From NCBI GenBank assembly GCA_964387845.1, contig CAYLXA010000008.1, positions 1-64,000 of the forward strand: a DNA stretch of 64,000 nt. The letters run 5' to 3'. The translations under genes were made by a program, and so were the position numbers. This document shows positions 1 to 64,000 of this stretch, one piece after another. Under the pieces are notes generated by a model. It was not told where the DNA came from. It saw only the letters and a list, made by a program, of their open reading frames with translations, and made no database searches. Positions within the stretch are counted from its first letter, which is position 1. Every line of letters begins with the position of its first letter. The stretch is from an uncultured bacterium. GTDB lineage: Bacteria > Omnitrophota > Omnitrophia > Omnitrophales > Abzuiibacteriaceae.

Positions 1-288
1 ATCGCACTCACAATCTGTGCATTCCCGCCTGTGGCATACACTTTGGTGAGGGTGTATGTTTGATTGCCGCAATTGCCGTTCGAATAAGTGTTGCATCCAC
101 CGCCACCAGTACCATCATCGGGCGCAGGCACGGCGTCATACTGTACATATTCGTGGCTTGCTTCGTTCATGACACGGGTCGGAGTATTGGCCAGTGAAGT
201 TGCAGGAGGATTAAATAAAGCAAGGGTAAGAATGATGAGTGATGCCAGCCCTTTTTTAATTATTAATTTTGTTTTTGTTATCTTCATT
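1..288 (-). CDS. Partial CDS (5' part only; the 3' end lies beyond the window start): secreted or exported protein with an N-terminal signal peptide
   Basis: The reverse complement of 1-288 reads MKITKTKLIIKKGLASLIILTLALFNPPATSLANTPTRVMNEASHEYVQYDAVPAPDDGTGGGGCNTYSNGNCGNQTYTL... with no stop. The n/h/c regions look like a signal peptide. It is absent from the ORF track because it is truncated. No clear SD is seen. Confidence 0.4.
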
Positions 289-560
289 TTTGTTCAGATA
301 AAAGCGAGATTTAAAAATGTTTTAATTTGATGCCTACAAAAGTTTACCTTCCTAAACTAATTCCCACAAACACACCCTCCCACAATCGGATGAATTACCC
401 GAATGAACGGTGATGAGACCAAAGTGCAATTTGACTTACTAAATCGCGTGAAGGAAGTTTTAGGTGAAGCGGAATAGTAAAAGCCGGGTTGAATCAAACT
501 TTAAAGCGCGTATAATAAGACTTTCAGCTTTGGCTCAATCTTGATTAATAAGGATTCAAT

Positions 561-1628
561 ATGCCGTCAATTTCTGAAATTTTAAATCAGCCCACAACAC
601 CGTGGATTTATGGCTCCGCTGTCACCCTTAGCTGGATCATTTTTGCTTTTATTTTGAAGCGAATTATTATCAGCCGCTTGAAGCATCTTACCGAAAAAAC
701 CTCGTTTCATTTTGATGACATCATCGTTACTTCAATTTCAAATCCGCTTAATCTTCTTATTTTAGCTTCAGCGCTCGTTGTTTTTAATCAGCTGGTGCCC
801 ATAGATTCCGAAGCCGAAAAACTTGTCCAAATCATATTCAAAACCTCGATTATCTTTTCCGGAGTTCTTTTCGCGGATCATTTTGTCAGAAGTTTAATTG
901 ATAAAAATCAGCGCCGAATTCAAGTCGGAATTTCACCGACCGTTTTACGCAATTTAGCAAGCGCGGTTATTATAGGAAGCGGTGTTTTAATCCTGCTCGA
1001 TCTCCTGGGGATTTCCATTACGCCGCTTTTGGCATCGCTTGGTATAGGATCGCTTGCAGTCGGCCTCGCGCTTCAGGATACGCTGACCAATTTTTTCTCC
1101 GGAGTTTATGTATCAATGGACCGCCCGATCCGCGTTGGCGATTATGTGAAGTTAGAATCCGGCGAAGAGGGTTACGTAACGGAAATCGGCTGGCGGAGCA
1201 CACGTGTCAGGACGCTTCCCAATAATCTAATTATTGTCCCGAATCACAAACTAACCTCCTCCATTATCACCAATTATTATTTGCCGGATCAGGAAATGGC
1301 TGTTTTGGTGCAGGTCGGTGTTCATTACAATAGCGACCTCGAAAAGGTGGAGCGTGTGACGATCGAAGTCGGTGAATCTGTTATGAAAACCGTAGAGGGC
1401 GGCGTGCCGAGTTTTAAGCCTTTTATTCGCTATCACACGTTTGATTCATCAAGCATCAACTTCACGGTCATTTTGCGCGGGAAAGAATATGTCACTCAAC
1501 ATTTGATCAAGCACGAATTTGTAAAAGCGCTTCAAGCGCGATACCGCAAAGAGGGCATCGTGATTCCGTTCCCGATCCGGACACTCGAGTTTTCTGAGGA
1601 AGCTGTCCAGGCTTTCAAACGGTCTTAA
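561..1628 (+). CDS. Small-conductance mechanosensitive channel, MscS family
   Basis: N-terminal TM helices followed by the MscS signature LASLGIGSLAVGLALQDTLTNFFSGVYVSMDRPIRVGDYV. 355 aa. ATG at 561. Confidence 0.85.
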   Translation: MPSISEILNQPTTPWIYGSAVTLSWIIFAFILKRIIISRLKHLTEKTSFHFDDIIVTSISNPLNLLILASALVVFNQLVPIDSEAEKLVQIIFKTSIIFSGVLFADHFVRSLIDKNQRRIQVGISPTVLRNLASAVIIGSGVLILLDLLGISITPLLASLGIGSLAVGLALQDTLTNFFSGVYVSMDRPIRVGDYVKLESGEEGYVTEIGWRSTRVRTLPNNLIIVPNHKLTSSIITNYYLPDQEMAVLVQVGVHYNSDLEKVERVTIEVGESVMKTVEGGVPSFKPFIRYHTFDSSSINFTVILRGKEYVTQHLIKHEFVKALQARYRKEGIVIPFPIRTLEFSEEAVQAFKRS

Positions 1629-1653
1629 CCAACCTTGATCTGCAGGGCTCGCC

Positions 1654-1923
1654 ATGAATGACGATGATTTTCTGAATAAAATCGAAGACGACGAAGAAGA
1701 GCTTTACCGCTCCTATGTCAAACCGGTTAATCCCATTGTCGCGAAAACATTTGCGGTGGTCGCCATTATCGGTGGAATCGCCGTCGGCGTTTGCCTTTTT
1801 CTGTTTTTCATGACACTTTTCATTTATTTGTTTCTTCCGCTGCTTGCGCTTTTGACAGCGTGGCTCTTGTTTCAACGCTGGCAATTTAACCGCGAGTGGA
1901 AAAAGACCATGAAAGATTTTTAG
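1654..1923 (+). CDS. Hypothetical small membrane protein (acidic N-terminus, two hydrophobic helices)
   Basis: 89-aa ORF between mscS and the Nudix gene. Strongly hydrophobic segments; no recognisable domain. Confidence 0.4.
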   Translation: MNDDDFLNKIEDDEEELYRSYVKPVNPIVAKTFAVVAIIGGIAVGVCLFLFFMTLFIYLFLPLLALLTAWLLFQRWQFNREWKKTMKDF

Positions 1924-1924
1924 C

Positions 1925-2506
1925 GTGCATCCTTCTCAACATTCTTCGCCTGCCGGCAAAAAGACCACGCTCTACGAGGGAAAATTTAAGCGGCTGGTTG
2001 ATGAAAACGGATGGGAATTTACGGAGCGGGTGAATTGTTCCGGCGTGGTGGCGATTTTGGCCCAGACAGCCGAGGGAAAAATCATTTTGGTCGAGCAATA
2101 CCGTGTTCCGGTCGGAAAAAGTGTTATCGAACTTCCTGCAGGCCTGGCCGACGGCGGACTTTGCTTGCCGGGGACAGTCCCCCAAAAAGGGGACAGTCCC
2201 CTAGAACCTCTCGAAGAAGCCGCCAAGCGCGAATTGTTGGAGGAAACAGGATATCAAGCCGGCCGGATGGAAAAAATTTTGGAAGGGCCGGCCAATTCAT
2301 CGTCAAACGCCGACATCATTGTTCTATTTTATGCGCATAATCTCCGGAAAGTTTCAAACGGAGGCGGTGATCATACCGAATCCATCACGGTTCACGAAGT
2401 TGATCTTAAGGGAATCGAGCAGTGGTTTGACAGTATGCGCCGGAAGGGAAAGCTGGTTGACCCTAAAATTTATGCAGGGCTTTATTGGTTAAATCAAAAA
2501 CGATGA
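1925..2506 (+). CDS. NUDIX hydrolase (ADP-ribose pyrophosphatase-like)
   Basis: Nudix box E-x7-REUxEExGU is present (PLEPLEEAAKRELLEETGY). The upstream part GKIILVEQYRVPVGKSVIELPAG is typical of ADP-ribose pyrophosphatases. An unusual about 11-aa insertion (LCLPGTVPQKG) sits in the motif region. Confidence 0.8.
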   Translation: MHPSQHSSPAGKKTTLYEGKFKRLVDENGWEFTERVNCSGVVAILAQTAEGKIILVEQYRVPVGKSVIELPAGLADGGLCLPGTVPQKGDSPLEPLEEAAKRELLEETGYQAGRMEKILEGPANSSSNADIIVLFYAHNLRKVSNGGGDHTESITVHEVDLKGIEQWFDSMRRKGKLVDPKIYAGLYWLNQKR

Positions 2507-2520
2507 TGTCCTGAACCCGA

Positions 2521-4497
2521 ATGGCTGTGCAAGAATCCGCGGTTTCCCCAAAAAGTATTGTTTTGATTTGCTTGCTCCTCACTGCCATTATTTTGCCGCT
2601 TTACGCTCCGGTTGTCGGTTTTGATTTTGTGAATTTAGACGACGATGTCTATGTCACCGGCAATCCGCACATTCAAAACGGCTTAACACTTCAAGGAATT
2701 AAGTGGGCGCTTCAAGCCGACCTTGTTTTCGATTCTCCAAATGCCGATTACTGGCAGCCCGCCACATTTATTTCGCGCATGATTGATATTTCCGTGTTCG
2801 GCCTGAAGCCTTTCGGGCATCACGTGATGAATTTGCTGTTCCATTTAGCCAACACACTTCTTCTTTTTGGATTATTGCGCAGGATGACGAATTTGACCTG
2901 GCCCAGCTTTGCCGCCGCGCTTTTATTTTCGGTTCATCCTTTAACAATTGAGCCGGTTGCGTGGATTACCGCACGAAAAGATTTGCTCAGCTGGTTCTTC
3001 GGCCTTTTGTCGCTCCATACATATTATGACTTCGTCAAAAACAAAAAAAATCGGCAAGCAATTCTCTCAACCCTTTTCTTTTTATGCGGATTGATGTCAA
3101 AACCGTCGTTAGTCAGTTTGCCTTTTTTATTGATCATTTTGGATTTTTGGCCGCTCAGGCGGTTTAGCCAAAGAAGTTTCAAAGAAAAATGGTTTTACTT
3201 TATGGCGGCCGCACCTTTTTTTGTCATTCCGTTCATCGGACAAGGGCAGGCATTTCGTTACGCAAGCCCCTATATTGTGGCGGCCAACGCGGTGGTGAAT
3301 GTTGTTACTTATTTATGGAAGGCGATTTGCCCGGTTAATTTGGCAGTTTTAAGCGCCGGCTCCTACGCAAAATTTCCGGCTGTTCCGTTCGTATTTTCCA
3401 TCCTGTTTTTGCTTGGGGTCACTTTCTTATTGATCAAACATGCCAAAACAAAACCGTATTTATTGGCCGGCTGGCTTTGGTTTTTGATTTCGCTGTTTCC
3501 GATGGCGGCAATTGCGCCCGTTGCCGATCGGTTCATGTATGTTCCGATAATCGGTCTGCTGGTTCTTTTTGTTTGGGCGATTGATTTGCATGCCCGAAAA
3601 ATAGCCCTCCCGATGCTGTTTATTTTTGCCGCGTCATTTTTATTTTTATCTTCCCGGCAGCTCGCTTTCTGGAAAAATAACGAAGTACTATTTCAAAATT
3701 CGATTGATGCATCATCCGGTAATTTTATTGCGCACAACAATCTCGCTATTACTATGATTCAGCAGGGAAAATTAAATCAGGCCGAAGAACTGTATTCGGA
3801 GGCAAACAAAATCCGGCCGGATGTCGTGACCAATACCAATTTCGGCAGTGTTCTTGCGCAGCAGGGAAAAATCGAAGAAGCGATGAAGCATTTTGAAGAA
3901 TCTTTGCGGCTGAACCCCAACTATGCCGAAGCGCACAACAATTTAGCAAATCTTCTGATACAGCAGGGCAGAACAGAAGAAGCCGTGAGCCATTATTTAA
4001 AAGCGGTCAAGCTGAAGCCCGAACTTCCCGAAGCACACGCCAATCTCGGTTTTTATTACGCCAACCAAAGGGAAGATGCGAAGGCCATTTCCTATCTTTC
4101 CGAAACCATCCGTCTGAAGCCCGAGCACGCGAAGGCACATTTCTATCTGGCGAGTTTACTGATGGAAAACGGTCAGTCTGAAGAATCGGTCAAACATTTC
4201 AAAGAAGCCGTCCGTTTAAATCCCGGTGATGCACAAATTCAGAATAATTTCGGAATCGCGTTGGCGTCTCTCAACCGGCACGAGGAAGCAGAGCCCTATT
4301 TTAAGGAATCAATTCGGCTGGCGCCCGATTATGCCGATGCTTATTACAATTTGGGCGTGCTTTACAGCCGGCAAAATCAAATAGAACAAGCAATTCAATA
4401 TCTGAAAGAAGCAATCCGGGTAAGGCCTCACTATCCGAAAGCGCAGGATGCTCTCAACATGCTTCAATCGCGGGATATGGAAAGTAAAAATGAATAA
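2521..4497 (+). CDS. TMTC-like membrane protein: N-terminal polytopic DUF1736-type (GT-C-like) domain plus C-terminal TPR repeats (putative protein O-mannosyltransferase-like)
   Basis: About 400-aa multi-TM N-terminus with FDFVNLDDDVYVTGNPHIQNG...ADYWQPATFISRMID. The C-terminal approximately 250 aa are canonical TPRs (AEAHNNLANLL..., AEAHANLGFYY..., AKAHFYLASLL..., ADAYYNLGVLY). A paralogue lies at 30365..31969. Confidence 0.6.
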   Translation: MAVQESAVSPKSIVLICLLLTAIILPLYAPVVGFDFVNLDDDVYVTGNPHIQNGLTLQGIKWALQADLVFDSPNADYWQPATFISRMIDISVFGLKPFGHHVMNLLFHLANTLLLFGLLRRMTNLTWPSFAAALLFSVHPLTIEPVAWITARKDLLSWFFGLLSLHTYYDFVKNKKNRQAILSTLFFLCGLMSKPSLVSLPFLLIILDFWPLRRFSQRSFKEKWFYFMAAAPFFVIPFIGQGQAFRYASPYIVAANAVVNVVTYLWKAICPVNLAVLSAGSYAKFPAVPFVFSILFLLGVTFLLIKHAKTKPYLLAGWLWFLISLFPMAAIAPVADRFMYVPIIGLLVLFVWAIDLHARKIALPMLFIFAASFLFLSSRQLAFWKNNEVLFQNSIDASSGNFIAHNNLAITMIQQGKLNQAEELYSEANKIRPDVVTNTNFGSVLAQQGKIEEAMKHFEESLRLNPNYAEAHNNLANLLIQQGRTEEAVSHYLKAVKLKPELPEAHANLGFYYANQREDAKAISYLSETIRLKPEHAKAHFYLASLLMENGQSEESVKHFKEAVRLNPGDAQIQNNFGIALASLNRHEEAEPYFKESIRLAPDYADAYYNLGVLYSRQNQIEQAIQYLKEAIRVRPHYPKAQDALNMLQSRDMESKNE

Positions 4498-6604
4498 AAC
4501 CGGCACAGCCCCGGAAACCGAACGCATCCGTGCGTTTTTGATTAATCTGTCGATCCTCGTTTTCATGATCCTGTGGTCTTTTTGGATTTACCGCTACGGC
4601 ATTTACGCGTTTCCGCGGCAGGATCATTTTTCTTTCATGTTTGACCGGTCTCTTTTTCAAAACGATTGGGATTATTTTTGGCATGTCATTTCATTTTCGA
4701 AAACCCGGACCACATTTCCGGGAGATTATTATCTTTTCCGCCCTGCTACACACGGAATTCTGGCGCTCATCGATATTTTTTTCCGAAGTGATTTATATAC
4801 GGCAGGAAGAATCAGTATTTTTTGGCATGGCATCACCGCGTTTGTCCTGTATTTATTCACATCGAAATTTTCAGGCAGGATGATCGGATTTATTTTGGCG
4901 TTTGTATTCGCAACGCAATATCCGGGCCTCGAGATGGTCATTTGGCGCCATGTGAGCCCGTACATGCTCGGGCTGTGTTTTTTTACATGCGGCCTTTTGA
5001 TGATTCCGAAAATAACGGAATCTCACCGGCTTACCGCAATAGCGGCGCTGCTATTTTTAATTTCCGGATTCTTTTTTGAAAACATTATTGTTGTCATGGC
5101 AATAGCGTTCTTGATTTTCCTAATTCTAGGAACCCGCACTCAAGAAAATGCGCTTCGGAATTTCAGTTTTCAAATCATCAAAATCGCCGCTTTAGTGATT
5201 TTGGTTTATTCCGCACTTTATATTTTCGAATATTTAATGCGCCCTCCGCCGTCGTTTTTGGGCCCTGCCGATAGAAATGCGGCAACTTTTACATGGCTTG
5301 ATACGGTTTATGGTTTGTGTACGATTTCAGGCCTTTTGTTTACGGCATTTTTATTTCCGCACAAGGTTGATTTATTCTATGACTCCGAATGGTACAGGGC
5401 TTGGTGGGAATTTTTTGAAACCGGGAGTAATTTTTTCTATGGCTGGTTAGGTGTTTTCTTGGGGATTCTGTTAACCATTACATTTGTAAAAGGTGCTTTC
5501 TTTTTATTCCGCAAGCAGCAAAAAGCGATTGCCGCTATTTTTGTGTTTGTTTTTCTTTATTTCGGTGCCGTGGCGGGCGGTTTGTCGCTGGGGCGCGCAA
5601 GTTTGCGATCGGTCAGTTATATGACAAACGCGACTTATTATTATTACATGACCGGCTTTCTGCTGACGATGATCGCGGCTCTTCTCATTTTTATTTCAAA
5701 GAAATCGGAAATAGTTAAACACTTTTCGAACGGCGTTAAACAAATATTGTGGTTTCTGCTGATCTTATTTTCCACGCATCAAGTTACTTTAAGCTATGAG
5801 AGAATCCAGACAGTTTTGGGCAGCCGCTATGGTTTTGACAAGGGAGTCGCTGAAGCGACATCGGAAGTGGCAAAACGGATCCGGCAGAACGAGTTATTTT
5901 GTTATGGAGGAGCAATCGATCCATTTTTGGGAAATTACTTATTGAATGAACTTCTTTACCGAGAATCATGCATGGATAAGCAAGGCGTTCCGCTTTATGC
6001 GGTTACGGGCCCAAATCAGATTTTTTGGTTAATCAAATTCAAAGAGTCCGATGTCGGGCCTGTTTCGCTTCAGCCGGTCGAGTTGCTGGAAAACGGGCAG
6101 AAAGTAATGCTGAGCACGCGAGATTACAACGCGGAGTCCTTAGACGTGACGATGTATCCGCCCTTTAACGGCGGATTGGTAGTGGCCTATAAAAATCCGG
6201 GCAATTTTTTGCTTCTGCTCGTGAAAGAAAACACGTTTTATGCCCATCAGATGAGGGGCGGGAGATTGTCTCCGCCTTTTGTAACCCATGAGTTGAAGCC
6301 AGCCCCGCAGTATGACATTTCAATCAAGAGGGTTGGAACGGATTACGCCGTGTTCTATAATGAGAACGTTATCACCCGGCTTGAAGCCGGTTCTGGCTGG
6401 ATCGGGAAAATCGGTTTGATTGATTACGGAAGCGATTCAGGCAGACAGGCTTTTTCTGAATTAAAAGTTTCGGCTACGCCGTTACTAGGCCGAGGTTCGG
6501 ACAATATAGTGCCTGTATTCCGGTTGAGATTTCCGACCCTGCAGAATTTTCTGAAGCAAGAGCAGGGCTGGGCGGTTGCATCCAGCAGCAGAGCTGATTA
6601 TTGA
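4490..6604 (+). CDS. Large polytopic membrane protein with a C-terminal extracytoplasmic domain; function unknown, possibly a glycosyltransferase partner of the upstream TMTC-like gene
   Basis: About 11 predicted TM helices in the first 430 aa, followed by a soluble approximately 270-aa tail. The start was moved to the in-frame ATG at 4490, which overlaps the upstream stop (ATGAATAA). The track ORF begins at 4448. Confidence 0.55.
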   Translation: MNKTGTAPETERIRAFLINLSILVFMILWSFWIYRYGIYAFPRQDHFSFMFDRSLFQNDWDYFWHVISFSKTRTTFPGDYYLFRPATHGILALIDIFFRSDLYTAGRISIFWHGITAFVLYLFTSKFSGRMIGFILAFVFATQYPGLEMVIWRHVSPYMLGLCFFTCGLLMIPKITESHRLTAIAALLFLISGFFFENIIVVMAIAFLIFLILGTRTQENALRNFSFQIIKIAALVILVYSALYIFEYLMRPPPSFLGPADRNAATFTWLDTVYGLCTISGLLFTAFLFPHKVDLFYDSEWYRAWWEFFETGSNFFYGWLGVFLGILLTITFVKGAFFLFRKQQKAIAAIFVFVFLYFGAVAGGLSLGRASLRSVSYMTNATYYYYMTGFLLTMIAALLIFISKKSEIVKHFSNGVKQILWFLLILFSTHQVTLSYERIQTVLGSRYGFDKGVAEATSEVAKRIRQNELFCYGGAIDPFLGNYLLNELLYRESCMDKQGVPLYAVTGPNQIFWLIKFKESDVGPVSLQPVELLENGQKVMLSTRDYNAESLDVTMYPPFNGGLVVAYKNPGNFLLLLVKENTFYAHQMRGGRLSPPFVTHELKPAPQYDISIKRVGTDYAVFYNENVITRLEAGSGWIGKIGLIDYGSDSGRQAFSELKVSATPLLGRGSDNIVPVFRLRFPTLQNFLKQEQGWAVASSSRADY

Positions 6605-6614
6605 AGGAGCTTAA

Positions 6615-7289
6615 ATGACTTTGTCGGTAGCGAAAATACCTTTATTCGAAGGCCTTTCCAAAAGCGAATTGGAAGCAATCAAAACTTGTTTGCATGAGAA
6701 ACGCTACCAAAAAGGCGAGATCATTCTTTTGGAAGGCAATTCCTGCGAGCGTATTTTTATCGTGGAGTCAGGCCGCGTAAAAATGATCCGGACATCGCCA
6801 TCCGGCCGCGAACAAATTTTGGAAACACTATATCCGGGCGATACTTGTGCTTGCAATCCGGGGTGTCAGCAATGGGCGTGCTGCAATACTGCGGAAGCGA
6901 TGACTTCTTGCAAAGTCTGGTTTTTGTCGAAACGGGATTATGTGGAGCTGGTACAAGCCAATCCGAAAACAGCCCGCGCATTAAATCATATCTTCGCCCA
7001 ACGCCTCGCGTGTTTCAGTTCTTTAATCGAAGAAATTTCCCTGAAGGACACAAAGAAGCGTCTTATCAAATTTATTTTGGATATGTTAAACGAACAAAAA
7101 GCAAAACTTTCTGCGAAGGGAGTTTTGCAAATACCGTTTACCCGCCAGGAAATCGCCCAACGCATCGGAACCGCGCGCGAAACCGTAGCAAGGCATCTCT
7201 ACGAGCTTAAAAGAAACAAGCTTATTGATATCAAACCCAAACAAATTGCTGTCTTAGACGAGCAAAATCTCCGCAAGTTAATCGCATAA
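6615..7289 (+). CDS. Crp/Fnr-family transcriptional regulator (cNMP-binding domain plus C-terminal HTH), with an unusual Cys-rich segment
   Basis: The HTH TRQEIAQRIGTARETVARHLYELKRNKLI is typical of the Crp/Fnr family. The cNMP-binding-fold region contains CACNPGCQQWACC. It lies at the head of the nos/denitrification island. Confidence 0.8.
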   Translation: MTLSVAKIPLFEGLSKSELEAIKTCLHEKRYQKGEIILLEGNSCERIFIVESGRVKMIRTSPSGREQILETLYPGDTCACNPGCQQWACCNTAEAMTSCKVWFLSKRDYVELVQANPKTARALNHIFAQRLACFSSLIEEISLKDTKKRLIKFILDMLNEQKAKLSAKGVLQIPFTRQEIAQRIGTARETVARHLYELKRNKLIDIKPKQIAVLDEQNLRKLIA

Positions 7290-7393
7290 CTCTTTTACTA
7301 TTATAGTCTTACGATAATATTGATTATCAGTGATGAGGGTCACGGATTTTTCCGCCTCCCAGCCCGTAATATAAAGCGGGAGAAAGTGAAAAT

Positions 7394-7945
7394 ATGCGGA
7401 AAACATCGACCTTATCACAAAGCCGCATTCTATCCTTGCTCGAAAGAGACAGAAGAAGTACGGCCCGCGTTCTTGACTGCGTGAGCGACATTCTGATCGG
7501 CTTGCGTTATGAAGACAGGCCGTGGTTTGATAAAAATATCATCAAGAAAGCAAAAAAAGTCCTTCAGCTTCTCCACGCGGAACTATTCCACCACTGCTGC
7601 GTTGAGGAAAAAATTGTTTTTCCGTTTGCCAAATCTCATCTGCCCAAGCTCGAATCCGTCATTCGTTTTCTGGAGGCCGAGCATCAGGATTTTAAAAAAC
7701 ATGTGCGGCATCTGAATCATTTATTCAATCATCCCTCTAACATGTCGGCAGGCGAGGAAAGCGGCGCGTGGATTCAAAAAGTAAACGAGGCGGGCAATTA
7801 TTTCATCTATTTGCTGCGGCGTCATTTGGAAGTTCGGCATGAGAACATCGACAAGGCCATTGATCAGGAATTGCGTGAGGATGAAAAAAGGGAGCTTGCG
7901 AATCGGTTAAAGGGTTTGGCGCCGGAGGCAGCGAGACGTTCCTAA
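7394..7945 (+). CDS. Hemerythrin-like (HHE cation-binding) domain protein
   Basis: Repeated H...HxxxE-like spacing (LHAELFHHCCVEEKI, LEAEHQDFKKHVRHL, LRRHLEVRHENID). 183 aa. Confidence 0.45.
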   Translation: MRKTSTLSQSRILSLLERDRRSTARVLDCVSDILIGLRYEDRPWFDKNIIKKAKKVLQLLHAELFHHCCVEEKIVFPFAKSHLPKLESVIRFLEAEHQDFKKHVRHLNHLFNHPSNMSAGEESGAWIQKVNEAGNYFIYLLRRHLEVRHENIDKAIDQELREDEKRELANRLKGLAPEAARRS

Positions 7946-7965
7946 GACAGGCTCAGGGAGGCGTT

Positions 7966-8250
7966 ATGTGGAACGATAAACTTCGTCAGCATTATTGGTG
8001 GGCCGAAATCAACAGCCCGGCTGAGAAATTTCTTTATGAGCTCCGAAAAGCCGAGGACGAAGAAGATGCCGGCGTATATCTTTTGCAGCTTTATCTTAAT
8101 AATGAATCCGACCTTCATTTTTTTTCAAACAAAGACCGCCGCAGAATCTGCCAAATTTTAACATTCTTGATTCACGAAACCGAAAAGCACCGGACGATCT
8201 TGGCGCATTTGGCCGATGAGCTTGAAAAAAGGAGGGCGGGCCATGCTTAA
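7966..8250 (+). CDS. Hypothetical small protein (94 aa)
   Basis: Protein-like composition. Translationally coupled to the next small gene (ATGCTTAA overlap). Confidence 0.4.
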   Translation: MWNDKLRQHYWWAEINSPAEKFLYELRKAEDEEDAGVYLLQLYLNNESDLHFFSNKDRRRICQILTFLIHETEKHRTILAHLADELEKRRAGHA

Positions 8251-8488
8251 TAATCAGGTTAAAGACTTATGGCTGATTCGGTTCCGTAAAATCTATGATC
8301 TAGAGCGTGATTCATTCTATTTTTACCGCAAATTAATCAACAGCAACACAGAGCTTTTGCAGGATTCAGACGCGAGAAATATCCTGCGTAAGATTATGCG
8401 CGACGAACTCAATCATGCGCGCGCAGCATTAGAATTATTAAAAATTCTAGAAAACAGAAACGCTTCCAAAGAGGGCGGAGGCGCTTAG
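8243..8488 (+). CDS. Hypothetical small protein (81 aa)
   Basis: AGGAGG SD 6 nt upstream of the ATG at 8243. The track ORF starts at 8216 in the same frame. Confidence 0.4.
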   Translation: MLNNQVKDLWLIRFRKIYDLERDSFYFYRKLINSNTELLQDSDARNILRKIMRDELNHARAALELLKILENRNASKEGGGA

Positions 8489-8502
8489 AAACGAGGTGCG
8501 CC

Positions 8503-9216
8503 ATGCGCGGAACAGATATTTTTGAGTCTTATGTGGCGTGTCAAATTAAATCGCTGGAAAATACGGGCAAACAAAAAGCTGGAGTTGCAAGCCCGTTTGT
8601 AACCATATCCCGCCAAGCGGGAGCAGGCGGTATCACCATCGGAGAAAAGCTGGTCGCTTACTTATGGGAAAATGACAGGGGAAGCGGCTGCCCGTGGGCA
8701 ATTTTTGATAAGACTTTGGTAAACCGGGTTCTGGAGGAGCATCATCTGCCCGAGAAAATTTCACAGTACATGCCCGAAAGCAAAGTTTCGCAGGTGGATG
8801 ACATTATGGAAGAGCTTTTCAACCTGCATCCTTCCGAGTGGACATTAATCCATAAAACCAGCGAAACTATTTTGAAATTAGCACAAATGGGCAATGTCAT
8901 TCTGGTCGGGCGCGGCTCGAACATTGTCGCACGAAGCCTTGAAAACGGATTTCATGTCCGGCTGATTGCTTCACCGGAAAAAAGAATCGAGCATTTGCAG
9001 GAATATTACAAGCTTGACCGTAAAAGAGCGCTGAAATTTATGGAAAAGGAAGATAAAGGAAGGCGTGATTATGTGAAAGAATATTTTGATAAAAATATCG
9101 ATGATCCGCTCTTGTATGATTTGGTGATTAACACGGACAGGATCTCTTATGACCAAGCGGCTAAACTGATTGCCCGCGAAGTGCTTGAGATCAAAAAACG
9201 GATCTCATCACAGTAA
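8503..9216 (+). CDS. Cytidylate kinase-like family protein (PF13189-like)
   Basis: N-terminal ISRQAGAGGITIGEKLVAYL is the degenerate P-loop characteristic of the cytidylate-kinase-like family. 237 aa. Confidence 0.55.
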   Translation: MRGTDIFESYVACQIKSLENTGKQKAGVASPFVTISRQAGAGGITIGEKLVAYLWENDRGSGCPWAIFDKTLVNRVLEEHHLPEKISQYMPESKVSQVDDIMEELFNLHPSEWTLIHKTSETILKLAQMGNVILVGRGSNIVARSLENGFHVRLIASPEKRIEHLQEYYKLDRKRALKFMEKEDKGRRDYVKEYFDKNIDDPLLYDLVINTDRISYDQAAKLIAREVLEIKKRISSQ

Positions 9217-9231
9217 TTTGGCAGGGTTGAT

Positions 9232-10617
9232 ATGAAACAGCGGAATTTGCCGTCAACTTTTGGCAAGCACAGGCAGGTTATCTTATTTTTGATTGCGATA
9301 GCGGCTGCTTTTGCAGCTTATTTATTTTTACCTGCCGGCTGCCCCGAGCCGGCGCGCAGAGCTTCCGTTATTTTCATTGTCGCGGCTTTTCTGTGGGCAT
9401 TTGAGATTATTCCCCTCCACGCAACCGCGATTGTGGTTGTGTTGGCGTCTATTTTTCTACTTGCTTGGCCGGGCGGCGTTCTTGAAATGGATAACAACGG
9501 CTATCAAATTTTTCTAGCTCCGTTTGCCAATCCCATCATCATGTTGTTTTTCGGAGGATTTGTATTAGCCGCGGCTTTGCATAAGCACCACATTGACGAA
9601 TGGCTTGTCCAAAAACTGATCCGCATATTCGGAACAAAACCTTTTTGGCTTTTGCTTGGATTTGTCATGACGACCGGATTTGTTTCCATGTGGATCTCCA
9701 ATACGGCAACAACGGCAATGATGCTGACAATGATCACCCCAATTCTTGCGGATGAGAGGAATAGTCCAAAATTTAAAACCGCTTTGGCGCTGGCCGCTGC
9801 ATTTGCGGCCAATGTGGGCGGAATCGCAACGCCCGTCGGGACGCCGCCGAATGCAATTGCGCTCGGTATTTTATCTGACCGCAGCATTCATGTCAGTTTC
9901 CTTCAATGGATGATGATGGCATTTCCGCTCGCGGTATTTTTATTGGCGGCAACCAGTGTCACATTATTCTGGATGTTTGGAAGAAACCAAAAAAATGTTT
10001 TTATTCCGGAAATACAAGGTGCCGAGATCAATTTGAAATCAAAAAGCGCAGCTGTTATCGGCCTTTTGACTATTATTTTGTGGTTAACTTCAACTTGGCA
10101 CCATATCCCGGAATCTGTTGTAGCGCTTTTGGCCGTTGGTTTGCTGTCAAGCTTTCAATTAATTGATCACGACGATTTAAAAGGAATCGGGTGGGATATT
10201 CTGATTTTGATGTGGGGCGGTTTGGCGCTGGGCCGGGCGATTGAAATAAGCGGGCTGGGGAAATGGCTTGTCACGATGCCGGTATTTTCAGCGGAAGGGC
10301 ATATCTTAATAATCGCTTTCTCGCTTTTGACTGTTTTTCTTTCCATCGTGATGAGCAATACCGCAACGGCGGGCCTGGTGATTCCGATTGCGATGAGCGT
10401 CGGCACGGCCGACCCGGTTGTTTTGGCGGTTGTCATTGCTTTGTCGGGCTCTTTCGACATGATTTTGCCTGTTTCGACACCGCCGAATGCGATGATTTTT
10501 TCCACAAAAGCAGTTCGTTCGGTAGACATGCTGAAAGCAGGCGCTGCTGTCAGTGTAATCGCGCTTATTTTATTGCTCGCGGGCTATCCATTTTTTATCG
10601 AGAGGTTTTTGTCATGA
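9232..10617 (+). CDS. Anion permease of the ArsB/NhaD superfamily (SLC13/DASS-like)
   Basis: Duplicated TPPN hairpin motifs (ANVGGIATPVGTPPNAIALG and MILPVSTPPNAMIFST). 461 aa, polytopic. Confidence 0.65.
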   Translation: MKQRNLPSTFGKHRQVILFLIAIAAAFAAYLFLPAGCPEPARRASVIFIVAAFLWAFEIIPLHATAIVVVLASIFLLAWPGGVLEMDNNGYQIFLAPFANPIIMLFFGGFVLAAALHKHHIDEWLVQKLIRIFGTKPFWLLLGFVMTTGFVSMWISNTATTAMMLTMITPILADERNSPKFKTALALAAAFAANVGGIATPVGTPPNAIALGILSDRSIHVSFLQWMMMAFPLAVFLLAATSVTLFWMFGRNQKNVFIPEIQGAEINLKSKSAAVIGLLTIILWLTSTWHHIPESVVALLAVGLLSSFQLIDHDDLKGIGWDILILMWGGLALGRAIEISGLGKWLVTMPVFSAEGHILIIAFSLLTVFLSIVMSNTATAGLVIPIAMSVGTADPVVLAVVIALSGSFDMILPVSTPPNAMIFSTKAVRSVDMLKAGAAVSVIALILLLAGYPFFIERFLS

Positions 10618-11297
10618 AAAATTTAAATCAACTCCTAATTTTTTTTCTTTGTTTATCTGCTGCATTAACGATACCCGTGTATGCAGAAGATGATTTTCAA
10701 TATTGGTCTCGCTATTCCGTGAAAGCAATCGATACAAAATACATCGATTTTGTGAATTTCTGGGATTTGCGCTTTATGGAAGACTCATCGCGTCTCCGCC
10801 TGTGGTTTACAAGCCAAAAATTGCAAATCAATCCTGTTGAGTGGTTTGGCTTTGTGATTGCGCATACTTATCTCGAAAATTCTGCGGTCAATTCACAGAC
10901 CAAAACACGCGAATTTGTGTCTCAGCACAGGCTTGAATTGGAAGCCAATCCAAAATGGAAAGTTTCGCCTTGGCTGACGGTCAAAAACAGGAACCGGGTT
11001 GAATTCAGATGGATTGAAGACAAAGGTTCGGATAACACGCGAACGCGGCACATGGTTGAATTGGAGTTTCCGGTTAAAAAAAATCCGGTTGTGAAATCTA
11101 TTTACACAAACAGCGAAATTTTTGTCGATTTTAACCGCCATACAATTAATGAAAACCGCGCCATTCCGATCGGAATCAATTTTAATCTTTATAAAAAATC
11201 AACCTTCAGCATTTTTTACATGATTCAATCCCAAAAAGGCGCCCGGGATTGGTCATCGAATCAAATATTGGGAACCCAGGTGAGTTTAAATTTTTAA
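10614..11297 (+). CDS. Secreted / outer-membrane-type protein (DUF2490-like), function unknown
   Basis: ATG at 10614 overlaps the upstream stop (ATGA). The signal peptide MKNLNQLLIFFLCLSAALTIPVYA is followed by an aromatic-rich, beta-rich sequence. The track ORF 10263.. is an antisense-frame extension. Confidence 0.5.
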   Translation: MKNLNQLLIFFLCLSAALTIPVYAEDDFQYWSRYSVKAIDTKYIDFVNFWDLRFMEDSSRLRLWFTSQKLQINPVEWFGFVIAHTYLENSAVNSQTKTREFVSQHRLELEANPKWKVSPWLTVKNRNRVEFRWIEDKGSDNTRTRHMVELEFPVKKNPVVKSIYTNSEIFVDFNRHTINENRAIPIGINFNLYKKSTFSIFYMIQSQKGARDWSSNQILGTQVSLNF

Positions 11298-11308
11298 AGG
11301 GAATCATC

Positions 11309-12439
11309 ATGAGTTCAGGTTTTGATTTTTCAAAACGGCCGTTTTTGGTGATTTGGGAAACCACCAAGGCTTGCGGCCTCGCGTGCGTTCATTGCCGTGC
11401 GGAAGCCGATCCGAATCCAGATCCAGATGAACTGAATCATGAGGAAGCGCTCAAATTAATCCGTGATGTCAAAGAAATGGGAACGCCGATTTTGGTTTTT
11501 AGCGGCGGCGATCCGCTGCGCCGGAAAGACCTTCCTGATCTAATTCGCTACGCAAAATCTTTGAAAATCAGGACGGGCGCCATTCCGGCTGTGACGCCCG
11601 ATCTCACAAAAGAAAAAATTGTAGAGTTAGCTGAAAGCGGATTGTCGCAGATCGCTTTCAGTCTGGATGCGGCGGATCCGGTTGAGCATGATTCATTCCG
11701 CCGGACAACCGGTGTATTTGACAGGACCATTGAAAGCGTCAAGATTGCAAACGAGTTAGGTTTGAATGTTCAAATTAATTCTCTCGTGAATGTTCACAAC
11801 CAAGAGTCGCTTGATAAATTGATCAAGCTGATAGAAACGCTCAACATCGTGTTCTGGGAAGTATTTTTCCTGGTCCCGACCGGACGCGGAAAAGATTTGC
11901 CGCTTTTAACTGCTCAGAAATTTGAAGAAGCATTTCAGAAAATTTACGAACTAAACAAGCGCGTCCGCTTTGTAATTAAAGTAACGGAAGCACCGCACTA
12001 CCGCAGGTTTTATATCGAGCAGGAAATGAAAGCTGAAGAAGTTGACTTGCTTTCTATCAAAGACAGCCGCGTCGAACTTCCCGCGTTCTTAAGACGCAAA
12101 AGCGGGCCCAATGCCAGTATCGGCCACGCTCCGGACGGCGTTAATTCCGGAAAAGGGTTTATTTTTATTTCCAAAACCGGCGAAGTGATGCCGAGCGGAT
12201 TTTTGCCGATTCCGGCCGGAAATATCAGAAAAAAGCCGCTCTCCGATATTTACCAAAATTCGCCGCTTTTAATTGAATTGAGGGATGCCTCCAAGTTAAA
12301 GGGAAGGTGCGGGGCGTGTGAATATAAATACATTTGCGGCGGCTCGCGTTCGCGCGCTTATGCGCTTACGGGCGATTATTTAGCCGAAGATCCGAGCTGC
12401 GTTTACCAACCTGAAATCCTGAATTTAAAATATGCTTGA
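11309..12439 (+). CDS. Radical SAM enzyme with C-terminal SPASM domain (NirJ/AhbC/AhbD-like)
   Basis: Cx3Cx2C in PFLVIWETTKACGLACVHCRAEAD. A C-terminal Cys cluster CGACEYKYICGG...DPSC is typical of SPASM. ATG at 11309; the track ORF starts at TTG 11249. Confidence 0.8.
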   Translation: MSSGFDFSKRPFLVIWETTKACGLACVHCRAEADPNPDPDELNHEEALKLIRDVKEMGTPILVFSGGDPLRRKDLPDLIRYAKSLKIRTGAIPAVTPDLTKEKIVELAESGLSQIAFSLDAADPVEHDSFRRTTGVFDRTIESVKIANELGLNVQINSLVNVHNQESLDKLIKLIETLNIVFWEVFFLVPTGRGKDLPLLTAQKFEEAFQKIYELNKRVRFVIKVTEAPHYRRFYIEQEMKAEEVDLLSIKDSRVELPAFLRRKSGPNASIGHAPDGVNSGKGFIFISKTGEVMPSGFLPIPAGNIRKKPLSDIYQNSPLLIELRDASKLKGRCGACEYKYICGGSRSRAYALTGDYLAEDPSCVYQPEILNLKYA

Positions 12440-12497
12440 CACCCTCTTGAAATAATGGATACTATAGTCCATAATTAATATGGACGATAAAGTCCAT
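12436..12497. promoter_or_regulatory. Candidate promoter (TTGACA at 12436) with two 18-bp palindromic operators ATGGAT-ACTATA-GTCCAT and ATGGAC-GATAAA-GTCCAT upstream of rrf2-nosZ
   Basis: Perfect or near-perfect 6-6-6 inverted repeats at 12455-12472 and 12480-12497. The first overlaps the -10 region. The AGGAGG RBS and the rrf2 ATG follow. Confidence 0.45.
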
Positions 12498-12519
12498 AAT
12501 AGAGCATGGAGGAATTAAC

Positions 12520-12957
12520 ATGTTTCAATTGTATTCGAAAGGTTGCGAATATGCCATTAAAGCACTGTCTCAAATGGAAGATCCCAATCAAAATTACAGC
12601 GCGAAAAACATTTGCCGGCGCGCGCGAATTCCGGAGTCTTTCTCAAGAAAGGTATTCCAGTCTCTTGTTCACGGCAGATTCCTCGAAGCCGTTCCAGGCC
12701 CCGGCGGCGGTTATCGTTTGCGGCAGAACCTTAAGGAAGTTTCCATTCTGGATATTATCCGCGCGGTAGACGGCGCCAAGGCATTTGACCATTGCATCAT
12801 GGGATTTGCAAGATGCAGCGAAAAAACTCCCTGCCTGCTTCATGATAATTGGCTGAAGGCGAAAAAACATTTGGTTAACGAACTAAGGGAAAGAAAACTA
12901 AAAGATCTAATCAGCATGACGCAGAAAAAAAGGAGGAATTCCAATGGTAAATTATAA
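12520..12957 (+). CDS. Rrf2-family transcriptional regulator (NsrR/IscR-like, three-Cys cluster)
   Basis: N-terminal wHTH MFQLYSKGCEYAIKALSQM...ILDIIRAVDG. Cys ligand cluster HCIMGFARCSEKTPCLLH. It overlaps the nosZ start by 14 nt. Confidence 0.8.
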   Translation: MFQLYSKGCEYAIKALSQMEDPNQNYSAKNICRRARIPESFSRKVFQSLVHGRFLEAVPGPGGGYRLRQNLKEVSILDIIRAVDGAKAFDHCIMGFARCSEKTPCLLHDNWLKAKKHLVNELRERKLKDLISMTQKKRRNSNGKL

Positions 12958-14989
12958 AAGATTATTTTTTCTCAGCATCATCGGGGTTGTTACGGTTTTT
13001 GCATTAACGGGTTCATTTGGAATCGGCGGGTTCGAAACGAAATCTCTCAATGCGCAATCGGTAGAACTGCCCAAAGAAACAATGGATGCGATTCGTGAGC
13101 GTGGCTTAAGCCCGGATGATGTTACCGCTGCTGTTTCTACCTTTATGCCGACCGGTAAATATGATGATTATGTGATGTTTGCCTCAGGCGGTCATAGCGG
13201 ACAAGTATTTGCCATCGGCATGCCTTCTATGAGGCTTTTACGTACTATTGCTGCTTTTACACCTGAGCCGTGGCAAGGATACGGCATTGGTGTTAAAGAG
13301 AACGCACTAGTGACAGCCGCAAAAGGATCTACTGATCGTCAACTTACCTGGGCCGACACACATCATCCGGCTCTCAGCGAAACAAACGGAGATTATGACG
13401 GACAGTTTTTATTTATTGGTGATAAAGCAAACGGACGGCTCTGTGTGATTGATCTTCGGGATTTTGAAACCAAGCAGATCGTGCAAAATCCGGTTGTGAG
13501 CAGCAATCATGGCGCAGCTTTTGTTCCGTCCAACACCGAATATGTATTGGAAGGCTCTCAATTTGCAATGCCGCTCGGCGGAGGCTACGCGCCGATTGAA
13601 GATTATCAAAAATCATACCGCGGTTTAGCGACATTCTGGAAATTTAACCGTGAGAAGGGACGCCTTGAAATAGAAAATTCTTTCGGAGTGGAATTACCGC
13701 CTTATTGGCAGGACCTTGCTGATTTTGGCAAAGCCGAAAGTGACGGCTGGGCGTTCATCAATTCCTTTAATACCGAAATGTCAACCGGAGGTGTTGAAGA
13801 CGGAAATCCGCCTTTTGAGGCCGGCACCTCCCAGCGCGATATGGATTATCTCCATATTATTAATTGGAAACAGGCGGAGAAGACAGTTAAGGAAGGCCGC
13901 GCAAAAATGATCAATGGTTTGCGCGTGATTCCGCTAGATGTGGCGATATCGGACGGCATTCTTTTCTTCGCGGCCGAACCCAAAAGCCCGCATGGTGTGG
14001 ATGTGACGCCGAGCGGAAAGCATATTGTGGTTGCCGGAAAACTGGATCCTCACGTCACGATTTATGGAATTGATTTAATTAAAACAGCTATTGAGAAAAA
14101 GGATTTTGAAGGAAAAGATCCTTTTGGTGTTCCGATTTTAAGATTCGACGCTGTCAAAAAAGCGCAGGTCGAACTCGGCCTTGGTCCTTTACACACTCAA
14201 TTTGACAACAAAGGCTATGCGTATACGAGTCTTTTTCTCGATAGTGCAGTGGCCAGATGGACTTTGGGTGACGATAAGTTTAAGGCGCCCGAAAAACCGT
14301 GGACGTTGGTATCAAAAACGCCGGTCCACTACAATATCGGACACCTTGCAGCCGCTGAAGGTGACACGGTAAATCCCGACGGTAAATATTTAGTTGCGCT
14401 TAATAAGTGGTCCGTTGACCGATTTTTGAACACCGGACCTCTGCTGGCTCAAAACCTTCAATTAGTGGATATTAGCCGTCCCGGCGATTCGTTGAAAATT
14501 CTCTACGATATGCCCATTGGCAACGGCGAGCCGCACTATGCTCAAATTATTAAAGCGGATAAATTAAGAACATGGGAGGTGTATCCCGAAGTTGGATGGA
14601 ATGCCGAAGAGCAGAAGAAAAGCACGGTAGCGGCCATGGAAGGAAAGGTGGTCAGAAGTCCGGGCAAGGTTGAAATTTACATGCCCGCGATCCGGAGTCA
14701 TTTTGACCCGGAGCGTGTGCGTGTCACGAAAGGGGAGAAAGTTATTTTTTACATCACCAATCTTGAACGGACACTTGATGCAACGCACGGATTCAACATT
14801 GCCGGCTACAACATTGCGGCCAGCATTGAGCCGGGCGAGACAGTAACCATTGAATTCATCGCGGACAAGGAAGGCGTATTTCCATTTTATTGCCTTGAAT
14901 TTTGCTCCGCTCTTCATTTAGAAATGGCCGGTTATTTGCTGGTCGAGCCGGTGCCTGCGGCCGTTCAGCGTGAGAAGAAAGGTAAATAA
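12944..14989 (+). CDS. nosZ: Nitrous-oxide reductase NosZ (clade II / atypical, Sec-type signal peptide)
   Basis: 681 aa. The signal peptide has no twin-arginine. Seven-bladed propeller region. C-terminal CuA cupredoxin motif FYCLEFCSALHLEMAGY. AGGAGG SD. Confidence 0.93.
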   Translation: MVNYKRLFFLSIIGVVTVFALTGSFGIGGFETKSLNAQSVELPKETMDAIRERGLSPDDVTAAVSTFMPTGKYDDYVMFASGGHSGQVFAIGMPSMRLLRTIAAFTPEPWQGYGIGVKENALVTAAKGSTDRQLTWADTHHPALSETNGDYDGQFLFIGDKANGRLCVIDLRDFETKQIVQNPVVSSNHGAAFVPSNTEYVLEGSQFAMPLGGGYAPIEDYQKSYRGLATFWKFNREKGRLEIENSFGVELPPYWQDLADFGKAESDGWAFINSFNTEMSTGGVEDGNPPFEAGTSQRDMDYLHIINWKQAEKTVKEGRAKMINGLRVIPLDVAISDGILFFAAEPKSPHGVDVTPSGKHIVVAGKLDPHVTIYGIDLIKTAIEKKDFEGKDPFGVPILRFDAVKKAQVELGLGPLHTQFDNKGYAYTSLFLDSAVARWTLGDDKFKAPEKPWTLVSKTPVHYNIGHLAAAEGDTVNPDGKYLVALNKWSVDRFLNTGPLLAQNLQLVDISRPGDSLKILYDMPIGNGEPHYAQIIKADKLRTWEVYPEVGWNAEEQKKSTVAAMEGKVVRSPGKVEIYMPAIRSHFDPERVRVTKGEKVIFYITNLERTLDATHGFNIAGYNIAASIEPGETVTIEFIADKEGVFPFYCLEFCSALHLEMAGYLLVEPVPAAVQREKKGK

Positions 14990-14997
14990 AAGATAAA

Positions 14998-17895
14998 ATG
15001 ACCGAGCAATCCCGAGGTCGAGAGTGGTTATTAAAAGTTTTGTTCCTTACGGGTATTGCGGCAATTCTTTTTTCATTTGCCTTTCCATACTGGCGAATCA
15101 AAGTGGTGGCGCCGCAGTACCCTAAAGGGCTCTCGATGGTTATCTATATCAACCGTTTGTCGGGCGATATTCAAGAACTGAACACGCTCAATCACTACAT
15201 TGGCATGCGGCATGTAGATGATGCCGCAAAGACTGAGCGAAAATTTGCGATTCCCGGTGTTGCCGTAGTTGTTCTTTCGTTATTTTCTGCAATGTTTTAC
15301 AAGGGGCGTTTTCGTTTCTTGCTGATTCTTCCTGCGGTTTTATTTCCGATTTTTTTCGCCGCCGATCTTTATTATTGGCTCCGTGATTCGGGCCTCAATT
15401 TGGATCCCAAGGCACCTTTGAATCGGTCCATCAAGCCTTTTATTCCGCCTGTATTCGGAGAAGGGAAAATTGCTCAGTTTAAAGCGTATGCACAATTTGA
15501 ATTTGGATTTTATTTGAACATGCTTTGCTCGTTTCTTTCAATTCTCGGGCTTATGTTTCAGAACAGGAGAAAAGTGGTAAGCCGGATCGTGAGTTGTATA
15601 TTCTATTTTTTATTTTTAGCACAGCCCATGCTGTATGCCGAAAATTTGGTTGTTTCCCAAGAAGGGCCGTATCGTGATCTTCAACAAGCAATCCATGCGG
15701 CGTCAAACGGCGATACAGTGATTGTCAAGGGAGGGGTTTACGCCGGGCCTTTTGTAATTGATAAATCTCTTCATTTAATCGGAGAGGATTTTCCGGTTCT
15801 GGATGGACAGGAAAAAGGAACCGTCGTTACGGTTAATGCTGATGACGTGCAGATCAAAGGATTTACCATTCGGGGAAGCGGCGACATTCTTTCGCAGGAT
15901 CAAGCCGGATTGTTGGTATCGGGAGCCCGCGCGCGTATCGAACAAAATCGATTTGAAAATGTGCTGTTTGGCATTGATCTGAAACGCGCACCGGAGAGCG
16001 TTATTCGTAAAAATTATTTGGAAGGAAAAATACTGGATGTCGCAAGACGCGGCGATTTGATCCGGATTTGGTATAGCGATAACGTCACAATCGAGGACAA
16101 TGTTACCATTGGCGGACGGGATGCCGTCTTATGGTTTTCAAAAAATCTGATCATTCGCGGAAATGAATTTTTAAAAGGCCGATACGGCCTTCATTTTATG
16201 TATTGCAACGATTCCGTGGTTGAAAACAACCGGCTTCAGAACAACTCGGTCGGTATTTACTTGATGTATAGCGCCCACATTCGGCTGACGCATAATCAAA
16301 TCATTCACAATCGAGGGCCCAGCGGATTCGGAGTGGGCTTCAAAGATATGGAACATTCATCGATTGAAGAAAATATTGTGGCGGATAACCGTGTGGGTTT
16401 TTTCATCGATCACGGGTCCGGGCACTATGAAAAAAATCTGATCGCATTAAACGATATCGGCATTCAAATGCTGCCAACAGCTTTGGATAATTCCCTCACA
16501 AAAAATAGTTTTATCGATAACGGTGAGCAAGTTTCGATTGACGGCATGGGCGGTTTCATGAAGAACCAATGGCAGGGGAATTTTTGGAGCGATTACCGGG
16601 GTTACGATCGAGATCATGACGGAGCGGGCGATATGGCCTATCAGGCTTTTAAGTTTTTTGAACGGTTAACGGATCGTTACGGTGCGCTCAAATTTTTCGC
16701 ATTAAATCCTTCAGTTCAAGCGCTCGATTTTGCCAATACTGCTTTTCCTATTTTTTCTCCAAAATCAAAATTTACGGATCCGTTGCCGTCCATCCATCCG
16801 ATTCTGCCGGCTTTTCCGGGTATGGAGCGAGAAATTTCTTGGCCGTTTCTTTTTGCTTCATTCTTTTTATTTCTTCCTCTACTTCTGATGCGCCGCATGC
16901 CGGCCTTCAACTTGTGTGCAGGCAGCGCGCAATTAATGTCAATAAAATCATCCTCGCTTGAATCTCAGGCAATTGATCCAATCCCAAACTTTATACCGAG
17001 TCGAAAGGCGGCAATCCATGTAAGCGGCCTCAACAAAAATTTCAGAAAACAAAACGCGCTGAAAGACCTGAATTTTGATATTCAAAAAGGCGAAACGGTG
17101 GTCTTGTGGGGCTCGAATGGTGCCGGGAAAACCACAGCGCTTCGCTGTCTTTTGGGGTCGGTCTCATTTGAGGGAAACGTATTTGTTTTAGGACACAATG
17201 TTAAAACAAACGGAAAGTTGGTGCGTTCGCATATCGGGTATGTTCCGCAGGAAATCAGGCTCTACATTGACCAAACCGTTCTCGAAATCGTTTCTTTTTA
17301 CGCGGCACTGAAAAGAGTTCCTCGGGCAAGAGTCAAAGAGCTGCTCAAGCGATGGGGGCTTTCGGAATTTGAAAACCGGTTCGTCAATCATCTTTCGGGA
17401 GGCATGAAGCAGAAGCTTGCGTTGGTGATCGCCTTACTGTCTGACCCTGAAATCCTTTTTTTGGATGAACCTACAAGCAATCTCGATCTGAAAGCGCGCC
17501 ACGAATTTTTAAGTTTTCTCACAGAGCTTAAACTCGAAGGCAAGACCATCCTGCTTTGTTCGCATTTAACGACAGAAGTGTGGCGTTTGGCGGATCGCGT
17601 GATCGTGCTCGACCAGGGCGAGAAAATCTCGGAAGGCCTGCCGGAGTCTGTCAGGCATTTTCTCGGCGGATCGACAGTTTTATTTTTGGCAGTTTCGGAG
17701 AAAGACGAAAAAAGAGCGCTTGAACTCTTAAAATTTAAAAATTTTCAAGCGGAGTTGAATCATGCCGGCATTATGATTCATGTATCGCCGGACAAAAAAA
17801 TGGAACCCTTTCGTGTTCTACAGGAGGCCGGCATTTCAGTCCTTGATTTTGAAGTGGGAAATGAAACTAATCAGAAGAGAAGCGGGCATTCATGA
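14998..17895 (+). CDS. nosDF: Single 965-aa ORF fusing a NosB-like polytopic membrane domain (aa 1-185), NosD (periplasmic parallel beta-helix Cu-insertion protein, aa about 186-630) and NosF (ABC ATPase, aa about 647-965)
   Basis: No stop codon across 2.9 kb. The internal Met at 15553 is followed by the signal-like MFQNRRKVVSRIVSCIFYFLFLAQPMLYA-EN. PbH1 repeats (NNRLQNNSVGIYLMYSAHIRLTHNQIIHN). A TM segment FLFASFFLFLPLLLM lies before the Walker A GSNGAGKTT, the ABC signature LSGGMKQKL and Walker B ILFLDEPTSNLD. Confidence 0.8.
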   Translation: MTEQSRGREWLLKVLFLTGIAAILFSFAFPYWRIKVVAPQYPKGLSMVIYINRLSGDIQELNTLNHYIGMRHVDDAAKTERKFAIPGVAVVVLSLFSAMFYKGRFRFLLILPAVLFPIFFAADLYYWLRDSGLNLDPKAPLNRSIKPFIPPVFGEGKIAQFKAYAQFEFGFYLNMLCSFLSILGLMFQNRRKVVSRIVSCIFYFLFLAQPMLYAENLVVSQEGPYRDLQQAIHAASNGDTVIVKGGVYAGPFVIDKSLHLIGEDFPVLDGQEKGTVVTVNADDVQIKGFTIRGSGDILSQDQAGLLVSGARARIEQNRFENVLFGIDLKRAPESVIRKNYLEGKILDVARRGDLIRIWYSDNVTIEDNVTIGGRDAVLWFSKNLIIRGNEFLKGRYGLHFMYCNDSVVENNRLQNNSVGIYLMYSAHIRLTHNQIIHNRGPSGFGVGFKDMEHSSIEENIVADNRVGFFIDHGSGHYEKNLIALNDIGIQMLPTALDNSLTKNSFIDNGEQVSIDGMGGFMKNQWQGNFWSDYRGYDRDHDGAGDMAYQAFKFFERLTDRYGALKFFALNPSVQALDFANTAFPIFSPKSKFTDPLPSIHPILPAFPGMEREISWPFLFASFFLFLPLLLMRRMPAFNLCAGSAQLMSIKSSSLESQAIDPIPNFIPSRKAAIHVSGLNKNFRKQNALKDLNFDIQKGETVVLWGSNGAGKTTALRCLLGSVSFEGNVFVLGHNVKTNGKLVRSHIGYVPQEIRLYIDQTVLEIVSFYAALKRVPRARVKELLKRWGLSEFENRFVNHLSGGMKQKLALVIALLSDPEILFLDEPTSNLDLKARHEFLSFLTELKLEGKTILLCSHLTTEVWRLADRVIVLDQGEKISEGLPESVRHFLGGSTVLFLAVSEKDEKRALELLKFKNFQAELNHAGIMIHVSPDKKMEPFRVLQEAGISVLDFEVGNETNQKRSGHS

Positions 17896-18713
17896 ATATT
17901 TTAATTATCTCGGGAAAAGAAATTCGTGACGCGATGCGAAATAAGTGGTTTCTTTTAATTTCGCTTATTTTTGCGGGCCTTTCGCTTGCGTTCAGCATTT
18001 TGGGCGTCTCAGGCCTCGGCAATTTGGGTATTTCCGGTTTTGGGCGTACGACGGCAAGCCTGATTAATTTGGTGCTTCTCATTGTTCCGTTGATGGGGCT
18101 TCTTCTGGGCTCGATCAGCCTTTCCAGTGAAAAAGAGCACGGAACCTTGCGCGCTCTTTTGGCTCAACCGGTAACACTCGGAGAGATTTTTATCGGAAAA
18201 TATTTTGGCGCAGTCGTTGCGCTTTCGGCTACTTTGTGTGTTGGTTTTGGGTTGAGCGGAATTGTAATCGGAATTTATGGCGGTTGGGAGCAGCTCAGCA
18301 GTTATTTGGGGCTTTTGGGTTATACCATTCTTTTAGCAATTGTGTATTTGGGAATCGGATTTTTTATTTCGGTTTTTTGCCTCAAGATGATCACAGCCAT
18401 CGGTGTTTCGCTTTTTCTTTGGTTCCTGTTTGTTTTTCTGAGCGATCTTGGGATTATGGGCACCACCGTTGCTCTCAATCTGTCATCGAGAGATTTATTG
18501 TGGATTGTTTTAAGCAATCCTGCGCAGTCTTTCAAAGCCGTGGTGATTGGAATTTTGCAGGGCGACCTTGATATTTTAGGCACACTCGGGCGCTACGCCG
18601 TCGATGTACTGGGCGATCAATTTATATGGGCGTTGAGCGGGATTTTATTTATCTGGGCCGCGGCCCCGTTTTTATTGTCACTTTTATTTTTTAAGAAAAG
18701 ATACGGTGAATAA
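17892..18713 (+). CDS. nosY: NosY, ABC-2 type permease of the NosDFY complex
   Basis: 273 aa with six TM helices. ATGA overlap with the NosF stop. It sits between nosF and nosL. Confidence 0.8.
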   Translation: MNILIISGKEIRDAMRNKWFLLISLIFAGLSLAFSILGVSGLGNLGISGFGRTTASLINLVLLIVPLMGLLLGSISLSSEKEHGTLRALLAQPVTLGEIFIGKYFGAVVALSATLCVGFGLSGIVIGIYGGWEQLSSYLGLLGYTILLAIVYLGIGFFISVFCLKMITAIGVSLFLWFLFVFLSDLGIMGTTVALNLSSRDLLWIVLSNPAQSFKAVVIGILQGDLDILGTLGRYAVDVLGDQFIWALSGILFIWAAAPFLLSLLFFKKRYGE

Positions 18714-19174
18714 TGATTCTCCCACGGGCTGTTTATCTGATCGTCGGCATTGCAATGCTAATCGTCGGCTGTTCTCCGTCGGCAGAAACAAAACCGCCAA
18801 AAATTCGCTATGGACATGATAGCTGCGGAAATTGTCACATGATTATCTCAAGCGCGCCATTTGCGGCAAGTTTGGCGACGCGGGATGAAATGTATCACAA
18901 GTTTGATGACATCGGCTGCATGCTTCATTTTATTCAATCACGAAATGACATAGCTGAAATTTGGGTGAATGATTATGCAACACAACAGCCGATCAAAGCT
19001 CATTACGCTTTCTATATAAAAGAAGCCGATCAGCGGACGCCGATGGGGTATGGCATTTTGGCGTTTGCCACAAAGGAAAGTGCGCAAAAAATAGATAGGG
19101 CCCGCGTGCTTAGTTTTGATGATCTGTTAAAACAGTTTAATGAACCAAAAACTGAAGGAGGAGTCAATCCATGA
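18713..19174 (+). CDS. nosL: NosL copper-chaperone lipoprotein
   Basis: Lipobox LIVGC. The CGNCHM / MYHKFDDIGCMLHF segments are typical of NosL. TAATG overlap with nosY. Confidence 0.75.
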   Translation: MILPRAVYLIVGIAMLIVGCSPSAETKPPKIRYGHDSCGNCHMIISSAPFAASLATRDEMYHKFDDIGCMLHFIQSRNDIAEIWVNDYATQQPIKAHYAFYIKEADQRTPMGYGILAFATKESAQKIDRARVLSFDDLLKQFNEPKTEGGVNP

Positions 19175-19884
19175 AAAAAATAATCGTTTTAATTTGTTTG
19201 ATTGCGGCAGTGGTTATCGTTTGCCCGTTTTCTGTTTACGCCGGCGGAACTTTGAGTGGAAAAGTTAATTTTGTAGGAACCGCTCCGGCCCCAAAACCAG
19301 TTAATTTTGGCCCGGAAAAGCAGTGTGCCATTGCGCATGGCGATAAACCGCCTATGGATGAAACCATTGTGGTGAATTCAAATAATACGTTGAAAGATGC
19401 GCTCGTTTACGTCAAGGAAGGCGCAACCGGCCAATTCGAAGCGCCGAAGACACAGGTCTTGATTGATCAAAACGGATGCATTTTTACTCCGCATGTTTCG
19501 GTGGCCATGGTGGGCCAGGAGGTAGTGTTTAAAAATAGCGACACACTTTTACATAATGTGCGTACGGTATCGACAGTTAATAAGGTTTTTAACATTGCGC
19601 AGCCGATCCAGAATATGACCACCAAGAAAACTTTCGCGTCTCCGGAAATCGGAATTCAGCTCAAATGCGACGTGCATTTCTGGATGCTGGCATATTTGCA
19701 TGTTGTCAACAATCCGTATTATGCAGTCACAGGTGAGGACGGTTCGTTTACGATTCAGGATCTTCCGGCCGGTACTTATACCGTCGAAGTTTGGCACGGA
19801 AAGTTGGGAGCACAAACTCAATCCATTACAATAGCCGAAGGCGAATCAAAGTCCGCTGATTTTTCTCTCGAGAAAAGAGACTAA
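19171..19884 (+). CDS. Secreted type-1 copper cupredoxin (amicyanin/plastocyanin-like ligand spacing) with a C-terminal beta-sandwich extension; candidate electron donor to NosZ
   Basis: Signal peptide. His (TLLHNV), then about 45 aa later C-x2-H-x2-M (KCDVHFWM). C-terminal GSFTIQDLPAGTYTVEVWHG carboxypeptidase-regulatory-like fold. ATGA overlap with nosL. Confidence 0.6.
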   Translation: MKKIIVLICLIAAVVIVCPFSVYAGGTLSGKVNFVGTAPAPKPVNFGPEKQCAIAHGDKPPMDETIVVNSNNTLKDALVYVKEGATGQFEAPKTQVLIDQNGCIFTPHVSVAMVGQEVVFKNSDTLLHNVRTVSTVNKVFNIAQPIQNMTTKKTFASPEIGIQLKCDVHFWMLAYLHVVNNPYYAVTGEDGSFTIQDLPAGTYTVEVWHGKLGAQTQSITIAEGESKSADFSLEKRD

Positions 19885-19911
19885 CCGCTTAATAGTAAAA
19901 GGGGTTTATGC

Positions 19912-20391
19912 ATGGGAAAGATGGGTACCATTTCCGAATTTTTTGAAAAAGATCACAACAGATTGGATAATTTGTTTAAACAATTTCAAGCAAATAAATC
20001 TCAAGATTTTAATTTTGCGAAAAGTTGTTTTAAAGAATTTATGTTTGGACTCAAGCGCCACATTGTTTGGGAAGAAGAAATGCTTTTCCCTATCTTCGAT
20101 GAAAAAACAAGTATGAAGGATTCGGGGCCGACTGCCGTGATGCGTTTCGAGCATGATTTAATCAAAAAGGAACTGGACAATATTCACAAAAAAGTAAAAG
20201 CAGGCCAAACTAATACTGAAAATGAAGAAGCGTCTCTTCTTGAAATTTTAGTGCAGCACAACAGCAAAGAAGAAGGCATTCTTTATCCGGCCATGGATCA
20301 AATGCTCGCACAATCTGAAGTGAGCGGAGTTCTTGAAAGAATAAAAAAAACGTTAGCAGAACAGCAGCCATCTTGCTGTGACCTGCCTTAA
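19912..20391 (+). CDS. Hemerythrin-like HHE domain protein
   Basis: DHNRLDNLF, LKRHIVWEEEMLFP and FEHDLIKKEL give the H...HxxxE pattern. C-terminal CCDLP. Confidence 0.65.
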   Translation: MGKMGTISEFFEKDHNRLDNLFKQFQANKSQDFNFAKSCFKEFMFGLKRHIVWEEEMLFPIFDEKTSMKDSGPTAVMRFEHDLIKKELDNIHKKVKAGQTNTENEEASLLEILVQHNSKEEGILYPAMDQMLAQSEVSGVLERIKKTLAEQQPSCCDLP

Positions 20392-20403
20392 AAGGAGACT
20401 ATT

Positions 20404-21999
20404 GTGAAAAAATTATTATTAACCACCGTCTGTAAACCGCTTGGGCCGAAATACGGCGATTCGGAATCCGTAGGCTACGAGTTGCTTCACGGGCAGGTTA
20501 CGCGCGCTCAAGGAATTTTCTCGCTGCGCTCCGTAATTCATCACTTTTCACTCGAATACATCGCTCACAATCTTGAAACACCGACGGTTGTGCTGCAATA
20601 TCCATCCGAAAAAGAATTTATCCGAGAGCTCAAGAATAACAAGTACGACTTTGTTGGCATTTCATTTGTTTTGAGTACGCTGCATCATATGAAGCGGATG
20701 TCAGCACTTGTTCGAAAATTCTCGCCAAATTCAAAAATTATTCTGGGCGGCTACGGAACAGTTCTGTCAAACGAAGAACTTGAGCCCTACGGCGACTTTA
20801 TTTGCAGAGAAGAAGGAATCGGATTTTTGAGAAGAACTTTGGGCGAGCCGGAACTTCCGATGCCGTATGATCATCCGGTCATCACAAACGGCCTCAAGGT
20901 GTTTTCGCTTCCGGTGGGCAATAACGGCATGATTTTCGCGGGCCTTGGCTGTCCGAACGGCTGTGATTTTTGCTGTACGTCGTACTTTTTCAAACGCAAA
21001 CACGTCCGGTTGTTACCGGAAGGTGATGATATTTTTCATGTGATTCAGAAATACCGCAGGCACGATCCAAAAATCAAATTCACTGTGTTGGATGAAGATT
21101 TTTTGCTTAATCAAAAACGCGCGCGAAGGTTTCTAGATTTGGTACGTTCATCAGGCGAAGCGCCGCCTTCTATGTTTGTGTTCGGGAGTATCAAGGCGCT
21201 TTCACAATACGATATCCGAGAGTTACTTGAAATGGGTGTAACAGGTGTTTGGATCGGTTATGAAGGCCAACGTTCGGGGTATGCAAAACAACAGGGCCGG
21301 AATCCGGCGGAGCTTTTCCGGGAATTTCGGGAATATGGAATTAATATTTTGGCATCAATGATCATCGGTTTTGATTACCAAACACCGGAAATTATCGAGC
21401 AGGAACTCCGGGGATTAATGGATCTCCATCCCACATTTTCTCAAATCCTGATTTACGGCCCGACGCCCGGAACACCATTTTATGATCGAATTCAGAAGGA
21501 AAATAGGTTAGTGCCGCATCTTCAAACGGATCGCGACGCATACTATAAGAAATGTACCGGATTTTACGGGATGGTTCAGCACCCGACGTTAACGAGCGAA
21601 GAATTGCAAGCGCTGCAGCGGAAATGTTTCGACACCGACTTTAAAACGCTCGGACCATCGCTTGTACGCGCAGTGGAGAATTGGTTCTTGGGATATCAAA
21701 AGTTGATTCATGACAAAAGTGAAGTTCTAAGAAAACGCGCGGAGATGTATAAACAGGATATTTTGGAATCACTTCCTGTATTTTTAAGCGCAAAGATCCT
21801 GGGGCCATCGGAAGAAGCGCGCCTGTATGCGCATGATCTTTATAAGAAAATTACAATGAAGTTTGACGTTAATCTTTTACAGAATGCTATTAAATCCTGG
21901 TCAGCCCTTGCCATGGCGCACTGGACAGCGCTGTGCCTTAAAATGGATTGGTTTCAACATCCGCGCTTGACCCGGCTTGAATTTCGAATACAACATTAA
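20404..21999 (+). CDS. B12-binding-domain radical SAM protein (class-B-like)
   Basis: GTG start with an AGGAG SD. N-terminal cobalamin-binding-like region (FVGISFVLSTLHHMK...ILGGYGT). Cx3Cx2C in GLGCPNGCDFCCTSYF. Confidence 0.75.
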   Translation: MKKLLLTTVCKPLGPKYGDSESVGYELLHGQVTRAQGIFSLRSVIHHFSLEYIAHNLETPTVVLQYPSEKEFIRELKNNKYDFVGISFVLSTLHHMKRMSALVRKFSPNSKIILGGYGTVLSNEELEPYGDFICREEGIGFLRRTLGEPELPMPYDHPVITNGLKVFSLPVGNNGMIFAGLGCPNGCDFCCTSYFFKRKHVRLLPEGDDIFHVIQKYRRHDPKIKFTVLDEDFLLNQKRARRFLDLVRSSGEAPPSMFVFGSIKALSQYDIRELLEMGVTGVWIGYEGQRSGYAKQQGRNPAELFREFREYGINILASMIIGFDYQTPEIIEQELRGLMDLHPTFSQILIYGPTPGTPFYDRIQKENRLVPHLQTDRDAYYKKCTGFYGMVQHPTLTSEELQALQRKCFDTDFKTLGPSLVRAVENWFLGYQKLIHDKSEVLRKRAEMYKQDILESLPVFLSAKILGPSEEARLYAHDLYKKITMKFDVNLLQNAIKSWSALAMAHWTALCLKMDWFQHPRLTRLEFRIQH

Positions 22000-22008
22000 G
22001 GAGAGAAA

Positions 22009-22281
22009 ATGGATTTTAAGGTTATGATCGCTTCTTTTACCGCAGTATTTCTGGCCGAAATTGCGGACAAAACGCAATTGGTGGGGATTGGGCTCGCGTC
22101 AAAATCGATGAAGCCTCTTTCCGTTTTGGCTGGATCAGTGCTAGCCTATCTTTTGATCACAACTTTCTCGGTATTTGCCGCCGCAGCACTTGGTAAATAC
22201 ATTCAACCGAATCATCTCCGCTACGCCGGATCCATTTTGTTTATCGTGATGGGTATTTTGATGTTTTTTGATAAACTGTAA
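22009..22281 (+). CDS. UPF0016 (GDT1/TMEM165) single-repeat cation-transporter-family membrane protein
   Basis: E-x-G-D-K-T-like signature EIADKTQLV plus three TM helices. 90 aa, suggesting a half-size unit that dimerises. Confidence 0.55.
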   Translation: MDFKVMIASFTAVFLAEIADKTQLVGIGLASKSMKPLSVLAGSVLAYLLITTFSVFAAAALGKYIQPNHLRYAGSILFIVMGILMFFDKL

Positions 22282-22303
22282 TCCGGATCAGGACTCATTC
22301 AAT

Positions 22304-23554
22304 ATGAAATCTTCTCTCTCGAAATTCGGAAATCTTTTTTGTAACGAACCTTACAGAATTTTCTTTCCGCTCGGCGTGTTGGCCGGTGCTATCGGTGCCA
22401 GCCACTGGCTTTTTTACGCACTCGGTTGGGCTGAGCGTTATTCCGGATTTTTTCATTCCGCGATCCAGATGAAATGTTACATGATGTGTTTCGTTGTCGG
22501 CTTTCTTATGACGGCAATTCCTCGATTTGCTTCCGCTCCAACCGCAACAGGAAGGGAAGTTTTGATATTCATCCTGCTCATCTTTATCAACATTAGTTTC
22601 TTATTCCGAGAAAATTGGATCGGATCAGAAAGTACTTTCATTGCTTACTTAGTATTTTTAGCGCGTTTTATCGTTGTTCGTTTTATTAACAAAAAGGGAA
22701 ATGTAAGTCCGCCAACTGAATTTGTCTGGATTGGGATTGGAATTGTCCACGGAATTATTGGCTCAAGCATGGTTTTGCTCGGCCAGTTTTCAATTGGGCC
22801 TGTGTGGTTCGCAAAAGCAGGTAAAGCTATGAGCGAGCAGGGATTCTTGCTTTCCGTGGTCGTGGGCGTCGGCGGTTTCTTGGCGCCGCGCCTCATGGGA
22901 AATTTTTCGCTGATTAAACCGGAAGAAGTCCGGAAATTGGCTCAGGACAAAAAAACCAGGCGGAACAGAGTTTTCATTCATCTGACGGCCGGATTGATCT
23001 TATTCGGAAGTTTTTGGCTCGAAGGAATGAATCAAATGCAAACCGCTTATTTAATACGGGCATTGGTTGTTACTTTCGAACTGGTTTTTACGCGTGTCTT
23101 ACCGCGTTTCCCGGTTGTCAAAACATTATTTAGTTGGCTTTTATGGATTTCGATGTGGATGGTTCTTGCCGGAAGCTGGGCTGCGGGCTTATTGATTCCT
23201 TACAGAATCGGCATGCTGCATATTGTTTTTATCGGCGGTTATGCGTTGATGACATTTACGATCGGCACAATGGTTGTCTTGAGCCATGGCGGGGAAGGGC
23301 CAAAATTACAGCGCCCGATTTTTATCCTCAAATTAGTCGGACTTGGAATGCTCGCAGCGCTCGCAATCAGAATCGCCGCCAATTTTACGGCGGAGCATTA
23401 TTTTGCGTGGCTTGGGGCTGTAGCGGCTATGTGGCTTGTGGTTGGCGCAGGATGGCTGTGTTTTGCGGTTCCGAAAATTATGAAAATTCCGGCTGAAGGA
23501 GAGTTTGAACGCCAGCACGAGGAAGCAAAGCGAAAATTACACCAGCCTTGCTGA
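22304..23554 (+). CDS. nnrS: NnrS-family membrane protein (haem-copper membrane protein of denitrification clusters)
   Basis: Polytopic, about 12 TM helices with conserved His residues. N-terminal EPYRIFFPLGVLAGAIG resembles the NnrS N-terminus. The start is assumed at the ATG at 22304 within the track ORF 22268... Confidence 0.5.
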   Translation: MKSSLSKFGNLFCNEPYRIFFPLGVLAGAIGASHWLFYALGWAERYSGFFHSAIQMKCYMMCFVVGFLMTAIPRFASAPTATGREVLIFILLIFINISFLFRENWIGSESTFIAYLVFLARFIVVRFINKKGNVSPPTEFVWIGIGIVHGIIGSSMVLLGQFSIGPVWFAKAGKAMSEQGFLLSVVVGVGGFLAPRLMGNFSLIKPEEVRKLAQDKKTRRNRVFIHLTAGLILFGSFWLEGMNQMQTAYLIRALVVTFELVFTRVLPRFPVVKTLFSWLLWISMWMVLAGSWAAGLLIPYRIGMLHIVFIGGYALMTFTIGTMVVLSHGGEGPKLQRPIFILKLVGLGMLAALAIRIAANFTAEHYFAWLGAVAAMWLVVGAGWLCFAVPKIMKIPAEGEFERQHEEAKRKLHQPC

Positions 23555-23628
23555 TGCCAGTGACGGGCGTCACATAATTTTTAAGGGATTTTCCGTAGAT
23601 TACGCAAAACGAAACGGAGCAATTCTGC

Positions 23629-24348
23629 ATGACGTGGTTTCCTCAGGATGTCTCGGAAAGCGGATATTGGGTTGACCGGCTTTTTTATCTTGGGTTTTGG
23701 CTGACCAGTATCACGTTTCTCTTGGTAGTCGGTATTCTAATCTATTTTGTCCTGCGGTACCGAAGCCGCGAGGGCCGGAAAGCCTACTATACGCACGGCA
23801 ATAGCCGGCAGGCGTTTCTGCTGACGCTTTCCCTGGCGCTTCTCGTTTTTGTTGTGATTGACGTGAACCTTGCGATTCATGATCATTTTGCGTGGGAAGC
23901 CATTTGGGGCGAATCAAAAGAGCACGAAGATCCAATCCGTGTTCAAATTATGCCCGAACAATTTGCGTGGAATATCCGCTACGCGGGCCCCGACAGTCAA
24001 TTCGGGACGGATGATGATATTGTGACTATCAACGACCTTCATATTCCGGTTAATAGGCGCGTTAATATTGCGCTCAAATCCAAAGATGTTATTCATAGTT
24101 TTTTTGTTCCCAATTTTCGCGTAAAACAAGACGCCTTGCCCGGAATGGTGACTCATATTTCACTCCACGCAAAGAAAAACGGAAAGTTTGATATCGCTTG
24201 CGCGGAACATTGTGGCCTTGGCCATTACAGAATGAGGGGTAGTTTGACGGTTCAAACTCAACAAGAATTCGAATCATGGCTTTTGGACCCGAATGGGAAG
24301 CAAGCCGGCGCTCAAAATTGGGGTTGGGAATGGGGAGTGCTAAAATGA
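23629..24348 (+). CDS. coxB: Cytochrome c oxidase subunit II (CuA)
   Basis: Two N-terminal TM helices. CuA ligands H...CAEHCGLGHYRM. GGAG SD. Confidence 0.85.
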   Translation: MTWFPQDVSESGYWVDRLFYLGFWLTSITFLLVVGILIYFVLRYRSREGRKAYYTHGNSRQAFLLTLSLALLVFVVIDVNLAIHDHFAWEAIWGESKEHEDPIRVQIMPEQFAWNIRYAGPDSQFGTDDDIVTINDLHIPVNRRVNIALKSKDVIHSFFVPNFRVKQDALPGMVTHISLHAKKNGKFDIACAEHCGLGHYRMRGSLTVQTQQEFESWLLDPNGKQAGAQNWGWEWGVLK

Positions 24349-26648
24349 GTCACGCCGGGACGCATCAATCATTCATCCGAAAATATATTTTCTCGACCGA
24401 TCACAAAGTTATTGCGGTCCAGTATTTGATGACAGGAATATTTTTCTTAGCCATCGGTGGATTGATGGCGTTTATGATCCGGTGGCAGCTTGCATATCCC
24501 TGGCAGCCTATTCCCGTGATCGGCGAATTGCTCTTTAAAGAATCGGGCGGCATCATGATGCCGGAGTTTTACTCGATGCTTTTTACGATGCATGGCGGCA
24601 TCATGGTCTTTTTTGCTATTACGCCGATTATTTTGGGAGCGCTCGGGAATTTCACTATTCCGCTTGAAGTCGGTGCACAGGATATGGCTTTCCCACGCCT
24701 CAATATGGTGTCGTATTGGAGTTTATTTGCCGGGAGCGTGTTGATCATTGCTTCATTTTTTGTTCCAGGCGGAGCCGCCGGGACAGGATGGACCATTTAT
24801 CCGCCGCTTTCCTCCAGTCTGAAAGCAAACCCGGGGCTTGGTACGGATCTTTTTATTTTAGGGCTTACGCTGGATGCTGTGTCGATTTTGGCAGGCGGTA
24901 TTAATTATATCGTAACTATTATCAATTTGCGGGCGCCCGGAATGACTTTTGGCAGAATGACGCTTACTTCCTGGGGCCTTTTCTTCTCGTCGGTTCTGAA
25001 CACGCTCTGGCTTCCGCTGGTGGCTGCGGCATTTTTTATGATCCTGTTTGACCGCAGGCTTGGAACCGCATTTCTTACAGCCGGGCCGCTTGCGCCGCGC
25101 GAAGGCGGGCAAGTGCTCCTTTACCAGCATTTATTTTGGGGATTCGGCCATCCCGAAGTTTATATATTGATATTGCCTGTTTGGGGCCTTGTAGGTGATC
25201 TGCTTTCCGTATTTTCGCGAAAGCCCGCGTTCGGATATAAAGCGACTGTTTTTTCAATGTGCACGATCGCGATTTTAAGCGGAATCGTATGGGGTCATCA
25301 TATGTTCACAAGCGGCATGAACCCTTTGATCGGAAAAGCGTTTATGTTTCTGACAGTTTCTATCAGCATTCCGACGGCAGTATTTTTTCTCAATTGGCTC
25401 GGAACACTTTGGCGGGGCTCGATTCGCTTAACAGTTCCGATGCTTTGCGCGCTGGCAATCGTTTTCGTGTTTGCCATCGGCGGCTTAACCGGCCTTTTTC
25501 ATGCGGTCCAAACGTTTGACATTTACATTCACGATACTTACTTTGTGGTCGGGCATTTTCATTTTACGCTTGCGGCGAGCGTTTTATTCGGCGTTTTTGC
25601 TTTTATTTATTTCTGGTTTCCGAAGATATTTGGGAAAGAATTAAACGAAACGCTCGGCAAGATTCATGTTGTGCTCAGTTTTGTTTTTGTGAATGTTATT
25701 TTCTTTTCCATGATGCGGGTCGGCCTTGCGGGCCACATGCGGCGCATTGCGGATGCTACGTCCTATGAGTTTTTAAAACCGCTTCAGCACTGGAATGTTT
25801 TTATGGGCTGGGCGGCGCTAGGGCTTGTCGCGGCGCAGCTCTTATTTTTCCTTAATTTTGTTTTTGCGCTGTTCCGGAAAAAATCAGCATCCAGCAATCC
25901 CTGGCACGCCGGAGGTCTTGCTTGGACGACCTCATCGCCTCCGCCTGAGCATAATTTTGATAAAGTCCCGAATGTTTATTGTGGGCCATATGAATACAGC
26001 ACGCCGGGCCTTACGGGCGAAGATTTCCTGCCGCAATCCGACTCGCGGGCCATCGTTCTGAAGGTGGGCACTCCGGTTCCCGATTCGATAAGACCTTCTC
26101 TTATTTCGACTACCAAATTAGGCATGTGGGTATTCTTGATATCCGAGATCATGCTGTTTACGGGGCTTATTGGAAGTTACATTGTGCTCCGGCTTGGAAG
26201 CACTGGCTGGCCCAATCCGGCGGAATTTCTGAACACCACACTGCTTGGGATTAATACGTTTGTGCTGATTACATCAAGCCTCACACTTGCGCTCGGTGTC
26301 GATGCGGTGCAAAAAGGCGACCGGACTGCACTCAAGAAATATGTATTTTTTACGATCCTTCTTGGTTTAACTTTTTTAGGAATCAAAGCGTATGATTATC
26401 ACCATATGTGGCACCAGGGATTTACGATTTCGACAAACTTGTTCGGCTCGTGTTACTACATGCTGACGGGATTTCACGCGCTCCACGTGCTTTCCGGAGT
26501 GGTTGTCTTAGTTTATCTTTGGTGCCGTGCAGGAAGCCAGTCAATGCGCACCGACGTTCTCAGCGGCCGGGTGGAATCCAGCGGGCTTTATTGGCATTTT
26601 ATTGATATCGTGTGGGTCATTTTGTTTGCCATTCTGTGTCTGCTATGA
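24345..26648 (+). CDS. coxA: Cytochrome c oxidase subunit I fused to a subunit III-like domain
   Basis: Subunit-I hallmark segments (WFFGHPEVYILILP, HHMFTSGM) are followed by a C-terminal approximately 200-aa subunit-III-like domain with five TM helices (MWVFLISEIMLFTGLIGSY...HWHFIDIVWVILF). ATGA overlap with coxB. Confidence 0.88.
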   Translation: MSHAGTHQSFIRKYIFSTDHKVIAVQYLMTGIFFLAIGGLMAFMIRWQLAYPWQPIPVIGELLFKESGGIMMPEFYSMLFTMHGGIMVFFAITPIILGALGNFTIPLEVGAQDMAFPRLNMVSYWSLFAGSVLIIASFFVPGGAAGTGWTIYPPLSSSLKANPGLGTDLFILGLTLDAVSILAGGINYIVTIINLRAPGMTFGRMTLTSWGLFFSSVLNTLWLPLVAAAFFMILFDRRLGTAFLTAGPLAPREGGQVLLYQHLFWGFGHPEVYILILPVWGLVGDLLSVFSRKPAFGYKATVFSMCTIAILSGIVWGHHMFTSGMNPLIGKAFMFLTVSISIPTAVFFLNWLGTLWRGSIRLTVPMLCALAIVFVFAIGGLTGLFHAVQTFDIYIHDTYFVVGHFHFTLAASVLFGVFAFIYFWFPKIFGKELNETLGKIHVVLSFVFVNVIFFSMMRVGLAGHMRRIADATSYEFLKPLQHWNVFMGWAALGLVAAQLLFFLNFVFALFRKKSASSNPWHAGGLAWTTSSPPPEHNFDKVPNVYCGPYEYSTPGLTGEDFLPQSDSRAIVLKVGTPVPDSIRPSLISTTKLGMWVFLISEIMLFTGLIGSYIVLRLGSTGWPNPAEFLNTTLLGINTFVLITSSLTLALGVDAVQKGDRTALKKYVFFTILLGLTFLGIKAYDYHHMWHQGFTISTNLFGSCYYMLTGFHALHVLSGVVVLVYLWCRAGSQSMRTDVLSGRVESSGLYWHFIDIVWVILFAILCLL

Positions 26649-26935
26649 CAAATCACGCAACGCCAAAAACTTATTTTATTATATTTGGCTGGTTAGGATT
26701 TTTGACCCTGCTTGAAATAGGTGCGGTAATGCTTAATTTAGAAAGGTCGGCGCTCGTCATCTTCATTATCGGCACCGCACTCGGCAAAGCAACTCTCATC
26801 GCGCTGTACTTTATGCATTTAAAGTTTGAAAGCCGGCTTACCTGGCTGCTCCCGATTATTCCCGTTCTGCTCGGCGTTATTTTTGTCTTGGGATTATTTC
26901 CGGATCTTGTTTTCCATTTAACCTGGAAGTCTTAA
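26645..26935 (+). CDS. Cytochrome c oxidase subunit IV (prokaryotic CoxD-like), small three-TM protein
   Basis: ATGA overlap with the coxA/C stop. 96 aa, three hydrophobic helices, at the typical caa3-operon position. Confidence 0.5.
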   Translation: MTNHATPKTYFIIFGWLGFLTLLEIGAVMLNLERSALVIFIIGTALGKATLIALYFMHLKFESRLTWLLPIIPVLLGVIFVLGLFPDLVFHLTWKS

Positions 26936-26936
26936 A

Positions 26937-27170
26937 ATGAAAAAAGACTCTGGTGTTTTAACTATTTTGGCTGTTTTACTTGTGGGTATTAGCGCGCAGC
27001 CGCTACTGGCGGGTCCTTGCGCAATGTGCAAAAATTCTCTCGCTTCCGGAGGCTCCGGGGGTCTTTTAACAGGATTTTATTGGAGTATTCTTCTAATTGC
27101 AGGTGTGCCGGCTGTTATTTTGTCTGTCGCAGGTGTCGTGGTGTATAAGATTTGGAAATCCGAGAAGTAA
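26937..27170 (+). CDS. Small membrane protein with CxxC (CAMC)
   Basis: 77 aa. Signal/TM, then CAMCKNSLASGGSGG, then a second TM. It follows coxD (TAAAATG). Confidence 0.4.
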   Translation: MKKDSGVLTILAVLLVGISAQPLLAGPCAMCKNSLASGGSGGLLTGFYWSILLIAGVPAVILSVAGVVVYKIWKSEK

Positions 27171-27247
27171 ATGCCGCTTGCAAAATAATTAAATGAAAAT
27201 GTTAAACCGATTCAAGATGAATTTTGGTAAAATAAGCCGGTATCATT

Positions 27248-29359
27248 ATGAGTTTATTTTCTCTCGAGTCAATTTTCAGCCCGAAAAGCATTGCTGTTAT
27301 CGGAGCCTCACGCCGCGAAGAAGCGGTCGGCCACGCGGTTTTCAAAAATATTCTCACGAGCGGTTACACCGGCATTCTCTATCCCATCAACCCCAGCGCT
27401 CAAAGCATCATGGGCGTCAAATGTTATGCGTCCATTTTAGAAATTCCGGATCCGGTTGATTTGGCGGTTTTGGTAGTTCCCGCGGCAGTCACTATCCGGG
27501 CATTCAAGGAATGTATCAAAAAGAAGATCAAAGGCGCCATTATCATCTCCGCCGGTTTCAAAGAAACAGGCAAAGACGGTATGCTGCTCGAGCAAGAATT
27601 AAAAAGACTTTCATTGAAGCATAAAATTCCCTTTGTCGGCCCCAATTGTCTTGGGCTTCTGAACAGTGATTCTGCCGTAATGCTGAATGCGAGCTTCGCG
27701 CGCACGATGTCAAAGCGCGGCAATATCGCGTTTATTTCGCAAAGCGGCGCGCTCGGCACCGCTGTTTTGGATTATGCGAAAGGTGCGAACATCGGGTTTT
27801 CTAAATTCATCAGCACCGGAAACAAAGCGGTCGTGACGGAACTCGAACTTTTGGAATATCTAAGCCGTGACCCGCAGACAGATGTTATTTTGATTTACTT
27901 GGAAGATTTATCGAACGCGCGCGATGTCATCAACCTTGCAAGAAATATTACCGGTGAACAGGATTTCTTAAAACCGATTCTCGCCATCAAATCAGGCAGG
28001 ACATTGCAAGGCGCGAAGGCAGCATCATCTCATACGGGGTCTCTGGCCGGGTCTGACGAACTCTACACCGCGATTTTTGCACAAGCCGGTATTTTACGTG
28101 TCGATTCTATCGATCAGCTTTTTGATTATGCAAAGGCTTTTGGCGCGGGTGAATTACCGAAAGGCAACCGTGTCGCGATTGTGACAAACGCCGGCGGGCC
28201 CGGAATTATGGCAACGGATGCATGCGTGAAATACGGGCTCGAGATGACACAAGTGTCTGATAAAACAAAATCAGAACTCCGGAAATTTTTGCCTGCCGCC
28301 GCAAGCGTGTCGAACCCGATTGATATTTTAGGAGACGCCAAGCATGACCGTTATGAAGCGGCGCTAAAATTGACGCTCAGAGATAAAAATGTGGACGGTG
28401 TGATCGTGATTTTGACACCGCAGGCAATGACGGATATCGAAGAGATTGCCGTGACAATCGGAAAAATCGCGAAGAAAAGTTCAAAACCAATTCTAGCGTG
28501 TTTCATGGGTATTGTGGACGTATCGGCCGGTGTTGCCATTCTTGAGAAATGGAAAGTGCCGCATTACCGGTTTCCCGAATCCGCCGCGCGGACTTTGGCT
28601 GTGATGTCGCGTTACACGGCCTGGCTAAAGCGGCCGCGCACCAAATATAAAAAGTTCAAAGTAAACCGCAAAAAAGTAAAATCAATTCTCGCAAAAAAGA
28701 AGGGGAAGCTGCCCGATCTTGAAACCTTTGAACTTTTGAAAGCCTACGGTTTTCCGGTTCTACCGACCGCGCTTTGCAAAACTCCATCGGACGTTGTTAA
28801 AACCGCCGATAAAATGGGTTTCCCGGTTGTGATTAAAATTAGTTCTCCCGATATTTTGCACAAAGTCGATGTCGGCGGCGTAAAAGTCAATTTGAATTCT
28901 AAAAACGAAGTTGAAAAAGCGGCGAAAGAGCTTTTATCCGATGTGCGCCGTAAAAAACCAGGCGCCAAAATTCAAGGAATTATGGTTCAGAAAATGGCGA
29001 AGAAGGGACGTGAAGTGATTTTAGGTTTGAAACGTGACCCGCAATTCGGGCCGATTTTGATGTTCGGGCTTGGCGGAACTTATGTGGAAGTCATGAAGGA
29101 TGTCACATTCCGGATTGCACCAATCCGTGAACTCGGCGCACACAATATGATTCGCTCGATAAAGAGCTATAAAATATTAGAAGGTGTTAGGGGTGAAAGG
29201 CCTGCTGATATCAAAAAAATCGCGGATTCAATCCTCCGGCTTTCCCAGCTTGCCGTCGAGTGCCCCGAAATCGAGGAACTTGATATTAATCCGCTCTTTG
29301 CTTACGAACAGGGAAAAGGATGCGCGGTTTTAGACGCTAGGATTTTATTGGCGAAATGA
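27248..29359 (+). CDS. Acetate--CoA ligase (ADP-forming) family protein: CoA-binding plus succinyl-CoA-synthetase-like flavodoxin plus ATP-grasp domains
   Basis: N-terminal SIAVIGASRREEAVGHAVFKNILTSGYTGILYPINP (CoA-binding). C-terminal ATP-grasp region. 703 aa. Confidence 0.8.
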   Translation: MSLFSLESIFSPKSIAVIGASRREEAVGHAVFKNILTSGYTGILYPINPSAQSIMGVKCYASILEIPDPVDLAVLVVPAAVTIRAFKECIKKKIKGAIIISAGFKETGKDGMLLEQELKRLSLKHKIPFVGPNCLGLLNSDSAVMLNASFARTMSKRGNIAFISQSGALGTAVLDYAKGANIGFSKFISTGNKAVVTELELLEYLSRDPQTDVILIYLEDLSNARDVINLARNITGEQDFLKPILAIKSGRTLQGAKAASSHTGSLAGSDELYTAIFAQAGILRVDSIDQLFDYAKAFGAGELPKGNRVAIVTNAGGPGIMATDACVKYGLEMTQVSDKTKSELRKFLPAAASVSNPIDILGDAKHDRYEAALKLTLRDKNVDGVIVILTPQAMTDIEEIAVTIGKIAKKSSKPILACFMGIVDVSAGVAILEKWKVPHYRFPESAARTLAVMSRYTAWLKRPRTKYKKFKVNRKKVKSILAKKKGKLPDLETFELLKAYGFPVLPTALCKTPSDVVKTADKMGFPVVIKISSPDILHKVDVGGVKVNLNSKNEVEKAAKELLSDVRRKKPGAKIQGIMVQKMAKKGREVILGLKRDPQFGPILMFGLGGTYVEVMKDVTFRIAPIRELGAHNMIRSIKSYKILEGVRGERPADIKKIADSILRLSQLAVECPEIEELDINPLFAYEQGKGCAVLDARILLAK

Positions 29360-29369
29360 CGCGATAGGC

Positions 29370-29428
29370 GTCATCCTGAACGAAGTGAAGGATCTAAGAC
29401 CTAGATTCTTCGCTCCGCTCAGAATGAC
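29370..29428. repeat. MITE-like hairpin repeat, empty copy A (arms GTCATCCTGAACGAAGTGAAGGATCT / AGATTCTTCGCTCCGCTCAGAATGAC)
   Basis: Imperfect 26-bp inverted repeat with a 7-nt loop, between convergent genes. The same arms recur at 49640-49718 and flank the GIY-YIG gene at 54509-54867. Confidence 0.6.
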
Positions 29429-29438
29429 GGAAAAGTAG

Positions 29439-29660
29439 TTATTTACATTCTTTCTTCGTACACGGGCACATTCCAAAAATTCCTAAAATCACCAGCGCGC
29501 CCGAAACTCCGACCACCGTATAAACAATCTTCGCCAGTGTTGTCATGTTGCCGAAGATGTTCGAAACCAGATCTGTATTAAAATACACCACGAAAATCCA
29601 ATTTAAAGCGCCGATACCCGCGAGGATAGCGACAGCTTTACAAACCGGACATTTTTTCAT
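29439..29660 (-). CDS. DUF378-family small membrane protein
   Basis: AILAGIGALNWIFVVYFNTDLVSNIFG matches the DUF378 hallmark (LNWGL...FNFDLV). 73 aa, two TM helices. Confidence 0.6.
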   Translation of the reverse strand: MKKCPVCKAVAILAGIGALNWIFVVYFNTDLVSNIFGNMTTLAKIVYTVVGVSGALVILGIFGMCPCTKKECK

Positions 29661-29816
29661 GTGTGTTCTCCCTTCGTTCAGAATTTACTGCCCTACATGC
29701 CAGATATCGTCGTTTCCTGTCAAAAAATAAGTTTTTATTAATGGTTTTAGGTGTTCCGGCCGTTGTTTTTAGGGTAACTCCGGGCTTATAATCAAAATTA
29801 CATTTGTGAGGGTTTT

Positions 29817-30023
29817 ATGCGCGAATTTTTGGTCGGATTATTGGTTTTAGCTTTGATCGTGATTTTATCCGGGCTCGGTGTTTTATTAATCCCGTTTTTG
29901 CTTTTGCTCGGATTTTTCCTTCGGTGGGTGATCGGGCTTGCGCTCATTTTATTTTCGATTTGGCTGGTCGGAAAATTAACGTTGATGCTGATTGCATTCT
30001 TGAAAAATAAGCGGAGTTTTTAA
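29817..30023 (+). CDS. Hypothetical small membrane protein
   Basis: 68 aa, very hydrophobic. Weak GAGGG SD. Confidence 0.35.
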   Translation: MREFLVGLLVLALIVILSGLGVLLIPFLLLLGFFLRWVIGLALILFSIWLVGKLTLMLIAFLKNKRSF

Positions 30024-30094
30024 TTTCAAAAAAATTCTTTTTTGCCGATATTTCAATCAAACTGGATTATCCATCAAAATAGGAGTTTCCGGTC

Positions 30095-30349
30095 ATGAAA
30101 ATCAAAACCGCATTACTGGTCGGCTTGCTGATTTTGAATGGCTCTGCTTACGCGATGGTGGCAAACCATTTTTCGATTCCAAAGCTTGAGATATCCCGCG
30201 ATTTTCATGAGATAGCGCCGCTTCCGAAAGCCTCGGTTCCATCAATGGCGCTTGAGAAAGTTTCCGGGCGCAATCTTGAAATGAATTCAAGATTAAATGA
30301 CCTGATTTCGGAATACGAAACCAGCCGGCGCCTGAGCTCCAGTTCGTAA
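30095..30349 (+). CDS. Hypothetical small secreted protein
   Basis: AGGAG SD. Signal peptide MKIKTALLVGLLILNGSAYA. Confidence 0.45.
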   Translation: MKIKTALLVGLLILNGSAYAMVANHFSIPKLEISRDFHEIAPLPKASVPSMALEKVSGRNLEMNSRLNDLISEYETSRRLSSSS

Positions 30350-30364
30350 TATTCTTCCGGCTTC

Positions 30365-31969
30365 ATGGAATTTACCCGCAACGCCAAACGGCTTTTCCTA
30401 GCGTTTTTCCTCATCGCCATTTCCGTTCTTGCGATTTATTCACAAACACTTCGTTTTGACTTTATCCATTTCGACGATACCGATTACGTTTTTCAAAATC
30501 CGCACATTCGAAACGGCCTGACGGCTGAAGGGCTCAAGTGGAGCTTTTCGGCAGATCTTTTGTTTGATTCCGAGAATGCCGATTATTGGCAGCCCGTCAC
30601 GTTCATTTCGCGCATGATTGATATCTCGCTTTTTGGTCTTCAACCGGGCGGTCATCACATGATGAACGCCGCGTTTCATATTGCCAATGCATGCCTCGTT
30701 TTCTATTTGTTCTATTGGATGAGCGGCGGATTTTGGCGGAGTTTGCTGCTTGCGCTTTTCTTTGTGCTTCATCCGGTGCAGGCCGAAACGGTTTCATGGA
30801 TTACGGCGCGCAAAGACCTGCTCAGCACGTTCTTCGGACTTCTGGCCATCGGCGCTTATTTGGAATATGCGCAAACGCGGAAATCATTTATCCCGGTTTA
30901 TGTATTTTTTATTTTGGGCCTTTTATCAAAGCCGGTTTTAGCCGTGCTGCCGTTCATTTTGATTTTGATTGATCGGCGTTTTTTGAATCGCAGGAGCATG
31001 GCCGATAAGCTGCCTTTGATTGCGATCGGCGCTGCATCCGCTTTGATGCCGATTTTGGGGCCCGTGAAAGCAGTCAGTTATGCGCCGTTCTCAACGGTGA
31101 TTTATAACGCTGTCATCAATTATGGCTGGTGTTTGAAGCGGTTTTTTTATCCTCTCGGTTTAGGCCTCTTGAGCCCCCCAACTGAAATGATGGTTGTAAC
31201 GGCGAAAGCTTTCCCAATATTTTTGACGATTGCGGCGGTAACGCTGATAACGTACCGGCTCAGAAACCGCTTTCCTTATTTATTAACCGGCTGGCTGTGG
31301 TTTTTGATTTTTCTTTTGCCGTCTTCTGTGATCAGTACGCCGGCCGACCGGTTTTTGTATTTGCCGCTGATCGGCCTTATTTTCATGGTGATTTGGGCCG
31401 CTGCGGATATGACAGGCAGGTTCACAGCCGCTAAAATTCCGGTTATCACTGCCGGCATCGCGCTTTTATTGATTCTCGGCGGATTATCATTTAAGCAGGC
31501 GGGTTATTGGAAGGACAGCGAAAGCATTTTCCGGCATTCAATCAAGAATGCGGAAAATAATTTAATGATGGTGAATAATTTGGGAAACGTGCTTTACCGA
31601 AAAGGAGATTTTAGCGGCGCTGTCCGGCAGTATGAAATTGCGATGAAAATCAATCCGGAAAGCCCGAAGCCTTATTTTAATCTCGCCAACATTTTCTATG
31701 AGCAGGGAAAAATCGGTGACGCAGTTTCTTATTATCAAAAAGCAATTCAACTGGACCCGGATTATGCAAAGGCCCACTATAATTTGGCTAATGTGTATTC
31801 ACAAACCGGCAAAAAGGATCTGGCGATACGCCATTTTAAAGAAGCAATCCGGAGCAATCCCGATTTTGCCGAAGCACATCAAAATTTAGCGGCTGATCTT
31901 ACGGATATTGGCAAAGTTGAAGAAGCTCGCGAACACTTGAAAGCTTGGTCGGAGAGCCGGCCGAAATGA
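30365..31969 (+). CDS. TMTC-like membrane protein paralogue (DUF1736-type polytopic N-domain plus C-terminal TPRs)
   Basis: FDFIHFDDTDYVFQNPHIRNG...ADYWQPVTFISRMIDISLFGL is near-identical in its motifs to 2521..4497. C-terminal TPRs (KPYFNLANIFYEQG, AKAHYNLANVYSQTG, AEAHQNLAADL). Confidence 0.6.
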   Translation: MEFTRNAKRLFLAFFLIAISVLAIYSQTLRFDFIHFDDTDYVFQNPHIRNGLTAEGLKWSFSADLLFDSENADYWQPVTFISRMIDISLFGLQPGGHHMMNAAFHIANACLVFYLFYWMSGGFWRSLLLALFFVLHPVQAETVSWITARKDLLSTFFGLLAIGAYLEYAQTRKSFIPVYVFFILGLLSKPVLAVLPFILILIDRRFLNRRSMADKLPLIAIGAASALMPILGPVKAVSYAPFSTVIYNAVINYGWCLKRFFYPLGLGLLSPPTEMMVVTAKAFPIFLTIAAVTLITYRLRNRFPYLLTGWLWFLIFLLPSSVISTPADRFLYLPLIGLIFMVIWAAADMTGRFTAAKIPVITAGIALLLILGGLSFKQAGYWKDSESIFRHSIKNAENNLMMVNNLGNVLYRKGDFSGAVRQYEIAMKINPESPKPYFNLANIFYEQGKIGDAVSYYQKAIQLDPDYAKAHYNLANVYSQTGKKDLAIRHFKEAIRSNPDFAEAHQNLAADLTDIGKVEEAREHLKAWSESRPK

Positions 31970-33213
31970 ACGGAACGGTTTGGGATGTTGCGGTGATCGG
32001 CGCGGGCGCCGCGGGTTTGATGGCGGCGATTACCGCTCAGCGCGAGGGATTGAAAGTTCTGCTGCTGGACGGGAAAGAAAAAATCGGCGCCAAAATTTTA
32101 ATGTCGGGCGGCACGCGCTGTAACGTGACAAACGACCGGGTCAGCGAAAATGATTACGAGAGCGAAAACCTGCGCTTTGTGAAGCATGTTTTGAGTGCAT
32201 TTACATCCGAAAAAGCCATCCGGTTTTTTGATGATCTCAATGTCAAATTGGTTTTGGAACTCGGCGGAAAATATTTCCCGGAAACCCACTCCGCGAAAAC
32301 CGTTTTAGACGCATTATTAAAGGAAGCAAAACGCCTCGGCATTGAGCTCAAAGCCGGCCAGAAAATTACCGCCGCAAAATTTAATTCCGGCTATTTCACA
32401 ATTTCAGGGCCTAAATTTTCTTATCAAGCTAAAAACATTGTTTTATGCACCGGCGGGCTTTCGTATCCTTCAAGCGGAAGCGACGGCACGGGTTATGAAA
32501 TCGCAAAATCGTTCGGGCACACGCTCATTGAAACCACGCCGGCATTAACGCCGCTTTTAACCGATGACCGGAATTGGAAAAGCCTGTCGGGTATAACGCT
32601 CAACGCAGAACTTACGCTTTGGCTGAACGCAAAGAAACATAAAACCTTCCGGGATTCCTTTTTATTTACGCATTTTGGTTTCAGCGGTCCGTCGGCATTG
32701 AATATCAGCCGCTATTGGGTTCGGAATCAAAAATCAGCCAAGCTGACCGCTAATTTTCTGCCGGAAATCAAAGAGGATGATTTCGAAAACAAACTTATGG
32801 AAGCGGCAAAATCAAATCCCGCAAAGCTGTTCAGGAATTTTCTTTCTGAAAATTTTCCAGACCGCTTCGCGGATGTCATCATAAAAAAGGCCGGTATTCC
32901 AGAATCAGTCAAATTGAATCAATTAACCAGGGAAAACCGGGCATCGCTGATCAAAACCATATTTTCATCGCATCTTTCCATAACCGGGGTTTATGGGTAT
33001 CAAAAGGCAGAAGTAACGGCAGGCGGCATCAATCTCGATGAAGTAGATTCAAAAACGCTGGAGTCAAAACTTCAAAAAGGGCTTTTCTTCGCCGGCGAGA
33101 TTTTAGATGTGGATGGCCGGATCGGCGGATTTAATTTTCAGTGGGCGTGGTCGAGCGGAACCGTCGCGGCGCGCGCTATTTCTGCGACCACTGTCCGTTC
33201 GGAAGCTGAATGA
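31966..33213 (+). CDS. HI0933/BaiN-family FAD-dependent oxidoreductase
   Basis: N-terminal VAVIGAGAAGLMAAITA Rossmann motif. KILMSGGTRCNVTN is typical of HI0933-like flavoproteins. ATGA overlap with the upstream stop. Confidence 0.8.
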   Translation: MNGTVWDVAVIGAGAAGLMAAITAQREGLKVLLLDGKEKIGAKILMSGGTRCNVTNDRVSENDYESENLRFVKHVLSAFTSEKAIRFFDDLNVKLVLELGGKYFPETHSAKTVLDALLKEAKRLGIELKAGQKITAAKFNSGYFTISGPKFSYQAKNIVLCTGGLSYPSSGSDGTGYEIAKSFGHTLIETTPALTPLLTDDRNWKSLSGITLNAELTLWLNAKKHKTFRDSFLFTHFGFSGPSALNISRYWVRNQKSAKLTANFLPEIKEDDFENKLMEAAKSNPAKLFRNFLSENFPDRFADVIIKKAGIPESVKLNQLTRENRASLIKTIFSSHLSITGVYGYQKAEVTAGGINLDEVDSKTLESKLQKGLFFAGEILDVDGRIGGFNFQWAWSSGTVAARAISATTVRSEAE

Positions 33214-33577
33214 GATCACCGGAGCGGGCATTCTCGCGCTGCACTTCCGCAAAAACAGTTTGAACTTTTGCCAGGCCGCCTGAGCCAAGCTGATTCTGGC
33301 TGACGATGGCGTTGTAAATCACCATGCGGTCGGCGTTTTCTTCCTGCGCAATTCCCGAACCAACCGGAGAAGGTTTCCGGATTTCAACCAGCCCGCCGTT
33401 ATTTTCGCCGATGATGCCTTGTGCTTTCAAGCTCTGGAGTTCCCCAAACCGCGCTTTTCGTGCATCGAGTGCATTCCGGACTTCCGGCGTCATTTCTTTG
33501 ATGTCATAATTTTCTGCCGATGCCGAAGATGCCAGCATGAGAAGACCAATGATTGAAAGCGCAATTATTTTTTTCAT
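33176..33577 (-). CDS. YdbL-like (DUF1318) periplasmic protein
   Basis: Signal peptide, 133 aa. It lies downstream of a YnbE-like lipoprotein and a YdbH-like gene, in the same order as the E. coli ydbH-ynbE-ydbL operon. Confidence 0.5.
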   Translation of the reverse strand: MKKIIALSIIGLLMLASSASAENYDIKEMTPEVRNALDARKARFGELQSLKAQGIIGENNGGLVEIRKPSPVGSGIAQEENADRMVIYNAIVSQNQLGSGGLAKVQTVFAEVQRENARSGDLIQLPNGQWSQK

Positions 33578-33582
33578 GATTG

Positions 33583-33753
33583 TTACCTCCCGGCGACCAT
33601 ATCTTCGATGTTGGTAGCTGTATTTTTAAGTCCGCGGATATCGACTGTGATGTTGGCGTTAATGGTAATAGGACGGTTCGGATCGCCGACGGTTTTGACC
33701 GTGCAGCCCGTTATCAAAATCAGCACTGCAGAAATCAGAAAATATTTTTTCAT
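33583..33753 (-). CDS. YnbE-like small lipoprotein (56 aa; below the ORF-track size cutoff)
   Basis: The reverse complement gives MKKYFLISAVLILITGCTVKTVGDPNRPITINANITVDIRGLKNTATNIEDMVAGR. It has a lipobox ITGC. ATGA overlap with the upstream gene's stop. Confidence 0.55.
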   Translation of the reverse strand: MKKYFLISAVLILITGCTVKTVGDPNRPITINANITVDIRGLKNTATNIEDMVAGR

Positions 33754-34601
33754 GAGGCTTTAACGATTCCCATTAGTTGAGCCAAGTCGGTAAACGAATT
33801 TTGCTCATCCAGACGAATCAGCATATTGATATTAAGGTTTAGATTATAATCCGGAACCAGCATTTTTAAAATCACCTTTAATTGATTCGACCGAATCGTA
33901 TTTAAATGAAGTTCCGCAGTTTTATACCGCACAAGCCCGTTTAAAGATGCCAGCTGAAAAGCAGCTTCCTTGGAAGCCTGTGTCGGCAAGTAAGGCCTGA
34001 GGAGCCCAAAGAATTTGCCCTGCAAAAACCCGCCGGGATCCTTGACTGCGAGAACTACTTCTAAATTAGTGCTGCCTTTGTAATCCGTTCCGGCCTGTAC
34101 GATGCCGCTCAGTTTTCCGGTTGATCCCTTCAAATTGTCGGCATTGAGCCAAACAAGTTCCTCGAGACCGATGTCAATCACATTCAGATGAATTGTTAAT
34201 AGCCACTTCGGAAATTCGCGAATTTTCGCCTGTCCGTCAATTCCGATATGGCTCGAGCCGTCGAAATGAGCACCGCGGAATTCAAAATCTAAACCGTTTG
34301 GTTTTAAAACATGGTAAACGGGATTTTTTGAATCTATATTTCGAATCGTAATCGGAATCGGCCCGCTATCAGATGATAGGATAAATTTTAAATTCTCAAT
34401 TTTAAGTTTTAAGTTTCGATCTAAAAATGCTTTCTCGATTTTTGTTTCGCCGGCTGAAAATTCCCTTGCTGAATAATCAATCATAGATTCGAGGGCTTTC
34501 CTCAGTAATTCCTGATGAAATCCCAGGGCAAAGCAGGCTACGAACCCTGCTAATAGGGAAATGAAAAATATTTTTGATACTATGTGACGCTTCATATACA
34601 A
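33750..34601 (-). CDS. YdbH-domain (DctA-YdbH/AsmA-like C-terminal domain) protein, short form
   Basis: 283 aa with a single N-terminal TM. Operon context with ynbE/ydbL-like genes. The domain call is inferred from synteny rather than a clear motif. Confidence 0.4.
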   Translation of the reverse strand: MYMKRHIVSKIFFISLLAGFVACFALGFHQELLRKALESMIDYSAREFSAGETKIEKAFLDRNLKLKIENLKFILSSDSGPIPITIRNIDSKNPVYHVLKPNGLDFEFRGAHFDGSSHIGIDGQAKIREFPKWLLTIHLNVIDIGLEELVWLNADNLKGSTGKLSGIVQAGTDYKGSTNLEVVLAVKDPGGFLQGKFFGLLRPYLPTQASKEAAFQLASLNGLVRYKTAELHLNTIRSNQLKVILKMLVPDYNLNLNINMLIRLDEQNSFTDLAQLMGIVKAS

Positions 34602-34691
34602 TCTCAGAAGTCAGAAATCAGATGCCAGATGTCAACGTAACTAACTCGATTATAATTCTGTCTTCTGTTATCTGTCCTCTGTTTTCTTAGT

Positions 34692-34931
34692 TTGGAGGTA
34701 ACTATGTTCGACCAAATCAAAGTGATGATGAAGATGATGCAGGACCCGGACTTTCGGGCATTTATTTCACATCCGAAAGTTCAGGAAGTTTTTAAGGATC
34801 CGGCGTTTCAGGATGTGATTAAATCAAAGGATCCTGCGAAGGTGATGGCACATCCAAAGATGCAGATTTTGATGTCAAACCCCGAAGTTGCAACTCTTAT
34901 TCGCAAGGTAGATTTCACAAAATTTACGTGA
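34692..34931 (+). CDS. Hypothetical small protein with internal DP-x-F-rich repeats
   Basis: 79 aa. Repeats HPKVQEVFKDPAFQDVI / HPKMQILMSNPEVATLI. Confidence 0.4.
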   Translation: MEVTMFDQIKVMMKMMQDPDFRAFISHPKVQEVFKDPAFQDVIKSKDPAKVMAHPKMQILMSNPEVATLIRKVDFTKFT

Positions 34932-35002
34932 TTTTTGGCTTAGAAATTACAGGTAAAAAACAGTAACTAATTTAAATAGTTATAAAAAACTTATAAAAGT
35001 AC

Positions 35003-35031
35003 TTGACAAGTACCTGTCATAGTGTTAAATT
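35003..35031 (+). promoter_or_regulatory. Candidate sigma70 promoter (TTGACA-17-TAAATT with an upstream TG) followed by the 7-bp inverted repeat ATATATG-N9-CATATAT
   Basis: TTGACA at 35003-35008. 17-nt spacer. TAAATT at 35026-35031. The palindrome at 35040-35062 sits at about +2 to +25. Confidence 0.35.
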
Positions 35032-35518
35032 AACCGTAGATATATGAAATTAATCCATATATCCGGTATTTCGGCAGATAGATAAATTAAACAGTGACTT
35101 GCAGTGCCGAAATCAGTACAATGCAGGTCGCAATTCAAATGGCACTTGATGAGCCGCTCGAATTGCCGGCAGAATTAAGCGACTCTCTGGGCTGGATAGA
35201 GAGGGATTTAACATGAAAACCAATAGCTTAAAGTTCTGCTACTCCCGCTTAGACCCGACTCAAAAATCTTCTCTTTCCGCCGTCTTTTCCGATTTGTTCT
35301 CAGGCATCCAAAAATTCAACACCGTTTATAAACGCCAGGGCGAAGGTGTGATTTCAATCGAAGCGCTCAGGACACCGCGCCACCCGCGCGGTGCCAGACA
35401 AACGAGCGGCCACCCGCCGCTTAACCAACTGGCACCGAGCCGTATCGGTCGAATCCGCGCAGCTAGTCTGCAGCGTCCTCTCTGGCCTTCTGGAGCCTGT
35501 CTGCCGGCGGGTGACGGA

Positions 35519-35557
35519 AGCCGGGGAGTTCGTCCCGGCGTTTACCTTTTTTGATTT
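35519..35557 (+). terminator. Candidate intrinsic terminator (GCCGGG-gagttcgt-CCCGGC followed by TTTACCTTTTTTGATTT)
   Basis: GC stem plus T-tract at the end of the GC-rich transcribed region, immediately before the conserved leader. Confidence 0.4.
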
Positions 35558-35560
35558 AAC

Positions 35561-35653
35561 ATCCGGCAGCGAACAACGAACACTTGCGCAAATGCGCGAG
35601 TGCCATCTCGCGGGGCTTAAGGATAGCCCCGTCTCGATAGGAGGAGAATCAAA
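35561..35653 (+). promoter_or_regulatory. Conserved structured 5' leader, copy 1, upstream of the secreted-protein gene
   Basis: It shares ATCCGGCrG..ACGAACACT..GCGAGTGCCATCTC..hairpin..TCTCGATAGGAGGAG with the leader at 36219-36312. Both variable hairpins change by compensatory substitutions. Confidence 0.45.
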
Positions 35654-36172
35654 ATGAGAATGATAAACCTCATATTATTGGTACTAGGGATATTGACGAT
35701 TTCCGGACCAGCATTTGCTCAAAAGCCATTAGCTGATTATGGCAACGTACCTCAAAATGCGGTGAGTGGAGTTGCGGACGCAGAACCGCCTTTTATTTTG
35801 GAGCTCGACGCGGGAGGCAATCAGTTTCGGGGAGGCAGGCAAATCGTGGTTAACCTTGATTTCACGAATACGTCTTCCTCAGCTAGGGTAGACAACATTG
35901 AGTTTGCTTTCGGTATCACGCCTGCCAGCGAACCTGCGAATCCTGTTTTTCAGGATTACGGCATTGTTGATAGTGCCTTTTCACGCGGCGGAAAATATAC
36001 GATCTATACCGCAAAAGTCGTACTGACAACCGGCGATTACGATGTTTGGAGTATAGTCACTTCGACCGATCAATTTGGCAATTATTCGAACGGCTGGACA
36101 AAAAAACGAATTGTGGTAACTGGCGGTCCGATACCTGTTCAATCGACGGATGTTGCGGTAGGTAAGTCATAA
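35654..36172 (+). CDS. Small secreted protein (172 aa), function unknown
   Basis: GGAGGA SD. Signal peptide MRMINLILLVLGILTISGPAFAQ. First gene of the tandem secreted-protein array. Confidence 0.6.
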   Translation: MRMINLILLVLGILTISGPAFAQKPLADYGNVPQNAVSGVADAEPPFILELDAGGNQFRGGRQIVVNLDFTNTSSSARVDNIEFAFGITPASEPANPVFQDYGIVDSAFSRGGKYTIYTAKVVLTTGDYDVWSIVTSTDQFGNYSNGWTKKRIVVTGGPIPVQSTDVAVGKS

Positions 36173-36218
36173 AAATAAAGTTTAAACCAACAATCGGGAC
36201 TGTCCCGGATTCAAAACA

Positions 36219-36312
36219 ATCCGGCGGAGAAAGACGAACACTCACACATGATGTGCGAGTGCCATCTCTCGAGACTCAAAGAAGTCTCGTATCGATAGAG
36301 GAGGAATAAAAA
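36219..36312 (+). promoter_or_regulatory. Conserved structured 5' leader, copy 2
   Basis: See copy 1. Its hairpins CACATgATGTG and CGAGACtcaaagaaGTCTCG replace GCGCAaaTGCGC and CGGGGcttaaggataGCCCCG. Confidence 0.45.
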
Positions 36313-38190
36313 GTGAATACTATGAAAGTAAATACTGCCGTAGCGTGGTTAACTTTGTATCTAGGAAATACCAAACTTGTAAAAAATAGTCGTTGCCTAG
36401 TGATTGCACTTGCATTGATGGGTTTTCCACCGCTGTTATTTGCAGAAACTCCAACTTTTGATTGGCTCCGAACCGTTCAAAATTTACAGGATGCACATAC
36501 TTCAACTGCTCATAAAGTCGCAGTTGACTCTGAGGGGAATGTTATCGTGATCGGACACTTCCATGGAACGATGAATTTCAATCCCGGACAAAATCCGCCT
36601 GTTTTGTTAACTTCCACCAATAGCTTCTATAATATTTTTATAACCAAGTACCGGCAAAACGGAGACCATGTTTGGACAAAAGCGATAGGTGGAGATTATT
36701 CTACTCTCTCTTTCTCGTCTTTTTTGGGGGTTGATCCCTACAGTCATCTTGTCATCGATCAAGACAATAACATTATTATTGCAGGCTACTTTGTAGGTTC
36801 GTCCGATTTCGATCCTTCTGAAGACACTGACATTCATGAGTCTAAGGGAGGGCGTGATATTTTTATTACAAAACTTTCGAATGATGGCTCCTATCAATAT
36901 ACTGTTACGATGGGCGGCGAAAGAGACGACATCCCTCTTGACCTTGCTCTTGACGCAACAGGTAGTTTGGTGCTCACCGGATTTTTTACTTCACCAGCTG
37001 TCGATTTTGATCCTACTTATGAAGGAACCGATACTCATCTGCTTCAAAGCAGTGTGGGCGGTTTTATAACGAAACTTGGCAACAATGGATCGTATGAATG
37101 GACACATACCTTTGACGGGTTCCCGAACGGTTTGATGGCGGGGAAAAGTGTGGCGATTAATCGTTCGAGAGAAATTTATGCTATGGGCATATTCCAAGGT
37201 CAGGTTGATTTTGATCCTACTGAAAACGAAGATATCCGCACCTCTAACGGCGAGCGGGATATTTACCTGACCAAATTTTCACCCAATGGAGCTTATATTT
37301 CCACGTTGATTTTTGGTGGCTCTCTGCGAGAACGGCCGACGGCAGTTCGAATCGATTCCCAGGATAACCTATATTTAACAGGCTCTTTTAATGACCGTGT
37401 TGATTTTGATCCAACAGCGGGCGAAGATTTTCACGAAGCCGTGAATATATGCGCTCCCAACGTCTGCGGTGATATTTTCATAACGAAAGTCACGGCTGAT
37501 CATTCTTACCAATGGACTAAAACCATAGGAGCGCCGGTATTGAATCGTCCTTACTATATGCACTTGGATTCAGAGGGCAATGTTTATTTGACCGGTAGTT
37601 TTGGTGGGACAATTGATTTTGATCCAACCAACGGAACTGATTTTCACACCGCTATCGCCTCTACGGACATTTATGCAGTCAAAATTTATACAGACGGAAG
37701 TTATGGATGGGCAGTCAATATGGGGTATGATTCAGGCCCGTTTGGCAGCGCTCCCACGAATCATCATCTAGGATCCGGTTTGGCAACGGACAGAGATCAA
37801 AATGCAATCTTGGTTGGCTTTTTCCGTTATCAGGTTGATTTTGACCCTGGCCCAGGAATTGTTTGGGGTTTAACTCGCACTTATTTTGAATCTGCTTTTA
37901 TTCTTCAGTTAAGACCACGATATTCCTTGAATATTAATGTGGTCGGAAGAGGAGCAGTTGTCAGACAGCCCGATCTCTCAACTTATGGAAGAGGAGAAGC
38001 AGTGTTGTTAAGAGCGGTTCGGGAAAATGCAAGATGGGATTTTGAGCGTTGGAGTGGAGATTTAATGGGGGCTCGGAATCCGGTGATTATTGGCTTCAAT
38101 CGAGATACTCAAATCACCGCTTGGTTTACTGCTAGAGGACCTGAGCCGCTTGCGATAGATTTTGTACCAAATGATGATAAAAATCAGTGA
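36313..38190 (+). CDS. Secreted SBBP beta-propeller-repeat protein with a C-terminal InlB-B-repeat-like domain
   Basis: GTG start aligned with the gene-1 ATG. At least six about 45-aa repeats ending ...DFDPT..G.D.....G..DIFITKL..DGSY.WT...GG. C-terminal G.G.V....YG.G..V.L.A....FERWSGDL. Confidence 0.7.
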   Translation: MNTMKVNTAVAWLTLYLGNTKLVKNSRCLVIALALMGFPPLLFAETPTFDWLRTVQNLQDAHTSTAHKVAVDSEGNVIVIGHFHGTMNFNPGQNPPVLLTSTNSFYNIFITKYRQNGDHVWTKAIGGDYSTLSFSSFLGVDPYSHLVIDQDNNIIIAGYFVGSSDFDPSEDTDIHESKGGRDIFITKLSNDGSYQYTVTMGGERDDIPLDLALDATGSLVLTGFFTSPAVDFDPTYEGTDTHLLQSSVGGFITKLGNNGSYEWTHTFDGFPNGLMAGKSVAINRSREIYAMGIFQGQVDFDPTENEDIRTSNGERDIYLTKFSPNGAYISTLIFGGSLRERPTAVRIDSQDNLYLTGSFNDRVDFDPTAGEDFHEAVNICAPNVCGDIFITKVTADHSYQWTKTIGAPVLNRPYYMHLDSEGNVYLTGSFGGTIDFDPTNGTDFHTAIASTDIYAVKIYTDGSYGWAVNMGYDSGPFGSAPTNHHLGSGLATDRDQNAILVGFFRYQVDFDPGPGIVWGLTRTYFESAFILQLRPRYSLNINVVGRGAVVRQPDLSTYGRGEAVLLRAVRENARWDFERWSGDLMGARNPVIIGFNRDTQITAWFTARGPEPLAIDFVPNDDKNQ

Positions 38191-38193
38191 GTA

Positions 38194-38245
38194 ATTGGGG
38201 TCAGTTCTTGAAAATTGAACGGCATTCAAAATTCAAGAATCGACC
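38194..38245 (+). terminator. Long hairpin (about 21-bp stem) after the SBBP gene; terminator-like, no U-tract
   Basis: GGGGTCAGTTCTTGAAAATTGAA-cggcat-TCAAAATTCAAGAATCGACC. A paralogous hairpin is at 39788-39840. Confidence 0.4.
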
Positions 38246-38303
38246 TGAATAATCCGGCAAAATAAAAACAATTGCGGCAGCGGGAAAATAGGAGGAATAA
38301 AAA

Positions 38304-39770
38304 ATGAAAACGATAAAAACGATATTAATGTTAATGATAGCAACTTTTTCAATAGCAGGAGCGGCATTTGCAGACGGTTCAATTTCACCGTCGCCGGGTC
38401 TGACCGCGGCGTATGTGAATATTCCGCGTTCAAGCTGGCTGTTTGCATATTCTTCACCAAACGACGGAGCACAAGCACAACTTGTTGGAGACATTGTCCG
38501 CGTGACCCCGCCGGGCGGTAATTTTATTTATTCCATTAGCGGCGGATGGACGTTCGATAATCCGGATACTCCGGAAGTGGAAACGTACGACATGAGTTAC
38601 CTTACGTCACTCGTAGTCGGTCTTAAAGGTGGAATTTATACCACCTATGGGCCGGTTTTGGGGATGAGTTTGGAAGATAGCAGTGGAGCGTCTTCGGGCG
38701 TTTCATTGTTGTCTGTGAGCGACTCAACGGAGCAATATTGGTCGGTTCCAACAACCAATTTTTCCGCTGTTGACCTAACACGTGTCAAAAAAGTGACTTT
38801 TGGCGTTGGCTACACCTATAACGCTTCGGGAACAAATTTTGACATTCGCACTGTCCCGCCATCCTCAAATCCTTGTTTGATCAAAGTCCATGCAGGCGAG
38901 TCCATCCAAGCGGCTATTAATCAAGCCTCTGGCGATGGCTGCATGATTTGGGTTAGCGAAGGTACTTACGCAGAAAATATCACGATTGGGCAAGGCCGCA
39001 CTGACCTGAAAAATCTGACCATTTCCGGTGCCGGCATGGAAAAAACGGTGATTCAAGGCAGCGTAGTTGTTGATTTTACAGATCAAGATGGAAATCAAGT
39101 AGACGGTGGCGTGACCAGCATTCAGGATTTGAAAATCACGAACGCGAATTGGGGCGTGACGGTTGTGAATCAGAATGTAGTACTTGATCGCTTAAGATTG
39201 ACAGGGAATCAAGAGGGGGTTGTTGTCACGAGCGTTCGGGGCAATGTTGTTGTAGAAGGAAGCCCTAACGTGACAATTCAGCGCTCAGTAATCGATCATA
39301 ATACAGGCATCGGCGCTACGTTTTATCACGCCAACGAATTGAAGGCGTTTTTGGTCAATAACACCATTGTTGATAATAGTTTTGTGGGCGTGTTTGCACA
39401 ATTACCAGGACCGCAAACCCATCATCTAACTTTAATCAACAATATCATTTCGAGAAACTTCATCGGAATGGAAAATCATTCCGCGCCGAACGCCATAGTC
39501 AAGACTTTGTATGAATACAATGATAACTATGGAAATACCGCTGTTGATATACAAGGTGTTTTTAATTTTGTAGGAGATCAAAGCACCAATTTAAACGTTG
39601 ATCCGTTGTTTGTAAATCCAGCAGCCGGAAATTATCACTTACGGAGAGCATCGCCTATGATCAATGCGGGTGACCCGGTTTCACCTCGCGATCCGGATGG
39701 AAGCCGTTCGGATATCGGTGCGCTTCCGTTTTTTGGGAGGGTGATGAGTGTTGGATCAATCGAAGTTTAG
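38304..39770 (+). CDS. Secreted right-handed parallel beta-helix (PbH1/pectate-lyase-fold) protein
   Basis: Signal peptide MKTIKTILMLMIATFSIAGAAFA. Beta-helix rungs (NNTIVDNSFVGVFAQ, TLINNIISRNFIGMEN). C-terminal DPLFVNPAAGNYHLRRASPMINAGDP is typical of this family. RBS context GGAGGAATAAAAA. Confidence 0.7.
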   Translation: MKTIKTILMLMIATFSIAGAAFADGSISPSPGLTAAYVNIPRSSWLFAYSSPNDGAQAQLVGDIVRVTPPGGNFIYSISGGWTFDNPDTPEVETYDMSYLTSLVVGLKGGIYTTYGPVLGMSLEDSSGASSGVSLLSVSDSTEQYWSVPTTNFSAVDLTRVKKVTFGVGYTYNASGTNFDIRTVPPSSNPCLIKVHAGESIQAAINQASGDGCMIWVSEGTYAENITIGQGRTDLKNLTISGAGMEKTVIQGSVVVDFTDQDGNQVDGGVTSIQDLKITNANWGVTVVNQNVVLDRLRLTGNQEGVVVTSVRGNVVVEGSPNVTIQRSVIDHNTGIGATFYHANELKAFLVNNTIVDNSFVGVFAQLPGPQTHHLTLINNIISRNFIGMENHSAPNAIVKTLYEYNDNYGNTAVDIQGVFNFVGDQSTNLNVDPLFVNPAAGNYHLRRASPMINAGDPVSPRDPDGSRSDIGALPFFGRVMSVGSIEV

Positions 39771-39787
39771 AGCGCGTTAATGAATCA

Positions 39788-39840
39788 TTGGGGTCAGTTC
39801 TTGAATTTTGAAGACCGTTCAATTTTCAAGAACCGACCCC
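39788..39840 (+). terminator. Paralogous long hairpin after the beta-helix gene
   Basis: GGGGTCAGTTCTTGAATTTTGAA-gaccgt-TCAATTTTCAAGAACCGACCCC. The internal A/T block is swapped between arms relative to the copy at 38194. Confidence 0.4.
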
Positions 39841-39876
39841 AGTAACATTTAGAAGAAAGGTTAAAGGATATTGATT

Positions 39877-41457
39877 ATGCAAAGCAGTAAGCAGAAAAAA
39901 GATTTGGCTGTCAAAATAACAAGTTGGTTTATGGTTTTTTCAATTTTGCTTTTTGATCCGGCGAGCTCCTTGGCGATCGAGAGAATGTTCAATGTGTCGC
40001 ATGCGTCACTTTCAGTGGTGGAATGGGCTAGCGTCATCAGAGGATTCTCCGAAGGATCACGAGAACAAGTTTGGAGTGTGGCGGTTGATTCTAACGATGA
40101 TATCGTGGCAGCCGGACAATTTGATTCTCTCGTTGATTTTAATCCGGGGCCCGGATATGACGAACGAGATGGAAACAATACGCCTTTTCTGACCAAACTT
40201 CATTCTGATAGGTCATATGGATGGACCAAAACATTTGAAGGAACCGGCATCATCTCCAAGATTTTTATTGATCATGAGAATCACATTATCGGTGTCGGGA
40301 GTTTTTCCGGAACATTTGATTTTGATCCGGATGTCAGGGAATATCTAATGACTTCAAACGGAGGGGTTTCTAACGACAATTTTATCGTCAAATTTTTTCC
40401 GGATGGATCTTTGGAGTGGGTGCGCACATTCGGCAGTCCGCTGGGACTGGAAAGTGTCCGAGATCTTTTTGTAGATGATGAAGGAAATATTTATGTATCG
40501 GGCTGGTTTACTTCGTCGCCGGAAAACCCGATTGATTTTGATCCCAGTGACGGCGTTGATATTCATTTTTCAAACGGTTTGTATGACGGATATGTCATGA
40601 AATTAAAGCCGGACGGTTCTTACGACTGGACAAAAACCGTTGGCGGCACCGGTTTGGATTGGATCGAAGCCGTAACGGTTGATTATGATCAAAATGTTTA
40701 TTACACGGGAACTTTTAATGGAACGGTTGATTTTGACCCGTCGCCCAGCGGAGTTTATTTGCTCGCATCACATGAGCAAACCGATGTGTTTGTCAGCAAG
40801 TTGGATAAAGAAGGGAATTTTGAATTCACCTATTCCATTGGCGGTAATGAGATAGAAGAAGTGACCGATATCGCAACCGGAATCGATGGAGATTTATTTA
40901 TTTTGGGCGCCTTTTCATCTCTTCAAATAGATTTTAACCCGCATTTTGAAGGAAGTGATTACTTAGAGCCGAAAGGCAATTATGATCTTTTCCTTACGAA
41001 AATGAAGTTTGACGGATCCTACGCTTGGACAAAAGTGCTGAGCGGAGAATCGGATGATCGAGGCGCGAATCAGTTGACGGTAGACCCAGACGGAAATGTT
41101 ATTATCGCGGGCGGGTTTTGGAAATTAATAGATTTTGATCCTTCGGGCAACGGCGTTTATCGAGACGCGGGAACTACCCATGATATTTATGCGGTTCAAA
41201 TCAGCCCGGAAGGTGTTTACCAGCGGCTGATCGTATTTCCTACCAACGGAAGTTATCCGGGCCGGAGTATCACAAGCGCCGCGACTTGTGCTGCGCTGGA
41301 TTCCAGGGGGGCTCTTGTGTTGGGGGGTTATTTTATATTTCCGGTGGTGCTAGGCGGCATTCTTTATTTGCCGAGCGGGTATGAGGGGTTTGTTTTAAAA
41401 TTAGATCCTTCTTGGGCAGGGCTAAGTGCCGGCCATTCAACCAGTGATCGCGGTTAA
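39877..41457 (+). CDS. Secreted SBBP beta-propeller-repeat protein, second paralogue
   Basis: Repeats ...VDFNPGPGYDERDG, FDFDPDVREYLMTSNGG.NDNFIVKF.PDGSLEW, IDFDPSDGVDIHFSNGLYDGYVMKLKPDGSYDWTKTVGG, and others. ATG at 39877; the track starts at TTG 39871. Confidence 0.7.
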   Translation: MQSSKQKKDLAVKITSWFMVFSILLFDPASSLAIERMFNVSHASLSVVEWASVIRGFSEGSREQVWSVAVDSNDDIVAAGQFDSLVDFNPGPGYDERDGNNTPFLTKLHSDRSYGWTKTFEGTGIISKIFIDHENHIIGVGSFSGTFDFDPDVREYLMTSNGGVSNDNFIVKFFPDGSLEWVRTFGSPLGLESVRDLFVDDEGNIYVSGWFTSSPENPIDFDPSDGVDIHFSNGLYDGYVMKLKPDGSYDWTKTVGGTGLDWIEAVTVDYDQNVYYTGTFNGTVDFDPSPSGVYLLASHEQTDVFVSKLDKEGNFEFTYSIGGNEIEEVTDIATGIDGDLFILGAFSSLQIDFNPHFEGSDYLEPKGNYDLFLTKMKFDGSYAWTKVLSGESDDRGANQLTVDPDGNVIIAGGFWKLIDFDPSGNGVYRDAGTTHDIYAVQISPEGVYQRLIVFPTNGSYPGRSITSAATCAALDSRGALVLGGYFIFPVVLGGILYLPSGYEGFVLKLDPSWAGLSAGHSTSDRG

Positions 41458-41470
41458 GCGACTTAAATTC

Positions 41471-41512
41471 AGGGCAGTCCCAATTATCATTAAAACATTT
41501 GGGGCTGCCCCT
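41471..41512 (+). terminator. Hairpin GGGCAGtCCC-N19-GGGgCTGCCC after the secreted-protein array
   Basis: Seen in the sequence. Followed by a T-rich stretch. Confidence 0.35.
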
Positions 41513-41573
41513 GTTTCCCGCCTTCCTTCATTTTTTGTACCTTCCTGCCGTATTAATTGGTAAAATTACCGTC

Positions 41574-42626
41574 ATGACTAGAGACCAATTTATCTCAATA
41601 TTCTTCATCGCACTGCTCGTATTTGTCGTGTATCAGATTTTCCACATTTTCGCGCCGTTTGTTCGCGCGATTTTCTGGGCATCCATTTTGGTTTTTGCTT
41701 GCTATCCGCTTTACACCAAATTGCTGAAAGCAGTCAAAAACAAGCCGATTATTGCGTCTGTATTGATGACATTGGCGCTTTTCCTCATCATTGTTCCGAC
41801 CACTATTTTGATTGCTTACAATATTTCCGGGCAGGCGATCGAGCTTTATCAATCGGCCTCTGATTATGTGCGCGAAGGCCGTTTAAACGAATTGGTGGAG
41901 CAAGTCAAAACGAACACCGTTTTTCAGAGGTTGACACTCGGCGTTTTTCAATTCGAACCGATTGAAAAAAGCCTGAGCGAGTGGTTTTTGGATGCCGCAA
42001 GGTCAGTTGGAAATTATGCCCTGCTGCAGGGAAGCGTTGTTACAAGAAACATTTTTCTGGTTATTTTGAATGTCTTGCTGACATTCGTGCTTGCGTTTGT
42101 GCTTTTTAAAGACGGCGAAAAGGTTTATGAGTTTATTTATCAAATCGCGCCGCTTGAAAAATCCAGTAAAAAAAGCATCTTTGGGCAAATTAATGAAACA
42201 TTCGCTGCCGTGATTCGAGGCCAGCTGCTGACCGCGATTGTACAGGCTTCGATTGCCGGCGTTATTTTTTGGATTCTTGGGATCCGGCTGCCGCTTTTTT
42301 TCGCTGCGCTCACGTTTTTTACTTCTATGATTCCGATTCTGGGCGCATCGGCCGTTTGGCTGCCGCTTGCGGCCTATTTGGTGATTCAAGGCGAGAACAT
42401 GAGGGCCGGGATTTTGTTTGTCTTCGGCGTCGGCGTTATCAGTATTATCGATAATATTATGAAACCGGCGTTGATCGGCGAAAAGACAAAACTTCCGTAT
42501 TTTCTTCTGTTTTTCGGAATCTTAGGCGGCATCAAAGTTTACGGCCTCGTCGGTATTTTTATCGCTCCCGTGGTTTTGTCATTATTCTTCGCATTGGTTA
42601 AGATTTACGAAGAAAAATATTTATAA
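41574..42626 (+). CDS. AI-2E family transporter (UPF0118/PerM-like)
   Basis: Eight TM helices. The C-terminal region ...IPILGASAVWLPLAAYLV...DNIMKPALIGEKTKLPYF is typical of the AI-2E family. ATG at 41574 inside the track ORF 41499... Confidence 0.7.
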   Translation: MTRDQFISIFFIALLVFVVYQIFHIFAPFVRAIFWASILVFACYPLYTKLLKAVKNKPIIASVLMTLALFLIIVPTTILIAYNISGQAIELYQSASDYVREGRLNELVEQVKTNTVFQRLTLGVFQFEPIEKSLSEWFLDAARSVGNYALLQGSVVTRNIFLVILNVLLTFVLAFVLFKDGEKVYEFIYQIAPLEKSSKKSIFGQINETFAAVIRGQLLTAIVQASIAGVIFWILGIRLPLFFAALTFFTSMIPILGASAVWLPLAAYLVIQGENMRAGILFVFGVGVISIIDNIMKPALIGEKTKLPYFLLFFGILGGIKVYGLVGIFIAPVVLSLFFALVKIYEEKYL

Positions 42627-42641
42627 CCTAGACTTTCCCCA

Positions 42642-43037
42642 ATGAATTGTCCTGCTTGTAAAGACCCGATGATTGCCATCGAACTTCAAAAAATAGAAGT
42701 CGACCATTGCGTTGCCTGCGGCGGCGTTTGGCTAGACTCGGGGGAACTCGAGCTTTTGCTGGGCGATTCCGAGAGCAAGAATCAATTATTCGAAACTTTT
42801 CGCTCAAGCGGTTTGCGTGAGAATACTAAAAAAAGTTGTCCGATTTGCTCCAAGAAAATGGAAGAAGTGCATTACAAAAAGGATGAAGACATTCTGCTTG
42901 ATTTGTGCCGCTTGAATCATGGCATCTGGTTCGATAAAGGAGAGCTTGAAAAAGTAATCCGGCTGAATGACCTTAACGGAAATTCAGAAGTGCTTAAGCT
43001 TTTGCAGGAAATATTTGCACATAGCGGTAAGCGATAA
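42642..43037 (+). CDS. Tandem zinc-ribbon protein (zf-TFIIB / PF13453-like, two CxxC...CxxC modules)
   Basis: MNCPACKDPMIAIELQKIEVDHCVACGGVWLDSGELE... and a second module CPICSKKMEEV...LCRLNHGIWFDKGELE. Confidence 0.6.
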   Translation: MNCPACKDPMIAIELQKIEVDHCVACGGVWLDSGELELLLGDSESKNQLFETFRSSGLRENTKKSCPICSKKMEEVHYKKDEDILLDLCRLNHGIWFDKGELEKVIRLNDLNGNSEVLKLLQEIFAHSGKR

Positions 43038-43110
43038 GCGTTAGGCGTTAAGTTATTCAATCAACTTAACGCTTACCCCTTAACACTTAACGCTGACAAA
43101 AGGAGGACTC

Positions 43111-43665
43111 ATGGAAGCTTTGTGGATTGTGCTCGGAGTTATCGTTGTGGTGGCCTTGTCCGTGATCGGAATTTTCAACGCGCTGATCGGAATGAAAAAT
43201 CAGGTGAAGAATGCCTGGTCGCAAATCGATGTGCAGCTCAAGCGCCGTTACGATTTGATTCCGAATTTGGTTGAGACCGCAAAAGGGTTTATGCAGCATG
43301 AGCGCCAAACGCTTGAAAATGTGACCAATGCCCGCGCACAGGCGATGGGCGCCGAAGGGGTTGCGGCAAAATCAAAGGCCGAAGGCGTTTTGAGCGGCGC
43401 AATCAGCAAGTTTCTGCTGACAGTCGAGAATTATCCGCAGCTGAAGGCGAACCAGAATTTTCTTTCGCTTCAGGAAGAATTGACATCAACGGAGAATAAA
43501 ATCGCATTTGCCCGGCAAAATTACAACGACCAAGTGCTCTTCTATAATAATAAAATCCAAATGTTCCCCTCCAATTTGGTCGCGGGGTTTTTTAATTTTA
43601 AAGCTGAGCAATCTTTTGAAATTGGCGATCAAGCTCAAAAGAGCGCTCCAGCAGTTAAGTTCTAA
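43111..43665 (+). CDS. lemA: LemA family protein
   Basis: N-terminal TM. LKRRYDLIPNLVETAKGFMQHERQTLENVTNAR...ENYPQLKANQNF is diagnostic of LemA. AGGAGG SD. Confidence 0.85.
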   Translation: MEALWIVLGVIVVVALSVIGIFNALIGMKNQVKNAWSQIDVQLKRRYDLIPNLVETAKGFMQHERQTLENVTNARAQAMGAEGVAAKSKAEGVLSGAISKFLLTVENYPQLKANQNFLSLQEELTSTENKIAFARQNYNDQVLFYNNKIQMFPSNLVAGFFNFKAEQSFEIGDQAQKSAPAVKF

Positions 43666-43758
43666 GGGGTAAGTGGTAAGTGATAAGCGATGGGGTTAAT
43701 TTTCAAAAGTAGTTTTTATACTTACCACTTGGCCCTTACCACTTACAACTGAATAATC

Positions 43759-45192
43759 ATGTGGCAGCTTATCCAATCCAACCAGCGTAAATCGATTATT
43801 CTTGTCGTCGCGATGGCCGTGTGTTTGCTGCTCCTAGGCTATGTAATCGGCATGATGTTTGACCCTGCCCGCGGCGGCCTATATGGGCTTCTCGTCGCGT
43901 TTGTGGTCTGGCTCGTGATGAGTCTTGTGAGTTTCTATTCCGGTGATTCGATTTTACTTGCCGTCAGCGGTGCAAAAGAAGTGACGCCGGATATCCATCC
44001 GCAGCTTTTCAATGTGGTTGAGGAAATTAAAATTGCCGCCAATCTGCCGGTGATGCCGCGCATTTTTATCATGCCAGAGTCAGCGCCGAATGCGTTTGCA
44101 ACGGGCATTAAACCCGAGCGGAGCGCGATTGCTGTGACAACCGGCCTGCTGTCGAAACTTAACCGCGATGAGCTGCAGGGCGTTATTGCGCATGAAATTT
44201 CGCACATCATTAACCGCGACGTTTTGTATATGACGATGGCCGGCGTGATGCTCGGAAGCATTGCGCTCATTACGCAGGTGTTTACGCGCGGAATGTGGTA
44301 CACAGGCAGTGCTTCGAGGCGGTACCGTTCAGGCTCCATCCGAGGCGGCGGCCAAATTCAGGTCCTGATTTTTGTTTTGTCGATTATTTTCATCATTCTC
44401 GCGCCGATTTTAGCGCAGCTTTTGTATTTTTCGCTTTCCAGAAAACGGGAATATCTGGCGGATGCTTCAGGCGTCCGCCTGACGCGCTACCCGGAAGGGC
44501 TTGCCTCTGCGCTCGAGAAAATCGCCGCGTCAGATTCTGAGATTTATGCGGCCAATGAAGTAACGGCTGCCATGTTTATCGAAAATCCGTTCACAAAAGA
44601 AAATCGTTTTACGAGCCTGCTGGGAACTCATCCGCCGATCCGGGAAAGAATCAAAATTTTGCGCCATATGTCGCAAGGCGCCAGTTTGGCCAACTATGAA
44701 ACCGCATTTCGCTCCGTAAAAGGAAATTCCGCGGCCGCGATTCCGGCGATGAGCCTTCAGGATGAAAAAGAAATATCGCTTCGAGCGGCGCATGCGGACG
44801 CAGGAAAGCCATTTGAAGAGCCGGAATCCAAAGAGTCCGTGCGCGATGCAACCGATTTGCTGCGTGCGGTCAGCGGATTTGCATTTTTAGCGTGTACTTG
44901 CGGCATTAAATTCAAAGTTCCCGCCGATTTTAACCGGCCTGAAATTATTTGTCCGCGCTGCAGCCGGATTACGGAAGTGCCGTTTGCCATTTTGGCCGGC
45001 GCTGCGATGGTGCATCAGGGAAGCGACGCATCCGGACAAAAAACAGCCGAAGAGCCGCAGGTTTACAAGCGGAAGGGCGAGGGCTGGGAATCGTTTTCCT
45101 GCCGCTGCACCAAGCTGCTTCAGCTTTCTCCGCAATTTCTAGCGCCGCAAATGACCTGCAGTGCCTGCGGCCGCACCACCTTGATTCAATAA
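43759..45192 (+). CDS. M48-family zinc metallopeptidase (HtpX-like) with C-terminal double zinc-ribbon
   Basis: HEISHIINRD HExxH, followed by a second membrane segment and a Glu ligand region. C-terminal Cys pairs CTCG...CPRCS and CRCT...CSACG. Typical LemA-M48 gene pair. Confidence 0.7.
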   Translation: MWQLIQSNQRKSIILVVAMAVCLLLLGYVIGMMFDPARGGLYGLLVAFVVWLVMSLVSFYSGDSILLAVSGAKEVTPDIHPQLFNVVEEIKIAANLPVMPRIFIMPESAPNAFATGIKPERSAIAVTTGLLSKLNRDELQGVIAHEISHIINRDVLYMTMAGVMLGSIALITQVFTRGMWYTGSASRRYRSGSIRGGGQIQVLIFVLSIIFIILAPILAQLLYFSLSRKREYLADASGVRLTRYPEGLASALEKIAASDSEIYAANEVTAAMFIENPFTKENRFTSLLGTHPPIRERIKILRHMSQGASLANYETAFRSVKGNSAAAIPAMSLQDEKEISLRAAHADAGKPFEEPESKESVRDATDLLRAVSGFAFLACTCGIKFKVPADFNRPEIICPRCSRITEVPFAILAGAAMVHQGSDASGQKTAEEPQVYKRKGEGWESFSCRCTKLLQLSPQFLAPQMTCSACGRTTLIQ

Positions 45193-45270
45193 GCCATTTT
45201 TCACTTTAAAAAATCAGAGAAGCGTGCGATAATTTTTCGTCTTTTTAATCTTGAATCAAGGAGATGAGCC

Positions 45271-45849
45271 ATGAAGAAATTATTAAACAGTGTTTTGATT
45301 TTATCCGCATTTTTGATTTCATTTTCGTCTGTTGCAGCGGCCGCGGCGTATGAAATTGACGAATCACATTCAAGCGTTGCTTTTAAAGTGAAGCATTTTG
45401 TATCGATCGTCAGAGGCAATTTCGAAAGTTTCAAAGGTACTGTCGAATTTGACGAAGCAAATCCGGCCGCATCTTCCACAAGCGTCAGCATTGATGCAAA
45501 AACCATCAACACAAGCAACGCAAAGCGCGATGAGCATTTGAGAAACCCCGACTTTTTTGAAGTCGAAAAATATCCGCAAATCACATTCACAAGTACAAAA
45601 GTTGAAGACGGAAAAATTACCGGAAATCTGACGATGCACGGCGTCACAAAAGAAGTGGTGCTGGATTACACATTCAATGGAACCGCGACCGATCCGTGGG
45701 GAGGCCAGCGCGCAGGTTTTTCGGCCACAACCGAAATCGACCGAAAAGATTTCGGCATTACCTTTAATAAGGTGCTCGACAACGGCGGCTTGATGCTCGG
45801 CGAAAAGGTCCAAATAGAGATCGAAATCGAAGCTGTGAAGAAATCGTAA
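45271..45849 (+). CDS. YceI-family periplasmic polyisoprenoid-binding protein
   Basis: Signal peptide. YEIDESHSSVAFKVKHFVSIVRGNFESFKGTVEF...HGVTKEV is typical of YceI. Confidence 0.8.
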   Translation: MKKLLNSVLILSAFLISFSSVAAAAAYEIDESHSSVAFKVKHFVSIVRGNFESFKGTVEFDEANPAASSTSVSIDAKTINTSNAKRDEHLRNPDFFEVEKYPQITFTSTKVEDGKITGNLTMHGVTKEVVLDYTFNGTATDPWGGQRAGFSATTEIDRKDFGITFNKVLDNGGLMLGEKVQIEIEIEAVKKS

Positions 45850-45883
45850 GATTCTTGCTATTTCAGCCGATATTTCTATCGGC

Positions 45884-47212
45884 ATGGCACATCAGCTGAA
45901 GCGGGAACTTCATTTTTGGGATTCGGTTGCGATCAATATTGGCATCATCATCGGCGTCGGTATTTTCCGGGTTCCGGCTGAAGTTGCCAAACACCTCACC
46001 AATCCCGCCGTCATTTTATCCGCATGGGTCATCGGCGGCGCGATTGCGCATTTTGGCGCGCTTTGCTACGCCGAACTTTCATCTCGTTATCCGCATACGG
46101 GCGGCACCTATGTGTTTATCCGGGAAGGTTACGGAAACTTAGCTGGGTTTCTCTTCGGCTGGACCGAAATCGTGATCTTGAGGGCCGGTTCGATCGCAGC
46201 CGTTGCCTACGTTTTTTCCACCTATCTTCAAAATTTTTTGCAGCTCGGGCCGTGGGGCGAAAAAATCATCGCCATCGGCTTAATCACTGTTCTGACTTTC
46301 ATTAATATTCTGGGCGTGAAGCTGGGAACGCGAATTCAAAATGTTTTCAGCTCGCTGAAAGTACTCACAATTTTAGCGATGTCGGCCGCCATTTTCTTCC
46401 TGGCCGCTAAATCATCAAATGCCTCTGTTTTTACTTTCCCGAAATTTGAAACCGCACAGCTCAATTCACATTCATTGTTCTTATTCGCCGCGGCAATTGT
46501 TCCGATTTTATGGACTTACGGCGGCTGGCACGAAAGCGCTTTTATGTCAGGCGAGTTTCGCGACACCAAGTGGGAACTTCCGGCGTCGCTTTTGACAAGC
46601 GCGCTAGTCGTTACCATCCTTTATGTGACGATCAATATCGCGTATTTGCAGGTGATTCCGCCTTCTGAGATGGCAGGCACAAAAGCGATTGCATCCGAAG
46701 TGTTCCGCCGCATGTTCGGCTCTACCGGAACTATTATCATGACAACCGCAGTCCTCGTTTCATCCGTCGGCGCGCTGAACTCGACGATTATGACCGGCGG
46801 GCGAATTCCGTTTGCCGTGGCATCCGATTATCCGAAATTCAAATGGGTTGCTCAAGTTGATTCCAAATTTGAAACGCCCCGGAGGTCGCTCGAAATCAAC
46901 GGCATTTGGGCGGCGGCGCTGGTTTTGTTCGGTAGTTTTGAACAGCTGGTTTATTTCTGCCAATTCGCACAATGGCTTTTTTTCGGACTTGCGGGATTTA
47001 GTATTTTTATTGCCCGCGCAAAGCAAAAACAAATGGAAGCTTTTTCGATGCTCGGCTATCCGTTTATTCCGGCCGTCTTCACTTTGATCGCGATCGGCAT
47101 TTGCGCTTCCATTATTTGGTATACGCCGCAGGCTTCTTTTGTCGGTGTGGCTCTTATTTTATTAGGAGTTCCGGTTTACCACTGGGTGAAGGGCGCTCAA
47201 CATTCAAAATGA
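45884..47212 (+). CDS. APC-superfamily amino-acid permease
   Basis: Twelve TM helices. N-terminal LHFWDSVAINIGIIIGVGIF consensus. Confidence 0.75.
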   Translation: MAHQLKRELHFWDSVAINIGIIIGVGIFRVPAEVAKHLTNPAVILSAWVIGGAIAHFGALCYAELSSRYPHTGGTYVFIREGYGNLAGFLFGWTEIVILRAGSIAAVAYVFSTYLQNFLQLGPWGEKIIAIGLITVLTFINILGVKLGTRIQNVFSSLKVLTILAMSAAIFFLAAKSSNASVFTFPKFETAQLNSHSLFLFAAAIVPILWTYGGWHESAFMSGEFRDTKWELPASLLTSALVVTILYVTINIAYLQVIPPSEMAGTKAIASEVFRRMFGSTGTIIMTTAVLVSSVGALNSTIMTGGRIPFAVASDYPKFKWVAQVDSKFETPRRSLEINGIWAAALVLFGSFEQLVYFCQFAQWLFFGLAGFSIFIARAKQKQMEAFSMLGYPFIPAVFTLIAIGICASIIWYTPQASFVGVALILLGVPVYHWVKGAQHSK

Positions 47213-47231
47213 TTAGCCGAAAAATGAATCT

Positions 47232-47852
47232 ATGGGCATCTTAGATTTTGCGGTACTTTCGTTTACTTCGTTATTCGTGATCGTTGATCCTTTTTCGAGT
47301 TTGCCGGCGTTTTTAGTGATGACGCAGCGAAACTCAATTGATGAACGCATGCGGATGGCCGGGCTTGCGTCAATCGTGACGTTCTTTATTCTGGTAATTT
47401 CCTACATTGCGGGGCTCCAAGTTCTGCAGGCTTTCGGCATTACCGTCACGGCGTTTGAAATCGCGGGCGGCATCATTCTTTTGATTATCGCGCTTGACAT
47501 GCTCCAGGCGAAAAGAACGGCAATTAAAGAAACACCGGAAGAGCAGGCAGAGGGCGTCAGCAAAGAAGACGTGGCCATTACGCCGCTTGCGATTCCGATG
47601 CTCGCGGGCCCGGGTGCCATCACGGCCGTGATTCTTTTAAGCAGCCAGGCCGAAAGCTTTGTGCATCACAGCATCGCGCTTTTGAGTATATTACTTGTAT
47701 CACTTGTGACTTTTTTTGTGCTTTGGACTGCCGCAATAAAGTCGCACATGTTTTCGCGCATCACGATGAAAATTATTACGCGCGTGATGGGCCTTCTGCT
47801 TGCCGCGGTTGCCGTTCAGTTCATCATCAACGGCGTCCAGAATATTCTTTAA
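47232..47852 (+). CDS. MarC-family (UPF0056) integral membrane protein
   Basis: N-terminal FAVLSFTSLFVIVDPFSSLPAFL is the MarC signature. Six TM helices. Confidence 0.7.
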   Translation: MGILDFAVLSFTSLFVIVDPFSSLPAFLVMTQRNSIDERMRMAGLASIVTFFILVISYIAGLQVLQAFGITVTAFEIAGGIILLIIALDMLQAKRTAIKETPEEQAEGVSKEDVAITPLAIPMLAGPGAITAVILLSSQAESFVHHSIALLSILLVSLVTFFVLWTAAIKSHMFSRITMKIITRVMGLLLAAVAVQFIINGVQNIL

Positions 47853-47859
47853 TCGGAAC

Positions 47860-48633
47860 GTGGAACTCTTCCTGATTTGCCTCACGGCTTTAACGGCTTC
47901 GTGCCTGACACTTTTCTCCGGATTCGGGCTCGGAACCATCCTGCTGCCGGTTTTTGCGCTTTTTTTTCCGCTTGAAACCGCAGTTGCCGTGACCGCGATC
48001 GTTCATTTTTTGAATAATCTATTCAAACTGAAATTTTTCGCGCATCACGCGGATTTCAAAATCGTTCTCCGGTTCGGAATTCCAGCCGTGATTGCCGCAT
48101 TTTTCGGCGCAAAACTTCTTCAAATTCTTTCCGGCGCAGCTCCTTTTTATACCTATTCAATCGGTTCCAAACTCGCGGAAATGACGCTTTTAAAAATCGT
48201 GATCGCACTGCTTTTGGTATTTTTTGCGCTGCTTGAAATTTTTCCGGTTGAAAAGCGCCTGAAATTTGACAGCCGGTTTTTGCCGGCCGGCGGATTTTTG
48301 AGCGGATTTTTCGGCGGGTTGTCCGGAAATCAAGGTGCCTTCCGGAGCGCATTTTTGGCGCAGCTTCCGATTTCGAAGGAAGCGTTTATCGGCACGGGAG
48401 TCGTGATTGCGTGTTTGATTGATTTCATGCGGATTTACGTTTATAGTGCTACTTTCCTGGCAGGTGATTTACGGGAACAGGCAGTTTTGATTTTGGCGGC
48501 TGCGGCTTCGGCATTTTTGGGTGTTTATGCGGGCGCAAAACTTGTCCATAAAGTGACCATGGCGGCGATTCAAAAAATCGTAGCAATTTTACTTGTGATT
48601 TTAGCAGCCGGAATTGGTTCCGGAATTTTATAA
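47860..48633 (+). CDS. TauE/SafE-family (DUF81) sulfite/anion exporter-like membrane protein
   Basis: Two-repeat four-TM architecture with GFGLGTILLPVFALFF. A GTG start at 47860 is assumed, because the in-frame ATG at 47800 lies inside marC. Confidence 0.55.
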   Translation: MELFLICLTALTASCLTLFSGFGLGTILLPVFALFFPLETAVAVTAIVHFLNNLFKLKFFAHHADFKIVLRFGIPAVIAAFFGAKLLQILSGAAPFYTYSIGSKLAEMTLLKIVIALLLVFFALLEIFPVEKRLKFDSRFLPAGGFLSGFFGGLSGNQGAFRSAFLAQLPISKEAFIGTGVVIACLIDFMRIYVYSATFLAGDLREQAVLILAAAASAFLGVYAGAKLVHKVTMAAIQKIVAILLVILAAGIGSGIL

Positions 48634-48642
48634 GGGTGAAAA

Positions 48643-49566
48643 ATGGAATTTAATCAAATTTTATTGTGGACAGGGTTTGGCGTTTTCGTGGTCGCGATGC
48701 TGGTGCTTGATTTGGCGGTATTTCATAAGAAAGCGCATGCCGTAAAAATCAAAGAAGCGCTCATGTGGAGCGCCATTTGGATTGCGCTCGCTTTATTTTT
48801 TAATATCGGCGTTTATATTCACAAAGGCCCCGACACGGCGCTCAGGTTTTTAACCGGCTATCTGCTCGAGAAGTCGTTGAGTGTTGATAACCTCTTTGTT
48901 TTCTTGCTGATCTTCCAATATTTTCAAGTTCCGCAGAAATACCAGCACAAAATTCTTTTTTGGGGGATTTTGGGCGCTCTGATTTTCCGCGCTATTTTCA
49001 TAGCCGCCGGCATTACGCTGATTCATAAATTCCATTGGATTATTTATGTTTTTGGCGCGATTTTGATTTGGACGGGCTTGAAGCTGGCGCTCGAGAAAGA
49101 AAAGGAAGTGGAGCCGGAAAAAAATATCGTCCTTAAGATTTTCAAGAAGTTGATGCCGATTGCAAACCAATATGAAGGCGAGAAATTTTTTATCAAAAAA
49201 GACGGCCGAAATTTTGCGACACCGCTCTTTGTCGTGCTGTTAGTGATTGAAACGACGGACGTTATTTTCGCCGTAGATTCAATTCCCGCGATTTTGGCGA
49301 TCTCGCACGATCCGTTTATCGTTTATACATCAAACGTGTTTGCCATTTTGGGCCTCCGGGCGCTTTATTTTGCGCTTTCAGGCGTCATGCAAATGTTCAA
49401 ACACCTTCACTACGGGCTTGCTGCGATTCTTGTGTTTGTCGGTACTAAGATGCTGATTTCTGAGTTCTACAAAATTCCGATTTGGATTTCGCTAAGCGTT
49501 ATCGCATTTATCTTGTGCCTTTCGATTATTGCGTCTACCTGGAAATTACCTGAAAAACGCGCGTAA
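48643..49566 (+). CDS. TerC-family membrane protein
   Basis: Duplicated DN-motif helices (LSVDNLFVFLLIF and IFAVDSIPAILAIS). Confidence 0.75.
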   Translation: MEFNQILLWTGFGVFVVAMLVLDLAVFHKKAHAVKIKEALMWSAIWIALALFFNIGVYIHKGPDTALRFLTGYLLEKSLSVDNLFVFLLIFQYFQVPQKYQHKILFWGILGALIFRAIFIAAGITLIHKFHWIIYVFGAILIWTGLKLALEKEKEVEPEKNIVLKIFKKLMPIANQYEGEKFFIKKDGRNFATPLFVVLLVIETTDVIFAVDSIPAILAISHDPFIVYTSNVFAILGLRALYFALSGVMQMFKHLHYGLAAILVFVGTKMLISEFYKIPIWISLSVIAFILCLSIIASTWKLPEKRA

Positions 49567-49639
49567 AATCCGGTTTGCATTGAATCCGATTGTGAAATTT
49601 TATAAAATGACACCGGAATTATTGATTGTTAATAGTTGT

Positions 49640-49718
49640 GTCATCCTGAACGAAGTGAAGGATCTAAGTTCGTAGACCCTTCGCTCTGCTCAGGGTGACA
49701 GGAGTTGCTCAGGATGAC
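49640..49718. repeat. MITE-like hairpin repeat, empty copy B
   Basis: The left arm GTCATCCTGAACGAAGTGAAGGATCT is identical to copy A. The right arm CCCTTCGCTCTGCTCAGGGTGAC is followed by a partial tandem reiteration GTTGCTCAGGATGAC. Confidence 0.6.
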
Positions 49719-49741
49719 ATTTTAATTAGGGAGGTAATCAC

Positions 49742-50449
49742 ATGAACACCAATGAAACGTTAAATTTAGGCCTTTCGCGCGAAGCAGTTTCCGAGCGCAG
49801 TTTTCTGTCACAGGTTTATTTGTGGATGTCTATGGCGCTTGCTTTGACGGGCATCGTGGCATTTGGATTTGCACAAAATCCGGCTGTCGTCGCCAATTTA
49901 ATGCGCAGCGGAATCGCGTTTTTCGTGATTATTATTGCACAGCTCGGGCTTGTATTTTGGTTAAGCGCCGGCATTATGCGGATGAGTCTCACGGCTGCAA
50001 CAGTCGCGTTCAGCGTTTATTCATTCCTGAACGGATTGATTTTCTCGACGCTTTTCCTGGTTTATACGGGAAGCTCAATCGCATCCACTTTCTTCGTCAC
50101 GGCCGGCACGTTTGCTGCCGTCAGTCTTTATGGCTATACGACAAAACGTGATCTGACTTCGATCGGCAGTTTCTTATTTATGGCGTTAATCGGCATGATC
50201 ATCGCTTCGATTGTAAACATGTTTCTCAAGAGTCCGGCGATGTATTGGATTTTGACCTATGCCGGTGTTGCGATTTTCGTGGGGCTCACGGCATACGACA
50301 CGCAGCGCCTGAAAAGAATCCACGAGCAGGGATTTCAAAGCGGTGAAATGCTTTCCAAAATGGCGCTATTGGGTGCGCTCGCACTTTACCTCGACTTCAT
50401 CAATTTGTTCCTGCTTCTTTTGCGGGTGATGGGCAGGCAGCGCAGTTAA
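49742..50449 (+). CDS. Bax-inhibitor-1/YccA family membrane protein
   Basis: Seven TM helices. RSFLSQVYLWMSMALALTGIVAF is the typical BI-1 N-terminus. Confidence 0.75.
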   Translation: MNTNETLNLGLSREAVSERSFLSQVYLWMSMALALTGIVAFGFAQNPAVVANLMRSGIAFFVIIIAQLGLVFWLSAGIMRMSLTAATVAFSVYSFLNGLIFSTLFLVYTGSSIASTFFVTAGTFAAVSLYGYTTKRDLTSIGSFLFMALIGMIIASIVNMFLKSPAMYWILTYAGVAIFVGLTAYDTQRLKRIHEQGFQSGEMLSKMALLGALALYLDFINLFLLLLRVMGRQRS

Positions 50450-50452
50450 TTC

Positions 50453-52087
50453 ATGAGCCTTTTCTGGATTGCGCTTTTTGTTTGCGCGGTTTTCTTGGCG
50501 GCTTATTGGACCTACGGACGGTTCTTAAGCCGCCATTTTTCTTTAAATCCAAGAGCCAAAACGCCTGCCTGCGAGATTAATGACGGTGTGGATTATGTTC
50601 CCGCCGAGAAAAACTTCCTTCTCAGCCAGCATTTTTCCGCGATTTCTGCCGCAGGGCCGATCGCTGGGCCGATCATTGCCGCCGTTTGGTTTGGCTGGCT
50701 GCCGGTGCTTTTATGGATTGTGTTAGGCGCGATTTTCTTCGGTGCTGTGCATGATTTTTCAAGTCTCGTCAATTCCGTCCGCCACCGCGCATTGTCAATC
50801 GTCGAAATTGTGCACGAATATTTAGGCCGGCGCGGTTATTTACTTTTTTCTGCTTTTGTTTGGCTGTCTTTGATTTACGTTATTACCGCTTTTGCTGATT
50901 TAACGAGCAATTCATTTGTCAATCCCGAACTGGGCGGCGGTGTTGCGGCTTCCTCAACTTTATATTTATTGATCGGCTTGGCGATGGGAATCGCGCTTTA
51001 TAAATTTCGGATGCCGCTAGGGCTCGCAACCGCCATTTTTCTTCCGCTCGTCATTTTCGCGATCTGGTTTGGCCAATATATTCCGATCGTGCTTCCGCAA
51101 CATACCTGGAACCTAATTTTATTGGTTTATTGTTTTATCGCTTCCGTGATTCCGGTATGGCTTTTGCTCCAGCCGCGCGGATTTTTGGGCGGATTTTTTC
51201 TCTATGTGACGCTTGCGGCCGGCCTCATCGGTCTTTTCTTGGGCGGGGAAACGATCCAATATCCGGCCTTCATCGGATTTAAAAGCGAAAAGGGTTTACC
51301 GCTTTTTCCGATTTTATTCGTGACGGTTGCCTGCGGCGCTTGTTCCGGATTTCACGGGATTGTGAGTTCAGGGACAACATCCAAGCAAATTGCGAAGGAG
51401 CCGGACTGCCGGATGATCGGTTATGGCGGCATGCTTTTGGAAGGTGTTGTGGCTTTGATTTCGCTTGCGACTGTGATGATTCTTGCGAAAGGTGATGCGC
51501 TCGTATCCGGTTCACCCGATCAAATTTACGCCGAAGGCCTCAGCCGTTTTGTAAGCAATTTCGGAATTCCGCGCGAATTTGCGCGTTCCTTCGCGCTTTT
51601 GGCTTTCACGACTTTCATTTATGACACACTCGATGTCGCAACGCGGCTTGCGCGTTATATTTTTCAAGAGGTAACCGGCTGGAAAAGCAATTGGGGAAAG
51701 TACGCCGCAACGTTTATCAGTCTTCTGATCCCGTTTTTTTGTGTCAGCATGAAATCGGTGGATGCTGCTGGCCATGCCGTTTCGGCGTGGCGGATTTTCT
51801 GGACGGTTTTCGGCACTTCCAATCAGCTTTTGGCGGCACTCACGCTCATGATGCTGACCGTTTGGCTTGTGAAAATTAATAAACCGTGGTGGATGAGCGG
51901 AATTCCGATGATTTTTATGTTTACGATGACCGTTTGGTCTTTATTTCTGATGGCTCAGCCGATGCTTTCCGGCTGGTTTTCTGGGAATTTTAGGCTGGAT
52001 TTGGTGGGTTCCGTATCGATCGTTCTTTTTGTCCTTACCGCGTTATTGATTGGGGAAGTGTTGAAATTGAAGAAAATATCGCATTAG
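50453..52087 (+). CDS. cstA: Carbon starvation protein CstA family transporter
   Basis: QHFSAISAAGPIAGPIIAAVWFGWLPVLLWIVLGAIFFGAVHDF matches the conserved CstA core. 544 aa. Confidence 0.8.
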   Translation: MSLFWIALFVCAVFLAAYWTYGRFLSRHFSLNPRAKTPACEINDGVDYVPAEKNFLLSQHFSAISAAGPIAGPIIAAVWFGWLPVLLWIVLGAIFFGAVHDFSSLVNSVRHRALSIVEIVHEYLGRRGYLLFSAFVWLSLIYVITAFADLTSNSFVNPELGGGVAASSTLYLLIGLAMGIALYKFRMPLGLATAIFLPLVIFAIWFGQYIPIVLPQHTWNLILLVYCFIASVIPVWLLLQPRGFLGGFFLYVTLAAGLIGLFLGGETIQYPAFIGFKSEKGLPLFPILFVTVACGACSGFHGIVSSGTTSKQIAKEPDCRMIGYGGMLLEGVVALISLATVMILAKGDALVSGSPDQIYAEGLSRFVSNFGIPREFARSFALLAFTTFIYDTLDVATRLARYIFQEVTGWKSNWGKYAATFISLLIPFFCVSMKSVDAAGHAVSAWRIFWTVFGTSNQLLAALTLMMLTVWLVKINKPWWMSGIPMIFMFTMTVWSLFLMAQPMLSGWFSGNFRLDLVGSVSIVLFVLTALLIGEVLKLKKISH

Positions 52088-52892
52088 GCAATTCCAAGTA
52101 TTTCCGCCCCTCCTCCTTCTTTCCGCGCTTGATACAGCCCTCTCCGTAAATTTTGCATTTTGCTTCTAATTCTTTAAGCGCCAAGCCTGTTTGCTTTTCA
52201 TCTAAAATTCCTGATTTTAATATTTTTTCGATTGCTTGAATTCGGTAAAAATCCAAATTCGAAATTGTATGTGATAGTTGATCCTTGTGTCCGCCGTATT
52301 TGATGACCAATCTTTCTTTGATTAAATGAATCGGAAAACGCGCAGCGACGCGCAGCCATAAATCGTAATCTTCACAAGCAGGGAAGGATTCATCGAAGTT
52401 CCCCACGATGTCGAACAATTTCCGCCTCATCATTACAGCGGATGGGCTGACAATACATAATGGAAGACATTCTTTAAAAATCCACCCGCCAACTTTTTGA
52501 TGCTTCTTCAAAGGATTCAAATGTTTTCCGTTCCGAATCCAAATTTCATCAGTCTGACAAATCATCGCATCCGGATTGTTTTCGAAGAACTCGACCTGCC
52601 GTTCCAATTTTTTCGGCTTCCATTCATCATCCGAATCCAGAAACGCGATGAAATCGCCCTTGGCGTGTTCCAGCCCTGTGTTTCTGGCTTTACTGACACC
52701 TTGATTTTCTTTGTGAATCAGAGTGAGATGAGGATGATGTTCCAGATTGTGGACGGTTTGGTCGGTCGAGCCGTCATCAACTACGATGACTTCGAAATGT
52801 CTGTAAGTTTGCTTAAAAACCGACTCAAGCGCTCTGTTAAGCAGTTTCACGCGGTTATAGGTTGGAATAATGACGCTGACGAACGGATTCAT
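52035..52892 (-). CDS. Family-2 glycosyltransferase
   Basis: VSVIIPTYNRVKLLNRALESVFKQTYRHFEVIVVDDGSTD plus a DSDDEW DxD motif. It overlaps the cstA 3' end convergently by 53 nt. Confidence 0.8.
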   Translation of the reverse strand: MNPFVSVIIPTYNRVKLLNRALESVFKQTYRHFEVIVVDDGSTDQTVHNLEHHPHLTLIHKENQGVSKARNTGLEHAKGDFIAFLDSDDEWKPKKLERQVEFFENNPDAMICQTDEIWIRNGKHLNPLKKHQKVGGWIFKECLPLCIVSPSAVMMRRKLFDIVGNFDESFPACEDYDLWLRVAARFPIHLIKERLVIKYGGHKDQLSHTISNLDFYRIQAIEKILKSGILDEKQTGLALKELEAKCKIYGEGCIKRGKKEEGRKYLELPNAIFSSISTLPQSITR

Positions 52893-52998
52893 AAGTCTAA
52901 ATATATCATAAAGTTATAACAGAAAACCAGAATGGCTATTTAAGGGCATTTTCTATATAATAATGGCTCTCTTTAACCTTAACCAATCTGAGCCCTAA

Positions 52999-53559
52999 AT
53001 GCTGACAAGTCAGTCGATTAAGTCGTATTTAAAAGCGCTTTCAAGCGATAGCCCGACGCCCGGAGGCGGGAGTTCGTCTGCACTTGTGGCAGCCATGGGA
53101 ACAGGGCTTCTATTAATGGTGGCCAAAATTGCGCGCCGGAAATTATCAAAAATAGAGCAAAAGGCGCTTGATAAGGTCATTAAATTACTCACCAAATGCT
53201 TGCGCGATATGGAAGCCGTCATTGACTTGGACGTCAAAGTGTATGATGCGGTGATGGCTGCTTATAAAAAGAAGGATGAAGCAAAAATTGAATCTGCGCT
53301 CGGCAATTCATTCCGGCTTCAGGCGGATCTGGCGTTCTTAATCGCGATGTCCAAAGAAACACTGCCGGCACTGTTTAAAGTTGTGAAGGGCTCGATCGGG
53401 AATGATTTGATCGTCGCGCGCGCATTTTTGGACGGCGCATTTCAAGGCGCGGTTGCGACCGCGAGAATTAATGTGAAATACATGCAATCGGCAAAGAAAG
53501 ATCATTTTAACCGTGCGCTTCAGCAGCTTGAGAAGCGGTATTACGGGATAAAAGCATAA
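52999..53559 (+). CDS. Formiminotransferase-cyclodeaminase C-terminal-domain protein (methenyl-THF cyclohydrolase-like, FTCD_C)
   Basis: LKALSSDSPTPGGGSSSALVAAMGTGLLLMVAKI matches the FTCD_C core. Adjacent to folD. Confidence 0.75.
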   Translation: MLTSQSIKSYLKALSSDSPTPGGGSSSALVAAMGTGLLLMVAKIARRKLSKIEQKALDKVIKLLTKCLRDMEAVIDLDVKVYDAVMAAYKKKDEAKIESALGNSFRLQADLAFLIAMSKETLPALFKVVKGSIGNDLIVARAFLDGAFQGAVATARINVKYMQSAKKDHFNRALQQLEKRYYGIKA

Positions 53560-53645
53560 CTAGAAAGGAAATGCCAAGCTCCAAATACCAAATTCCAAAA
53601 TGCGTTATTTAGAATTTGGAGTTTAGAATTTGGAATTTTAATAAA

Positions 53646-54518
53646 ATGACTGCCAAACTTTTAGAAGGAAAAATCATAGCCGAAAAGCTGCAGAAGAAAA
53701 TTGCAGCAGAGGTGCGCGATCTGACGTCCAAAACAAAGCAAACGCCCAAAATGGTGGCAATCCGGATTAATGAAGACCAAGCCTCAGAGCTTTATTTGAA
53801 ATCACAGCGGAAAGCCGCGGAGCTTGCCGGCATGAAGCATGAAACGATTACGATTTTGGGTGCGACCGAAAGACAATTAATTCAGGCCATCGAAAAAGCC
53901 AATAAAGACGTATCCATTCATGGCATCATGATTCAAATGCCGCTTCCTCAGGATTTTCATCTCGAAAATATTTTGGATTCCATCGATCACAAGAAAGACA
54001 TCGAAGGCGTCACGAGTTTTAATTTAGGGCAATTGGTTCTCAAGAAAGACAAATTGGTTCCGTGCACGGCGCTTTCCTGCATCACTTTGATTGAAGAGAC
54101 AGGCGAGAAGCTGCGCGGCAAAGAAGCTGTGATCGTGGGCTCCAGCAAAGTCGTTGGGCGCCCGGTTTCGCTTTTACTTTTAGACCGGATGGCAACCGCG
54201 ACGGTTTGTCATATTGCGACTTCAGAAGCCGGGAAGCTTGAATCGCATGTGAAGCGTGCGGATATTTTGGTGGTGGCGGTCGGAAAAGAAAATGTAATTC
54301 CCGGGAAATGGGTCAAAGAAGGCGCGATTGTGATTGATGTCGGGATTAACCGTGTGAACGGAAAAACCGTGGGCGATGTGGAATTTGAAGAAGCAAAATC
54401 CAGAGCCAAATTCATTACGCCGGTCCCGGGCGGCGTGGGCCCAATGACGGTGACGATTTTAATGCACAATTTGGTAACGGCGTACAGGTGGCAGACAGAG
54501 AATGCGTCGTCATTCTGA
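53646..54518 (+). CDS. folD: Bifunctional 5,10-methylene-THF dehydrogenase / methenyl-THF cyclohydrolase FolD
   Basis: MTAKLLEGK..., ...PVPGGVGPMTVTILMHNLV. The last three codons and the stop (SSF*) are supplied by the left arm of the hairpin repeat. Confidence 0.9.
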   Translation: MTAKLLEGKIIAEKLQKKIAAEVRDLTSKTKQTPKMVAIRINEDQASELYLKSQRKAAELAGMKHETITILGATERQLIQAIEKANKDVSIHGIMIQMPLPQDFHLENILDSIDHKKDIEGVTSFNLGQLVLKKDKLVPCTALSCITLIEETGEKLRGKEAVIVGSSKVVGRPVSLLLLDRMATATVCHIATSEAGKLESHVKRADILVVAVGKENVIPGKWVKEGAIVIDVGINRVNGKTVGDVEFEEAKSRAKFITPVPGGVGPMTVTILMHNLVTAYRWQTENASSF

Positions 54519-54888
54519 GCGTAGCGAAGAATCTCTGTTTCGATGAAGAAGGGTTACGTTTATTTGCTTGCGAACAAAGTTAACACTGTAATTTATATCG
54601 GAGTTACAAGCAATCTTGCAAAAAGAATTTGGGAACATAAAAAGAAGCTGGTAGAAGGATTTACAAAGAAATATAACGTAGACAAACTAGTTTATTATGA
54701 AATTTTCGAGTTAGTTGTTGATGCAATAAAAAGAGAAAAGCAAATTAAAGGTTGGGTCAGAAAAAAGAAAGTGGACTTAGTCGAATCACTTAACCCTAAT
54801 TGGAACGATCTATACAAGAACTTAAACGAATAAGATGTACGAGATCCTTCGCTTCGCTCAGGATGACGGGCGAAGGGTTCAGGATGAC
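54509..54888. mobile_element. Putative small mobile cassette: a GIY-YIG nuclease ORF embedded between the two 26-bp arms (terminal inverted repeats) of the same hairpin-repeat family
   Basis: The left arm GTCATTCTGAGCGTAGCGAAGAATCT (54509-54534) is the complement of the right arm AGATCCTTCGCTTCGCTCAGGATGAC (54842-54867; 23/26 match), which is followed by the partial reiteration GGGCGAAGGGTTCAGGATGAC. The interior is about 33% GC against about 48% in the flanks. Confidence 0.5.
54543..54833 (+). CDS. GIY-YIG domain nuclease (UPF0213-type, 96 aa)
   Basis: GYVYLL...IYIGVT.NL..R...H is the GIY-YIG motif. It fills the space between the two repeat arms with 8-nt gaps on both sides. AT-rich. Confidence 0.8.
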   Translation: MKKGYVYLLANKVNTVIYIGVTSNLAKRIWEHKKKLVEGFTKKYNVDKLVYYEIFELVVDAIKREKQIKGWVRKKKVDLVESLNPNWNDLYKNLNE

Positions 54889-54889
54889 G

Positions 54890-55684
54890 ATGAAAACCTC
54901 AATCCAACACATCCTTAATAAGAAAAAAGCCAAACAGAAAATCACGGCGCTTAGCACCTACGATTTTGCATTTGCGAAGCTCGTCGATCAATCAGGTGCG
55001 GATATTGTTTTGGTCGGCGATTCCGTCGGCATGGTCCAGCTCGGTTACGAATCCACGTTGCTTGTGACTTTGGATGAGATGATTCATCACACGAAGGCGG
55101 TTTCGCGCGCCGTAAAGCGTGCGCTTGTTGTGGCGGATATGCCGTATAAAACTTACGAAACAGCCGTTTCGGCGATTAAATCTGCACGGCGGTTTATTGA
55201 AGATGCCAAAGCTGATGCGGTGAAGTTAGAAGGCGGCGAGAAAGTTGTGAAGCAGGCCAAGGCACTCACACGGCTGGGTATTACAGTCATGGGCCATCTC
55301 GGAATGTTGCCGCAGTCGATTGAGAAGACAGGCGGCTATAAGGTTCAGGGTAAGGACAAAAAGCAAGCCGATCAAATTTTAAAAGATGCAAAAGCACTCG
55401 AAGAAGCCGGAGCATTTTCTATCGTTTTGGAATGCATTCCGTATGAGCTTGCGAAGAAAATCACGGAATCCATAAAAATTCCGACCATCGGAATCGGCGC
55501 CGGGCCTTATTGTGACGGACAAATTTTAGTGCTGCATGATTTACTTGGGTTTAAATCGAGTGTCAGCCCGCGCTTTGTGAGGCGCTACATGGATTTTGAT
55601 GCGCTGGCCAGTAAAGCTCTGGAGCAATTCCGCCATGATGTCGAAACCGCCAAATTTCCGTCTCTAAAAGAGAGTTTTGAGTAA
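54890..55684 (+). CDS. panB: 3-methyl-2-oxobutanoate hydroxymethyltransferase PanB
   Basis: TALSTYDFAFAKLVDQSGADIVLVGDSVGMV is the typical PanB N-terminus. The track ORF 54800.. has a 30-aa leader (SFASLRMTGEGFRMT) that is just a translation of the repeat right arm. Confidence 0.85.
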   Translation: MKTSIQHILNKKKAKQKITALSTYDFAFAKLVDQSGADIVLVGDSVGMVQLGYESTLLVTLDEMIHHTKAVSRAVKRALVVADMPYKTYETAVSAIKSARRFIEDAKADAVKLEGGEKVVKQAKALTRLGITVMGHLGMLPQSIEKTGGYKVQGKDKKQADQILKDAKALEEAGAFSIVLECIPYELAKKITESIKIPTIGIGAGPYCDGQILVLHDLLGFKSSVSPRFVRRYMDFDALASKALEQFRHDVETAKFPSLKESFE

Positions 55685-56505
55685 TGACCAGTTCCTATCT
55701 GATCCTTATTTTGCTAATCGTTCTTTATGCGGTTTCGTTTCTGGTACATTTAGGGAATTTTCTTAACAAAGAAACCAGATCGATCAATCCCAACCTGCTT
55801 TTTGAAATCGGATTCCTGCTCCACACATTTTTAATTTTCACGGAAGCGCGCGAAACCCAATTTTTTCTTCCGGTAACGACTTTCCGGGAAGTTTTGATCT
55901 TTTTTGCCTGGTCGCTCGCGTTTGTGTTTGTGATTTTACTCAGGCGAATCAAGCAGGAAAGTTTCGGAATTGTGCTCATTCCATTTTTGCTGAGTTTTCT
56001 GGCGGTCGCGCTCGTGATTGAAGACGGAAAAGCTATTCCGACGACTTATTTCAGCGACCATTATTTTTTGGTCCACATTTTATCGGCCTTTTTTGCTTAC
56101 GCCAGTTTCACACTTTCTTTCGTGGCGTCAGTTTTGTATTTAATTCAATCGCGCCTTATAAAATCCAAGCAGCTTGGCAGTTTTTACCACAAATTGCCGC
56201 CTTTAAATGAGCTGGAAAAATTCATTGTGTATGCAATTGCATGGGGCCTTGTGCTGCTTGGCATCGGGATTTTGAGCGGGTTTTTGTGGGCGCACAATTC
56301 GTTTAAATCTTTTTCGCTTTTGGAACCAAAAACGATTTCCAGCCTGGTGACGTGGCTGGCGTACGGCATTATTTCCTTTCTTTACCGTTTTTCCATTGTG
56401 CGCGGAAAACGGAACGCCAAAGTCGTTTCGCTGACGTTTGCACTTGTTTTGTTTACGTTTTTAGGAACCAGTTTGTTTCAAAATACTTTACATATCGGAA
56501 TGTAA
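55684..56505 (+). CDS. hemX: HemX-like cytochrome-c-assembly-family membrane protein (CcsA-like, degenerate WWD), upstream of hemA
   Basis: Eight TM helices. Degenerate WAHNSFKSFSLLEPKT at the WWD position. Position and fold match B. subtilis hemX in hemAXCDBL. Confidence 0.55.
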   Translation: MTSSYLILILLIVLYAVSFLVHLGNFLNKETRSINPNLLFEIGFLLHTFLIFTEARETQFFLPVTTFREVLIFFAWSLAFVFVILLRRIKQESFGIVLIPFLLSFLAVALVIEDGKAIPTTYFSDHYFLVHILSAFFAYASFTLSFVASVLYLIQSRLIKSKQLGSFYHKLPPLNELEKFIVYAIAWGLVLLGIGILSGFLWAHNSFKSFSLLEPKTISSLVTWLAYGIISFLYRFSIVRGKRNAKVVSLTFALVLFTFLGTSLFQNTLHIGM

Positions 56506-56507
56506 CC

Positions 56508-57806
56508 ATGAACCGGCTTTGCTGTATTGGAATTGACCATCATAAAACGCCCGTTGCGCTGCGCGAACGGCTCTCGATTTCGGATAAGAGAGTTCCGGAA
56601 GTGCTGGAGGCGGTCCGCAGAATCGAAGGTGTGCGCGAATGTTTTCTGCTTTCCACTTGTAACCGTTTTGAACTTTACGCGCGCGGCGATGAGTCCATTC
56701 TTCAGGCGCTCCCCAAATTTTTAAGTTCTTTGCACAATATCGAAGAAAACGAAATCAATGCGCATCGTTATTTGTTCCGCGGCGAGGAAGCTGCCCGGCA
56801 TTTGTTCCGGGTCACGTGCGGTTTGGAATCGATGGTGGTCGGCGAATACGAAATTTACGGGCAAATCAAACGGGCGTTTCAAGCCGCGATCGCAGCCGGC
56901 ACCGTCGATTCCGTAATGTTTCAGTTGATCGAACGGGCGCTTAAAATCGGCAAACGCGTCCGCGCAGAAACGAACATCAGCAAAGGCGCCGTCAGTGTTT
57001 CATCCGTTGCGGTGGAGCTTGCGGAGAAAATTTTCGGGCGTTTGAGCGGCGAGCAGGTGCTTGTGATCGGCACCGGCGAGATGAGCGAACTTGCGCTTCA
57101 GCATCTTGTTAAAGCAGGCGCCGGAAAAATTATTGTGACCAGCCGGAGTTTCGAAAGGGCGCTCGGACTTGCGCAAAAGTTCGGCGCAGAGCCCATCCCG
57201 TTTGACGAATGGCTGCGCGCGCTCAGAACAAGCGACATCGTCATTTCATCGACCGCCGCGCCGCACGCGATCATCAAAGCTGCCGACGTAAAATCGGTCA
57301 TGCAGGAGAGGCGCCGCAAGCCGCTTTTCTTTATTGATATTGCCGTGCCGCGCGATGTGGAATCGGCCGTTCAGCACATTGATGACGTCTATTTGTATAA
57401 CATTGATGATTTGCAGTCTGTGATTCACACCAACGTCCGCGAACGGAAACGCGAAATCGAAAAATGCGAAAAAATCATCGATCACGAGCTTTTGCAATTT
57501 GAAGGCTGGATCGAGCAATTAGAATTGAAACCGACTTTAAGCTGGTTTCAGAATTATTTCGAGACCGTGGTGCACGAAGAAATCGAAAAATCCCGGCCAA
57601 AATTTGCGGGCAAAGAAGATGAGCTTGAGAGTCTAATGGTGCGCGTTCGGAAGAAATTATTTCACCGGCCGCTTAAGAATCTCAAACAGGCCTCGCGCGA
57701 GGGAACGCTTTACCGGTATTTGCAAATGGTCCGCGAGCTCTTCTCCGATCATTCTCAAAAGTTCGGCCAGCCGTCGGAAAATCCAAAAGAAGATTCGCGT
57801 GTATGA
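56508..57806 (+). CDS. hemA: Glutamyl-tRNA reductase HemA
   Basis: IGIDHHKTPVALRERL...LSTCNRFELY hallmark. ATG at 56508 within the track ORF 56352... Confidence 0.9.
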   Translation: MNRLCCIGIDHHKTPVALRERLSISDKRVPEVLEAVRRIEGVRECFLLSTCNRFELYARGDESILQALPKFLSSLHNIEENEINAHRYLFRGEEAARHLFRVTCGLESMVVGEYEIYGQIKRAFQAAIAAGTVDSVMFQLIERALKIGKRVRAETNISKGAVSVSSVAVELAEKIFGRLSGEQVLVIGTGEMSELALQHLVKAGAGKIIVTSRSFERALGLAQKFGAEPIPFDEWLRALRTSDIVISSTAAPHAIIKAADVKSVMQERRRKPLFFIDIAVPRDVESAVQHIDDVYLYNIDDLQSVIHTNVRERKREIEKCEKIIDHELLQFEGWIEQLELKPTLSWFQNYFETVVHEEIEKSRPKFAGKEDELESLMVRVRKKLFHRPLKNLKQASREGTLYRYLQMVRELFSDHSQKFGQPSENPKEDSRV

Positions 57807-58732
57807 GTTTTTCGCTCCGGATCGGTACTCGGGGAAGCAAGCTTGCGCTTTATCAAGCGCAGCTGGTTGAATCCGGAATCCGGAAAGCTTTTCCGGATCT
57901 CAAAATCGAGACGGTGAAGATTAAAACAAAGGGCGATGCGGTTCAGCAGGGCTCCATCTCTTCGATCGGGCGCGGAATTTTTACCCGTGAAATTGAAGAA
58001 GCATTGTTGAGACGAGAAGTCGATCTGGCGGTCCACAGCGCGAAAGATTTAGAAACAGAGCTTCCGAAAGGATTGACGATCGGTGCTGTACTGGAGCGCG
58101 AAGATGCGCGCGATTGTTTGATTACGCTGGATCGGCGGAAATTCGGTGATTTGCCGAGAAAAGCCAAGATCGGTACGAGTTCTTTGAGGCGAAAAGCGCA
58201 GCTTTTGCATCTTCGGCCGGATTTCAATGTTGCCGATTTGCGCGGTAATGTGGATACGCGCGTCAAGAAGCTCGAATCCGGCGAGTTTGAAGCGATTGTG
58301 ATGGCCGCAGCCGGCATTAAACGGCTTGGGCTGTCGAGTTTGATTACGGAAATTCTGGATGACAGTAAAATGCTGCCGCAAGCCGCGCAGGGCGCTATCG
58401 CGGTTGAATTAAGGCAGGATGATCAGAAAGTGAGAGATCTTGTGAAGCTAATCAATCACGAGAAAAGTTTTCTACAAGCGGAAGCGGAACGCGCGTTTTT
58501 ACGGACTTTGCATGGCGGCTGCCAGATTCCAGTTGGGGTGAAAAGTGATTTTAATCAAACGCATTTTCATATGAAAGCTGCTGTATTTTCTTTGGACGGA
58601 AAAAAAGCGGTTCGGAATGAATTGTCGGGACCGAAAGAAAAAGCAAAAGAGCTCGGAATTCAGTTGGCTGAGAAATTATTGTCGCAGGGCGCGCGCGAAA
58701 TTCTGGAAGATATTCGAAAAAATTTAAAATGA
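57803..58732 (+). CDS. hemC: Hydroxymethylbilane synthase (porphobilinogen deaminase) HemC
   Basis: RIGTRGSKLALYQA...; ATGA overlap with hemA. Confidence 0.9.
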   Translation: MSFSLRIGTRGSKLALYQAQLVESGIRKAFPDLKIETVKIKTKGDAVQQGSISSIGRGIFTREIEEALLRREVDLAVHSAKDLETELPKGLTIGAVLEREDARDCLITLDRRKFGDLPRKAKIGTSSLRRKAQLLHLRPDFNVADLRGNVDTRVKKLESGEFEAIVMAAAGIKRLGLSSLITEILDDSKMLPQAAQGAIAVELRQDDQKVRDLVKLINHEKSFLQAEAERAFLRTLHGGCQIPVGVKSDFNQTHFHMKAAVFSLDGKKAVRNELSGPKEKAKELGIQLAEKLLSQGAREILEDIRKNLK

Positions 58733-60246
58733 AGAAACTAGGAACCGTTTATTTAGTCGGTGCCGGCCCCGGAAATCCGAAATTGATTACGGTGCGTGGG
58801 CGCGAACTGCTTGAAGCTTGCGATATTGTGATTTACGATTCGCTGATTTCCGAATCGTTACTCAACTGCGCAAAAAATGCGGTCAAAATTTATGCCGGCA
58901 AAACCAGCAAAACACATAGAAAATTCAGCCAAGTTGAAATTGAAAAAATGTTGATTCATTATGCAAAACTCGGAAAATCGGTCGTCCGTTTAAAAGGCGG
59001 CGACCCCTTTATCTTTGGCCGCGGTGGTGACGAGGCGCTGGCTTTGCAAAACGCCAAAATTCCATATGAAATTGTGCCCGGCATTACAGCAGCGATTGGT
59101 GCATCCGCTTTTGCGGGAATTCCGATGACGCACCGGCAAATGGCTTCTGACGTCACATTTATCACTGCTCACGAAGATCCGCTGAAACCCGACGTTCAAG
59201 TGAATTGGAAAGCGATCGCGAGCCTCACCGGAACTCTCGTGATTTATATGGGCGTTTACAGGTTAGAAGATGTTGCAACTCGATTAATTCAACTTGGAAA
59301 AAATCCTGAAACGCCCACGGGAATTATCGAATGGGGAACCACTTCTAATCAAAAAACTGTGACAAGCACTTTGGATAAGATTGCAGAAACAGCAGAAATG
59401 GCGAACATAAAGTCGCCAGCAGTTATCGTGATCGGAGAAGTTGTTTCGCTTAGGAAGCAGCTTGCGTGGTTTGAGGAAAGGCCGCTTTTTGGAAAAACGG
59501 TTGTTGTCACGCGGCCTCGCCATCAAGCCGGGGCGCTCGCTGAACTTTTAGAAAGCCAAGGTGCGCGTGTGGTTGAAATTCCCACAGTTGAAATTCATCC
59601 CGTCAAAAATTTGAAAAAAGCGGACGAGTCCATCCGCCAGATTTCAAAATACAATTGGCTGGTGTTTACGAGTGAGAACGGCGTTGAATATTTTATGAAG
59701 CGGTTAAAGCAAATCGGTTTTGACGCGCGGAAGTTAAATAAAATTAAAATTGCAGTTGTCGGGCCGGGAACAGAAAAAAAAATAAATTCTTATTCATTGA
59801 AAGCAGATTTTGTTCCGGAAGTATTTTCAACCGAAGACCTTTTCCGGGATTTAAAGCGAAAAAAAATGGTTCGCGGGAACCATTTTTTGCTGGTCCGGAC
59901 GACAATTGCCAATGACGAACTCAAGAAATCGATTCAAAAAGAGGGCGGTTTTGCAACAGAGCTTTCGATTTATGAAACACGCAAACCAAAGTTAGACCGC
60001 CGAAAGGTAAAATCGGCGGTCGAAAAGGTCGATTATGTGACGTTTACGAGCGCATCAACCGCAAATAATTTTTTCAGTCTTTTTTCACGCGCGGAATTGA
60101 AAAATATAAGAAGTAAATTCATATCCATCGGGCCGGTTACCTCGCAAGCCATTCGAAGCTTCAAAGTTCCCGTGTATAAACAAGCGAATCCTTACACAAT
60201 TCCCGGGCTTGTGGACGCAATCACGAACGGAAACGGAAAAAACTAA
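58729..60246 (+). CDS. cobA-hemD: Fused uroporphyrinogen-III C-methyltransferase (CobA/SUMT) and uroporphyrinogen-III synthase (HemD)
   Basis: N-terminal VYLVGAGPGNPKLITVRGRELLEACDIVIYD (SUMT). C-terminal HemD-like 240 aa. ATGA overlap. Confidence 0.85.
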   Translation: MKKLGTVYLVGAGPGNPKLITVRGRELLEACDIVIYDSLISESLLNCAKNAVKIYAGKTSKTHRKFSQVEIEKMLIHYAKLGKSVVRLKGGDPFIFGRGGDEALALQNAKIPYEIVPGITAAIGASAFAGIPMTHRQMASDVTFITAHEDPLKPDVQVNWKAIASLTGTLVIYMGVYRLEDVATRLIQLGKNPETPTGIIEWGTTSNQKTVTSTLDKIAETAEMANIKSPAVIVIGEVVSLRKQLAWFEERPLFGKTVVVTRPRHQAGALAELLESQGARVVEIPTVEIHPVKNLKKADESIRQISKYNWLVFTSENGVEYFMKRLKQIGFDARKLNKIKIAVVGPGTEKKINSYSLKADFVPEVFSTEDLFRDLKRKKMVRGNHFLLVRTTIANDELKKSIQKEGGFATELSIYETRKPKLDRRKVKSAVEKVDYVTFTSASTANNFFSLFSRAELKNIRSKFISIGPVTSQAIRSFKVPVYKQANPYTIPGLVDAITNGNGKN

Positions 60247-61217
60247 TGGCATATCCCAAAACGCGGCTTAGAAGGCTCCGGCGCACGGAAAATCTGAGGC
60301 GCCTTGTCAAGGAAACACATCTTTCTCCGGATCAGTTGATCATGCCGTATTTTGTTTCGGAACTGATCCGAGGCAAAGAGCCGATTCAATCAATGCCGGG
60401 ACAATTCCGGTATTCAATATCCGCGCTTTTATCAGAGCTCGATGGTTTAAGCCGCACAGGGGTTCGAAATATCATCCTGTTCGGAATTCCGAAGAACAAA
60501 GATGAAAAAGCGCGCAGTGCTTATTCATCAAAGGGAATTATTCAACAAACCACGCGCCAAATCAAAAAGCGTTTTCCGGGGCTGAATGTGATCACGGATG
60601 TTTGCCTGTGCGAATACATGAGCCACGGCCATTGCGGCATCATTCAAAAAAACCATGTTCAAAATGATGCAACGCTTACGCTTCTTGCCAAAACTGCGCT
60701 TTCGCATGCCGAGGCCGGCGCCGACATTGTGGCGCCGAGCGACATGATGGACGGCCGGATTGCCGCGATCCGCAAAAATTTAGACCGAAGCGGTTTTGAG
60801 GAATTGCCGATAATGAGTTATGCCGCGAAATTTGCCTCAGCTTATTATGGGCCGTTCCGTGAGGCCGCGCATTCTGCTCCGTCATTTGGCGACCGGAAAA
60901 GTTATCAGATGAATCCGGCCAACCGGAAAGAGGCCTTGCGCGAAATCGAAACGGATATTGAAGAAGGCGCCGATATTGTCATGATCAAGCCGGCGCTGCC
61001 GTATTTGGACGTGATTCGGGATGCGAACGCGAAGTTTCAAATTCCGTTTGCGGCCTATCAAGTGAGCGGTGAGTATTCGATGATCAAAGCGGGTGCCAAA
61101 GCCGGGTTTATGGATGAGCGGCAGCTGGTTTTGGAAACATTGCTTTCAATTAAACGGGCGGGAGCCAATATCATTCTGACGTATTTTGCAAAAGACGCTG
61201 CGAAATGGCTGAAATGA
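60246..61217 (+). CDS. hemB: Porphobilinogen synthase HemB
   Basis: RLRRLR...HLSPDQLIMPYFV and the active-site region CLCEYMSHGHCGI (Cys-rich Zn site). Confidence 0.9.
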   Translation: MAYPKTRLRRLRRTENLRRLVKETHLSPDQLIMPYFVSELIRGKEPIQSMPGQFRYSISALLSELDGLSRTGVRNIILFGIPKNKDEKARSAYSSKGIIQQTTRQIKKRFPGLNVITDVCLCEYMSHGHCGIIQKNHVQNDATLTLLAKTALSHAEAGADIVAPSDMMDGRIAAIRKNLDRSGFEELPIMSYAAKFASAYYGPFREAAHSAPSFGDRKSYQMNPANRKEALREIETDIEEGADIVMIKPALPYLDVIRDANAKFQIPFAAYQVSGEYSMIKAGAKAGFMDERQLVLETLLSIKRAGANIILTYFAKDAAKWLK

Positions 61218-62233
61218 ATCAATCAGTTTCAAAACACTCCTCACCCCAACCCTCTCCCATGGGGAGAGGGCAGGGTGAGGGGTCGAGAAGATTTCATTTT
61301 TCAATTCTTGTTTTTTTCGGTACGTTCATCCTTTGCTTCGCGCTCTGGATGACTTATCTACAGCAAGTCGGCTCCTCCGAAAATCATTTCGGAAGTTACC
61401 TGATTCTGATCATGGGCCTTTTATTTTCGGCAGCCTGCGGACTTTTTGTTTGGTCGCTTGAGTCCCGGGAACAGTTTCTCAAGAATGAAGTTGAGAAGCG
61501 GACGGTTCAGCTTCAAAGCATTAATGAGGAACTCGCCGAAAAGAATAAAGAAATCGAAAGCTTTGCTTACGCCATCTCGCACGATTTAAAAGCACCGCTG
61601 GTTTCCATTCAAGGTTTTACGTCATTATTAAAATCCGAACTCGGAAAAACTGCCGAAGGGCCTGTCGGTGCTCAACTAGACCGTATTTCAGCAAACGTAA
61701 AACAGATGAGTGCGCTTATTCAGGATATCTTGGAATTTTCAAGAGTCGGCCGCATGGAAGAAGAGCAGGAAAGTGTCGATATGAATGAGCTTTTCAAGGA
61801 AATCACGGCTGCGCTGAGGCCTCAAATTGAAAGCAAAAAAATCATACTTGAAATTAAACCGCCTTTTTCAACGCTGTGGGGATCCCGGAAGCGCCTTCAA
61901 CAGGTATTTATGAATTTGATCGGAAATTCCGTTAAATATATAGGTACTACGCCCAGCCCCAAGGTTAAAGTATATGGCCGGGAATCCGGAAACGGGCTTT
62001 TTGAGATTTGCGTTGAAGACAACGGCATCGGGATCCCGAAAGAAGCTCAGGAAAAGGTATTTAAAATTTTTCAGCGTTTTCATCCTAAATTGGGCGTCGA
62101 AGGGACCGGAATCGGTTTGAGCACCGTCAAGAAAATCGTAGAGACGAGCGGCGGGCGGATTTCGTTTACGTCGGAACCCGGCAAAGGAACGTCTTTTTTT
62201 ATCGCCTGGCCGAAAACGGATTTAAAAAAATGA
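61214..62233 (+). CDS. Sensor histidine kinase (two TM helices, HisKA plus HATPase_c)
   Basis: H-box AISHDLKAPL. G-boxes GTGIGLS. ATGA overlap with hemB at 61214; the track ORF starts at 61205. Confidence 0.75.
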   Translation: MNQSVSKHSSPQPSPMGRGQGEGSRRFHFSILVFFGTFILCFALWMTYLQQVGSSENHFGSYLILIMGLLFSAACGLFVWSLESREQFLKNEVEKRTVQLQSINEELAEKNKEIESFAYAISHDLKAPLVSIQGFTSLLKSELGKTAEGPVGAQLDRISANVKQMSALIQDILEFSRVGRMEEEQESVDMNELFKEITAALRPQIESKKIILEIKPPFSTLWGSRKRLQQVFMNLIGNSVKYIGTTPSPKVKVYGRESGNGLFEICVEDNGIGIPKEAQEKVFKIFQRFHPKLGVEGTGIGLSTVKKIVETSGGRISFTSEPGKGTSFFIAWPKTDLKK

Positions 62234-62643
62234 AACAGATTTTCATGGTCGAAGATAATCCCGATCATGCGTTTTTGATTCAAACCGCAATCGGGGAAGA
62301 TGACTGCAAAATTACGCATTTTCCGGAAGGGCTGTCGCTATTTGAATTTTTTGAATCAAACCAAAGCCCCGAAGCGCTCCCGGAGCTGGTTTTGCTGGAC
62401 CTGAATCTTCCGCAGCTGGATGGTTTTCAGATTTTGAGCAAAATGCGGGCAAATGCGAGGTTAAAACTCATTCCGGTCGTCATGCTTACGACTTCGAAAA
62501 GGCCGGAAGAAATTAAGCGTGCTTATGAGTTGGGTGCACATGGGTTTGTATCGAAGTCAGAAGATTTCGGAAACCTAAAGAATCAGTTGGCATGTGTTAA
62601 AAATTATTGGCTGAAAACAGTGGAGAAACCGAGCGTCACATGA
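62230..62643 (+). CDS. Single-domain response regulator (REC only)
   Basis: IFMVEDNPDHAFL...LVLLDLNLPQLDGF...K. 137 aa. Confidence 0.8.
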   Translation: MKQIFMVEDNPDHAFLIQTAIGEDDCKITHFPEGLSLFEFFESNQSPEALPELVLLDLNLPQLDGFQILSKMRANARLKLIPVVMLTTSKRPEEIKRAYELGAHGFVSKSEDFGNLKNQLACVKNYWLKTVEKPSVT

Positions 62644-63854
62644 TGAAGCGGGCGTCATTCCGGATTTTAGTTGTTGAAGATAACCCTGACCACGCGCAGC
62701 TTGTCAAATCCACGATCGAAATGGCAAAAAAGGGCGCTTACGAAGTCCAGGTTGCGGCGAGCGTTGAAGAAGCGGTTGAAATTCTGGGGCGCGATAGTTT
62801 CAGTTTAATCATGTCCGATTTTAATTTGCCGGGTAAAAGCGGGCTTCATTTGCTTGAATGGCTGAACGAAAAAGGCAGCACGGCGCCTTTTATCATGTTG
62901 ACCGGTTCCGGGGATGAAAAAATTGCAGTCAAAGCGATGCAGGAAGGTGCATACAATTATGTGGTGAAAGACGAATCCTACCTGCAGGTTGTGCCGCATG
63001 TGATTGATGAGGCGCTCCTTAAGTATTTAGCCAACCAGGAAAAAGAGCATCTCGAAAAGGAAATCCGTGAGAAAAATATTGCGCTCGACCAGGCCAACCG
63101 CAAACTCAGGAAGCTTGATGAATTAAAATCCAATTTTACGGCGTCGGTGAGCCACGAAATCAGGACGCCGCTTAATTCGGTCCGCGAAAGTTTGACGCTT
63201 CTTTTAGACGGCGTTGCCGATCCCAAAACGGAACGCGGGCAGCGCGTGCTTGAAATTGCGCGGCGCAATATTGACCGTTTGACGTCTATGATTAATGATT
63301 TGCTTGATTTTTCAAAAATCGAGGCCGGAAAATTGCAGGTCCATTTGGCGGACTGCAATTTAGAAACACTGCTTGACGAAGTTGTGACGGGTTTTCAAGG
63401 GCTCGCCCAATCCAAAAAAATCAAGCTGGTTTTTCAACCAAAAGAGAAAACACAGAACGTTTATGCCGATGCCGAGCGCGTGATTCAAATCATCACAAAT
63501 TTAGTCAATAATGCGGTTAAATTTACGGCGCCGGGCGGCACCATTACGGCTGACTATCGTTTGACCGAAAATGACATGGCGCAGGTTACCGTCACGGATT
63601 CGGGGCTCGGAATTCCGAAAGAGGATTTGGAACGTATTTTTGAACGTTTTGAACAATCTGAGCATTCAAACCAAAATATTCCGAAAGGTACGCGCGGAAC
63701 GGGCATCGGGCTTTCGATTTGCAGCGAGCTTATCAAGATGCATCATGGTAGGATTTGGGCGGATAGTGAACTCGGCAAAGGAAGCAAGTTTCATTTTACG
63801 CTTCCGTTAACGCAGGCGGTATTTGAAAAAGCAGAAGGCGTCAAGCAGTCTTAA
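62640..63854 (+). CDS. Hybrid REC - histidine kinase protein (N-terminal receiver, coiled coil, HisKA, HATPase_c)
   Basis: ILVVEDNPDHAQL...IMSDFNLPGKSG (REC). SVSHEIRTPLNSV (H-box). GTGIGLSI (G2). Confidence 0.8.
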   Translation: MMKRASFRILVVEDNPDHAQLVKSTIEMAKKGAYEVQVAASVEEAVEILGRDSFSLIMSDFNLPGKSGLHLLEWLNEKGSTAPFIMLTGSGDEKIAVKAMQEGAYNYVVKDESYLQVVPHVIDEALLKYLANQEKEHLEKEIREKNIALDQANRKLRKLDELKSNFTASVSHEIRTPLNSVRESLTLLLDGVADPKTERGQRVLEIARRNIDRLTSMINDLLDFSKIEAGKLQVHLADCNLETLLDEVVTGFQGLAQSKKIKLVFQPKEKTQNVYADAERVIQIITNLVNNAVKFTAPGGTITADYRLTENDMAQVTVTDSGLGIPKEDLERIFERFEQSEHSNQNIPKGTRGTGIGLSICSELIKMHHGRIWADSELGKGSKFHFTLPLTQAVFEKAEGVKQS

Positions 63855-63868
63855 CGAGGAGAGGCGAG

Positions 63869-64000
63869 ATGAAGCGAAAATTGCTGTTGGTGGATGACGA
63901 CAGGGAGTTTGCGGAACTATTCCGGAAGCGCGCTGAAGGGTCCGATTGGCAGATGGTTTGGCTGAACGACGGTACGGACGCGGTCAAGATTGCCAAAGCC
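63869..64000 (+). CDS. Response regulator, N-terminal part (3' end beyond the window)
   Basis: MKRKLLLVDDDREFAELFRKRAEGSDWQ... after a GAGGAGAGG SD. It runs off the window end. Confidence 0.55.
   Translation, partial: MKRKLLLVDDDREFAELFRKRAEGSDWQMVWLNDGTDAVKIAKA

Follow-up and report, generated by a model that had tools for sequence, protein, structure and literature searches.

Tandem palindromes over the rrf2-nosZ promoter of an Omnitrophota bacterium as predicted operators of a separate Rrf2 clade linked to nitrogen-oxide genes

NsrR is an NO-sensing [4Fe-4S] repressor of the Rrf2 family that is found in Proteobacteria, Bacillus, Streptomyces, Neisseria and Magnetospirillum. In the same family, IscR is autoregulated via palindromic sites over its own promoter, and RsrR is a redox-sensing [2Fe-2S] regulator of Streptomyces venezuelae (6hsd, 6y45). 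NsrR regulons include hcp, dnrN/ytfE, nnrS, norB and nirK, the NsrR operator has the consensus gATGyAT-N5-ATrCATc, and the B. subtilis hmp promoter is overlapped by tandem NsrR sites (PMC1274295). In Magnetospirillum, the genes under direct NsrR repression include nap, nir, nor and nosZ, and they are derepressed by NO (PMC11014258). The fourth cluster ligand of ScNsrR is a carboxylate, Asp8 of the partner subunit (PMC5411485). The gene order rrf2-nosZ has already been noted on Bacteroidetes scaffolds, in clusters without nosR (PMC6264515); that account includes no operator, regulon or mechanism, and its likeness to the locus described here is one of gene order.

The window, which is the whole 64-kb stretch of DNA analysed, carries an rrf2 gene followed by a nos cluster (Table 1). 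The rrf2 gene (ATG at 12520) begins 22 nt past the second of two palindromes, here called O1 and O2, and it overlaps nosZ as the first-pass annotation described, with 14 nt shared between the nosZ ATG (12944) and the rrf2 stop codon (12955-12957). The NosD-NosF fusion is probably transcribed together with rrf2-nosZ, because the ORFs abut or overlap. The genes for the CarboxypepD_reg-domain protein, the hemerythrin and the B12-binding radical-SAM protein are possible further members of the operon, as judged from short gaps only; weight-matrix and promoter scans found no operator and no clear promoter between them. A terminator-like hairpin (22128-22146) precedes nnrS.

Table 1. Coordinates of the promoter elements, candidate operators and genes of the rrf2-nos region in the window
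Feature	Coordinates	Strand	Evidence and remarks
-35 hexamer TTGACA	12436..12441	+	sequence read, promoter scan
Alternative -35-like TTGAAA	12447..12452	+	promoter scan
Candidate operator O1, ATGGATACTATAGTCCAT	12455..12472	.	covers predicted -10; 34.3 bits
Predicted -10 TACTAT	12460..12465	+	18-nt spacer; within O1 spacer; consensus match only
Candidate operator O2, ATGGACGATAAAGTCCAT	12480..12497	.	over predicted start site and early transcribed region; 33.4 bits
Ribosome-binding site GGAGG of rrf2	12508..12512	+	sequence
Rrf2-family regulator, 145 aa	12520..12957	+	Pfam, NCBIfam; YSKGCEY N-terminus, C92-X6-C99-X5-C105-X2-H108
Sec-dependent (clade II) NosZ	12944..14989	+	TIGR04246 820 bits (cut-off 625); own GGAGG 12932-12936
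NosD-NosF fusion	14998..17895	+	profile matches
NosY-type ABC-2 permease	17892..18713	+	profile match
NosL	18713..19174	+	profile match
CarboxypepD_reg-domain protein, hemerythrin, B12-binding radical-SAM protein	19171..21999	+	profile matches

The coordinates and the 25-bp start-to-start distance of the two palindromes given in the first-pass annotation agreed with our reading of the sequence. Both had been described as 6-6-6 inverted repeats. This holds fully for O2 (ATGGAC-GATAAA-GTCCAT), whose arms pair perfectly over 6 bp and with 90% complementarity when lengthened to 10 bp; for O1 (ATGGAT-ACTATA-GTCCAT), the arms are complementary at five of six positions, with T/G as the innermost pair. 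The distance of 25 bp corresponds to about 2.4 turns of B-DNA and an offset of about 137 degrees, so O1 and O2 point to different sides of the helix, whereas the same face and about 2.5 turns had been proposed. The earlier placement of the first palindrome over the -10 of a TTGACA promoter was confirmed as a consensus match: the -10 of TTGACA-18-TACTAT lies inside O1, in a phylum whose promoters are uncharacterised and with a start site that is predicted. The TGA stop codon of the upstream radical-SAM gene falls within this -35 hexamer, which is kept in close relatives in the alignment. The scan also gave a second promoter pairing, TTGAAA (12447)-17-CATAAT (12470-12475), and the TTGAAA is the same in the window and in the related loci L001, L002, L005 and L040.

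The two palindromes stand out in the window. When the pattern ATGGAY-N6-GTCCAT was searched with at most one mismatch, O1 and O2 were its only matches in the 64 kb, giving four strand-matches against 0.43 expected, and four or more were found in 0 of 100 shuffles. A weight matrix trained on sites from related loci gave the scores listed in Table 1; the next best site of the window reached 9.8 bits, and the best of 50 shuffles reached 19.4 bits. Further sites had been suggested upstream of nnrS, the hemerythrin genes and cox, and in the window none of these genes has a separate site above 9.8 bits, so their control here would need read-through. Among relatives, sites do lie directly before nnrS and hemerythrin genes.

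The protein encoded downstream belongs to the Rrf2 family, with 94.6 bits (7e-27; cut-off 30) for Pfam Rrf2 (PF02082) and 91.1 bits (cut-off 73.3) for TIGR00738. Beyond the wing and the dimerisation helix, a loop carries its C92-X6-C99-X5-C105 motif, which by sequence places it in the Fe-S subgroup. The NsrR model NF008240 gave 30.4 bits (cut-off 182) and was outscored by the IscR model TIGR02010 (64.9 bits) and by the SUF regulator model (62.8 bits). IscR was the top named NCBIfam model after the superfamily model, and both IscR models stayed below their cut-offs (207.55 for TIGR02010; 37.7 bits against 275 for NF008110). The best profile matches in the PDB were likewise the IscR-like 7zpn, RsrR (6y45/6hsd, 5.5e-12) and IscR (4hf0), whereas the match to the NsrR structure 5n07 (ScNsrR) was weaker (E = 1.9e-5). 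The first-pass annotation had called the regulator NsrR-like and three-Cys; the three cysteines and the regulon content support this description, and the profile scores do not support orthology. By these sequence measures, the protein is not an NsrR orthologue and represents a separate Rrf2 clade.

The residues C9, C32, C92, C99, C105 and H108 occur in all 69 clade members compared, and E10 in nearly all. The clade shares the Rrf2 fold and the three clustered cysteines with NsrR, and differs in the additional invariant residues C9, C32 and H108. As in IscR (4hf0, 4hf1), a histidine stands three residues past the third cysteine, H108 being at the position of the IscR ligand His107; however, the cysteine motif of IscR is C-X5-C-X5-C. 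The N-terminal helix is equal in length to that of RsrR, and E10 aligns with the RsrR ligand Glu8, whereas the other RsrR ligand, His12, corresponds to Lys14 here. Judged via the alignment with RsrR Glu8, the invariant C9 and the nearly invariant E10 lie at or near the position of ScNsrR Asp8. The clade and its motif appear to be undescribed so far: within the collection covered, our literature search found no account of the YSKGCEY clade or of the RTGGAY-N6-RTCCAY motif.

To follow the palindromes beyond the window, we compared about 90 related loci from metagenomes and genomes, located via their Rrf2 relatives and all from uncultured organisms (Omnitrophota, Hydrogenedentota and related bacteria); Bacteroidetes were absent from the named top matches of the Rrf2 search. 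The genome loci came from a search for Rrf2 relatives among GTDB species representatives, which do not include the source genome and gave a best match of 53%; single-site patterns scanned across 596 Gb would have drowned in chance matches. Among named sequences, HemB comes closest to Candidatus Omnitrophica MAGs (64-71% identity), which points to a likely Omnitrophota origin. A palindrome with the consensus RTGGAY-N6-RTCCAY lies upstream of most Rrf2 relatives (38-89% identity), 20-145 bp before the rrf2 start in at least 24 non-redundant metagenome loci and in about 45 of 54 genome loci. In 740 kb of related DNA, 70 sites scored 20 bits or more, and none did in shuffles. Of the 109 non-redundant sites, 33 have an exact TTGACA 17-20 nt before their core. 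Neighbouring sites are 24 bp apart in 10 pairs and 25 bp apart in 5, with the exception of two pairs at 73 bp. The palindrome that the first-pass annotation expected in the promoters of rrf2-nosZ orthologues is present in nine loci (L001, L005, L031, L033, L036, L038, L086, L088 and L091).

Among the window, L005 (89% Rrf2 identity), L001 (80%), L002 (66%) and L040, the sequence running from TTGACA through O2 hardly varies, and the DNA on its upstream side and the ribosome-binding region have diverged. The first gene downstream also varies among them, being nosZ, nirK or a 92-aa ORF; O1 is unchanged in L001, L002 and L005 despite the different downstream genes, and O2 is kept in these three and in L040. 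Across the relatives, the base identity of TGGA/TCCA is preserved and the outer positions are often unpaired, for example in GTGGAC...GTCCAA. The motif further varies together with the recognition helix of the protein: PEAYARKTFQ pairs with ATGGAT..ATCCAT, PESF(S/T)RKVFQ with ..GTCCAT, and P(E/I)HS(T/A)RKxLQ with TAGA/TCTA variants, a covariation that, like the site counts, is drawn from related sequences and not from independent events.

The genes behind the operator in the relatives comprise nosZ, nirK (TIGR02376, 319.8 bits; cut-off 296.3), narG, a nasC-like gene, qNOR, nrfHA, hcp, RIC/ytfE (TIGR03652, 225 bits; cut-off 204.7), nnrS and hemerythrin genes, with Rieske/cytochrome b and a haem-pathway radical-SAM gene as further targets. 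In 12 genome loci, narG is preceded by tandem sites. Sites also occur apart from rrf2: one at L029:466 precedes nnrS-qNOR with rrf2 4.4 kb away, and in L013 both a divergent RIC gene and a cytochrome c gene are preceded by sites. Nitrogen-oxide genes made up 27% of operator neighbours and 6.5% of the other genes of the same loci (odds ratio 5.3, Fisher P 5e-9, with a crude gene caller), in line with the enrichment that the first-pass annotation anticipated for this motif. No isc, suf or iron-uptake genes were found behind the operator in the approximately 90 loci.

Compared with known systems, the regulon of the clade is of the NsrR type in containing hcp, RIC/ytfE/dnrN, nnrS, NO reductase (qNOR) and nirK, and the palindromic operator over the promoter and its tandem arrangement are also shared with NsrR. 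In contrast to NsrR regulons, its core is formed by respiratory reductases (nar, nos, nrf), and hmp, the most conserved NsrR target, was found behind no operator in the relatives. The half-sites are similar (ATGyAT for NsrR, ATGGAY for the clade), but the clade operator departs from the NsrR consensus in having a spacer of N6, not N5, and an invariant G at arm position 4. The absence of isc and suf genes adjoining any of the loci and a different motif set the clade apart from IscR, and its regulon differs from that of RsrR.

O1 and O2 are very probably the operators of the Rrf2 protein encoded just downstream. The first-pass annotation had named this linked protein as the binder, and the co-occurrence of site and gene across 38-89% protein identity, the fixed position over the -10 and the tracking of motif by recognition helix all argue for it. 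Most likely, one Rrf2 dimer would bind each 18-bp palindrome with its A/T-rich flanks. With O1 over the -10 and O2 over the predicted start site, the bound protein would block RNA polymerase, and we therefore consider it a probable repressor, whose targets would be rrf2 itself, the translationally overlapping nosZ and nosDFYL behind it. The fixed spacing of 24-25 bp suggests two dimers packed side by side, and these would sit on different helix faces. The three-cysteine motif, typical of iron-sulfur Rrf2 sensors, presumably holds an Fe-S cluster; NO would damage or nitrosylate this cluster, the repressor would be released and the genes would be switched on. As the targets are nitrogen-oxide reductases and NO-stress genes, NO is the most likely signal, a reading of the regulon content that we hold at slightly better than even odds. 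Binding, repression as opposed to activation, the presence of a cluster and the NO effector are points that we infer. For the model as a whole, namely tandem operators at which an Fe-S Rrf2 protein represses its own gene and the nos genes until NO triggers its release, we estimate a probability of about 0.7 from the sequence evidence.

With the same operators and the same Rrf2 repressor, the cluster could instead respond to oxygen or to the redox state, like that of RsrR, or to Fe-S and iron status, like those of IscR and RirA. The profile and structure scores lie nearer IscR and RsrR than NsrR, and so the signal could differ from NO; the positions of H108 and E10 point the same way, and many of the targets are haem-, Fe-S- or Cu-rich respiratory complexes (narG, Rieske/cytochrome b, the haem-pathway radical-SAM gene). 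However, it is nitrogen-oxide enzymes and NO-stress genes in particular (hcp, RIC, nnrS, qNOR) that form the targets, the genes of Fe-S assembly and iron uptake were not seen behind the operator, and a repressor released through destruction of its cluster by O2 would induce anaerobic respiration in air, which makes little physiological sense. We regard a signal other than NO as rather unlikely. As to the direction of control, the sites here cover the -10 and the predicted start and not DNA ahead of the -35, and they keep this position in most relatives. Repressors that act by occlusion typically bind at such a position. This makes an activating or dual role of the Rrf2 protein at the nos operon improbable, even though some promoters are activated by IscR and by the NsrR of Magnetospirillum (PMC11014258).

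Binding of the palindromes by another factor, with the proximity of rrf2 being incidental, is less probable still. A gene for a Crp/Fnr-family regulator (6615-7289) lies 5 kb upstream, adjoining a hemerythrin gene, and regulators of this family govern denitrification in many bacteria (PMC1274295). The motif of O1 and O2 is nevertheless unlike the FNR/DNR/HcpR box TTGAY-N4-RTCAA. We rejected a role of such boxes for this regulator, since none was found near the promoter and the 13 in the window against 11.6 expected indicate no enrichment. Moreover, the palindrome accompanies rrf2 in the related loci among otherwise different neighbours and co-varies with the Rrf2 recognition helix. The least probable reading is that the palindromes are RNA or DNA hairpins, serving either as a terminator for the radical-SAM gene that precedes them or as a 5' stem-loop with a stabilising effect. 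RNA hairpins are indeed predicted (-9.6 kcal/mol, z = -5.5, for O2; -5.9 kcal/mol for O1), and a terminator scan flagged the O2 palindrome on the minus strand, but folding is expected of any palindrome, and O1 is situated at the -10, ahead of the predicted start. The hairpin and terminator reading was rejected on the grounds that no T-run follows either hairpin on the + strand and that the base identity of TGGA/TCCA, not merely its pairing, is conserved.

An Fe-S Rrf2 repressor acting on a palindrome is well established, so autorepression and nos repression by this clade would extend a known scheme and not overturn it. Clade II nosZ is the main biological sink of N2O, a greenhouse gas, in many environments. 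To our knowledge, its induction is poorly understood beyond a few Proteobacteria and Campylobacterota, and we know of clade II nos clusters as lacking nosR. The Rrf2 clade, recognisable by its YSKGCEY N-terminus and C-X6-C-X5-C-X2-H motif, is a testable candidate regulator for the clade II N2O reductase. We tentatively suggest that it fills the role of the FNR/DNR/NnrR-type activators of Proteobacteria, perhaps with an unusual cluster environment. If so, C9 or E10 of the partner subunit, H108 and the invariant C32 would form this environment, which may provide a signal specificity or a two-signal logic (for example, NO and redox) that is absent from NsrR, IscR and RsrR. The predicted regulon would cover the reduction of nitrate, nitrite, NO and N2O in phyla so far represented by metagenomes alone, and RTGGAY-N6-RTCCAY offers a means of predicting which nitrogen-oxide genes of MAGs are co-regulated.

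Upstream of rrf2-nosZ lie two 18-bp palindromes, the putative operators O1 and O2. The first-pass annotation had described both as 6-6-6 inverted repeats; this holds for O2, with perfect arm complementarity (reaching 10 bp at 90% when extended), whereas the arms of O1 are complementary at only 5/6 positions. They are also direct repeats, with the proposed start-to-start distance of 25 bp. With at most one mismatch to ATGGAY-N6-GTCCAT, only the O1 and O2 places matched in the 64-kb window (expected by chance 0.43), and 0/100 shuffles attained the observed count. The consensus promoter scan returned TTGACA-18-TACTAT, agreeing with the annotated overlap of O1 with a -10 and placing that hexamer within the O1 spacer, and TTGAAA-17-CATAAT, whose -10 falls on the right edge of O1. 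The hexamers are consensus matches and all evidence on the operators is computational; with either promoter, O1 and O2 would both lie on core promoter elements or the predicted start region. The TGA stop of the upstream TIGR04053 gene falls inside the TTGACA box. When the window was scanned with a weight matrix derived from the metagenome sites together with O1 and O2, no other operator site was found; the further sites envisaged at nnrS, the hemerythrin genes or cox did not appear, and such control could here extend only to genes transcribed together with rrf2 from its promoter.

Features of the rrf2-nosZ region and other genes in the window
Feature	Position	Strand	Remarks
Crp/Fnr-family regulator	6615-7289		
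Second hemerythrin-domain gene	7394-7945		follows the Crp/Fnr gene
TIGR04053 radical-SAM/SPASM gene	11249-12439		AhbD/NirJ-like
-35 hexamer TTGACA	12436-12441	+	then ccctc
Alternative -35-like hexamer TTGAAA	12447-12452	+	then ta
O1 ATGGATACTATAGTCCAT	12455-12472		then aattaat
O2 ATGGACGATAAAGTCCAT	12480-12497		then aatagagcat
Second predicted RNA hairpin	12500-12525		GAGCAUG...CAUGUUU
Ribosome-binding site GGAGG	12508-12512	+	then aattaac
rrf2 start ATG	12520	+	
Rrf2-family regulator	12520-12957	+	Pfam 7e-27; TIGR00738 above cut-off
Sec-dependent (clade II) NosZ	12944-14989	+	TIGR04246 820 bits, cut-off 625
NosD-NosF (ABC ATPase), one 965-aa ORF	14998-17895		N-terminal extension of ~220 aa w/o domain match
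CarboxypepD_reg-domain protein	19171-19884		after nosL
Weak terminator-like hairpin	22128-22146		in the gap ahead of nnrS
NnrS, COX2, COX1-COX3 fusion (790 aa)	22268-26648	nos-cluster strand	
Haem precursor cluster	56352-61217		glutamyl-tRNA reductase, porphobilinogen deaminase, uroporphyrinogen methyltransferase/synthase fusion, HemB

In the second hairpin the rrf2 ribosome-binding site would be enclosed and the start codon base-paired; with the O2 stem included, the predicted energy is -15.1 kcal/mol. This structure is probably fortuitous, because the region is not conserved in relatives.

The family assignment of the regulator, its three cysteines and the overlap of rrf2 with nosZ (14 nt) agreed with the first-pass annotation. 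The protein has C92-X6-C99-X5-C105-X2-H108, and it attained no cut-off of the named equivalog models (bits versus cut-off: IscR, 64.9 and 207.55; SUF regulator, 62.8 and 110.65; RirA, 38.5 and 193; NsrR, 30.4 and 182). By sequence it is an orthologue of neither NsrR nor IscR, RsrR or RirA, and the label "NsrR-like" stands for function and regulon content only.

NosZ has a hydrophobic N-terminus (signal or anchor) and its own GGAGG. Behind it, on the same strand, lie the NosD-NosF fusion, NosY, NosL, the CarboxypepD_reg-domain protein, a hemerythrin and a B12-binding radical-SAM protein, and, after a 269-bp gap, NnrS, COX2 and the COX1-COX3 fusion; judging from gene spacing, the operon may extend beyond nosL. 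The NosD-NosF fusion also occurs in the related loci L005, L033 and L036, while L001 encodes the N-terminal part separately, in an ORF of 189 aa. The CarboxypepD_reg-domain protein recurs in Omnitrophota nos clusters (L084, L088, L091) and after nirK in L002 (7264-7947), possibly serving the copper nitrogen-oxide reductases of these phyla as an accessory protein that has gone unrecognised. Clade II nos clusters usually have nosB/nosG/nosH and cytochrome c genes. None was seen among the Pfam and NCBIfam matches of the listed ORFs at 12944-19174; the cluster seems to do without them. The haem precursor cluster is consistent with a sirohaem-dependent haem route, matching the AhbD-like radical-SAM gene beside the nos cluster. 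The closest named relatives of its HemB, encoded near the far end of the window, come from Candidatus Omnitrophica MAGs (64–71% identity), pointing to a probable Omnitrophota source genome, which the GTDB species representatives do not include.

Rrf2 homologues of 38–89% identity were collected by protein search, exact-protein look-ups, a metagenome scan (36 loci) and a genome scan (54 loci); the loci are phylogenetically related, some are duplicates, and their ORF calls are approximate. In the alignment of the closest relatives (A3), TTGACA through the end of O2 was near-invariant, the DNA upstream of TTGACA and the ribosome-binding region had diverged, and the first gene behind rrf2 differed. 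It is nosZ in the window, L005 and L001 (Rrf2 identity 100%, 89% and 80%), a copper nitrite reductase in L002 (66%; TIGR02376 above cut-off), and a porin, Rieske/cytochrome b and multihaem cytochrome set in L003 (64%), where the only site, ATGGATATAATAGTCCAT, contains TATAAT in its spacer. In L040 (81% over residues 1-43), a 92-aa ORF separates the dual operator from rrf2. More distant relatives retain a single palindrome 20–145 bp before rrf2. Among the metagenome loci, at least 24 non-redundant ones have it, as do about 45/54 genome loci. All remaining rrf2-nosZ loci found (L031, L033, L036, L038, L086, L088, L091) carry the palindrome, so the expected conservation in orthologous rrf2-nosZ promoters was borne out. 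The consensus is RTGGAY-N6-RTCCAY with A/T-rich flanks, and T2, G3, G4, A5, T14 and C15 were invariant in 25/25 training sites. Across the 740 kb of genome loci, the weight matrix scored 70 sites at 20 bits or higher, compared to 0 in composition-preserving shuffles.

An exact TTGACA was located 17–20 nt upstream of the site core at 33/109 non-redundant sites, indicating that many lineages keep the operator positioned on the -10. The distance between neighbouring sites was 24 bp (10 pairs) or 25 bp (5 pairs), except for two pairs at 73 bp, so the tandem arrangement in the window is a recurrent design, seen for example before narG in Hydrogenedentota MAGs. The two sites had been placed on the same helix face; however, 25 bp is about 2.4 helical turns, and two dimers would occupy different faces. 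Solved Rrf2-DNA complexes span 23–29 bp (PMC9338935); at the O1/O2 spacing, two dimers would probably abut, with contact between their wings at the A/T-rich junction AATTAAT.

The motif was linked to the Rrf2 protein by co-occurrence of rrf2 and site across about 90 loci with otherwise differing neighbours. Moreover, the recognition helix PEAYARKTFQ accompanies ATGGAT..ATCCAT, PESF(S/T)RKVFQ accompanies ..GTCCAT, and P(E/I)HS(T/A)RKxLQ accompanies TAGA/TCTA cores, a covariation that is suggestive and non-statistical because the groups are related by descent. The Crp/Fnr regulator 5 kb upstream was considered as the binder and rejected, as the motif does not correspond to an FNR-type box and the promoter has no such box nearby. 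The Crp/Fnr protein may serve as a second regulator, responding to nitrogen oxides or oxygen.

Sites placed over the -10 and the predicted start favour repression by occlusion, in which Rrf2 dimers on O1 and O2 would cover both elements and rrf2 would be autorepressed. The protein is a predicted cluster sensor: C9, C32, C92, C99, C105 and H108 are invariant in 69 members of its clade (the relatives sharing the YSKGCEY N-terminus), and E10 nearly so. In profile alignment to solved structures, E10 aligns with RsrR Glu8, and C9 is additional to the residues of IscR. The fourth ligand, which in ScNsrR comes from the partner subunit as Asp8 (PMC5411485), could here be E10, C9 or H108. The genes of the predicted regulon are those known from NsrR regulons (hcp, ytfE/dnrN, nnrS, nor, nirK; PMC1274295), with respiratory reductases added as in Magnetospirillum, where NsrR was experimentally found to repress nap, nir, nor and nosZ as long as NO is absent (PMC11014258); this makes NO the most likely signal. 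Oxygen as the main signal is argued against, since an oxygen-labile repressor would derepress anaerobic respiration in air, and redox or Fe-S status is a possible signal.

Directly behind operator promoters in relatives were nosZ-nosDFYL, nirK, cytochrome c with narG (12 genome loci, often with a second tandem site pair between rrf2 and narG), nasC-like molybdoenzymes, qNOR together with nirK, a porin and nrfHA, as well as hcp, hemerythrin, nnrS, a module of gltD-like, Rieske and cytochrome b genes, and the TIGR04053 radical-SAM gene. Some sites lie elsewhere: L029:466 before nnrS-qNOR, 4.4 kb from rrf2; L013:685 in the interval separating rrf2 from a divergent RIC/YtfE gene that exceeds the TIGR03652 cut-off; L013:1376 and L013:1400 ahead of a gene for cytochrome c; and three in a divergent intergenic region of L019. 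By a crude gene caller and a small reference set, nitrogen-oxide genes made up 31/116 operator-adjacent genes versus 35/540 other genes of these loci (odds ratio 5.3, P = 5e-9), an enrichment in line with the first-pass expectation.

In L018 (5459-6607) and L058, the TIGR04053 family gene comes immediately after rrf2 under operator control, and a gene for an amine-oxidase-type flavoprotein is next; this arrangement suggests that a haem-related maturation step is part of the regulon. L029 (466-4110, 4866-9819) is a compact nitrogen-oxide island whose second operator precedes rrf2, a porin, a hemerythrin, a PAS-GGDEF protein and a NirK-cytochrome c fusion; with a diguanylate cyclase among its predicted members, the regulon may be connected to c-di-GMP signalling. 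In several loci (L003, 6401-7738; L023, L026, L029, L048, L049, L063, L081), an Alginate_exp-family outer-membrane porin either comes first after rrf2 or is part of operator-controlled operons, and nitrogen oxides or anions may pass through it.

Rrf2 genes beside clade II nosZ were previously noted in Bacteroidetes scaffolds, without operator or regulon (PMC6264515), and no description of the YSKGCEY Rrf2 clade or the RTGGAY-N6-RTCCAY motif was found in the literature searched. Compared to the NsrR consensus gATGyAT-N5-ATrCATc, the clade operator has one spacer base more and a G at arm position 4. Judged by sequence, the clade adds to the Rrf2 family a subfamily from uncultured phyla that has a palindrome of its own and a predicted nitrogen-oxide regulon.

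Follow-up and report, generated by a model that had tools for sequence, protein, structure and literature searches.

In the window analysed here, a DNA stretch of 64,000 nt, the genes for NosB, NosD and NosF are joined in one uninterrupted reading frame, and this NosB-NosD-NosF fusion is a widespread, undescribed version of a known system, NosDFY, the ATP-driven machine for delivery of Cu(I) to apo-NosZ. The reading we prefer, with a probability of roughly 0.55, is that of a selected three-gene fusion made as one chain with six transmembrane (TM) segments, in which NosD and NosF stay linked and NosB is probably released after membrane insertion. The fusion lies in an operon of the Sec type (clade II), ordered as follows:

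12520..12957, + strand: gene for an Rrf2-family regulator, which overlaps the start of nosZ; the same order is syntenic in relatives
12944..14989, + strand: nosZ, Sec-dependent (clade II) nitrous-oxide reductase, the client of the machinery (TIGR04246, 820.5 bits, cut-off 625)
14998..17895, + strand: nosB-nosD-nosF fusion ORF, 965 aa, ATG start
17892..18713, + strand: nosY, ABC-2 permease that pairs with the fused ATPase (Pfam ABC2_membrane_2; PDB NosY 7o0y_D, E = 1e-24)
18713..19174, + strand: nosL, copper chaperone lipoprotein with lipobox IVGC (Pfam NosL; translation)

The fusion ORF starts 8 nt past the nosZ stop, and its own stop shares 4 nt with the nosY start (ATGA). The nearest named neighbours of the encoded NosZ belong to Ca. 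Omnitrophota, at 70-75%.

An earlier note on this DNA had described a single ORF without a stop at 14998-17895, and the ORF listing bears this out: the frame contains no internal stop codon over its 965 aa, a length far above chance expectation. The features that the note had read along the chain, four TMs, a signal-like helix, a beta-helix, a further TM and ABC motifs, are likewise all present. As approximately 42 of the closest 80 species loci carry B, D and F as separate genes, and MAG assemblies contain indel errors, it is conceivable that three genes were run together in one assembly through the loss of stops or through compensating frameshifts, be it as an artefact or as a pseudogene. 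However, the identical 965-aa ORF was found in a second, independent assembly, and an 88%-identical relative from a different metagenome, compared as the earlier note had proposed, has the same fusion, collinear and with zero indels or stops at both junctions. Moreover, more than 100 diverged fused proteins were retrieved from NCBI, JGI, ENA and Logan. Between the window and the 88% relative, differences at third codon positions dominate in all three modules (substitutions at first/second/third positions of 17/4/58 in B, 29/15/112 in D and 27/13/108 in F), a signature of purifying selection, and all catalytic motifs are intact. On the strength of the independent assembly, the relative and the diverged homologues we rejected an assembly artefact, to which we give scarcely any credence, and the genuine fusion with a consistent in-out topology that the earlier note had proposed is supported by the same collinear relative and homologues. 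One locus of the comparison (L038) has a broken B ORF, an example of the indel errors found in MAGs.

The first part of the chain is a membrane module:

14998..15567, + strand: NosB module, aa 1-190, with four TM helices (aa 11-29, 83-101, 107-125 and 169-187)
15187..15207, + strand: LNHYIGM, aa 64-70, an exact match to the published NosB signature motif

NosB is defined in the literature as a polytopic membrane protein with 4 (or 6) TM helices, and its published motifs are LNHYIGM and, ~68 residues downstream, YGHN (PMC9697520). According to papers citing Hein et al. 2017, the NosB of Wolinella succinogenes is essential for N2O respiration. No curated NosB HMM exists, and we assigned the module by its motif, its TM count and its place after a clade II nosZ. 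It has four hydrophobic segments, which form four TM helices in both structure models, and two conserved periplasmic loops that make a beta-sheet in the model. LNHYIGM is invariant in alignments A1, A2 and A3 and sits on a periplasmic helix of the model; its His66 and Met70 are the sole invariant His and Met of the module. The position of the second motif reads SGLN (aa 131-134), at a spacing of 67 residues compared to 68 in Flavobacterium; relatives have YGLH, FGLH or YGLN there, which yields a consensus of [SYF]GL[NH] with Gly alone invariant. The module resembles clade II NosB in its four TM helices, its exact LNHYIGM and its location directly downstream of a Sec-type nosZ, where standalone NosB homologues are found in ~60 of the closest 80 species loci, but differs from it in the substitution of SGLN for YGHN and in not being a separate gene; the likeness to the Wolinella protein is one to its published description.

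NosB is followed by a segment that has all parts of a Sec signal peptide:

15562..15639, + strand: internal Sec-signal-peptide-like segment, aa 189-214 (hydrophobic stretch aa 193-215)
15565..15576, + strand: in-frame AGGAG (15565-15569), then GTG (15574-15576, aa 193), a possible, unconserved internal start

It consists of an n-region RRKVVSR, an h-region of 12 residues and a c-region QPMLYA, and is homologous to the genuine N-terminal signal peptide of the NosD-F protein encoded at one of the other loci (L002); it is NosD's former Sec signal peptide. The remainder of the chain comprises NosD with its anchor, a linker and NosF:

15640..16797, + strand: NosD module, periplasmic right-handed beta-helix, aa 215-600 (TIGR04247, 7o0y_A)
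16834..16893, + strand: TM6, aa 613-632, FLFASFFLFLPLLLM, an out-to-in anchor after NosD, followed by RR
16894..17004, + strand: disordered cytoplasmic linker, aa 633-669, ~38 residues, joining the NosD anchor to NosF
17005..17862, + strand: NosF module, ABC ATPase and C-terminal domain, aa 670-955 (Pfam ABC_tran)
17110-17133, + strand: Walker A, GSNGAGKT, G705-T712 (translation)
17392-17415, + strand: ABC signature, LSGGMKQK, L799-K806 (translation)
17452-17469, + strand: Walker B, ILFLDE, I819-E824 (translation)

The NosD module scores 394.9 bits against TIGR04247 (cut-off 300), aligned from aa 228 to 599 with profile positions 1-376 of 377, and is matched by both Pfam NosD and Pfam Beta_helix; against PDB 7o0y_A (E = 4e-31), aa 244-596 correspond to residues 48-419 of the 436-residue chain. 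It is modelled as an unbroken beta-helix with pLDDT >90; the TM segments on its two sides run in opposite directions, and TM6, the second of them, forms a helix at 615-633. We considered TM6 as an insertion specific to the fusion, which is ruled out by the same C-terminal TM helix in unfused NosD of NosB-type clusters (40/43 split loci). As unfused NosD already ends in this helix, its fusion to NosF needs merely the loss of a stop codon. The linker that follows, with pLDDT <50 at aa 631-669, is 78% identical to that of the 88% relative, in frame and free of indels. In the NosF module, ABC_tran matches aa 688-827 (E = 3e-31), and an alignment of 72 homologues shows no variation in the columns of the Walker A, signature and Walker B motifs. 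NCBIfam offers no model for NosF in particular; the orthology is taken from the position between NosD and nosY and from structure matches, namely PDB NosF 7o0y_B (E = 3e-33) and, among the top 5 Foldseek matches, NosF 7osf_B, 7o14_B and 7o0y_B over ~288 columns including the C-terminal domain.

With intact modules on either side of each junction, one can ask whether they are made separately, from starts at M186 or GTG193 for NosD and at M647 for NosF. In favour of this is the AGGAG 5 nt upstream of GTG15574, ahead of the signal-peptide-like sequence, at a position homologous to the true NosD-F start of L002, which has AAGGAG. However, this AGGAG is built from Arg-Arg-Lys codons, a Shine-Dalgarno (SD) core precedes 3/60 in-frame internal start codons by chance, and the 88% relative reads AGGAAA in its place and TCG (Ser) instead of GTG193. 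The internal Mets at 15553 and 16936, which the earlier note had offered as alternative starts, fare no better: neither has an SD, and although ATG15553 (M186) is kept in the relative, ATG16936 (M647) is CTG (Leu) there. We also searched the linker for a conserved start or a combination of SD and start and found none. The canonical NosF start, in split loci mostly an ATG with SD at core position +3, is GTA here and has been lost throughout the window's clade; the NosF core has a start preceded by an SD in 41/45 split loci and 11/27 fused loci, none of the latter in this clade. Starts at the two Mets were therefore rejected on the relative's codons, the missing SDs and the lost NosF start, and we consider internal initiation as a whole very improbable.

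The joining of NosD and an ABC ATPase is not peculiar to this organism. NosD and ABC_tran lie on one chain in all of the 120 best database homologues (41-58% identity), 117 of which also have the NosB motif, and three Armatimonadota loci (L023, L026 and L035) encode B, D, F and Y in a single chain. Among the best 150 of 1,143 NosB-family representatives, NosB is fused to NosD in 36 (25 B-D, 10 B-D-F and 1 B-D-F-Y) and to NosL in 2. In a rough neighbour-joining tree of the D and F modules, computed without support values, all members of the window's clade, which includes Planctomycetia, Fimbriiglobus, Poribacteria and Armatimonadota (the last with Y fused as well), have NosD fused to NosF, and most have NosB fused too. 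A single origin for all fusions is not supported by the same rough tree, over which D-F fusions are scattered, with B-D-F fusions in one clade. The architecture, called unusual in the earlier note, is indeed so when compared with characterised systems, but it is common in metagenomes. A literature search for fusions of NosB, NosD and NosF, which lay mostly outside subscription journals and is weak evidence to that extent, returned only the known NosB-NosL.

While the D-F link would persist in any single chain, that between NosB and NosD may not. A putative signal-peptidase I site is located between LYA and ENL (nt 15639 and 15640), and its defining columns are kept in nearly all of 101 fused proteins: the -1 residue is Ala in 86, Gly in 7 and Ser in 5 (98/101), and the -3 residue is a permitted one in 99/101 (L33/A31/V11/S10/G8/T3/I3). 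Pro, Ser and Thr abound in the c-region of the fused proteins, which has pLDDT <50 at aa 206-212 in our model. In the comparison of fused with split signal peptides, which includes 5 split sequences, only these fixed-column statistics carry weight; in a window scan of split signal peptides, a chance (-3, -1) site is expected in most sequences. The retention of the motif suggests that NosB, once inserted in the membrane, may be cleaved from the chain, and, judged by sequence, signal-peptidase cleavage at the B-D junction is probable. The conserved Ala at -1 could alternatively serve the NosD fold.

It is also quite possible, if short of even odds, that the chain is fully covalent, with TM5 acting as a permanent signal-anchor and an uncleaved six-TM NosB-NosD-NosF forming a dimer with NosY2. 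All evidence for the fusion applies equally to such a protein, the B-D-F-Y and B-NosL forms fit a permanent tether, and signal-peptidase cleavage inside polytopic bacterial proteins is uncommon. However, a plain anchor has no obvious need for small residues at -1 and -3, for a Pro/Ser/Thr-rich c-region or for an h-region of 12 residues, and these signal features are kept at 41-58% identity and resemble the signal peptides of split NosD, few as the sequences compared are. We thus favour release of NosB over a permanent tether. Of the covalent fusion proposed in the earlier note, the fusion of the genes stands, given the relative and the homologues; the B-D link in the protein may be severed at the signal-peptidase I site.

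In the mechanism that we propose, a single chain would be translated from ATG14998 and cross the membrane six times, its N-terminus remaining in the cytoplasm. TM1-4 of NosB would place both conserved loops in the periplasm and lead into a short basic cytoplasmic turn; TM5, the former signal peptide, would then pass from inside to outside, to the periplasmic NosD beta-helix, and TM6, the native anchor of NosD, would return from outside to inside, to the linker and cytoplasmic NosF. The arrangement of the domains relative to each other is unreliable in the whole-chain model (pTM 0.49). As the joined termini are already cytoplasmic in the unfused proteins, each fusion amounts to the loss of a stop codon and an intergenic spacer. 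NosB, with TM5 still attached, would be set free from NosD-NosF after insertion; if cleaved in this way, the B-D fusion would serve to have both parts translated and inserted together at a ratio of 1:1. Together with NosY and NosL, and by analogy with the known machine, the protein would drive the ATP-dependent transfer of Cu(I) from NosL via NosD to apo-NosZ.

The closest characterised counterpart is the ABC complex NosDFY(L), which delivers copper in Pseudomonas stutzeri (PDB 7O0Y and its related entries) and is reportedly the subject of Müller et al., Nature 2022. Common to both are a beta-helix NosD, an ABC ATPase NosF, a permease NosY, and nosZ and nosL as neighbours. The P. stutzeri proteins, however, are separate polypeptides of a clade I (Tat) system that has no NosB and a NosD without a membrane helix, whereas the fused protein carries D and F in a 1:1 chain, with a TM helix as the anchor of NosD and NosB joined on upstream. 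Chain counts in the PDB (16 NosD in 16 entries, 30 NosF in 15 and 34 NosY in 17) correspond to D1:F2:Y2 in every solved NosDFY entry. A covalent NosD-NosF, in turn, would bring one NosD per NosF and thus two NosD per F2Y2 transporter, in conflict with the solved complexes; unless the complex of clade II is organised differently, one of the two NosD must be idle.

Fused ABC systems are well known, both as half-transporters with transmembrane and nucleotide-binding domains in one chain and with substrate-binding domains on the permease, as in GlnPQ and OpuA. As in these systems, subunits of one machine are joined here, which fixes their stoichiometry and proximity, and the B-D-F-Y chains of Armatimonadota represent whole 'half-machines'. 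Unlike in GlnPQ and OpuA, the periplasmic partner uses its own TM helix for a link with the ATPase and not with the permease, an arrangement of which we know no characterised example. For NosB, there is a precedent in the NosB-NosL fusions of Dyadobacter fermentans and Flavobacterium azooxidireducens ('NosB-L'; PMC9697520), where it is likewise joined to a copper-handling Nos maturation protein and which lead to the same view, that NosB acts in copper management. The partner in our case is NosD-NosF and not NosL, NosD being the commoner of the two among the best 150 representatives (36 vs 2).

The recurrent fusions of NosB to NosD, NosD-NosF and NosD-NosF-NosY suggest, in the manner of a Rosetta stone, that NosB belongs to the copper-insertion machine, and we infer that it forms an integral part of the NosD/NosDFY assembly, as an auxiliary subunit, and does not belong to the electron-transfer chain. 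The NosB module is modelled as a tetraspan similar to claudins and TARPs, whose fold class comprises auxiliary membrane subunits: when examined for the claudin-superfamily fold, the predicted model has a four-TM bundle, its loops 1 and 2 make up an extracellular beta-sheet, and it matches claudin-type folds with a Foldseek TM-score of ~0.5 at 10-18% identity. The likeness to claudin, TARP-gamma and PMP22, and to the maturation factor DUOXA1, is a structural analogy only; given this low identity, and as the module has zero Pfam matches even at E = 10, we do not assign NosB to the claudin/TARP/PMP22 superfamily. Our most far-reaching proposal, which we regard as rather doubtful, is that NosB is a claudin-like subunit that docks NosD on NosFY, that the complex of the fused lineages is symmetric, (B-D-F)2Y2 or, in Armatimonadota, (B-D-F-Y)2, and that His66 and Met70 form a periplasmic hand-over site for Cu(I). 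If true, there would be two membrane-tethered NosD per transporter, as opposed to the asymmetric D1F2Y2 of clade I, and the job of NosB would be explained.

To our knowledge, no biological sink for N2O other than NosZ has been described, and organisms of clade II (Sec-type) are major consumers of this gas. The D1:F2:Y2 stoichiometry and soluble NosD of the Pseudomonas model would not be universal, as NosD of NosB-type clusters is membrane-anchored and often tied covalently, 1:1, to its ATPase. In practical terms, the fused protein offers one gene with a set stoichiometry, and hence a ready construct for cryo-EM. In NCBI, the fused chains are annotated plainly as 'NosD', so that surveys for the presence of nosB and nosF will undercount these genes in Planctomycetota, Omnitrophota, Poribacteria, Armatimonadota and Chloroflexota.

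The nos genes of the window form a Sec-type (clade II) operon, in which nosB, nosD and nosF share a single frame:

12520-12957, Rrf2 regulator gene
12944-14989, nosZ (TIGR04246, 820 bits)
14998..17895, + strand, nosB-nosD-nosF fusion ORF, 965 aa, stop-free, with its ATG start 8 nt past the nosZ stop
17892-18713, nosY, its start overlapping the fusion-ORF stop as ATGA
18713-19174, nosL, after nosY

Coordinates and length of the uninterrupted ORF are as the earlier note gave them, and the closest named relatives of the window's NosZ are Ca. Omnitrophota MAGs (70-75% identity). A Kyte-Doolittle scan recovered all six hydrophobic segments described for the fusion protein, namely four in the N-domain (aa 11-29, 83-101, 107-125 and 169-187), the internal signal-like helix TM5 (aa 193-215) and the TM helix between NosD and NosF, TM6 (aa 613-632). 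The NosD module matches TIGR04247 over aa 228-599 (394.9 bits, cut-off 300) and a family search placed the ABC ATPase at aa 688-827, while the first ~190 residues gave no Pfam or NCBIfam match, even at E = 10. The modules belong to known families: NosB, NosD and a NosF-type ABC ATPase.

A Logan contig from an independent assembly also encodes the identical 965-aa protein, and an 88%-identical protein is found in the same gene order on a 136-kb contig of another metagenome (JGI 3300028648). In the codon alignment with this relative, the single gap lies at the far C-terminus and both junctions are free of indels and stops; third-position differences predominate in every module (17/4/58, 29/15/112 and 27/13/108 by codon position), and the junctions, at 68% and 78% amino acid identity, are more relaxed than the modules, with the frame kept. 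A search of 5.8 billion proteins yielded 487 matches. Each of the best 120 is 775-1300 aa long and combines a NosD with an ABC_tran domain; apart from the two closest relatives, their identity to the window protein is 41-58%. This combination of independent sequence and diverged fused homologues excludes an artefact, and we consider the fusion very probably genuine and translated through both junctions. The covalent fusion proposed in the earlier note is supported, with four amendments. One concerns its supposed rarity, as uncultured lineages commonly have this architecture: fused homologues from Planctomycetota, Ca. Omnitrophota and Ca. Poribacteria are widespread in public sequence data, masked by NCBI and JGI names that read just 'NosD' or 'nitrous oxidase accessory protein'.

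The alternative raised at the outset, translation from internal Mets, fared poorly. ATG15553 (M186) is kept in the 88% relative but lacks a Shine-Dalgarno (SD) sequence, and ATG16936 (M647), also without SD, is CTG there. A better candidate is GTG15574, with AGGAG upstream at 15565-15569, but the relative has TCG and AGGAAA at this site, the AGGAG is made up of codons for Arg-Arg-Lys in the positively charged n-region of TM5, and an SD core precedes 3 of 60 in-frame internal start codons by chance. At the NosF core, split loci have an SD-preceded start in 41/45 cases, usually an ATG at +3 of the module; fused loci have SD and start within 35 codons in 11/27, none of them in the window's clade, and the window codon at the canonical NosF start is GTA. 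With starts that are SD-less or unconserved and the NosF start lost across this clade, internal initiation was rejected.

As to the N-domain, its alignment, run against one genome per species, returned at least 598 matching stretches, and in ~60 of the best 80 loci, which do not include the window's species, the homologue is a gene of its own immediately following nosZ, the position by which clade II nosB is defined. At L002, a syntenic locus, an independent gene (189 aa) lies between nosZ and a fused nosD-nosF gene, and its product is 60% identical to window aa 8-193. Of the two published NosB motifs (PMC9697520), LNHYIGM is exact at aa 64-70 and invariant in alignments, and the site of YGHN, at the expected spacing, reads SGLN. 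Given the standalone homologues and the invariant motif, we take the module to be NosB, as the earlier note had suggested, by position and motif rather than by alignment to the genetically studied Wolinella protein. The motif occurs in 117 of the 120 best matches and twice in 15. Searched as a profile against 1.84 billion representatives, the family numbers 1,143 members at E <= 1e-3. The only invariant His and Met residues, His66 and Met70, lie on one predicted periplasmic helix; heme- or Fe-S-type motifs were not found in NosB. Foldseek matched the NosB model to TARP and claudin entries only (E = 3e-4 to 1e-2, TM-score ~0.5), suggesting a fold-level resemblance to this class of auxiliary membrane subunits that does not count as evidence for homology. 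Tandem copies of NosB precede NosD-NosF in the homologous proteins P0003-P0031 (about 1149 aa) and at L014 5486-8962 (Poribacteria), the second copy having the degenerate motif LNRDIGM (His to Arg, Tyr to Asp).

The signal-like helix at the B-D junction is present as described, but the link that it makes is probably cut. With its basic n-region RRKVVSR, 12-residue h-region, Pro-containing c-region QPMLYA and small residues at -1 and -3, TM5 has the full set of cleavable Sec signal peptide features. Among 101 aligned fused proteins, the column of Ala214 (-1) reads A86/G7/S5 and that of -3 L33/A31/V11/S10/G8/T3/I3, and Pro, Ser and Thr abound at positions -4 to -6; such residues would not obviously be required in a plain TM anchor. 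Conservation of the site at only 41-58% identity, together with an AlphaFold pLDDT < 50 for the c-region, favours cleavage by signal peptidase I after Ala214, which would free NosB-TM5 from NosD-TM6-NosF. A looser site scan was non-discriminating, and this reading does not depend on it. For the complete account, cleavage included, we put the odds slightly better than even.

TM6 likewise exists as noted, but is no product of the fusion. Unfused NosD from NosB-type clade II clusters with separate nosD and nosF (drawn from L003-L082, e.g. L004, L006, L007, L016) ends in a hydrophobic/TM helix and a short basic tail at 40/43 loci, the window counterpart being 16834-16893, whereas the solved clade I NosD of P. 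stutzeri ends 17 residues past the homologous region, without such a helix. TM6 is therefore the native NosD anchor, so that joining D to F needs stop-codon loss only, and in NosB-type lineages NosD is a bitopic membrane protein. The same logic holds elsewhere: NosB ends in the cytoplasm, where the n-region of the NosD signal peptide also lies, and the C-terminus of NosF and N-terminus of NosY are on that side too. Every observed fusion is topologically neutral.

We sorted the 80 species loci according to which modules are joined in an uninterrupted frame. All modules are separate in about 42; D=F with separate B occurs in 17, B=D=F in three (a Planctomycetia MAG, Fimbriiglobus, Poribacteria), B=D=F=Y in three (Armatimonadota), and D=F=Y and B=D in one each. 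The best 150 NosB representatives include 25 B-D, 10 B-D-F, one B-D-F-Y, two B-NosL and one B-B. In a rough NJ tree built from modules D and F, every member of the window's clade is D=F and most are B=D=F; D=F also appears at several other places. L002, the closest relative with a split, seems to have separated B secondarily. Its nosB (7439-8008) ends 8 nt within nosD-F (8001-10328), which has AAGGAG 8 nt ahead of its ATG; the window equivalent, AGGAG-GTG, may be a remnant or a precursor of fission. Read purely as stop-to-stop frames, Armatimonadota L023 2079-5912, L026 2484-6446 and L035 5821-9828 encode B-D-F-Y (about 1280-1340 codons), L043 D=F=Y and L024 (Planctomycetia) apparently NosY=NosL.

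The fourth amendment concerns stoichiometry. PDB chain counts (NosD, 16 in 16 entries; NosF, 30 in 15; NosY, 34 in 17) give D1:F2:Y2 for the solved complex, in conflict with the 1:1 imposed by a covalent D-F chain and the 1:1:1:1 imposed by Armatimonadota B-D-F-Y chains. NosB-type machines would either carry a second NosD on each transporter or leave one NosD unused. The full-length model (mean pLDDT 85.8) is confident for the three modules, with a disordered linker at 631-669, but its pTM of 0.49 makes the inter-domain arrangement unreliable. By analogy, the fused system would work like NosDFYL. A NosB-NosL fusion has been published (PMC9697520); NosB-NosD-NosF, NosD-NosF and NosB-NosD-NosF-NosY fusions, like the C-terminal anchoring of clade II NosD, are undescribed in the literature searched, with most subscription journals outside its scope. 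The main worth of the fusion family lies in its implications for NosB and clade II NosDFY architecture, more than in this single locus.

The Rrf2-family gene, probably the regulator of the operon, runs 14 nt into the start of nosZ; overlaps are also seen at the homologous loci L002, L083 and L084 (4 nt in the last). Directly after nosL, 19171-19884 encodes a secreted protein of 237 aa that carries a CarboxypepD_reg domain at its C-terminus; given its synteny in L002, L083 and L084, it may be an extra accessory protein specific to this nos clade. Further neighbours are:

11249-12439, radical-SAM/SPASM protein, flanking the nos genes
19912-20391, hemerythrin, flanking the nos genes
20404-21999, B12-binding radical-SAM protein, flanking the nos genes
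22268-23554, NnrS, just downstream of the nos region
23629-24348, COX2, just downstream
24276-26648, 790-aa ORF with COX1 and COX3 domains in one chain, just downstream

The three flanking genes recur beside the nos cluster in L002 and L083.

Follow-up and report, generated by a model that had tools for sequence, protein, structure and literature searches.

In the trp, his and pyrBI attenuators of enterobacteria, a promoter-proximal leader carries its own Shine-Dalgarno sequence (SD) and open reading frame (ORF), and a terminator-like hairpin just before the structural genes is overlapped by a larger alternative RNA structure. In pyrBI the leader ORF runs across the terminator, which exposes the hairpin to interference by a translating ribosome. 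The element described here has the same components, namely a leader ORF with an SD, a terminator and a structure that is mutually exclusive with it, and it resembles pyrBI especially, its leader ORF running through the terminator. With secM-secA, mifM-yidC2 and ermCL-ermC it shares an upstream ORF (uORF) of ~100 codons that ends beside a downstream SD, a conserved mRNA structure between the genes and a downstream product that belongs to the world of secretion. With dual-function RNAs such as RNAIII/hld of Staphylococcus, SgrS/SgrT and SR1/SR1P, it shares a predicted transcript of ~0.5 kb from a strong promoter, a small 5' ORF, a multi-hairpin 3' domain and, in one version, C-rich loops. Junction riboswitches with a terminator platform have, like this element, a multi-helix junction closed by a helix P1 whose 3' strand is shared with the terminator, strong conservation of the unpaired nucleotides, and peripheral loops that vary and accept insertions.

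Comparison of related sequences shows that positions 34979-35560 of the window (the whole 64,000-nt stretch of DNA under analysis) are conserved; they putatively regulate the secreted-protein gene cluster that they precede, in a rare lineage of uncultured bacteria. We compared the element in five distinct versions (the window, L002, L003, L004 and L025), which make up two close groups plus L025. They can be aligned over the whole length between the -35 box and the terminator-like hairpin, and all five retain the promoter, the SD and ATG, the GC-rich 3' fold and the terminator-like sequence. All features described in an initial annotation of the window were found where it had placed them, and its central proposal, a promoter-driven structured RNA upstream of secreted-protein genes, is supported by conservation in the five versions. 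Synteny is common to these versions wherever the flanks are known; each genome fragment examined holds one element, always at the same syntenic site and followed by variable cargo, and the covariance model R1 gives one match per locus. Since the element precedes an unrelated secreted protein in L003, it is tied to the location and not to a particular cargo.

The distribution is narrow. A protein pattern scan of GTDB genomes gave no matches, a 19-mer scan of the same genomes gave 16 matches that all scored <=14 bits with R1, a scan of JGI metagenomes returned only the contig of L004 and two chance matches, and IMG/VR yielded nothing for the element. A search of Rfam, which the initial annotation had suggested, found no family even at permissive thresholds: none of the Rfam 15 covariance models (leader, riboswitch, RNase P, tmRNA, 6S and large ncRNA families included) matched positions 34000-37000 at E <= 1, nothing in the whole window reached the gathering score, and the insertion-free homologues L002, L003 and L025 gave only noise (<= 22 bits, E >= 0.67). 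ARAGORN predicted no tRNA or tmRNA. An origin of the GC-rich part as a DGR template, MITE or other repeat was ruled out by the lack of a second copy in the window and the single R1 copy per locus.

The upstream part of the element and its 5' leader hold the following features.

Positions 34979 to 35013, forward strand: AT-rich upstream region with the repeats (G/C)TTATAAAA, CTTATAAAAGTA and CTTGACAAGTA, a candidate regulator-binding site
Positions 35003 to 35031, forward strand: promoter P1 (TTGACA, 17-nt spacer, TAAATT, extended -10 TGn), aligned in all five versions
Positions 35039 to 35063, forward strand: palindrome or 5' hairpin GATATATG-N9-CATATATC, at about +1 of the promoter P1 transcript
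Positions 35068 to 35113, forward strand: 9-bp stem ATTTCGGCA (35068-35076) / TGCCGAAAT (35105-35113), in the window and L002 only
Positions 35094 to 35122, forward strand: possible second promoter P2 (GTGACT, 17-nt spacer, TACAAT), seen in all five versions
Positions 35183 to 35206, forward strand: hairpin CUCUCU(G)/(U)AGAGAG, covering most of the uORF Shine-Dalgarno AGAGAGGGA (35198-35206)

Promoter P1, recognised earlier as TTGACA-17-TAAATT, is present with a TGn extension and conserved in 5/5 versions; its equivalent in L003 and L004 is TTGACA-17-TAATAT, again with TGn. Centred on the -35 box is a perfect palindrome, GTACTTGACAAGTAC (34999-35013), which is unique in the window, and the segment ATTATAAAAGTACTTGACAAGTACC of the upstream region is invariant in 5/5 versions. 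Judged by this conservation, the region including GTACTTGACAAGTAC is a candidate site for a regulator. The palindrome noted after the promoter is likewise there, unique in the window and invariant in four of the five versions. In L025 it is degenerate without compensation, a pattern that suits a site recognised by its sequence better than an RNA helix alone; an operator and a 5' stabilising stem-loop are both possible roles. Farther downstream, all five versions have the hexamers of promoter P2 (GTGACT/GTGACA and TA[CAGA]A[AT]T) at a fixed distance of 17 nt, with variable sequence between them; this is probably a second promoter, ~90 nt downstream of promoter P1. We rejected a model in which the blocks at 35094-35130 form a 10-bp helix: the helix is lost in L025, while the promoter-like hexamers and their 17-nt spacing persist.

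The 9-bp stem exists as annotated but is specific to the lineage of the window and L002. Unrelated sequence takes its place in L003, L004 and L025, with no compensating changes, and it therefore falls outside the conserved core. The pairing CUCUC...GAGAG, on the other hand, is part of the MFE structure in each of the five versions, its loops differing in length and sequence. Compared with shuffled sequences, the + strand folds better (z = -4.3 over 35036-35560 and z = -4.0 over 35340-35560); for the - strand the z-score is only -2.3.

Behind the SD-covering hairpin begins the first of two overlapping ORFs, both of which had been listed before and are present.

Positions 35213 to 35554, forward strand: uORF of 113 codons, with its stop TGA inside the T-tract and its 3' part running through the RNA junction
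Positions 35391 to 35657, forward strand: +1-frame ORF, open from 35351, ending in an ATGA overlap with the start of gene 35654

The uORF, which had been noted as a possible small ORF, is not an incidental one: it is kept open in 5/5 versions and ends by the next gene's ribosome-binding site in 4/5. Every version retains its SD and ATG, and it is the only frame open in all of them. Substitutions at codon positions 1/2/3 number 12/7/24 between the window and L003 (p = 9e-5) and 13/6/25 for L002, a third-position bias with p = 3e-5 to 9e-5; synonymous sites are saturated at a dN of 0.27. Protein-type conservation ends after about 38 codons, and even the N-terminal peptide is conserved only weakly in L004 and L025 (30-40% identity). 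Read from these substitution patterns, the ORF at 35213 is predicted to be translated, with its first ~38 codons under protein-level selection, and the sequence beyond is constrained as an RNA fold and not as a protein. The initial annotation had held that only the first part of this ORF looks protein-like, which agrees with the coding signature over the first ~38 codons, and that full-length protein conservation with synonymous bias would speak against a structured RNA. Codon periodicity and conservation reveal such a signature at the N-terminus but not along the full length, protein conservation stopping after those ~38 codons. In the block 35327-35372 there is essentially no synonymous change, whereas synonymous sites just upstream are saturated. 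Since the composition of the GC-rich domain leaves two of the three frames open, an open ORF inside it is no evidence on its own.

As a peptide, the uORF resembles none of the described leader peptides closely. It is 105-120 codons long across the versions, compared with 14-44 codons in trp, his and pyrBI, and thus well above the length of about 45 codons that bounds short leader peptides, and it has no run of regulatory codons; no amino-acid run is common to the five peptides. In contrast to SecM, MifM and VemP, its product lacks both a signal peptide and a membrane anchor (by inspection only, which found no hydrophobic stretch or TM segment in the five peptides), and, unlike SecM and MifM, it contains no known arrest motif. 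An invariant peptide, KRQGEGV.SIE.LRTP, lies where the structure starts and invites comparison with the arrest-peptide uORFs; unlike in the secM type, it is inseparable from RNA constraint at the nucleotide level. Searches of 5.8e9 clustered proteins for relatives of the uORF protein and a profile search of 1.84e9 representative proteins returned only family members, and the Pfam, NCBIfam and PHROG libraries gave no match. Two further weak matches were discarded, P0005 being a repeat protein with about 40% local identity and P0006 a translated CACAGAGG hairpin-repeat array (L035), unrecognised by the covariance model. We also rejected an upstream extension of the ORF (MALDEPLEL...), in which indels of 7, 5 and 8 nt alter the frame between close relatives.

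The 3' part of the uORF coincides with a structured domain.

Positions 35329 to 35544, forward strand: four-way-junction RNA, the MFE fold in each homologue and the RNAalifold consensus
Positions 35329 to 35344 with 35529 to 35544, forward strand: helix P1
Positions 35346 to 35371 with 35435 to 35460, forward strand: helix P2
Positions 35459 to 35462 with 35468 to 35471, forward strand: helix P3
Positions 35478 to 35501 with 35506 to 35528, forward strand: helix P4
Positions 35373 to 35432, forward strand: 60-nt in-frame insertion in the apical loop of helix P2, in the window only, with a boundary uncertain by about 5 nt

The junction measures 155 nt (215 nt in the window) and matches no described RNA family. 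Its 57 pairs are canonical in 285/285 cells of the five versions. Folding with covariation, proposed in the initial annotation, yields a common four-way junction in which all 14 variable pairs remain paired, one of them by a double change. Transversions or indels affect 0/114 paired columns and 8/41 unpaired columns (p = 1.4e-5). With only one fully compensatory pair among five sequences, support for the fold comes mainly from pair-preserving one-sided changes and from the placement of indels. Nucleotide identity across the junction is 85-97%, whereas the neighbouring protein is just 41% identical. The many conserved G.U pairs, together with the strand asymmetry of the fold z-scores, indicate that the + strand RNA is the constrained molecule. 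GC content is 0.64-0.65 over 35350-35549 and about 0.40-0.45 nearby, in agreement with the GC-rich stretch far above the local average that had been reported. The hairpin loop of helix P2 holds an invariant AGGA, and a loop-junction tertiary pairing of AGGACAC with GUGUCCU is predicted as possible. The window's insertion folds into two CACCC-loop hairpins (35374-35392 and 35404-35422), which the initial annotation had stressed; they are present, but the insertion is missing from L002, L003, L004 and L025, has no second copy in the window and lies outside the conserved core.

These data bear on whether the uORF is an ordinary small-protein gene, the first of an operon, whose GC-rich 3' fold is a terminator, an mRNA-stability element or a by-product. 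Gene callers annotate the ORF in all assemblies, and its N-terminus has the coding signature described above. L003, L004 and L025 also have one reading frame in common across the domain and similar peptides there (KRQGEGVTSIE.LRTP.RIDQSTQ..CSVLSGFLLPVCRRA..VGEF.PAFTF). The frame nevertheless changes inside the domain, by +1 in the window and L002 and by a further +2 in L002, and although the +1 and +2 of L002 sum to 3, the window and L002 read 22 or more domain codons in a different frame. The near absence of synonymous change in 35327-35372 next to saturated upstream sites, the preservation of pairing by all helix substitutions and the location of insertions in loops, where they fold themselves, fit a small-protein gene poorly, as do the lack of a protein family match and an AlphaFold2 model of the L003 protein with a low-confidence pLDDT of 41. 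We regard such a gene as a rather improbable explanation. That the GC-rich part is non-coding in character, as first annotated, is consistent with its conservation as RNA structure and with the frames that differ between homologues.

At its 3' end the domain runs into a terminator-like hairpin.

Positions 35520 to 35551, forward strand: terminator-like hairpin GCCGGGGAGTTCGTCCCGGC (35520-35539), a 7-bp stem with 6 GC pairs, then GTTTACCTTTTTT

A stem plus T-tract terminator had been annotated here. In the window it is present, with the GC-rich hairpin and U-tract of an intrinsic terminator, but it is not the most stable fold, and its strands belong to helices P4 and P1. The hairpin also occurs in L002, L003 and L004, where the tract reads GTTTAC(C/A)TTT; an uninterrupted T-tract is found in the window only, the other four versions being interrupted (GTTTACCTTTG/A). 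Because the 5' arm of the hairpin is the 3' strand of helix P4 and its 3' arm is the 3' strand of helix P1, the junction uses both terminator arms, and the two structures are mutually exclusive. In computed thermodynamics, folds with the terminator hairpin are 12-14 kcal/mol worse than the junction. Even when the 5' strand of helix P1 is blocked, the computed MFE keeps helix P4 over the terminator hairpin, so a simple ribosome-driven terminator switch lacks thermodynamic support. The competitor of the terminator also differs from that of trp, his and pyrBI, being a 155-nt four-way junction and not a simple antiterminator hairpin; moreover, the ORF of our element carries on to the RBS of the next gene, and no Rfam leader family matches.

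The sharing of strands would suit a riboswitch-like ON switch, in which a bound ligand or protein stabilises helices P1 and P4, and with them both terminator arms, and leads to read-through. The junction closed by helix P1, its invariant junction and loop nucleotides, the doubling of the 3' strand of helix P1 as the terminator 3' arm and the possible AGGACAC/GUGUCCU pairing are all in keeping with this. We nevertheless consider it very unlikely, given that the junction already has the stability advantage of 12-14 kcal/mol without a ligand and that the putative aptamer lies inside an ORF predicted to be translated. Known aptamers of this class sit in an untranslated leader and recur before functionally related genes, unlike this junction, which is embedded in coding sequence, belongs to a single lineage and a single genomic context, has no metabolic gene nearby or other gene association to hint at a ligand, and matches no Rfam 15 family.

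The relation of the element to the gene behind it is given by one further stretch.

Positions 35561 to 35653, forward strand: ATCCGGCA box, then the "leader motif" and the SD of gene 35654

A ATCCGGCA box lies 3' of the domain in every homologue. The uORF stops 15, -4 (ATGA overlap), 20 and 12 nt before the next ATG in L002, L003, L004 and L025, respectively, and the joint shuffle probability of these end positions is about 0.0015. Promoter prediction gave no sigma-70-like site in the interval from the domain to the next gene. In SecM, MifM and VemP the uORF likewise ends near the downstream SD; of our five versions, four do so, and the annotated frame of the window does not (99 nt). The downstream genes encode secreted cargo and not components of the translocase, unlike those of secM-secA and mifM-yidC2. 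Since the uORF is open in all five versions and ends by the next RBS in four, a translated regulatory leader is favoured over a free-standing ncRNA. In our judgement, it is about evenly poised whether 34979-35560 is indeed such a 5' regulatory leader of the following secreted-protein genes.

The window itself is the exception. Its annotated uORF frame stops 99 nt before gene 35654 and is followed by a good T6 terminator, and this gap and terminator would fit a separate transcription unit equally well. The +1 indel common to the window and L002 is uncompensated in the window, so that its uORF stops in the lengthened T6 tract. A ~65-nt two-hairpin leader motif, found in the window only, precedes gene 35654 with a strong SD of its own. 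The element had been proposed as possibly coupled to this motif; as a general statement this does not hold, the motif being specific to the window and missing from the homologues. Its conservation as RNA implies that transcription of this motif begins farther upstream.

A free-standing dual-function RNA of the RNAIII/SgrS type, with a ~0.5-kb transcript, a small protein at the 5' end and a trans-acting RNA or protein sponge at the 3' end, draws on these features of the window. Here a strong promoter and a good hairpin-T6 terminator enclose a small ORF followed by a multi-hairpin domain, with C-rich CACCC apical loops in the insertion and the invariant AGGA in the loop of helix P2, and the element occurs once and is far better conserved than its surroundings. 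Other observations count against this reading: the T-tract is interrupted in the other four versions, which weakens the terminator in 4/5, the terminator hairpin is not the fold favoured by computed energies, the C-rich loops are confined to the window, and in four versions the ORF crosses the whole domain to end at the next RBS. In dual-function sRNAs the ORF precedes the structured domain rather than overlapping it, and our element, unlike them, always lies directly upstream, on the same strand, of a gene without a recognisable promoter. We therefore view this alternative as unlikely.

For the translated leader, the conservation, RNA fold, coding signature, ORF ends and mutual exclusivity are observed, and the direction and signal of regulation are inferred. 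A strong sigma-70-type promoter, with an invariant palindrome over its -35 box and a second palindrome at +1, would drive an mRNA with a 5' UTR of about 175 nt, in which a conserved hairpin would hide the SD of the uORF (ATG 35213). In the relatives, the uORF spans the whole junction and stops 0-21 nt ahead of the next start codon, and the folded junction, alone or with a bound factor, could act as a gate on downstream expression. Ribosomes on the uORF would unwind the junction and reach the downstream ribosome-binding site, resulting in translational coupling, and the presence or absence of a ribosome may decide whether the terminator-like hairpin replaces the junction behind RNA polymerase.

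If this model is true, three regulatory layers are packed into 550 nt: operator-bearing tandem promoters, an SD-masking leader and a uORF that doubles as junction RNA. To our knowledge, a structured regulatory RNA that overlaps a reading frame and is unwound at every passage is uncommon in bacteria. The locus would be a tractable system for the integration of ribosome traffic with RNA folding and would offer a way into how an uncultured lineage controls a variable secreted-protein cluster; its impact is limited by a very narrow distribution, the collections searched having yielded five sequence variants in total, and by a function that is predicted.

A bolder form of the translated leader, which we think doubtful, would make the junction a new class of sensor RNA inside a translated frame that gates coupling to the secreted-protein genes (a "riboswitch in an ORF"). 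Binding of a small molecule or protein, or temperature, would then set the number of uORF ribosomes that pass to the RBS, and in the window a UUU_UGA +1 slip would relink the uORF to the ATGA at 35654. The T6-TGA arrangement is absent from L002, L003, L004 and L025, and no SD-like stimulator precedes the CUU at the slip site. The ORF at 35391-35657 carries the peptide frame of L003, L004 and L025 across the domain and, by inference only, could be reached from the uORF solely via a +1 shift, for example at CUU UUU UGA (35546-35554). Examined as a prfB-type slippery site, this sequence of the window would permit a +1 slip from UUU to UUU, and the +1 frame is open to the ATGA at 35654-35657.

A promoter, a GC-rich structured region and a terminator had been proposed at 34990-35560, upstream of an array of secreted-protein genes, and every one of these features was found in the sequence. 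With moderate confidence, we read the element that contains them (34979-35560) as a cis-regulatory leader consisting of one or more operator-bearing promoters, a hairpin that masks a Shine-Dalgarno (SD) sequence, a translated upstream ORF (uORF, 35213..35554, + strand), a junction RNA and a competing terminator-like hairpin. A search of 5.8 billion clustered proteins found only three relatives of the 113-aa uORF product, and a profile search of 1.84 billion representative proteins returned no further relatives. The contigs carrying these relatives (L002, L003 and L004), a contig located via a protein that clusters at 90% identity with the product of the neighboring DUF1318 gene (L025) and the window make up five distinct DNA versions; each additional contig was identical to one of the five. 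No other versions were revealed when GTDB genomes, JGI metagenomes and IMG/VR were scanned, and R1, a covariance model of the junction RNA, rejected the pattern matches as further copies. Since these scans gave no other versions and the upstream neighbor gene falls into only three clusters of the protein collection, the host lineage must be rare. The family comprises five members from one uncultured lineage.

DNA alignments showed that conservation starts ~25 nt before the -35 box and runs through the whole terminator-like hairpin, with little beyond, and the downstream proteins of the window and L025 share just 41% identity. Where flanks exist, the order is TPR, HI0933-like, DUF1318, YnbE-like, YdbH-like, STI1-DP-like (75-79 aa), the element and then the secreted protein(s). 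The trio of YdbH-like, YnbE-like lipoprotein and DUF1318 (YdbL-like) genes, which lies divergently upstream of the element in the window (33176-34601, - strand), is kept in every relative with flanks. Separately, a 256-aa "protein" (P0006) from an unrelated ENA contig (L035, 600-1480) was a spurious profile match to the uORF family: it is the translation of an array of ~170-nt tandem units built on AACCACAGAGGCACAGAGGACACAGAGAA hairpins, a case that illustrates how repeat translations contaminate protein databases.

The sigma-70-type promoter (TTGACA-17-TAAATT, 35003-35031) has an extended -10 and is followed, as had been described, by the palindrome GATATATG-N9-CATATATC (35039-35063), which occurs once in the window; the +1 palindrome is a conserved block but is degenerate in L025. 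The 9-bp stem noted next to it is present (ATTTCGGCA, 35068-35076, with TGCCGAAAT, 35105-35113) but is not conserved, being confined to the window and L002. Invariant or nearly invariant across the versions are ATTATAAAAGTACTTGACAAGTACC, in which a perfect palindrome, GTACTTGACAAGTAC, spans the -35 box, GAATTGCCGGCAGAA, and the SD with the ATG at 35213. A second promoter-like pair, GTGACT/A-17-TAnAAT, has a 17-nt spacer that is fixed in length and variable in sequence, and a conserved CUCUC...GAGAG hairpin masks most of the uORF SD.

Both overlapping ORFs reported earlier (35213..35554 and 35391..35657) exist, and we found that the uORF is very probably translated, given its codon-position signature, its retained SD and ATG, its status as the sole open frame and a retained peptide pattern. 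Substitutions in the first 38 codons fell 12/7/24 at codon positions 1/2/3 between the window and L003 (Fisher p = 9e-5) and 13/6/25 between L002 and L003 (Fisher p = 3e-5), with a single indel of one codon, compared to 15/14/14 and indels of 1-8 nt in the 5' UTR control; for the coding part, dN was 0.27 and dS was saturated. In 5/5 versions, the ATG and its SD are retained and no frame but that of the uORF stays open as far as the invariant block. L004 and L025 have N-terminal peptides that are only 30-40% identical to the others but retain the pattern (K/R)FC ... F..(I/L)F ... (I/F)Q. The initial annotation considered only the first ~55 codons protein-like; the protein signature is indeed confined to the 5' part but ends at codon ~38. 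Past this point, 35327-35376 differs from L003 at 2 of ~46 aligned positions, the 45-nt block from 35327 has one variable position among the first four sequences, and differences across 35438-35557 fall 6/8/8 by codon position. The reading frame also varies, with the window and L002 being +1 relative to L003, L004 and L025, L002 carrying an additional +2 shift and the window carrying an in-frame 60-nt insertion. The uORF protein had no match in Pfam, NCBIfam or PHROGs, and AlphaFold2 gave a pLDDT of 41 for a family protein. It is rather improbable that the element is simply a small-protein gene whose fold is incidental, a reading that the frame changes and nucleotide-level invariance contradict.

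The predicted GC-rich block (64-65% G+C against a background of 40-45%) is present. The + strand of the element beats shuffles by a wide margin (z = -4.3 for 35036-35560 and -4.0 for 35340-35560), while the - strand does not (z = -2.3). The GC-rich region is mostly 85-97% identical between versions, and searches for Rfam families, tRNAs and tmRNAs gave no match to the element. Folding each homologue independently, as well as by RNAalifold consensus, yielded the same four-way junction at 35329-35544, with the following helices.

Helices of the four-way-junction RNA
35329-35344 with 35529-35544, + strand: P1, the 15-bp junction-closing helix
35346-35371 with 35435-35460, + strand: P2
+ strand: P3, a 4-bp hairpin
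35478-35528, + strand: P4, a long hairpin

The junction has no linker at P2/P3 or at P4/P1. Across the five sequences, 285/285 pair cells are canonical, and the 14 of 57 pairs that vary all remain paired, one through a double change from U-A to C-G. Transversions or indels affect 0/114 paired columns versus 8/41 unpaired columns (p = 1.4e-5). Pairing dropped from 100% to 35-45% when the 3' partners were shifted by 1-3 columns, and a shuffle control of pairing was not significant with five sequences. The indels are compatible with the fold: the 2-nt insertion in L002 adds a pair to P4, a 1-nt indel falls in the internal loop of P2, and the 60 nt in the window form their own hairpins in the P2 apical loop. 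The two CACCC-loop hairpins highlighted previously are present but not conserved, as they lie inside this insertion, which is unique to the window. Since many conserved pairs are G.U, the constrained molecule is the + strand RNA. A tertiary contact is possible between AGGACAC in the P2 loop and the complementary GUGUCCU of the P3/P4 junction; in the window and L002, this pairing would include an A.C mismatch.

The proposed terminator, a hairpin and T-tract at 35520-35551, is present but is predicted to be at best a conditional alternative to the preferred junction, because its hairpin (GCCGGGG-AGUUCG-UCCCGGC) is built from the 3' strands of P4 and P1, folds containing it fall short of the junction by 12-14 kcal/mol in stability, and the uninterrupted T6 tract is found only in the window. 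The other four versions have GUUUAC(C/A)UUU, in which GUUUA forms the base of P1. The two folds are mutually exclusive, and blocking the P1 5' strand still leaves P4 in the MFE structure. A ligand-sensing ON riboswitch would be compatible with this architecture, but the domain lies inside an ORF and the junction is already the stable fold, making this reading very unlikely.

In L002, L003, L004 and L025, the uORF runs 13-25 codons beyond the domain through AT-rich sequence, with 15, -4 (ATGA overlap), 20 and 12 nt, respectively, between its stop and the next start codon (spacer-shuffle probabilities 0.20, 0.31, 0.30 and 0.08; product ~0.0015). Downstream of the domain, no sigma-70-like promoter was predicted ahead of the next gene. 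In four versions this gene encodes homologous secreted proteins (162-185 aa), and in L003 its product is an unrelated secreted protein. The uORF of the window ends at a TGA within the T-tract (35552-35554), 99 nt ahead of gene 35654, and UUUUUUGAUU (35546-35556) can pair with AAUCAAAA immediately ahead of the ATG of this gene. The window is the best fit to a free-standing dual-function RNA, an explanation that does not fit the four homologues and that we consider unlikely overall. CUU UUU UGA (35546-35554) resembles a prfB-like +1 slip site, and the +1 frame is open for 34 more codons; this L003-type peptide frame opens at 35351, and its end overlaps the start of gene 35654 in an ATGA (35654-35657). 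An SD-like stimulator and conservation of the site are absent, and a +1 slip into the frame ending at 35654 is only a possibility.

For the cis-regulatory leader that we favor, the operator-bearing promoter(s) would drive the leader and the SD-masking hairpin would restrict uORF initiation, while ribosomes translating the uORF would unwind the conserved four-way junction in its 3' half en route to the downstream ribosome-binding site, with the junction helices competing with the terminator-like hairpin. The sequences show the conservation, the coding signature, the fold, its mutual exclusivity with the terminator-like hairpin and the positions of the ORF ends; from these we infer both the gating of downstream expression and its direction. 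The element is most like leader-ORF regulators of the pyrBI-type (attenuation) and secM-/mifM-type (coupling), but departs from them in peptide length, regulatory codons, signal anchor and known arrest motifs. It joins a leader ORF to a structured RNA of the junction type, outside any Rfam family, and such an overlap between a strongly constrained junction and translated sequence is unusual and can be tested.

A second lineage-specific loop expansion of the leader RNA is a 105-nt 5' UTR insertion in L004 (9860-9965), which forms two hairpins (CCCCAGCGC...GCGCTGGGG and GTCATGAC...GTCATGGC) at the site of GAGCCGCTCG-AATTGCC in other versions. In L025, the uORF tail that leads from the domain to the next gene (1530-1585, - strand) carries 18 nt perfectly repeated in direct tandem (CACGTGAAGAACATGATT twice), and its TAA stop adjoins the SD of that gene (AAGGAG). 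A two-hairpin leader motif, absent from the homologues, precedes genes 35654 and 36313 in the window (35561-35653 and 36219-36312), and four of its base pairs have changed in a compensatory manner from one copy to the other. The motif begins with the box ATCCGGCR, which recurs at 38252-38259. Three secreted-protein genes in a row have this box 45-95 nt ahead of them, and it is also found after the junction domain of every homologue and before the third gene of L025 (ATTCCGGCGGAGAAAGA). A 63-nt element that forms a ~21-bp hairpin occurs twice (38191-38253 and 39784-39846; 78% identical), directly 3' of the stop codons that end genes 36313-38190 and 38304-39770; the two copies could be terminators or belong to a small repeat family. 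Lastly, a REP-like 27-29-nt repeat, GTCATCCTGAACGAAGTGAAGGATCT, occurs between genes in both orientations (29369-29429, 49640-49668, 54508-54537 and 54842-54868), with two copies 100% identical.
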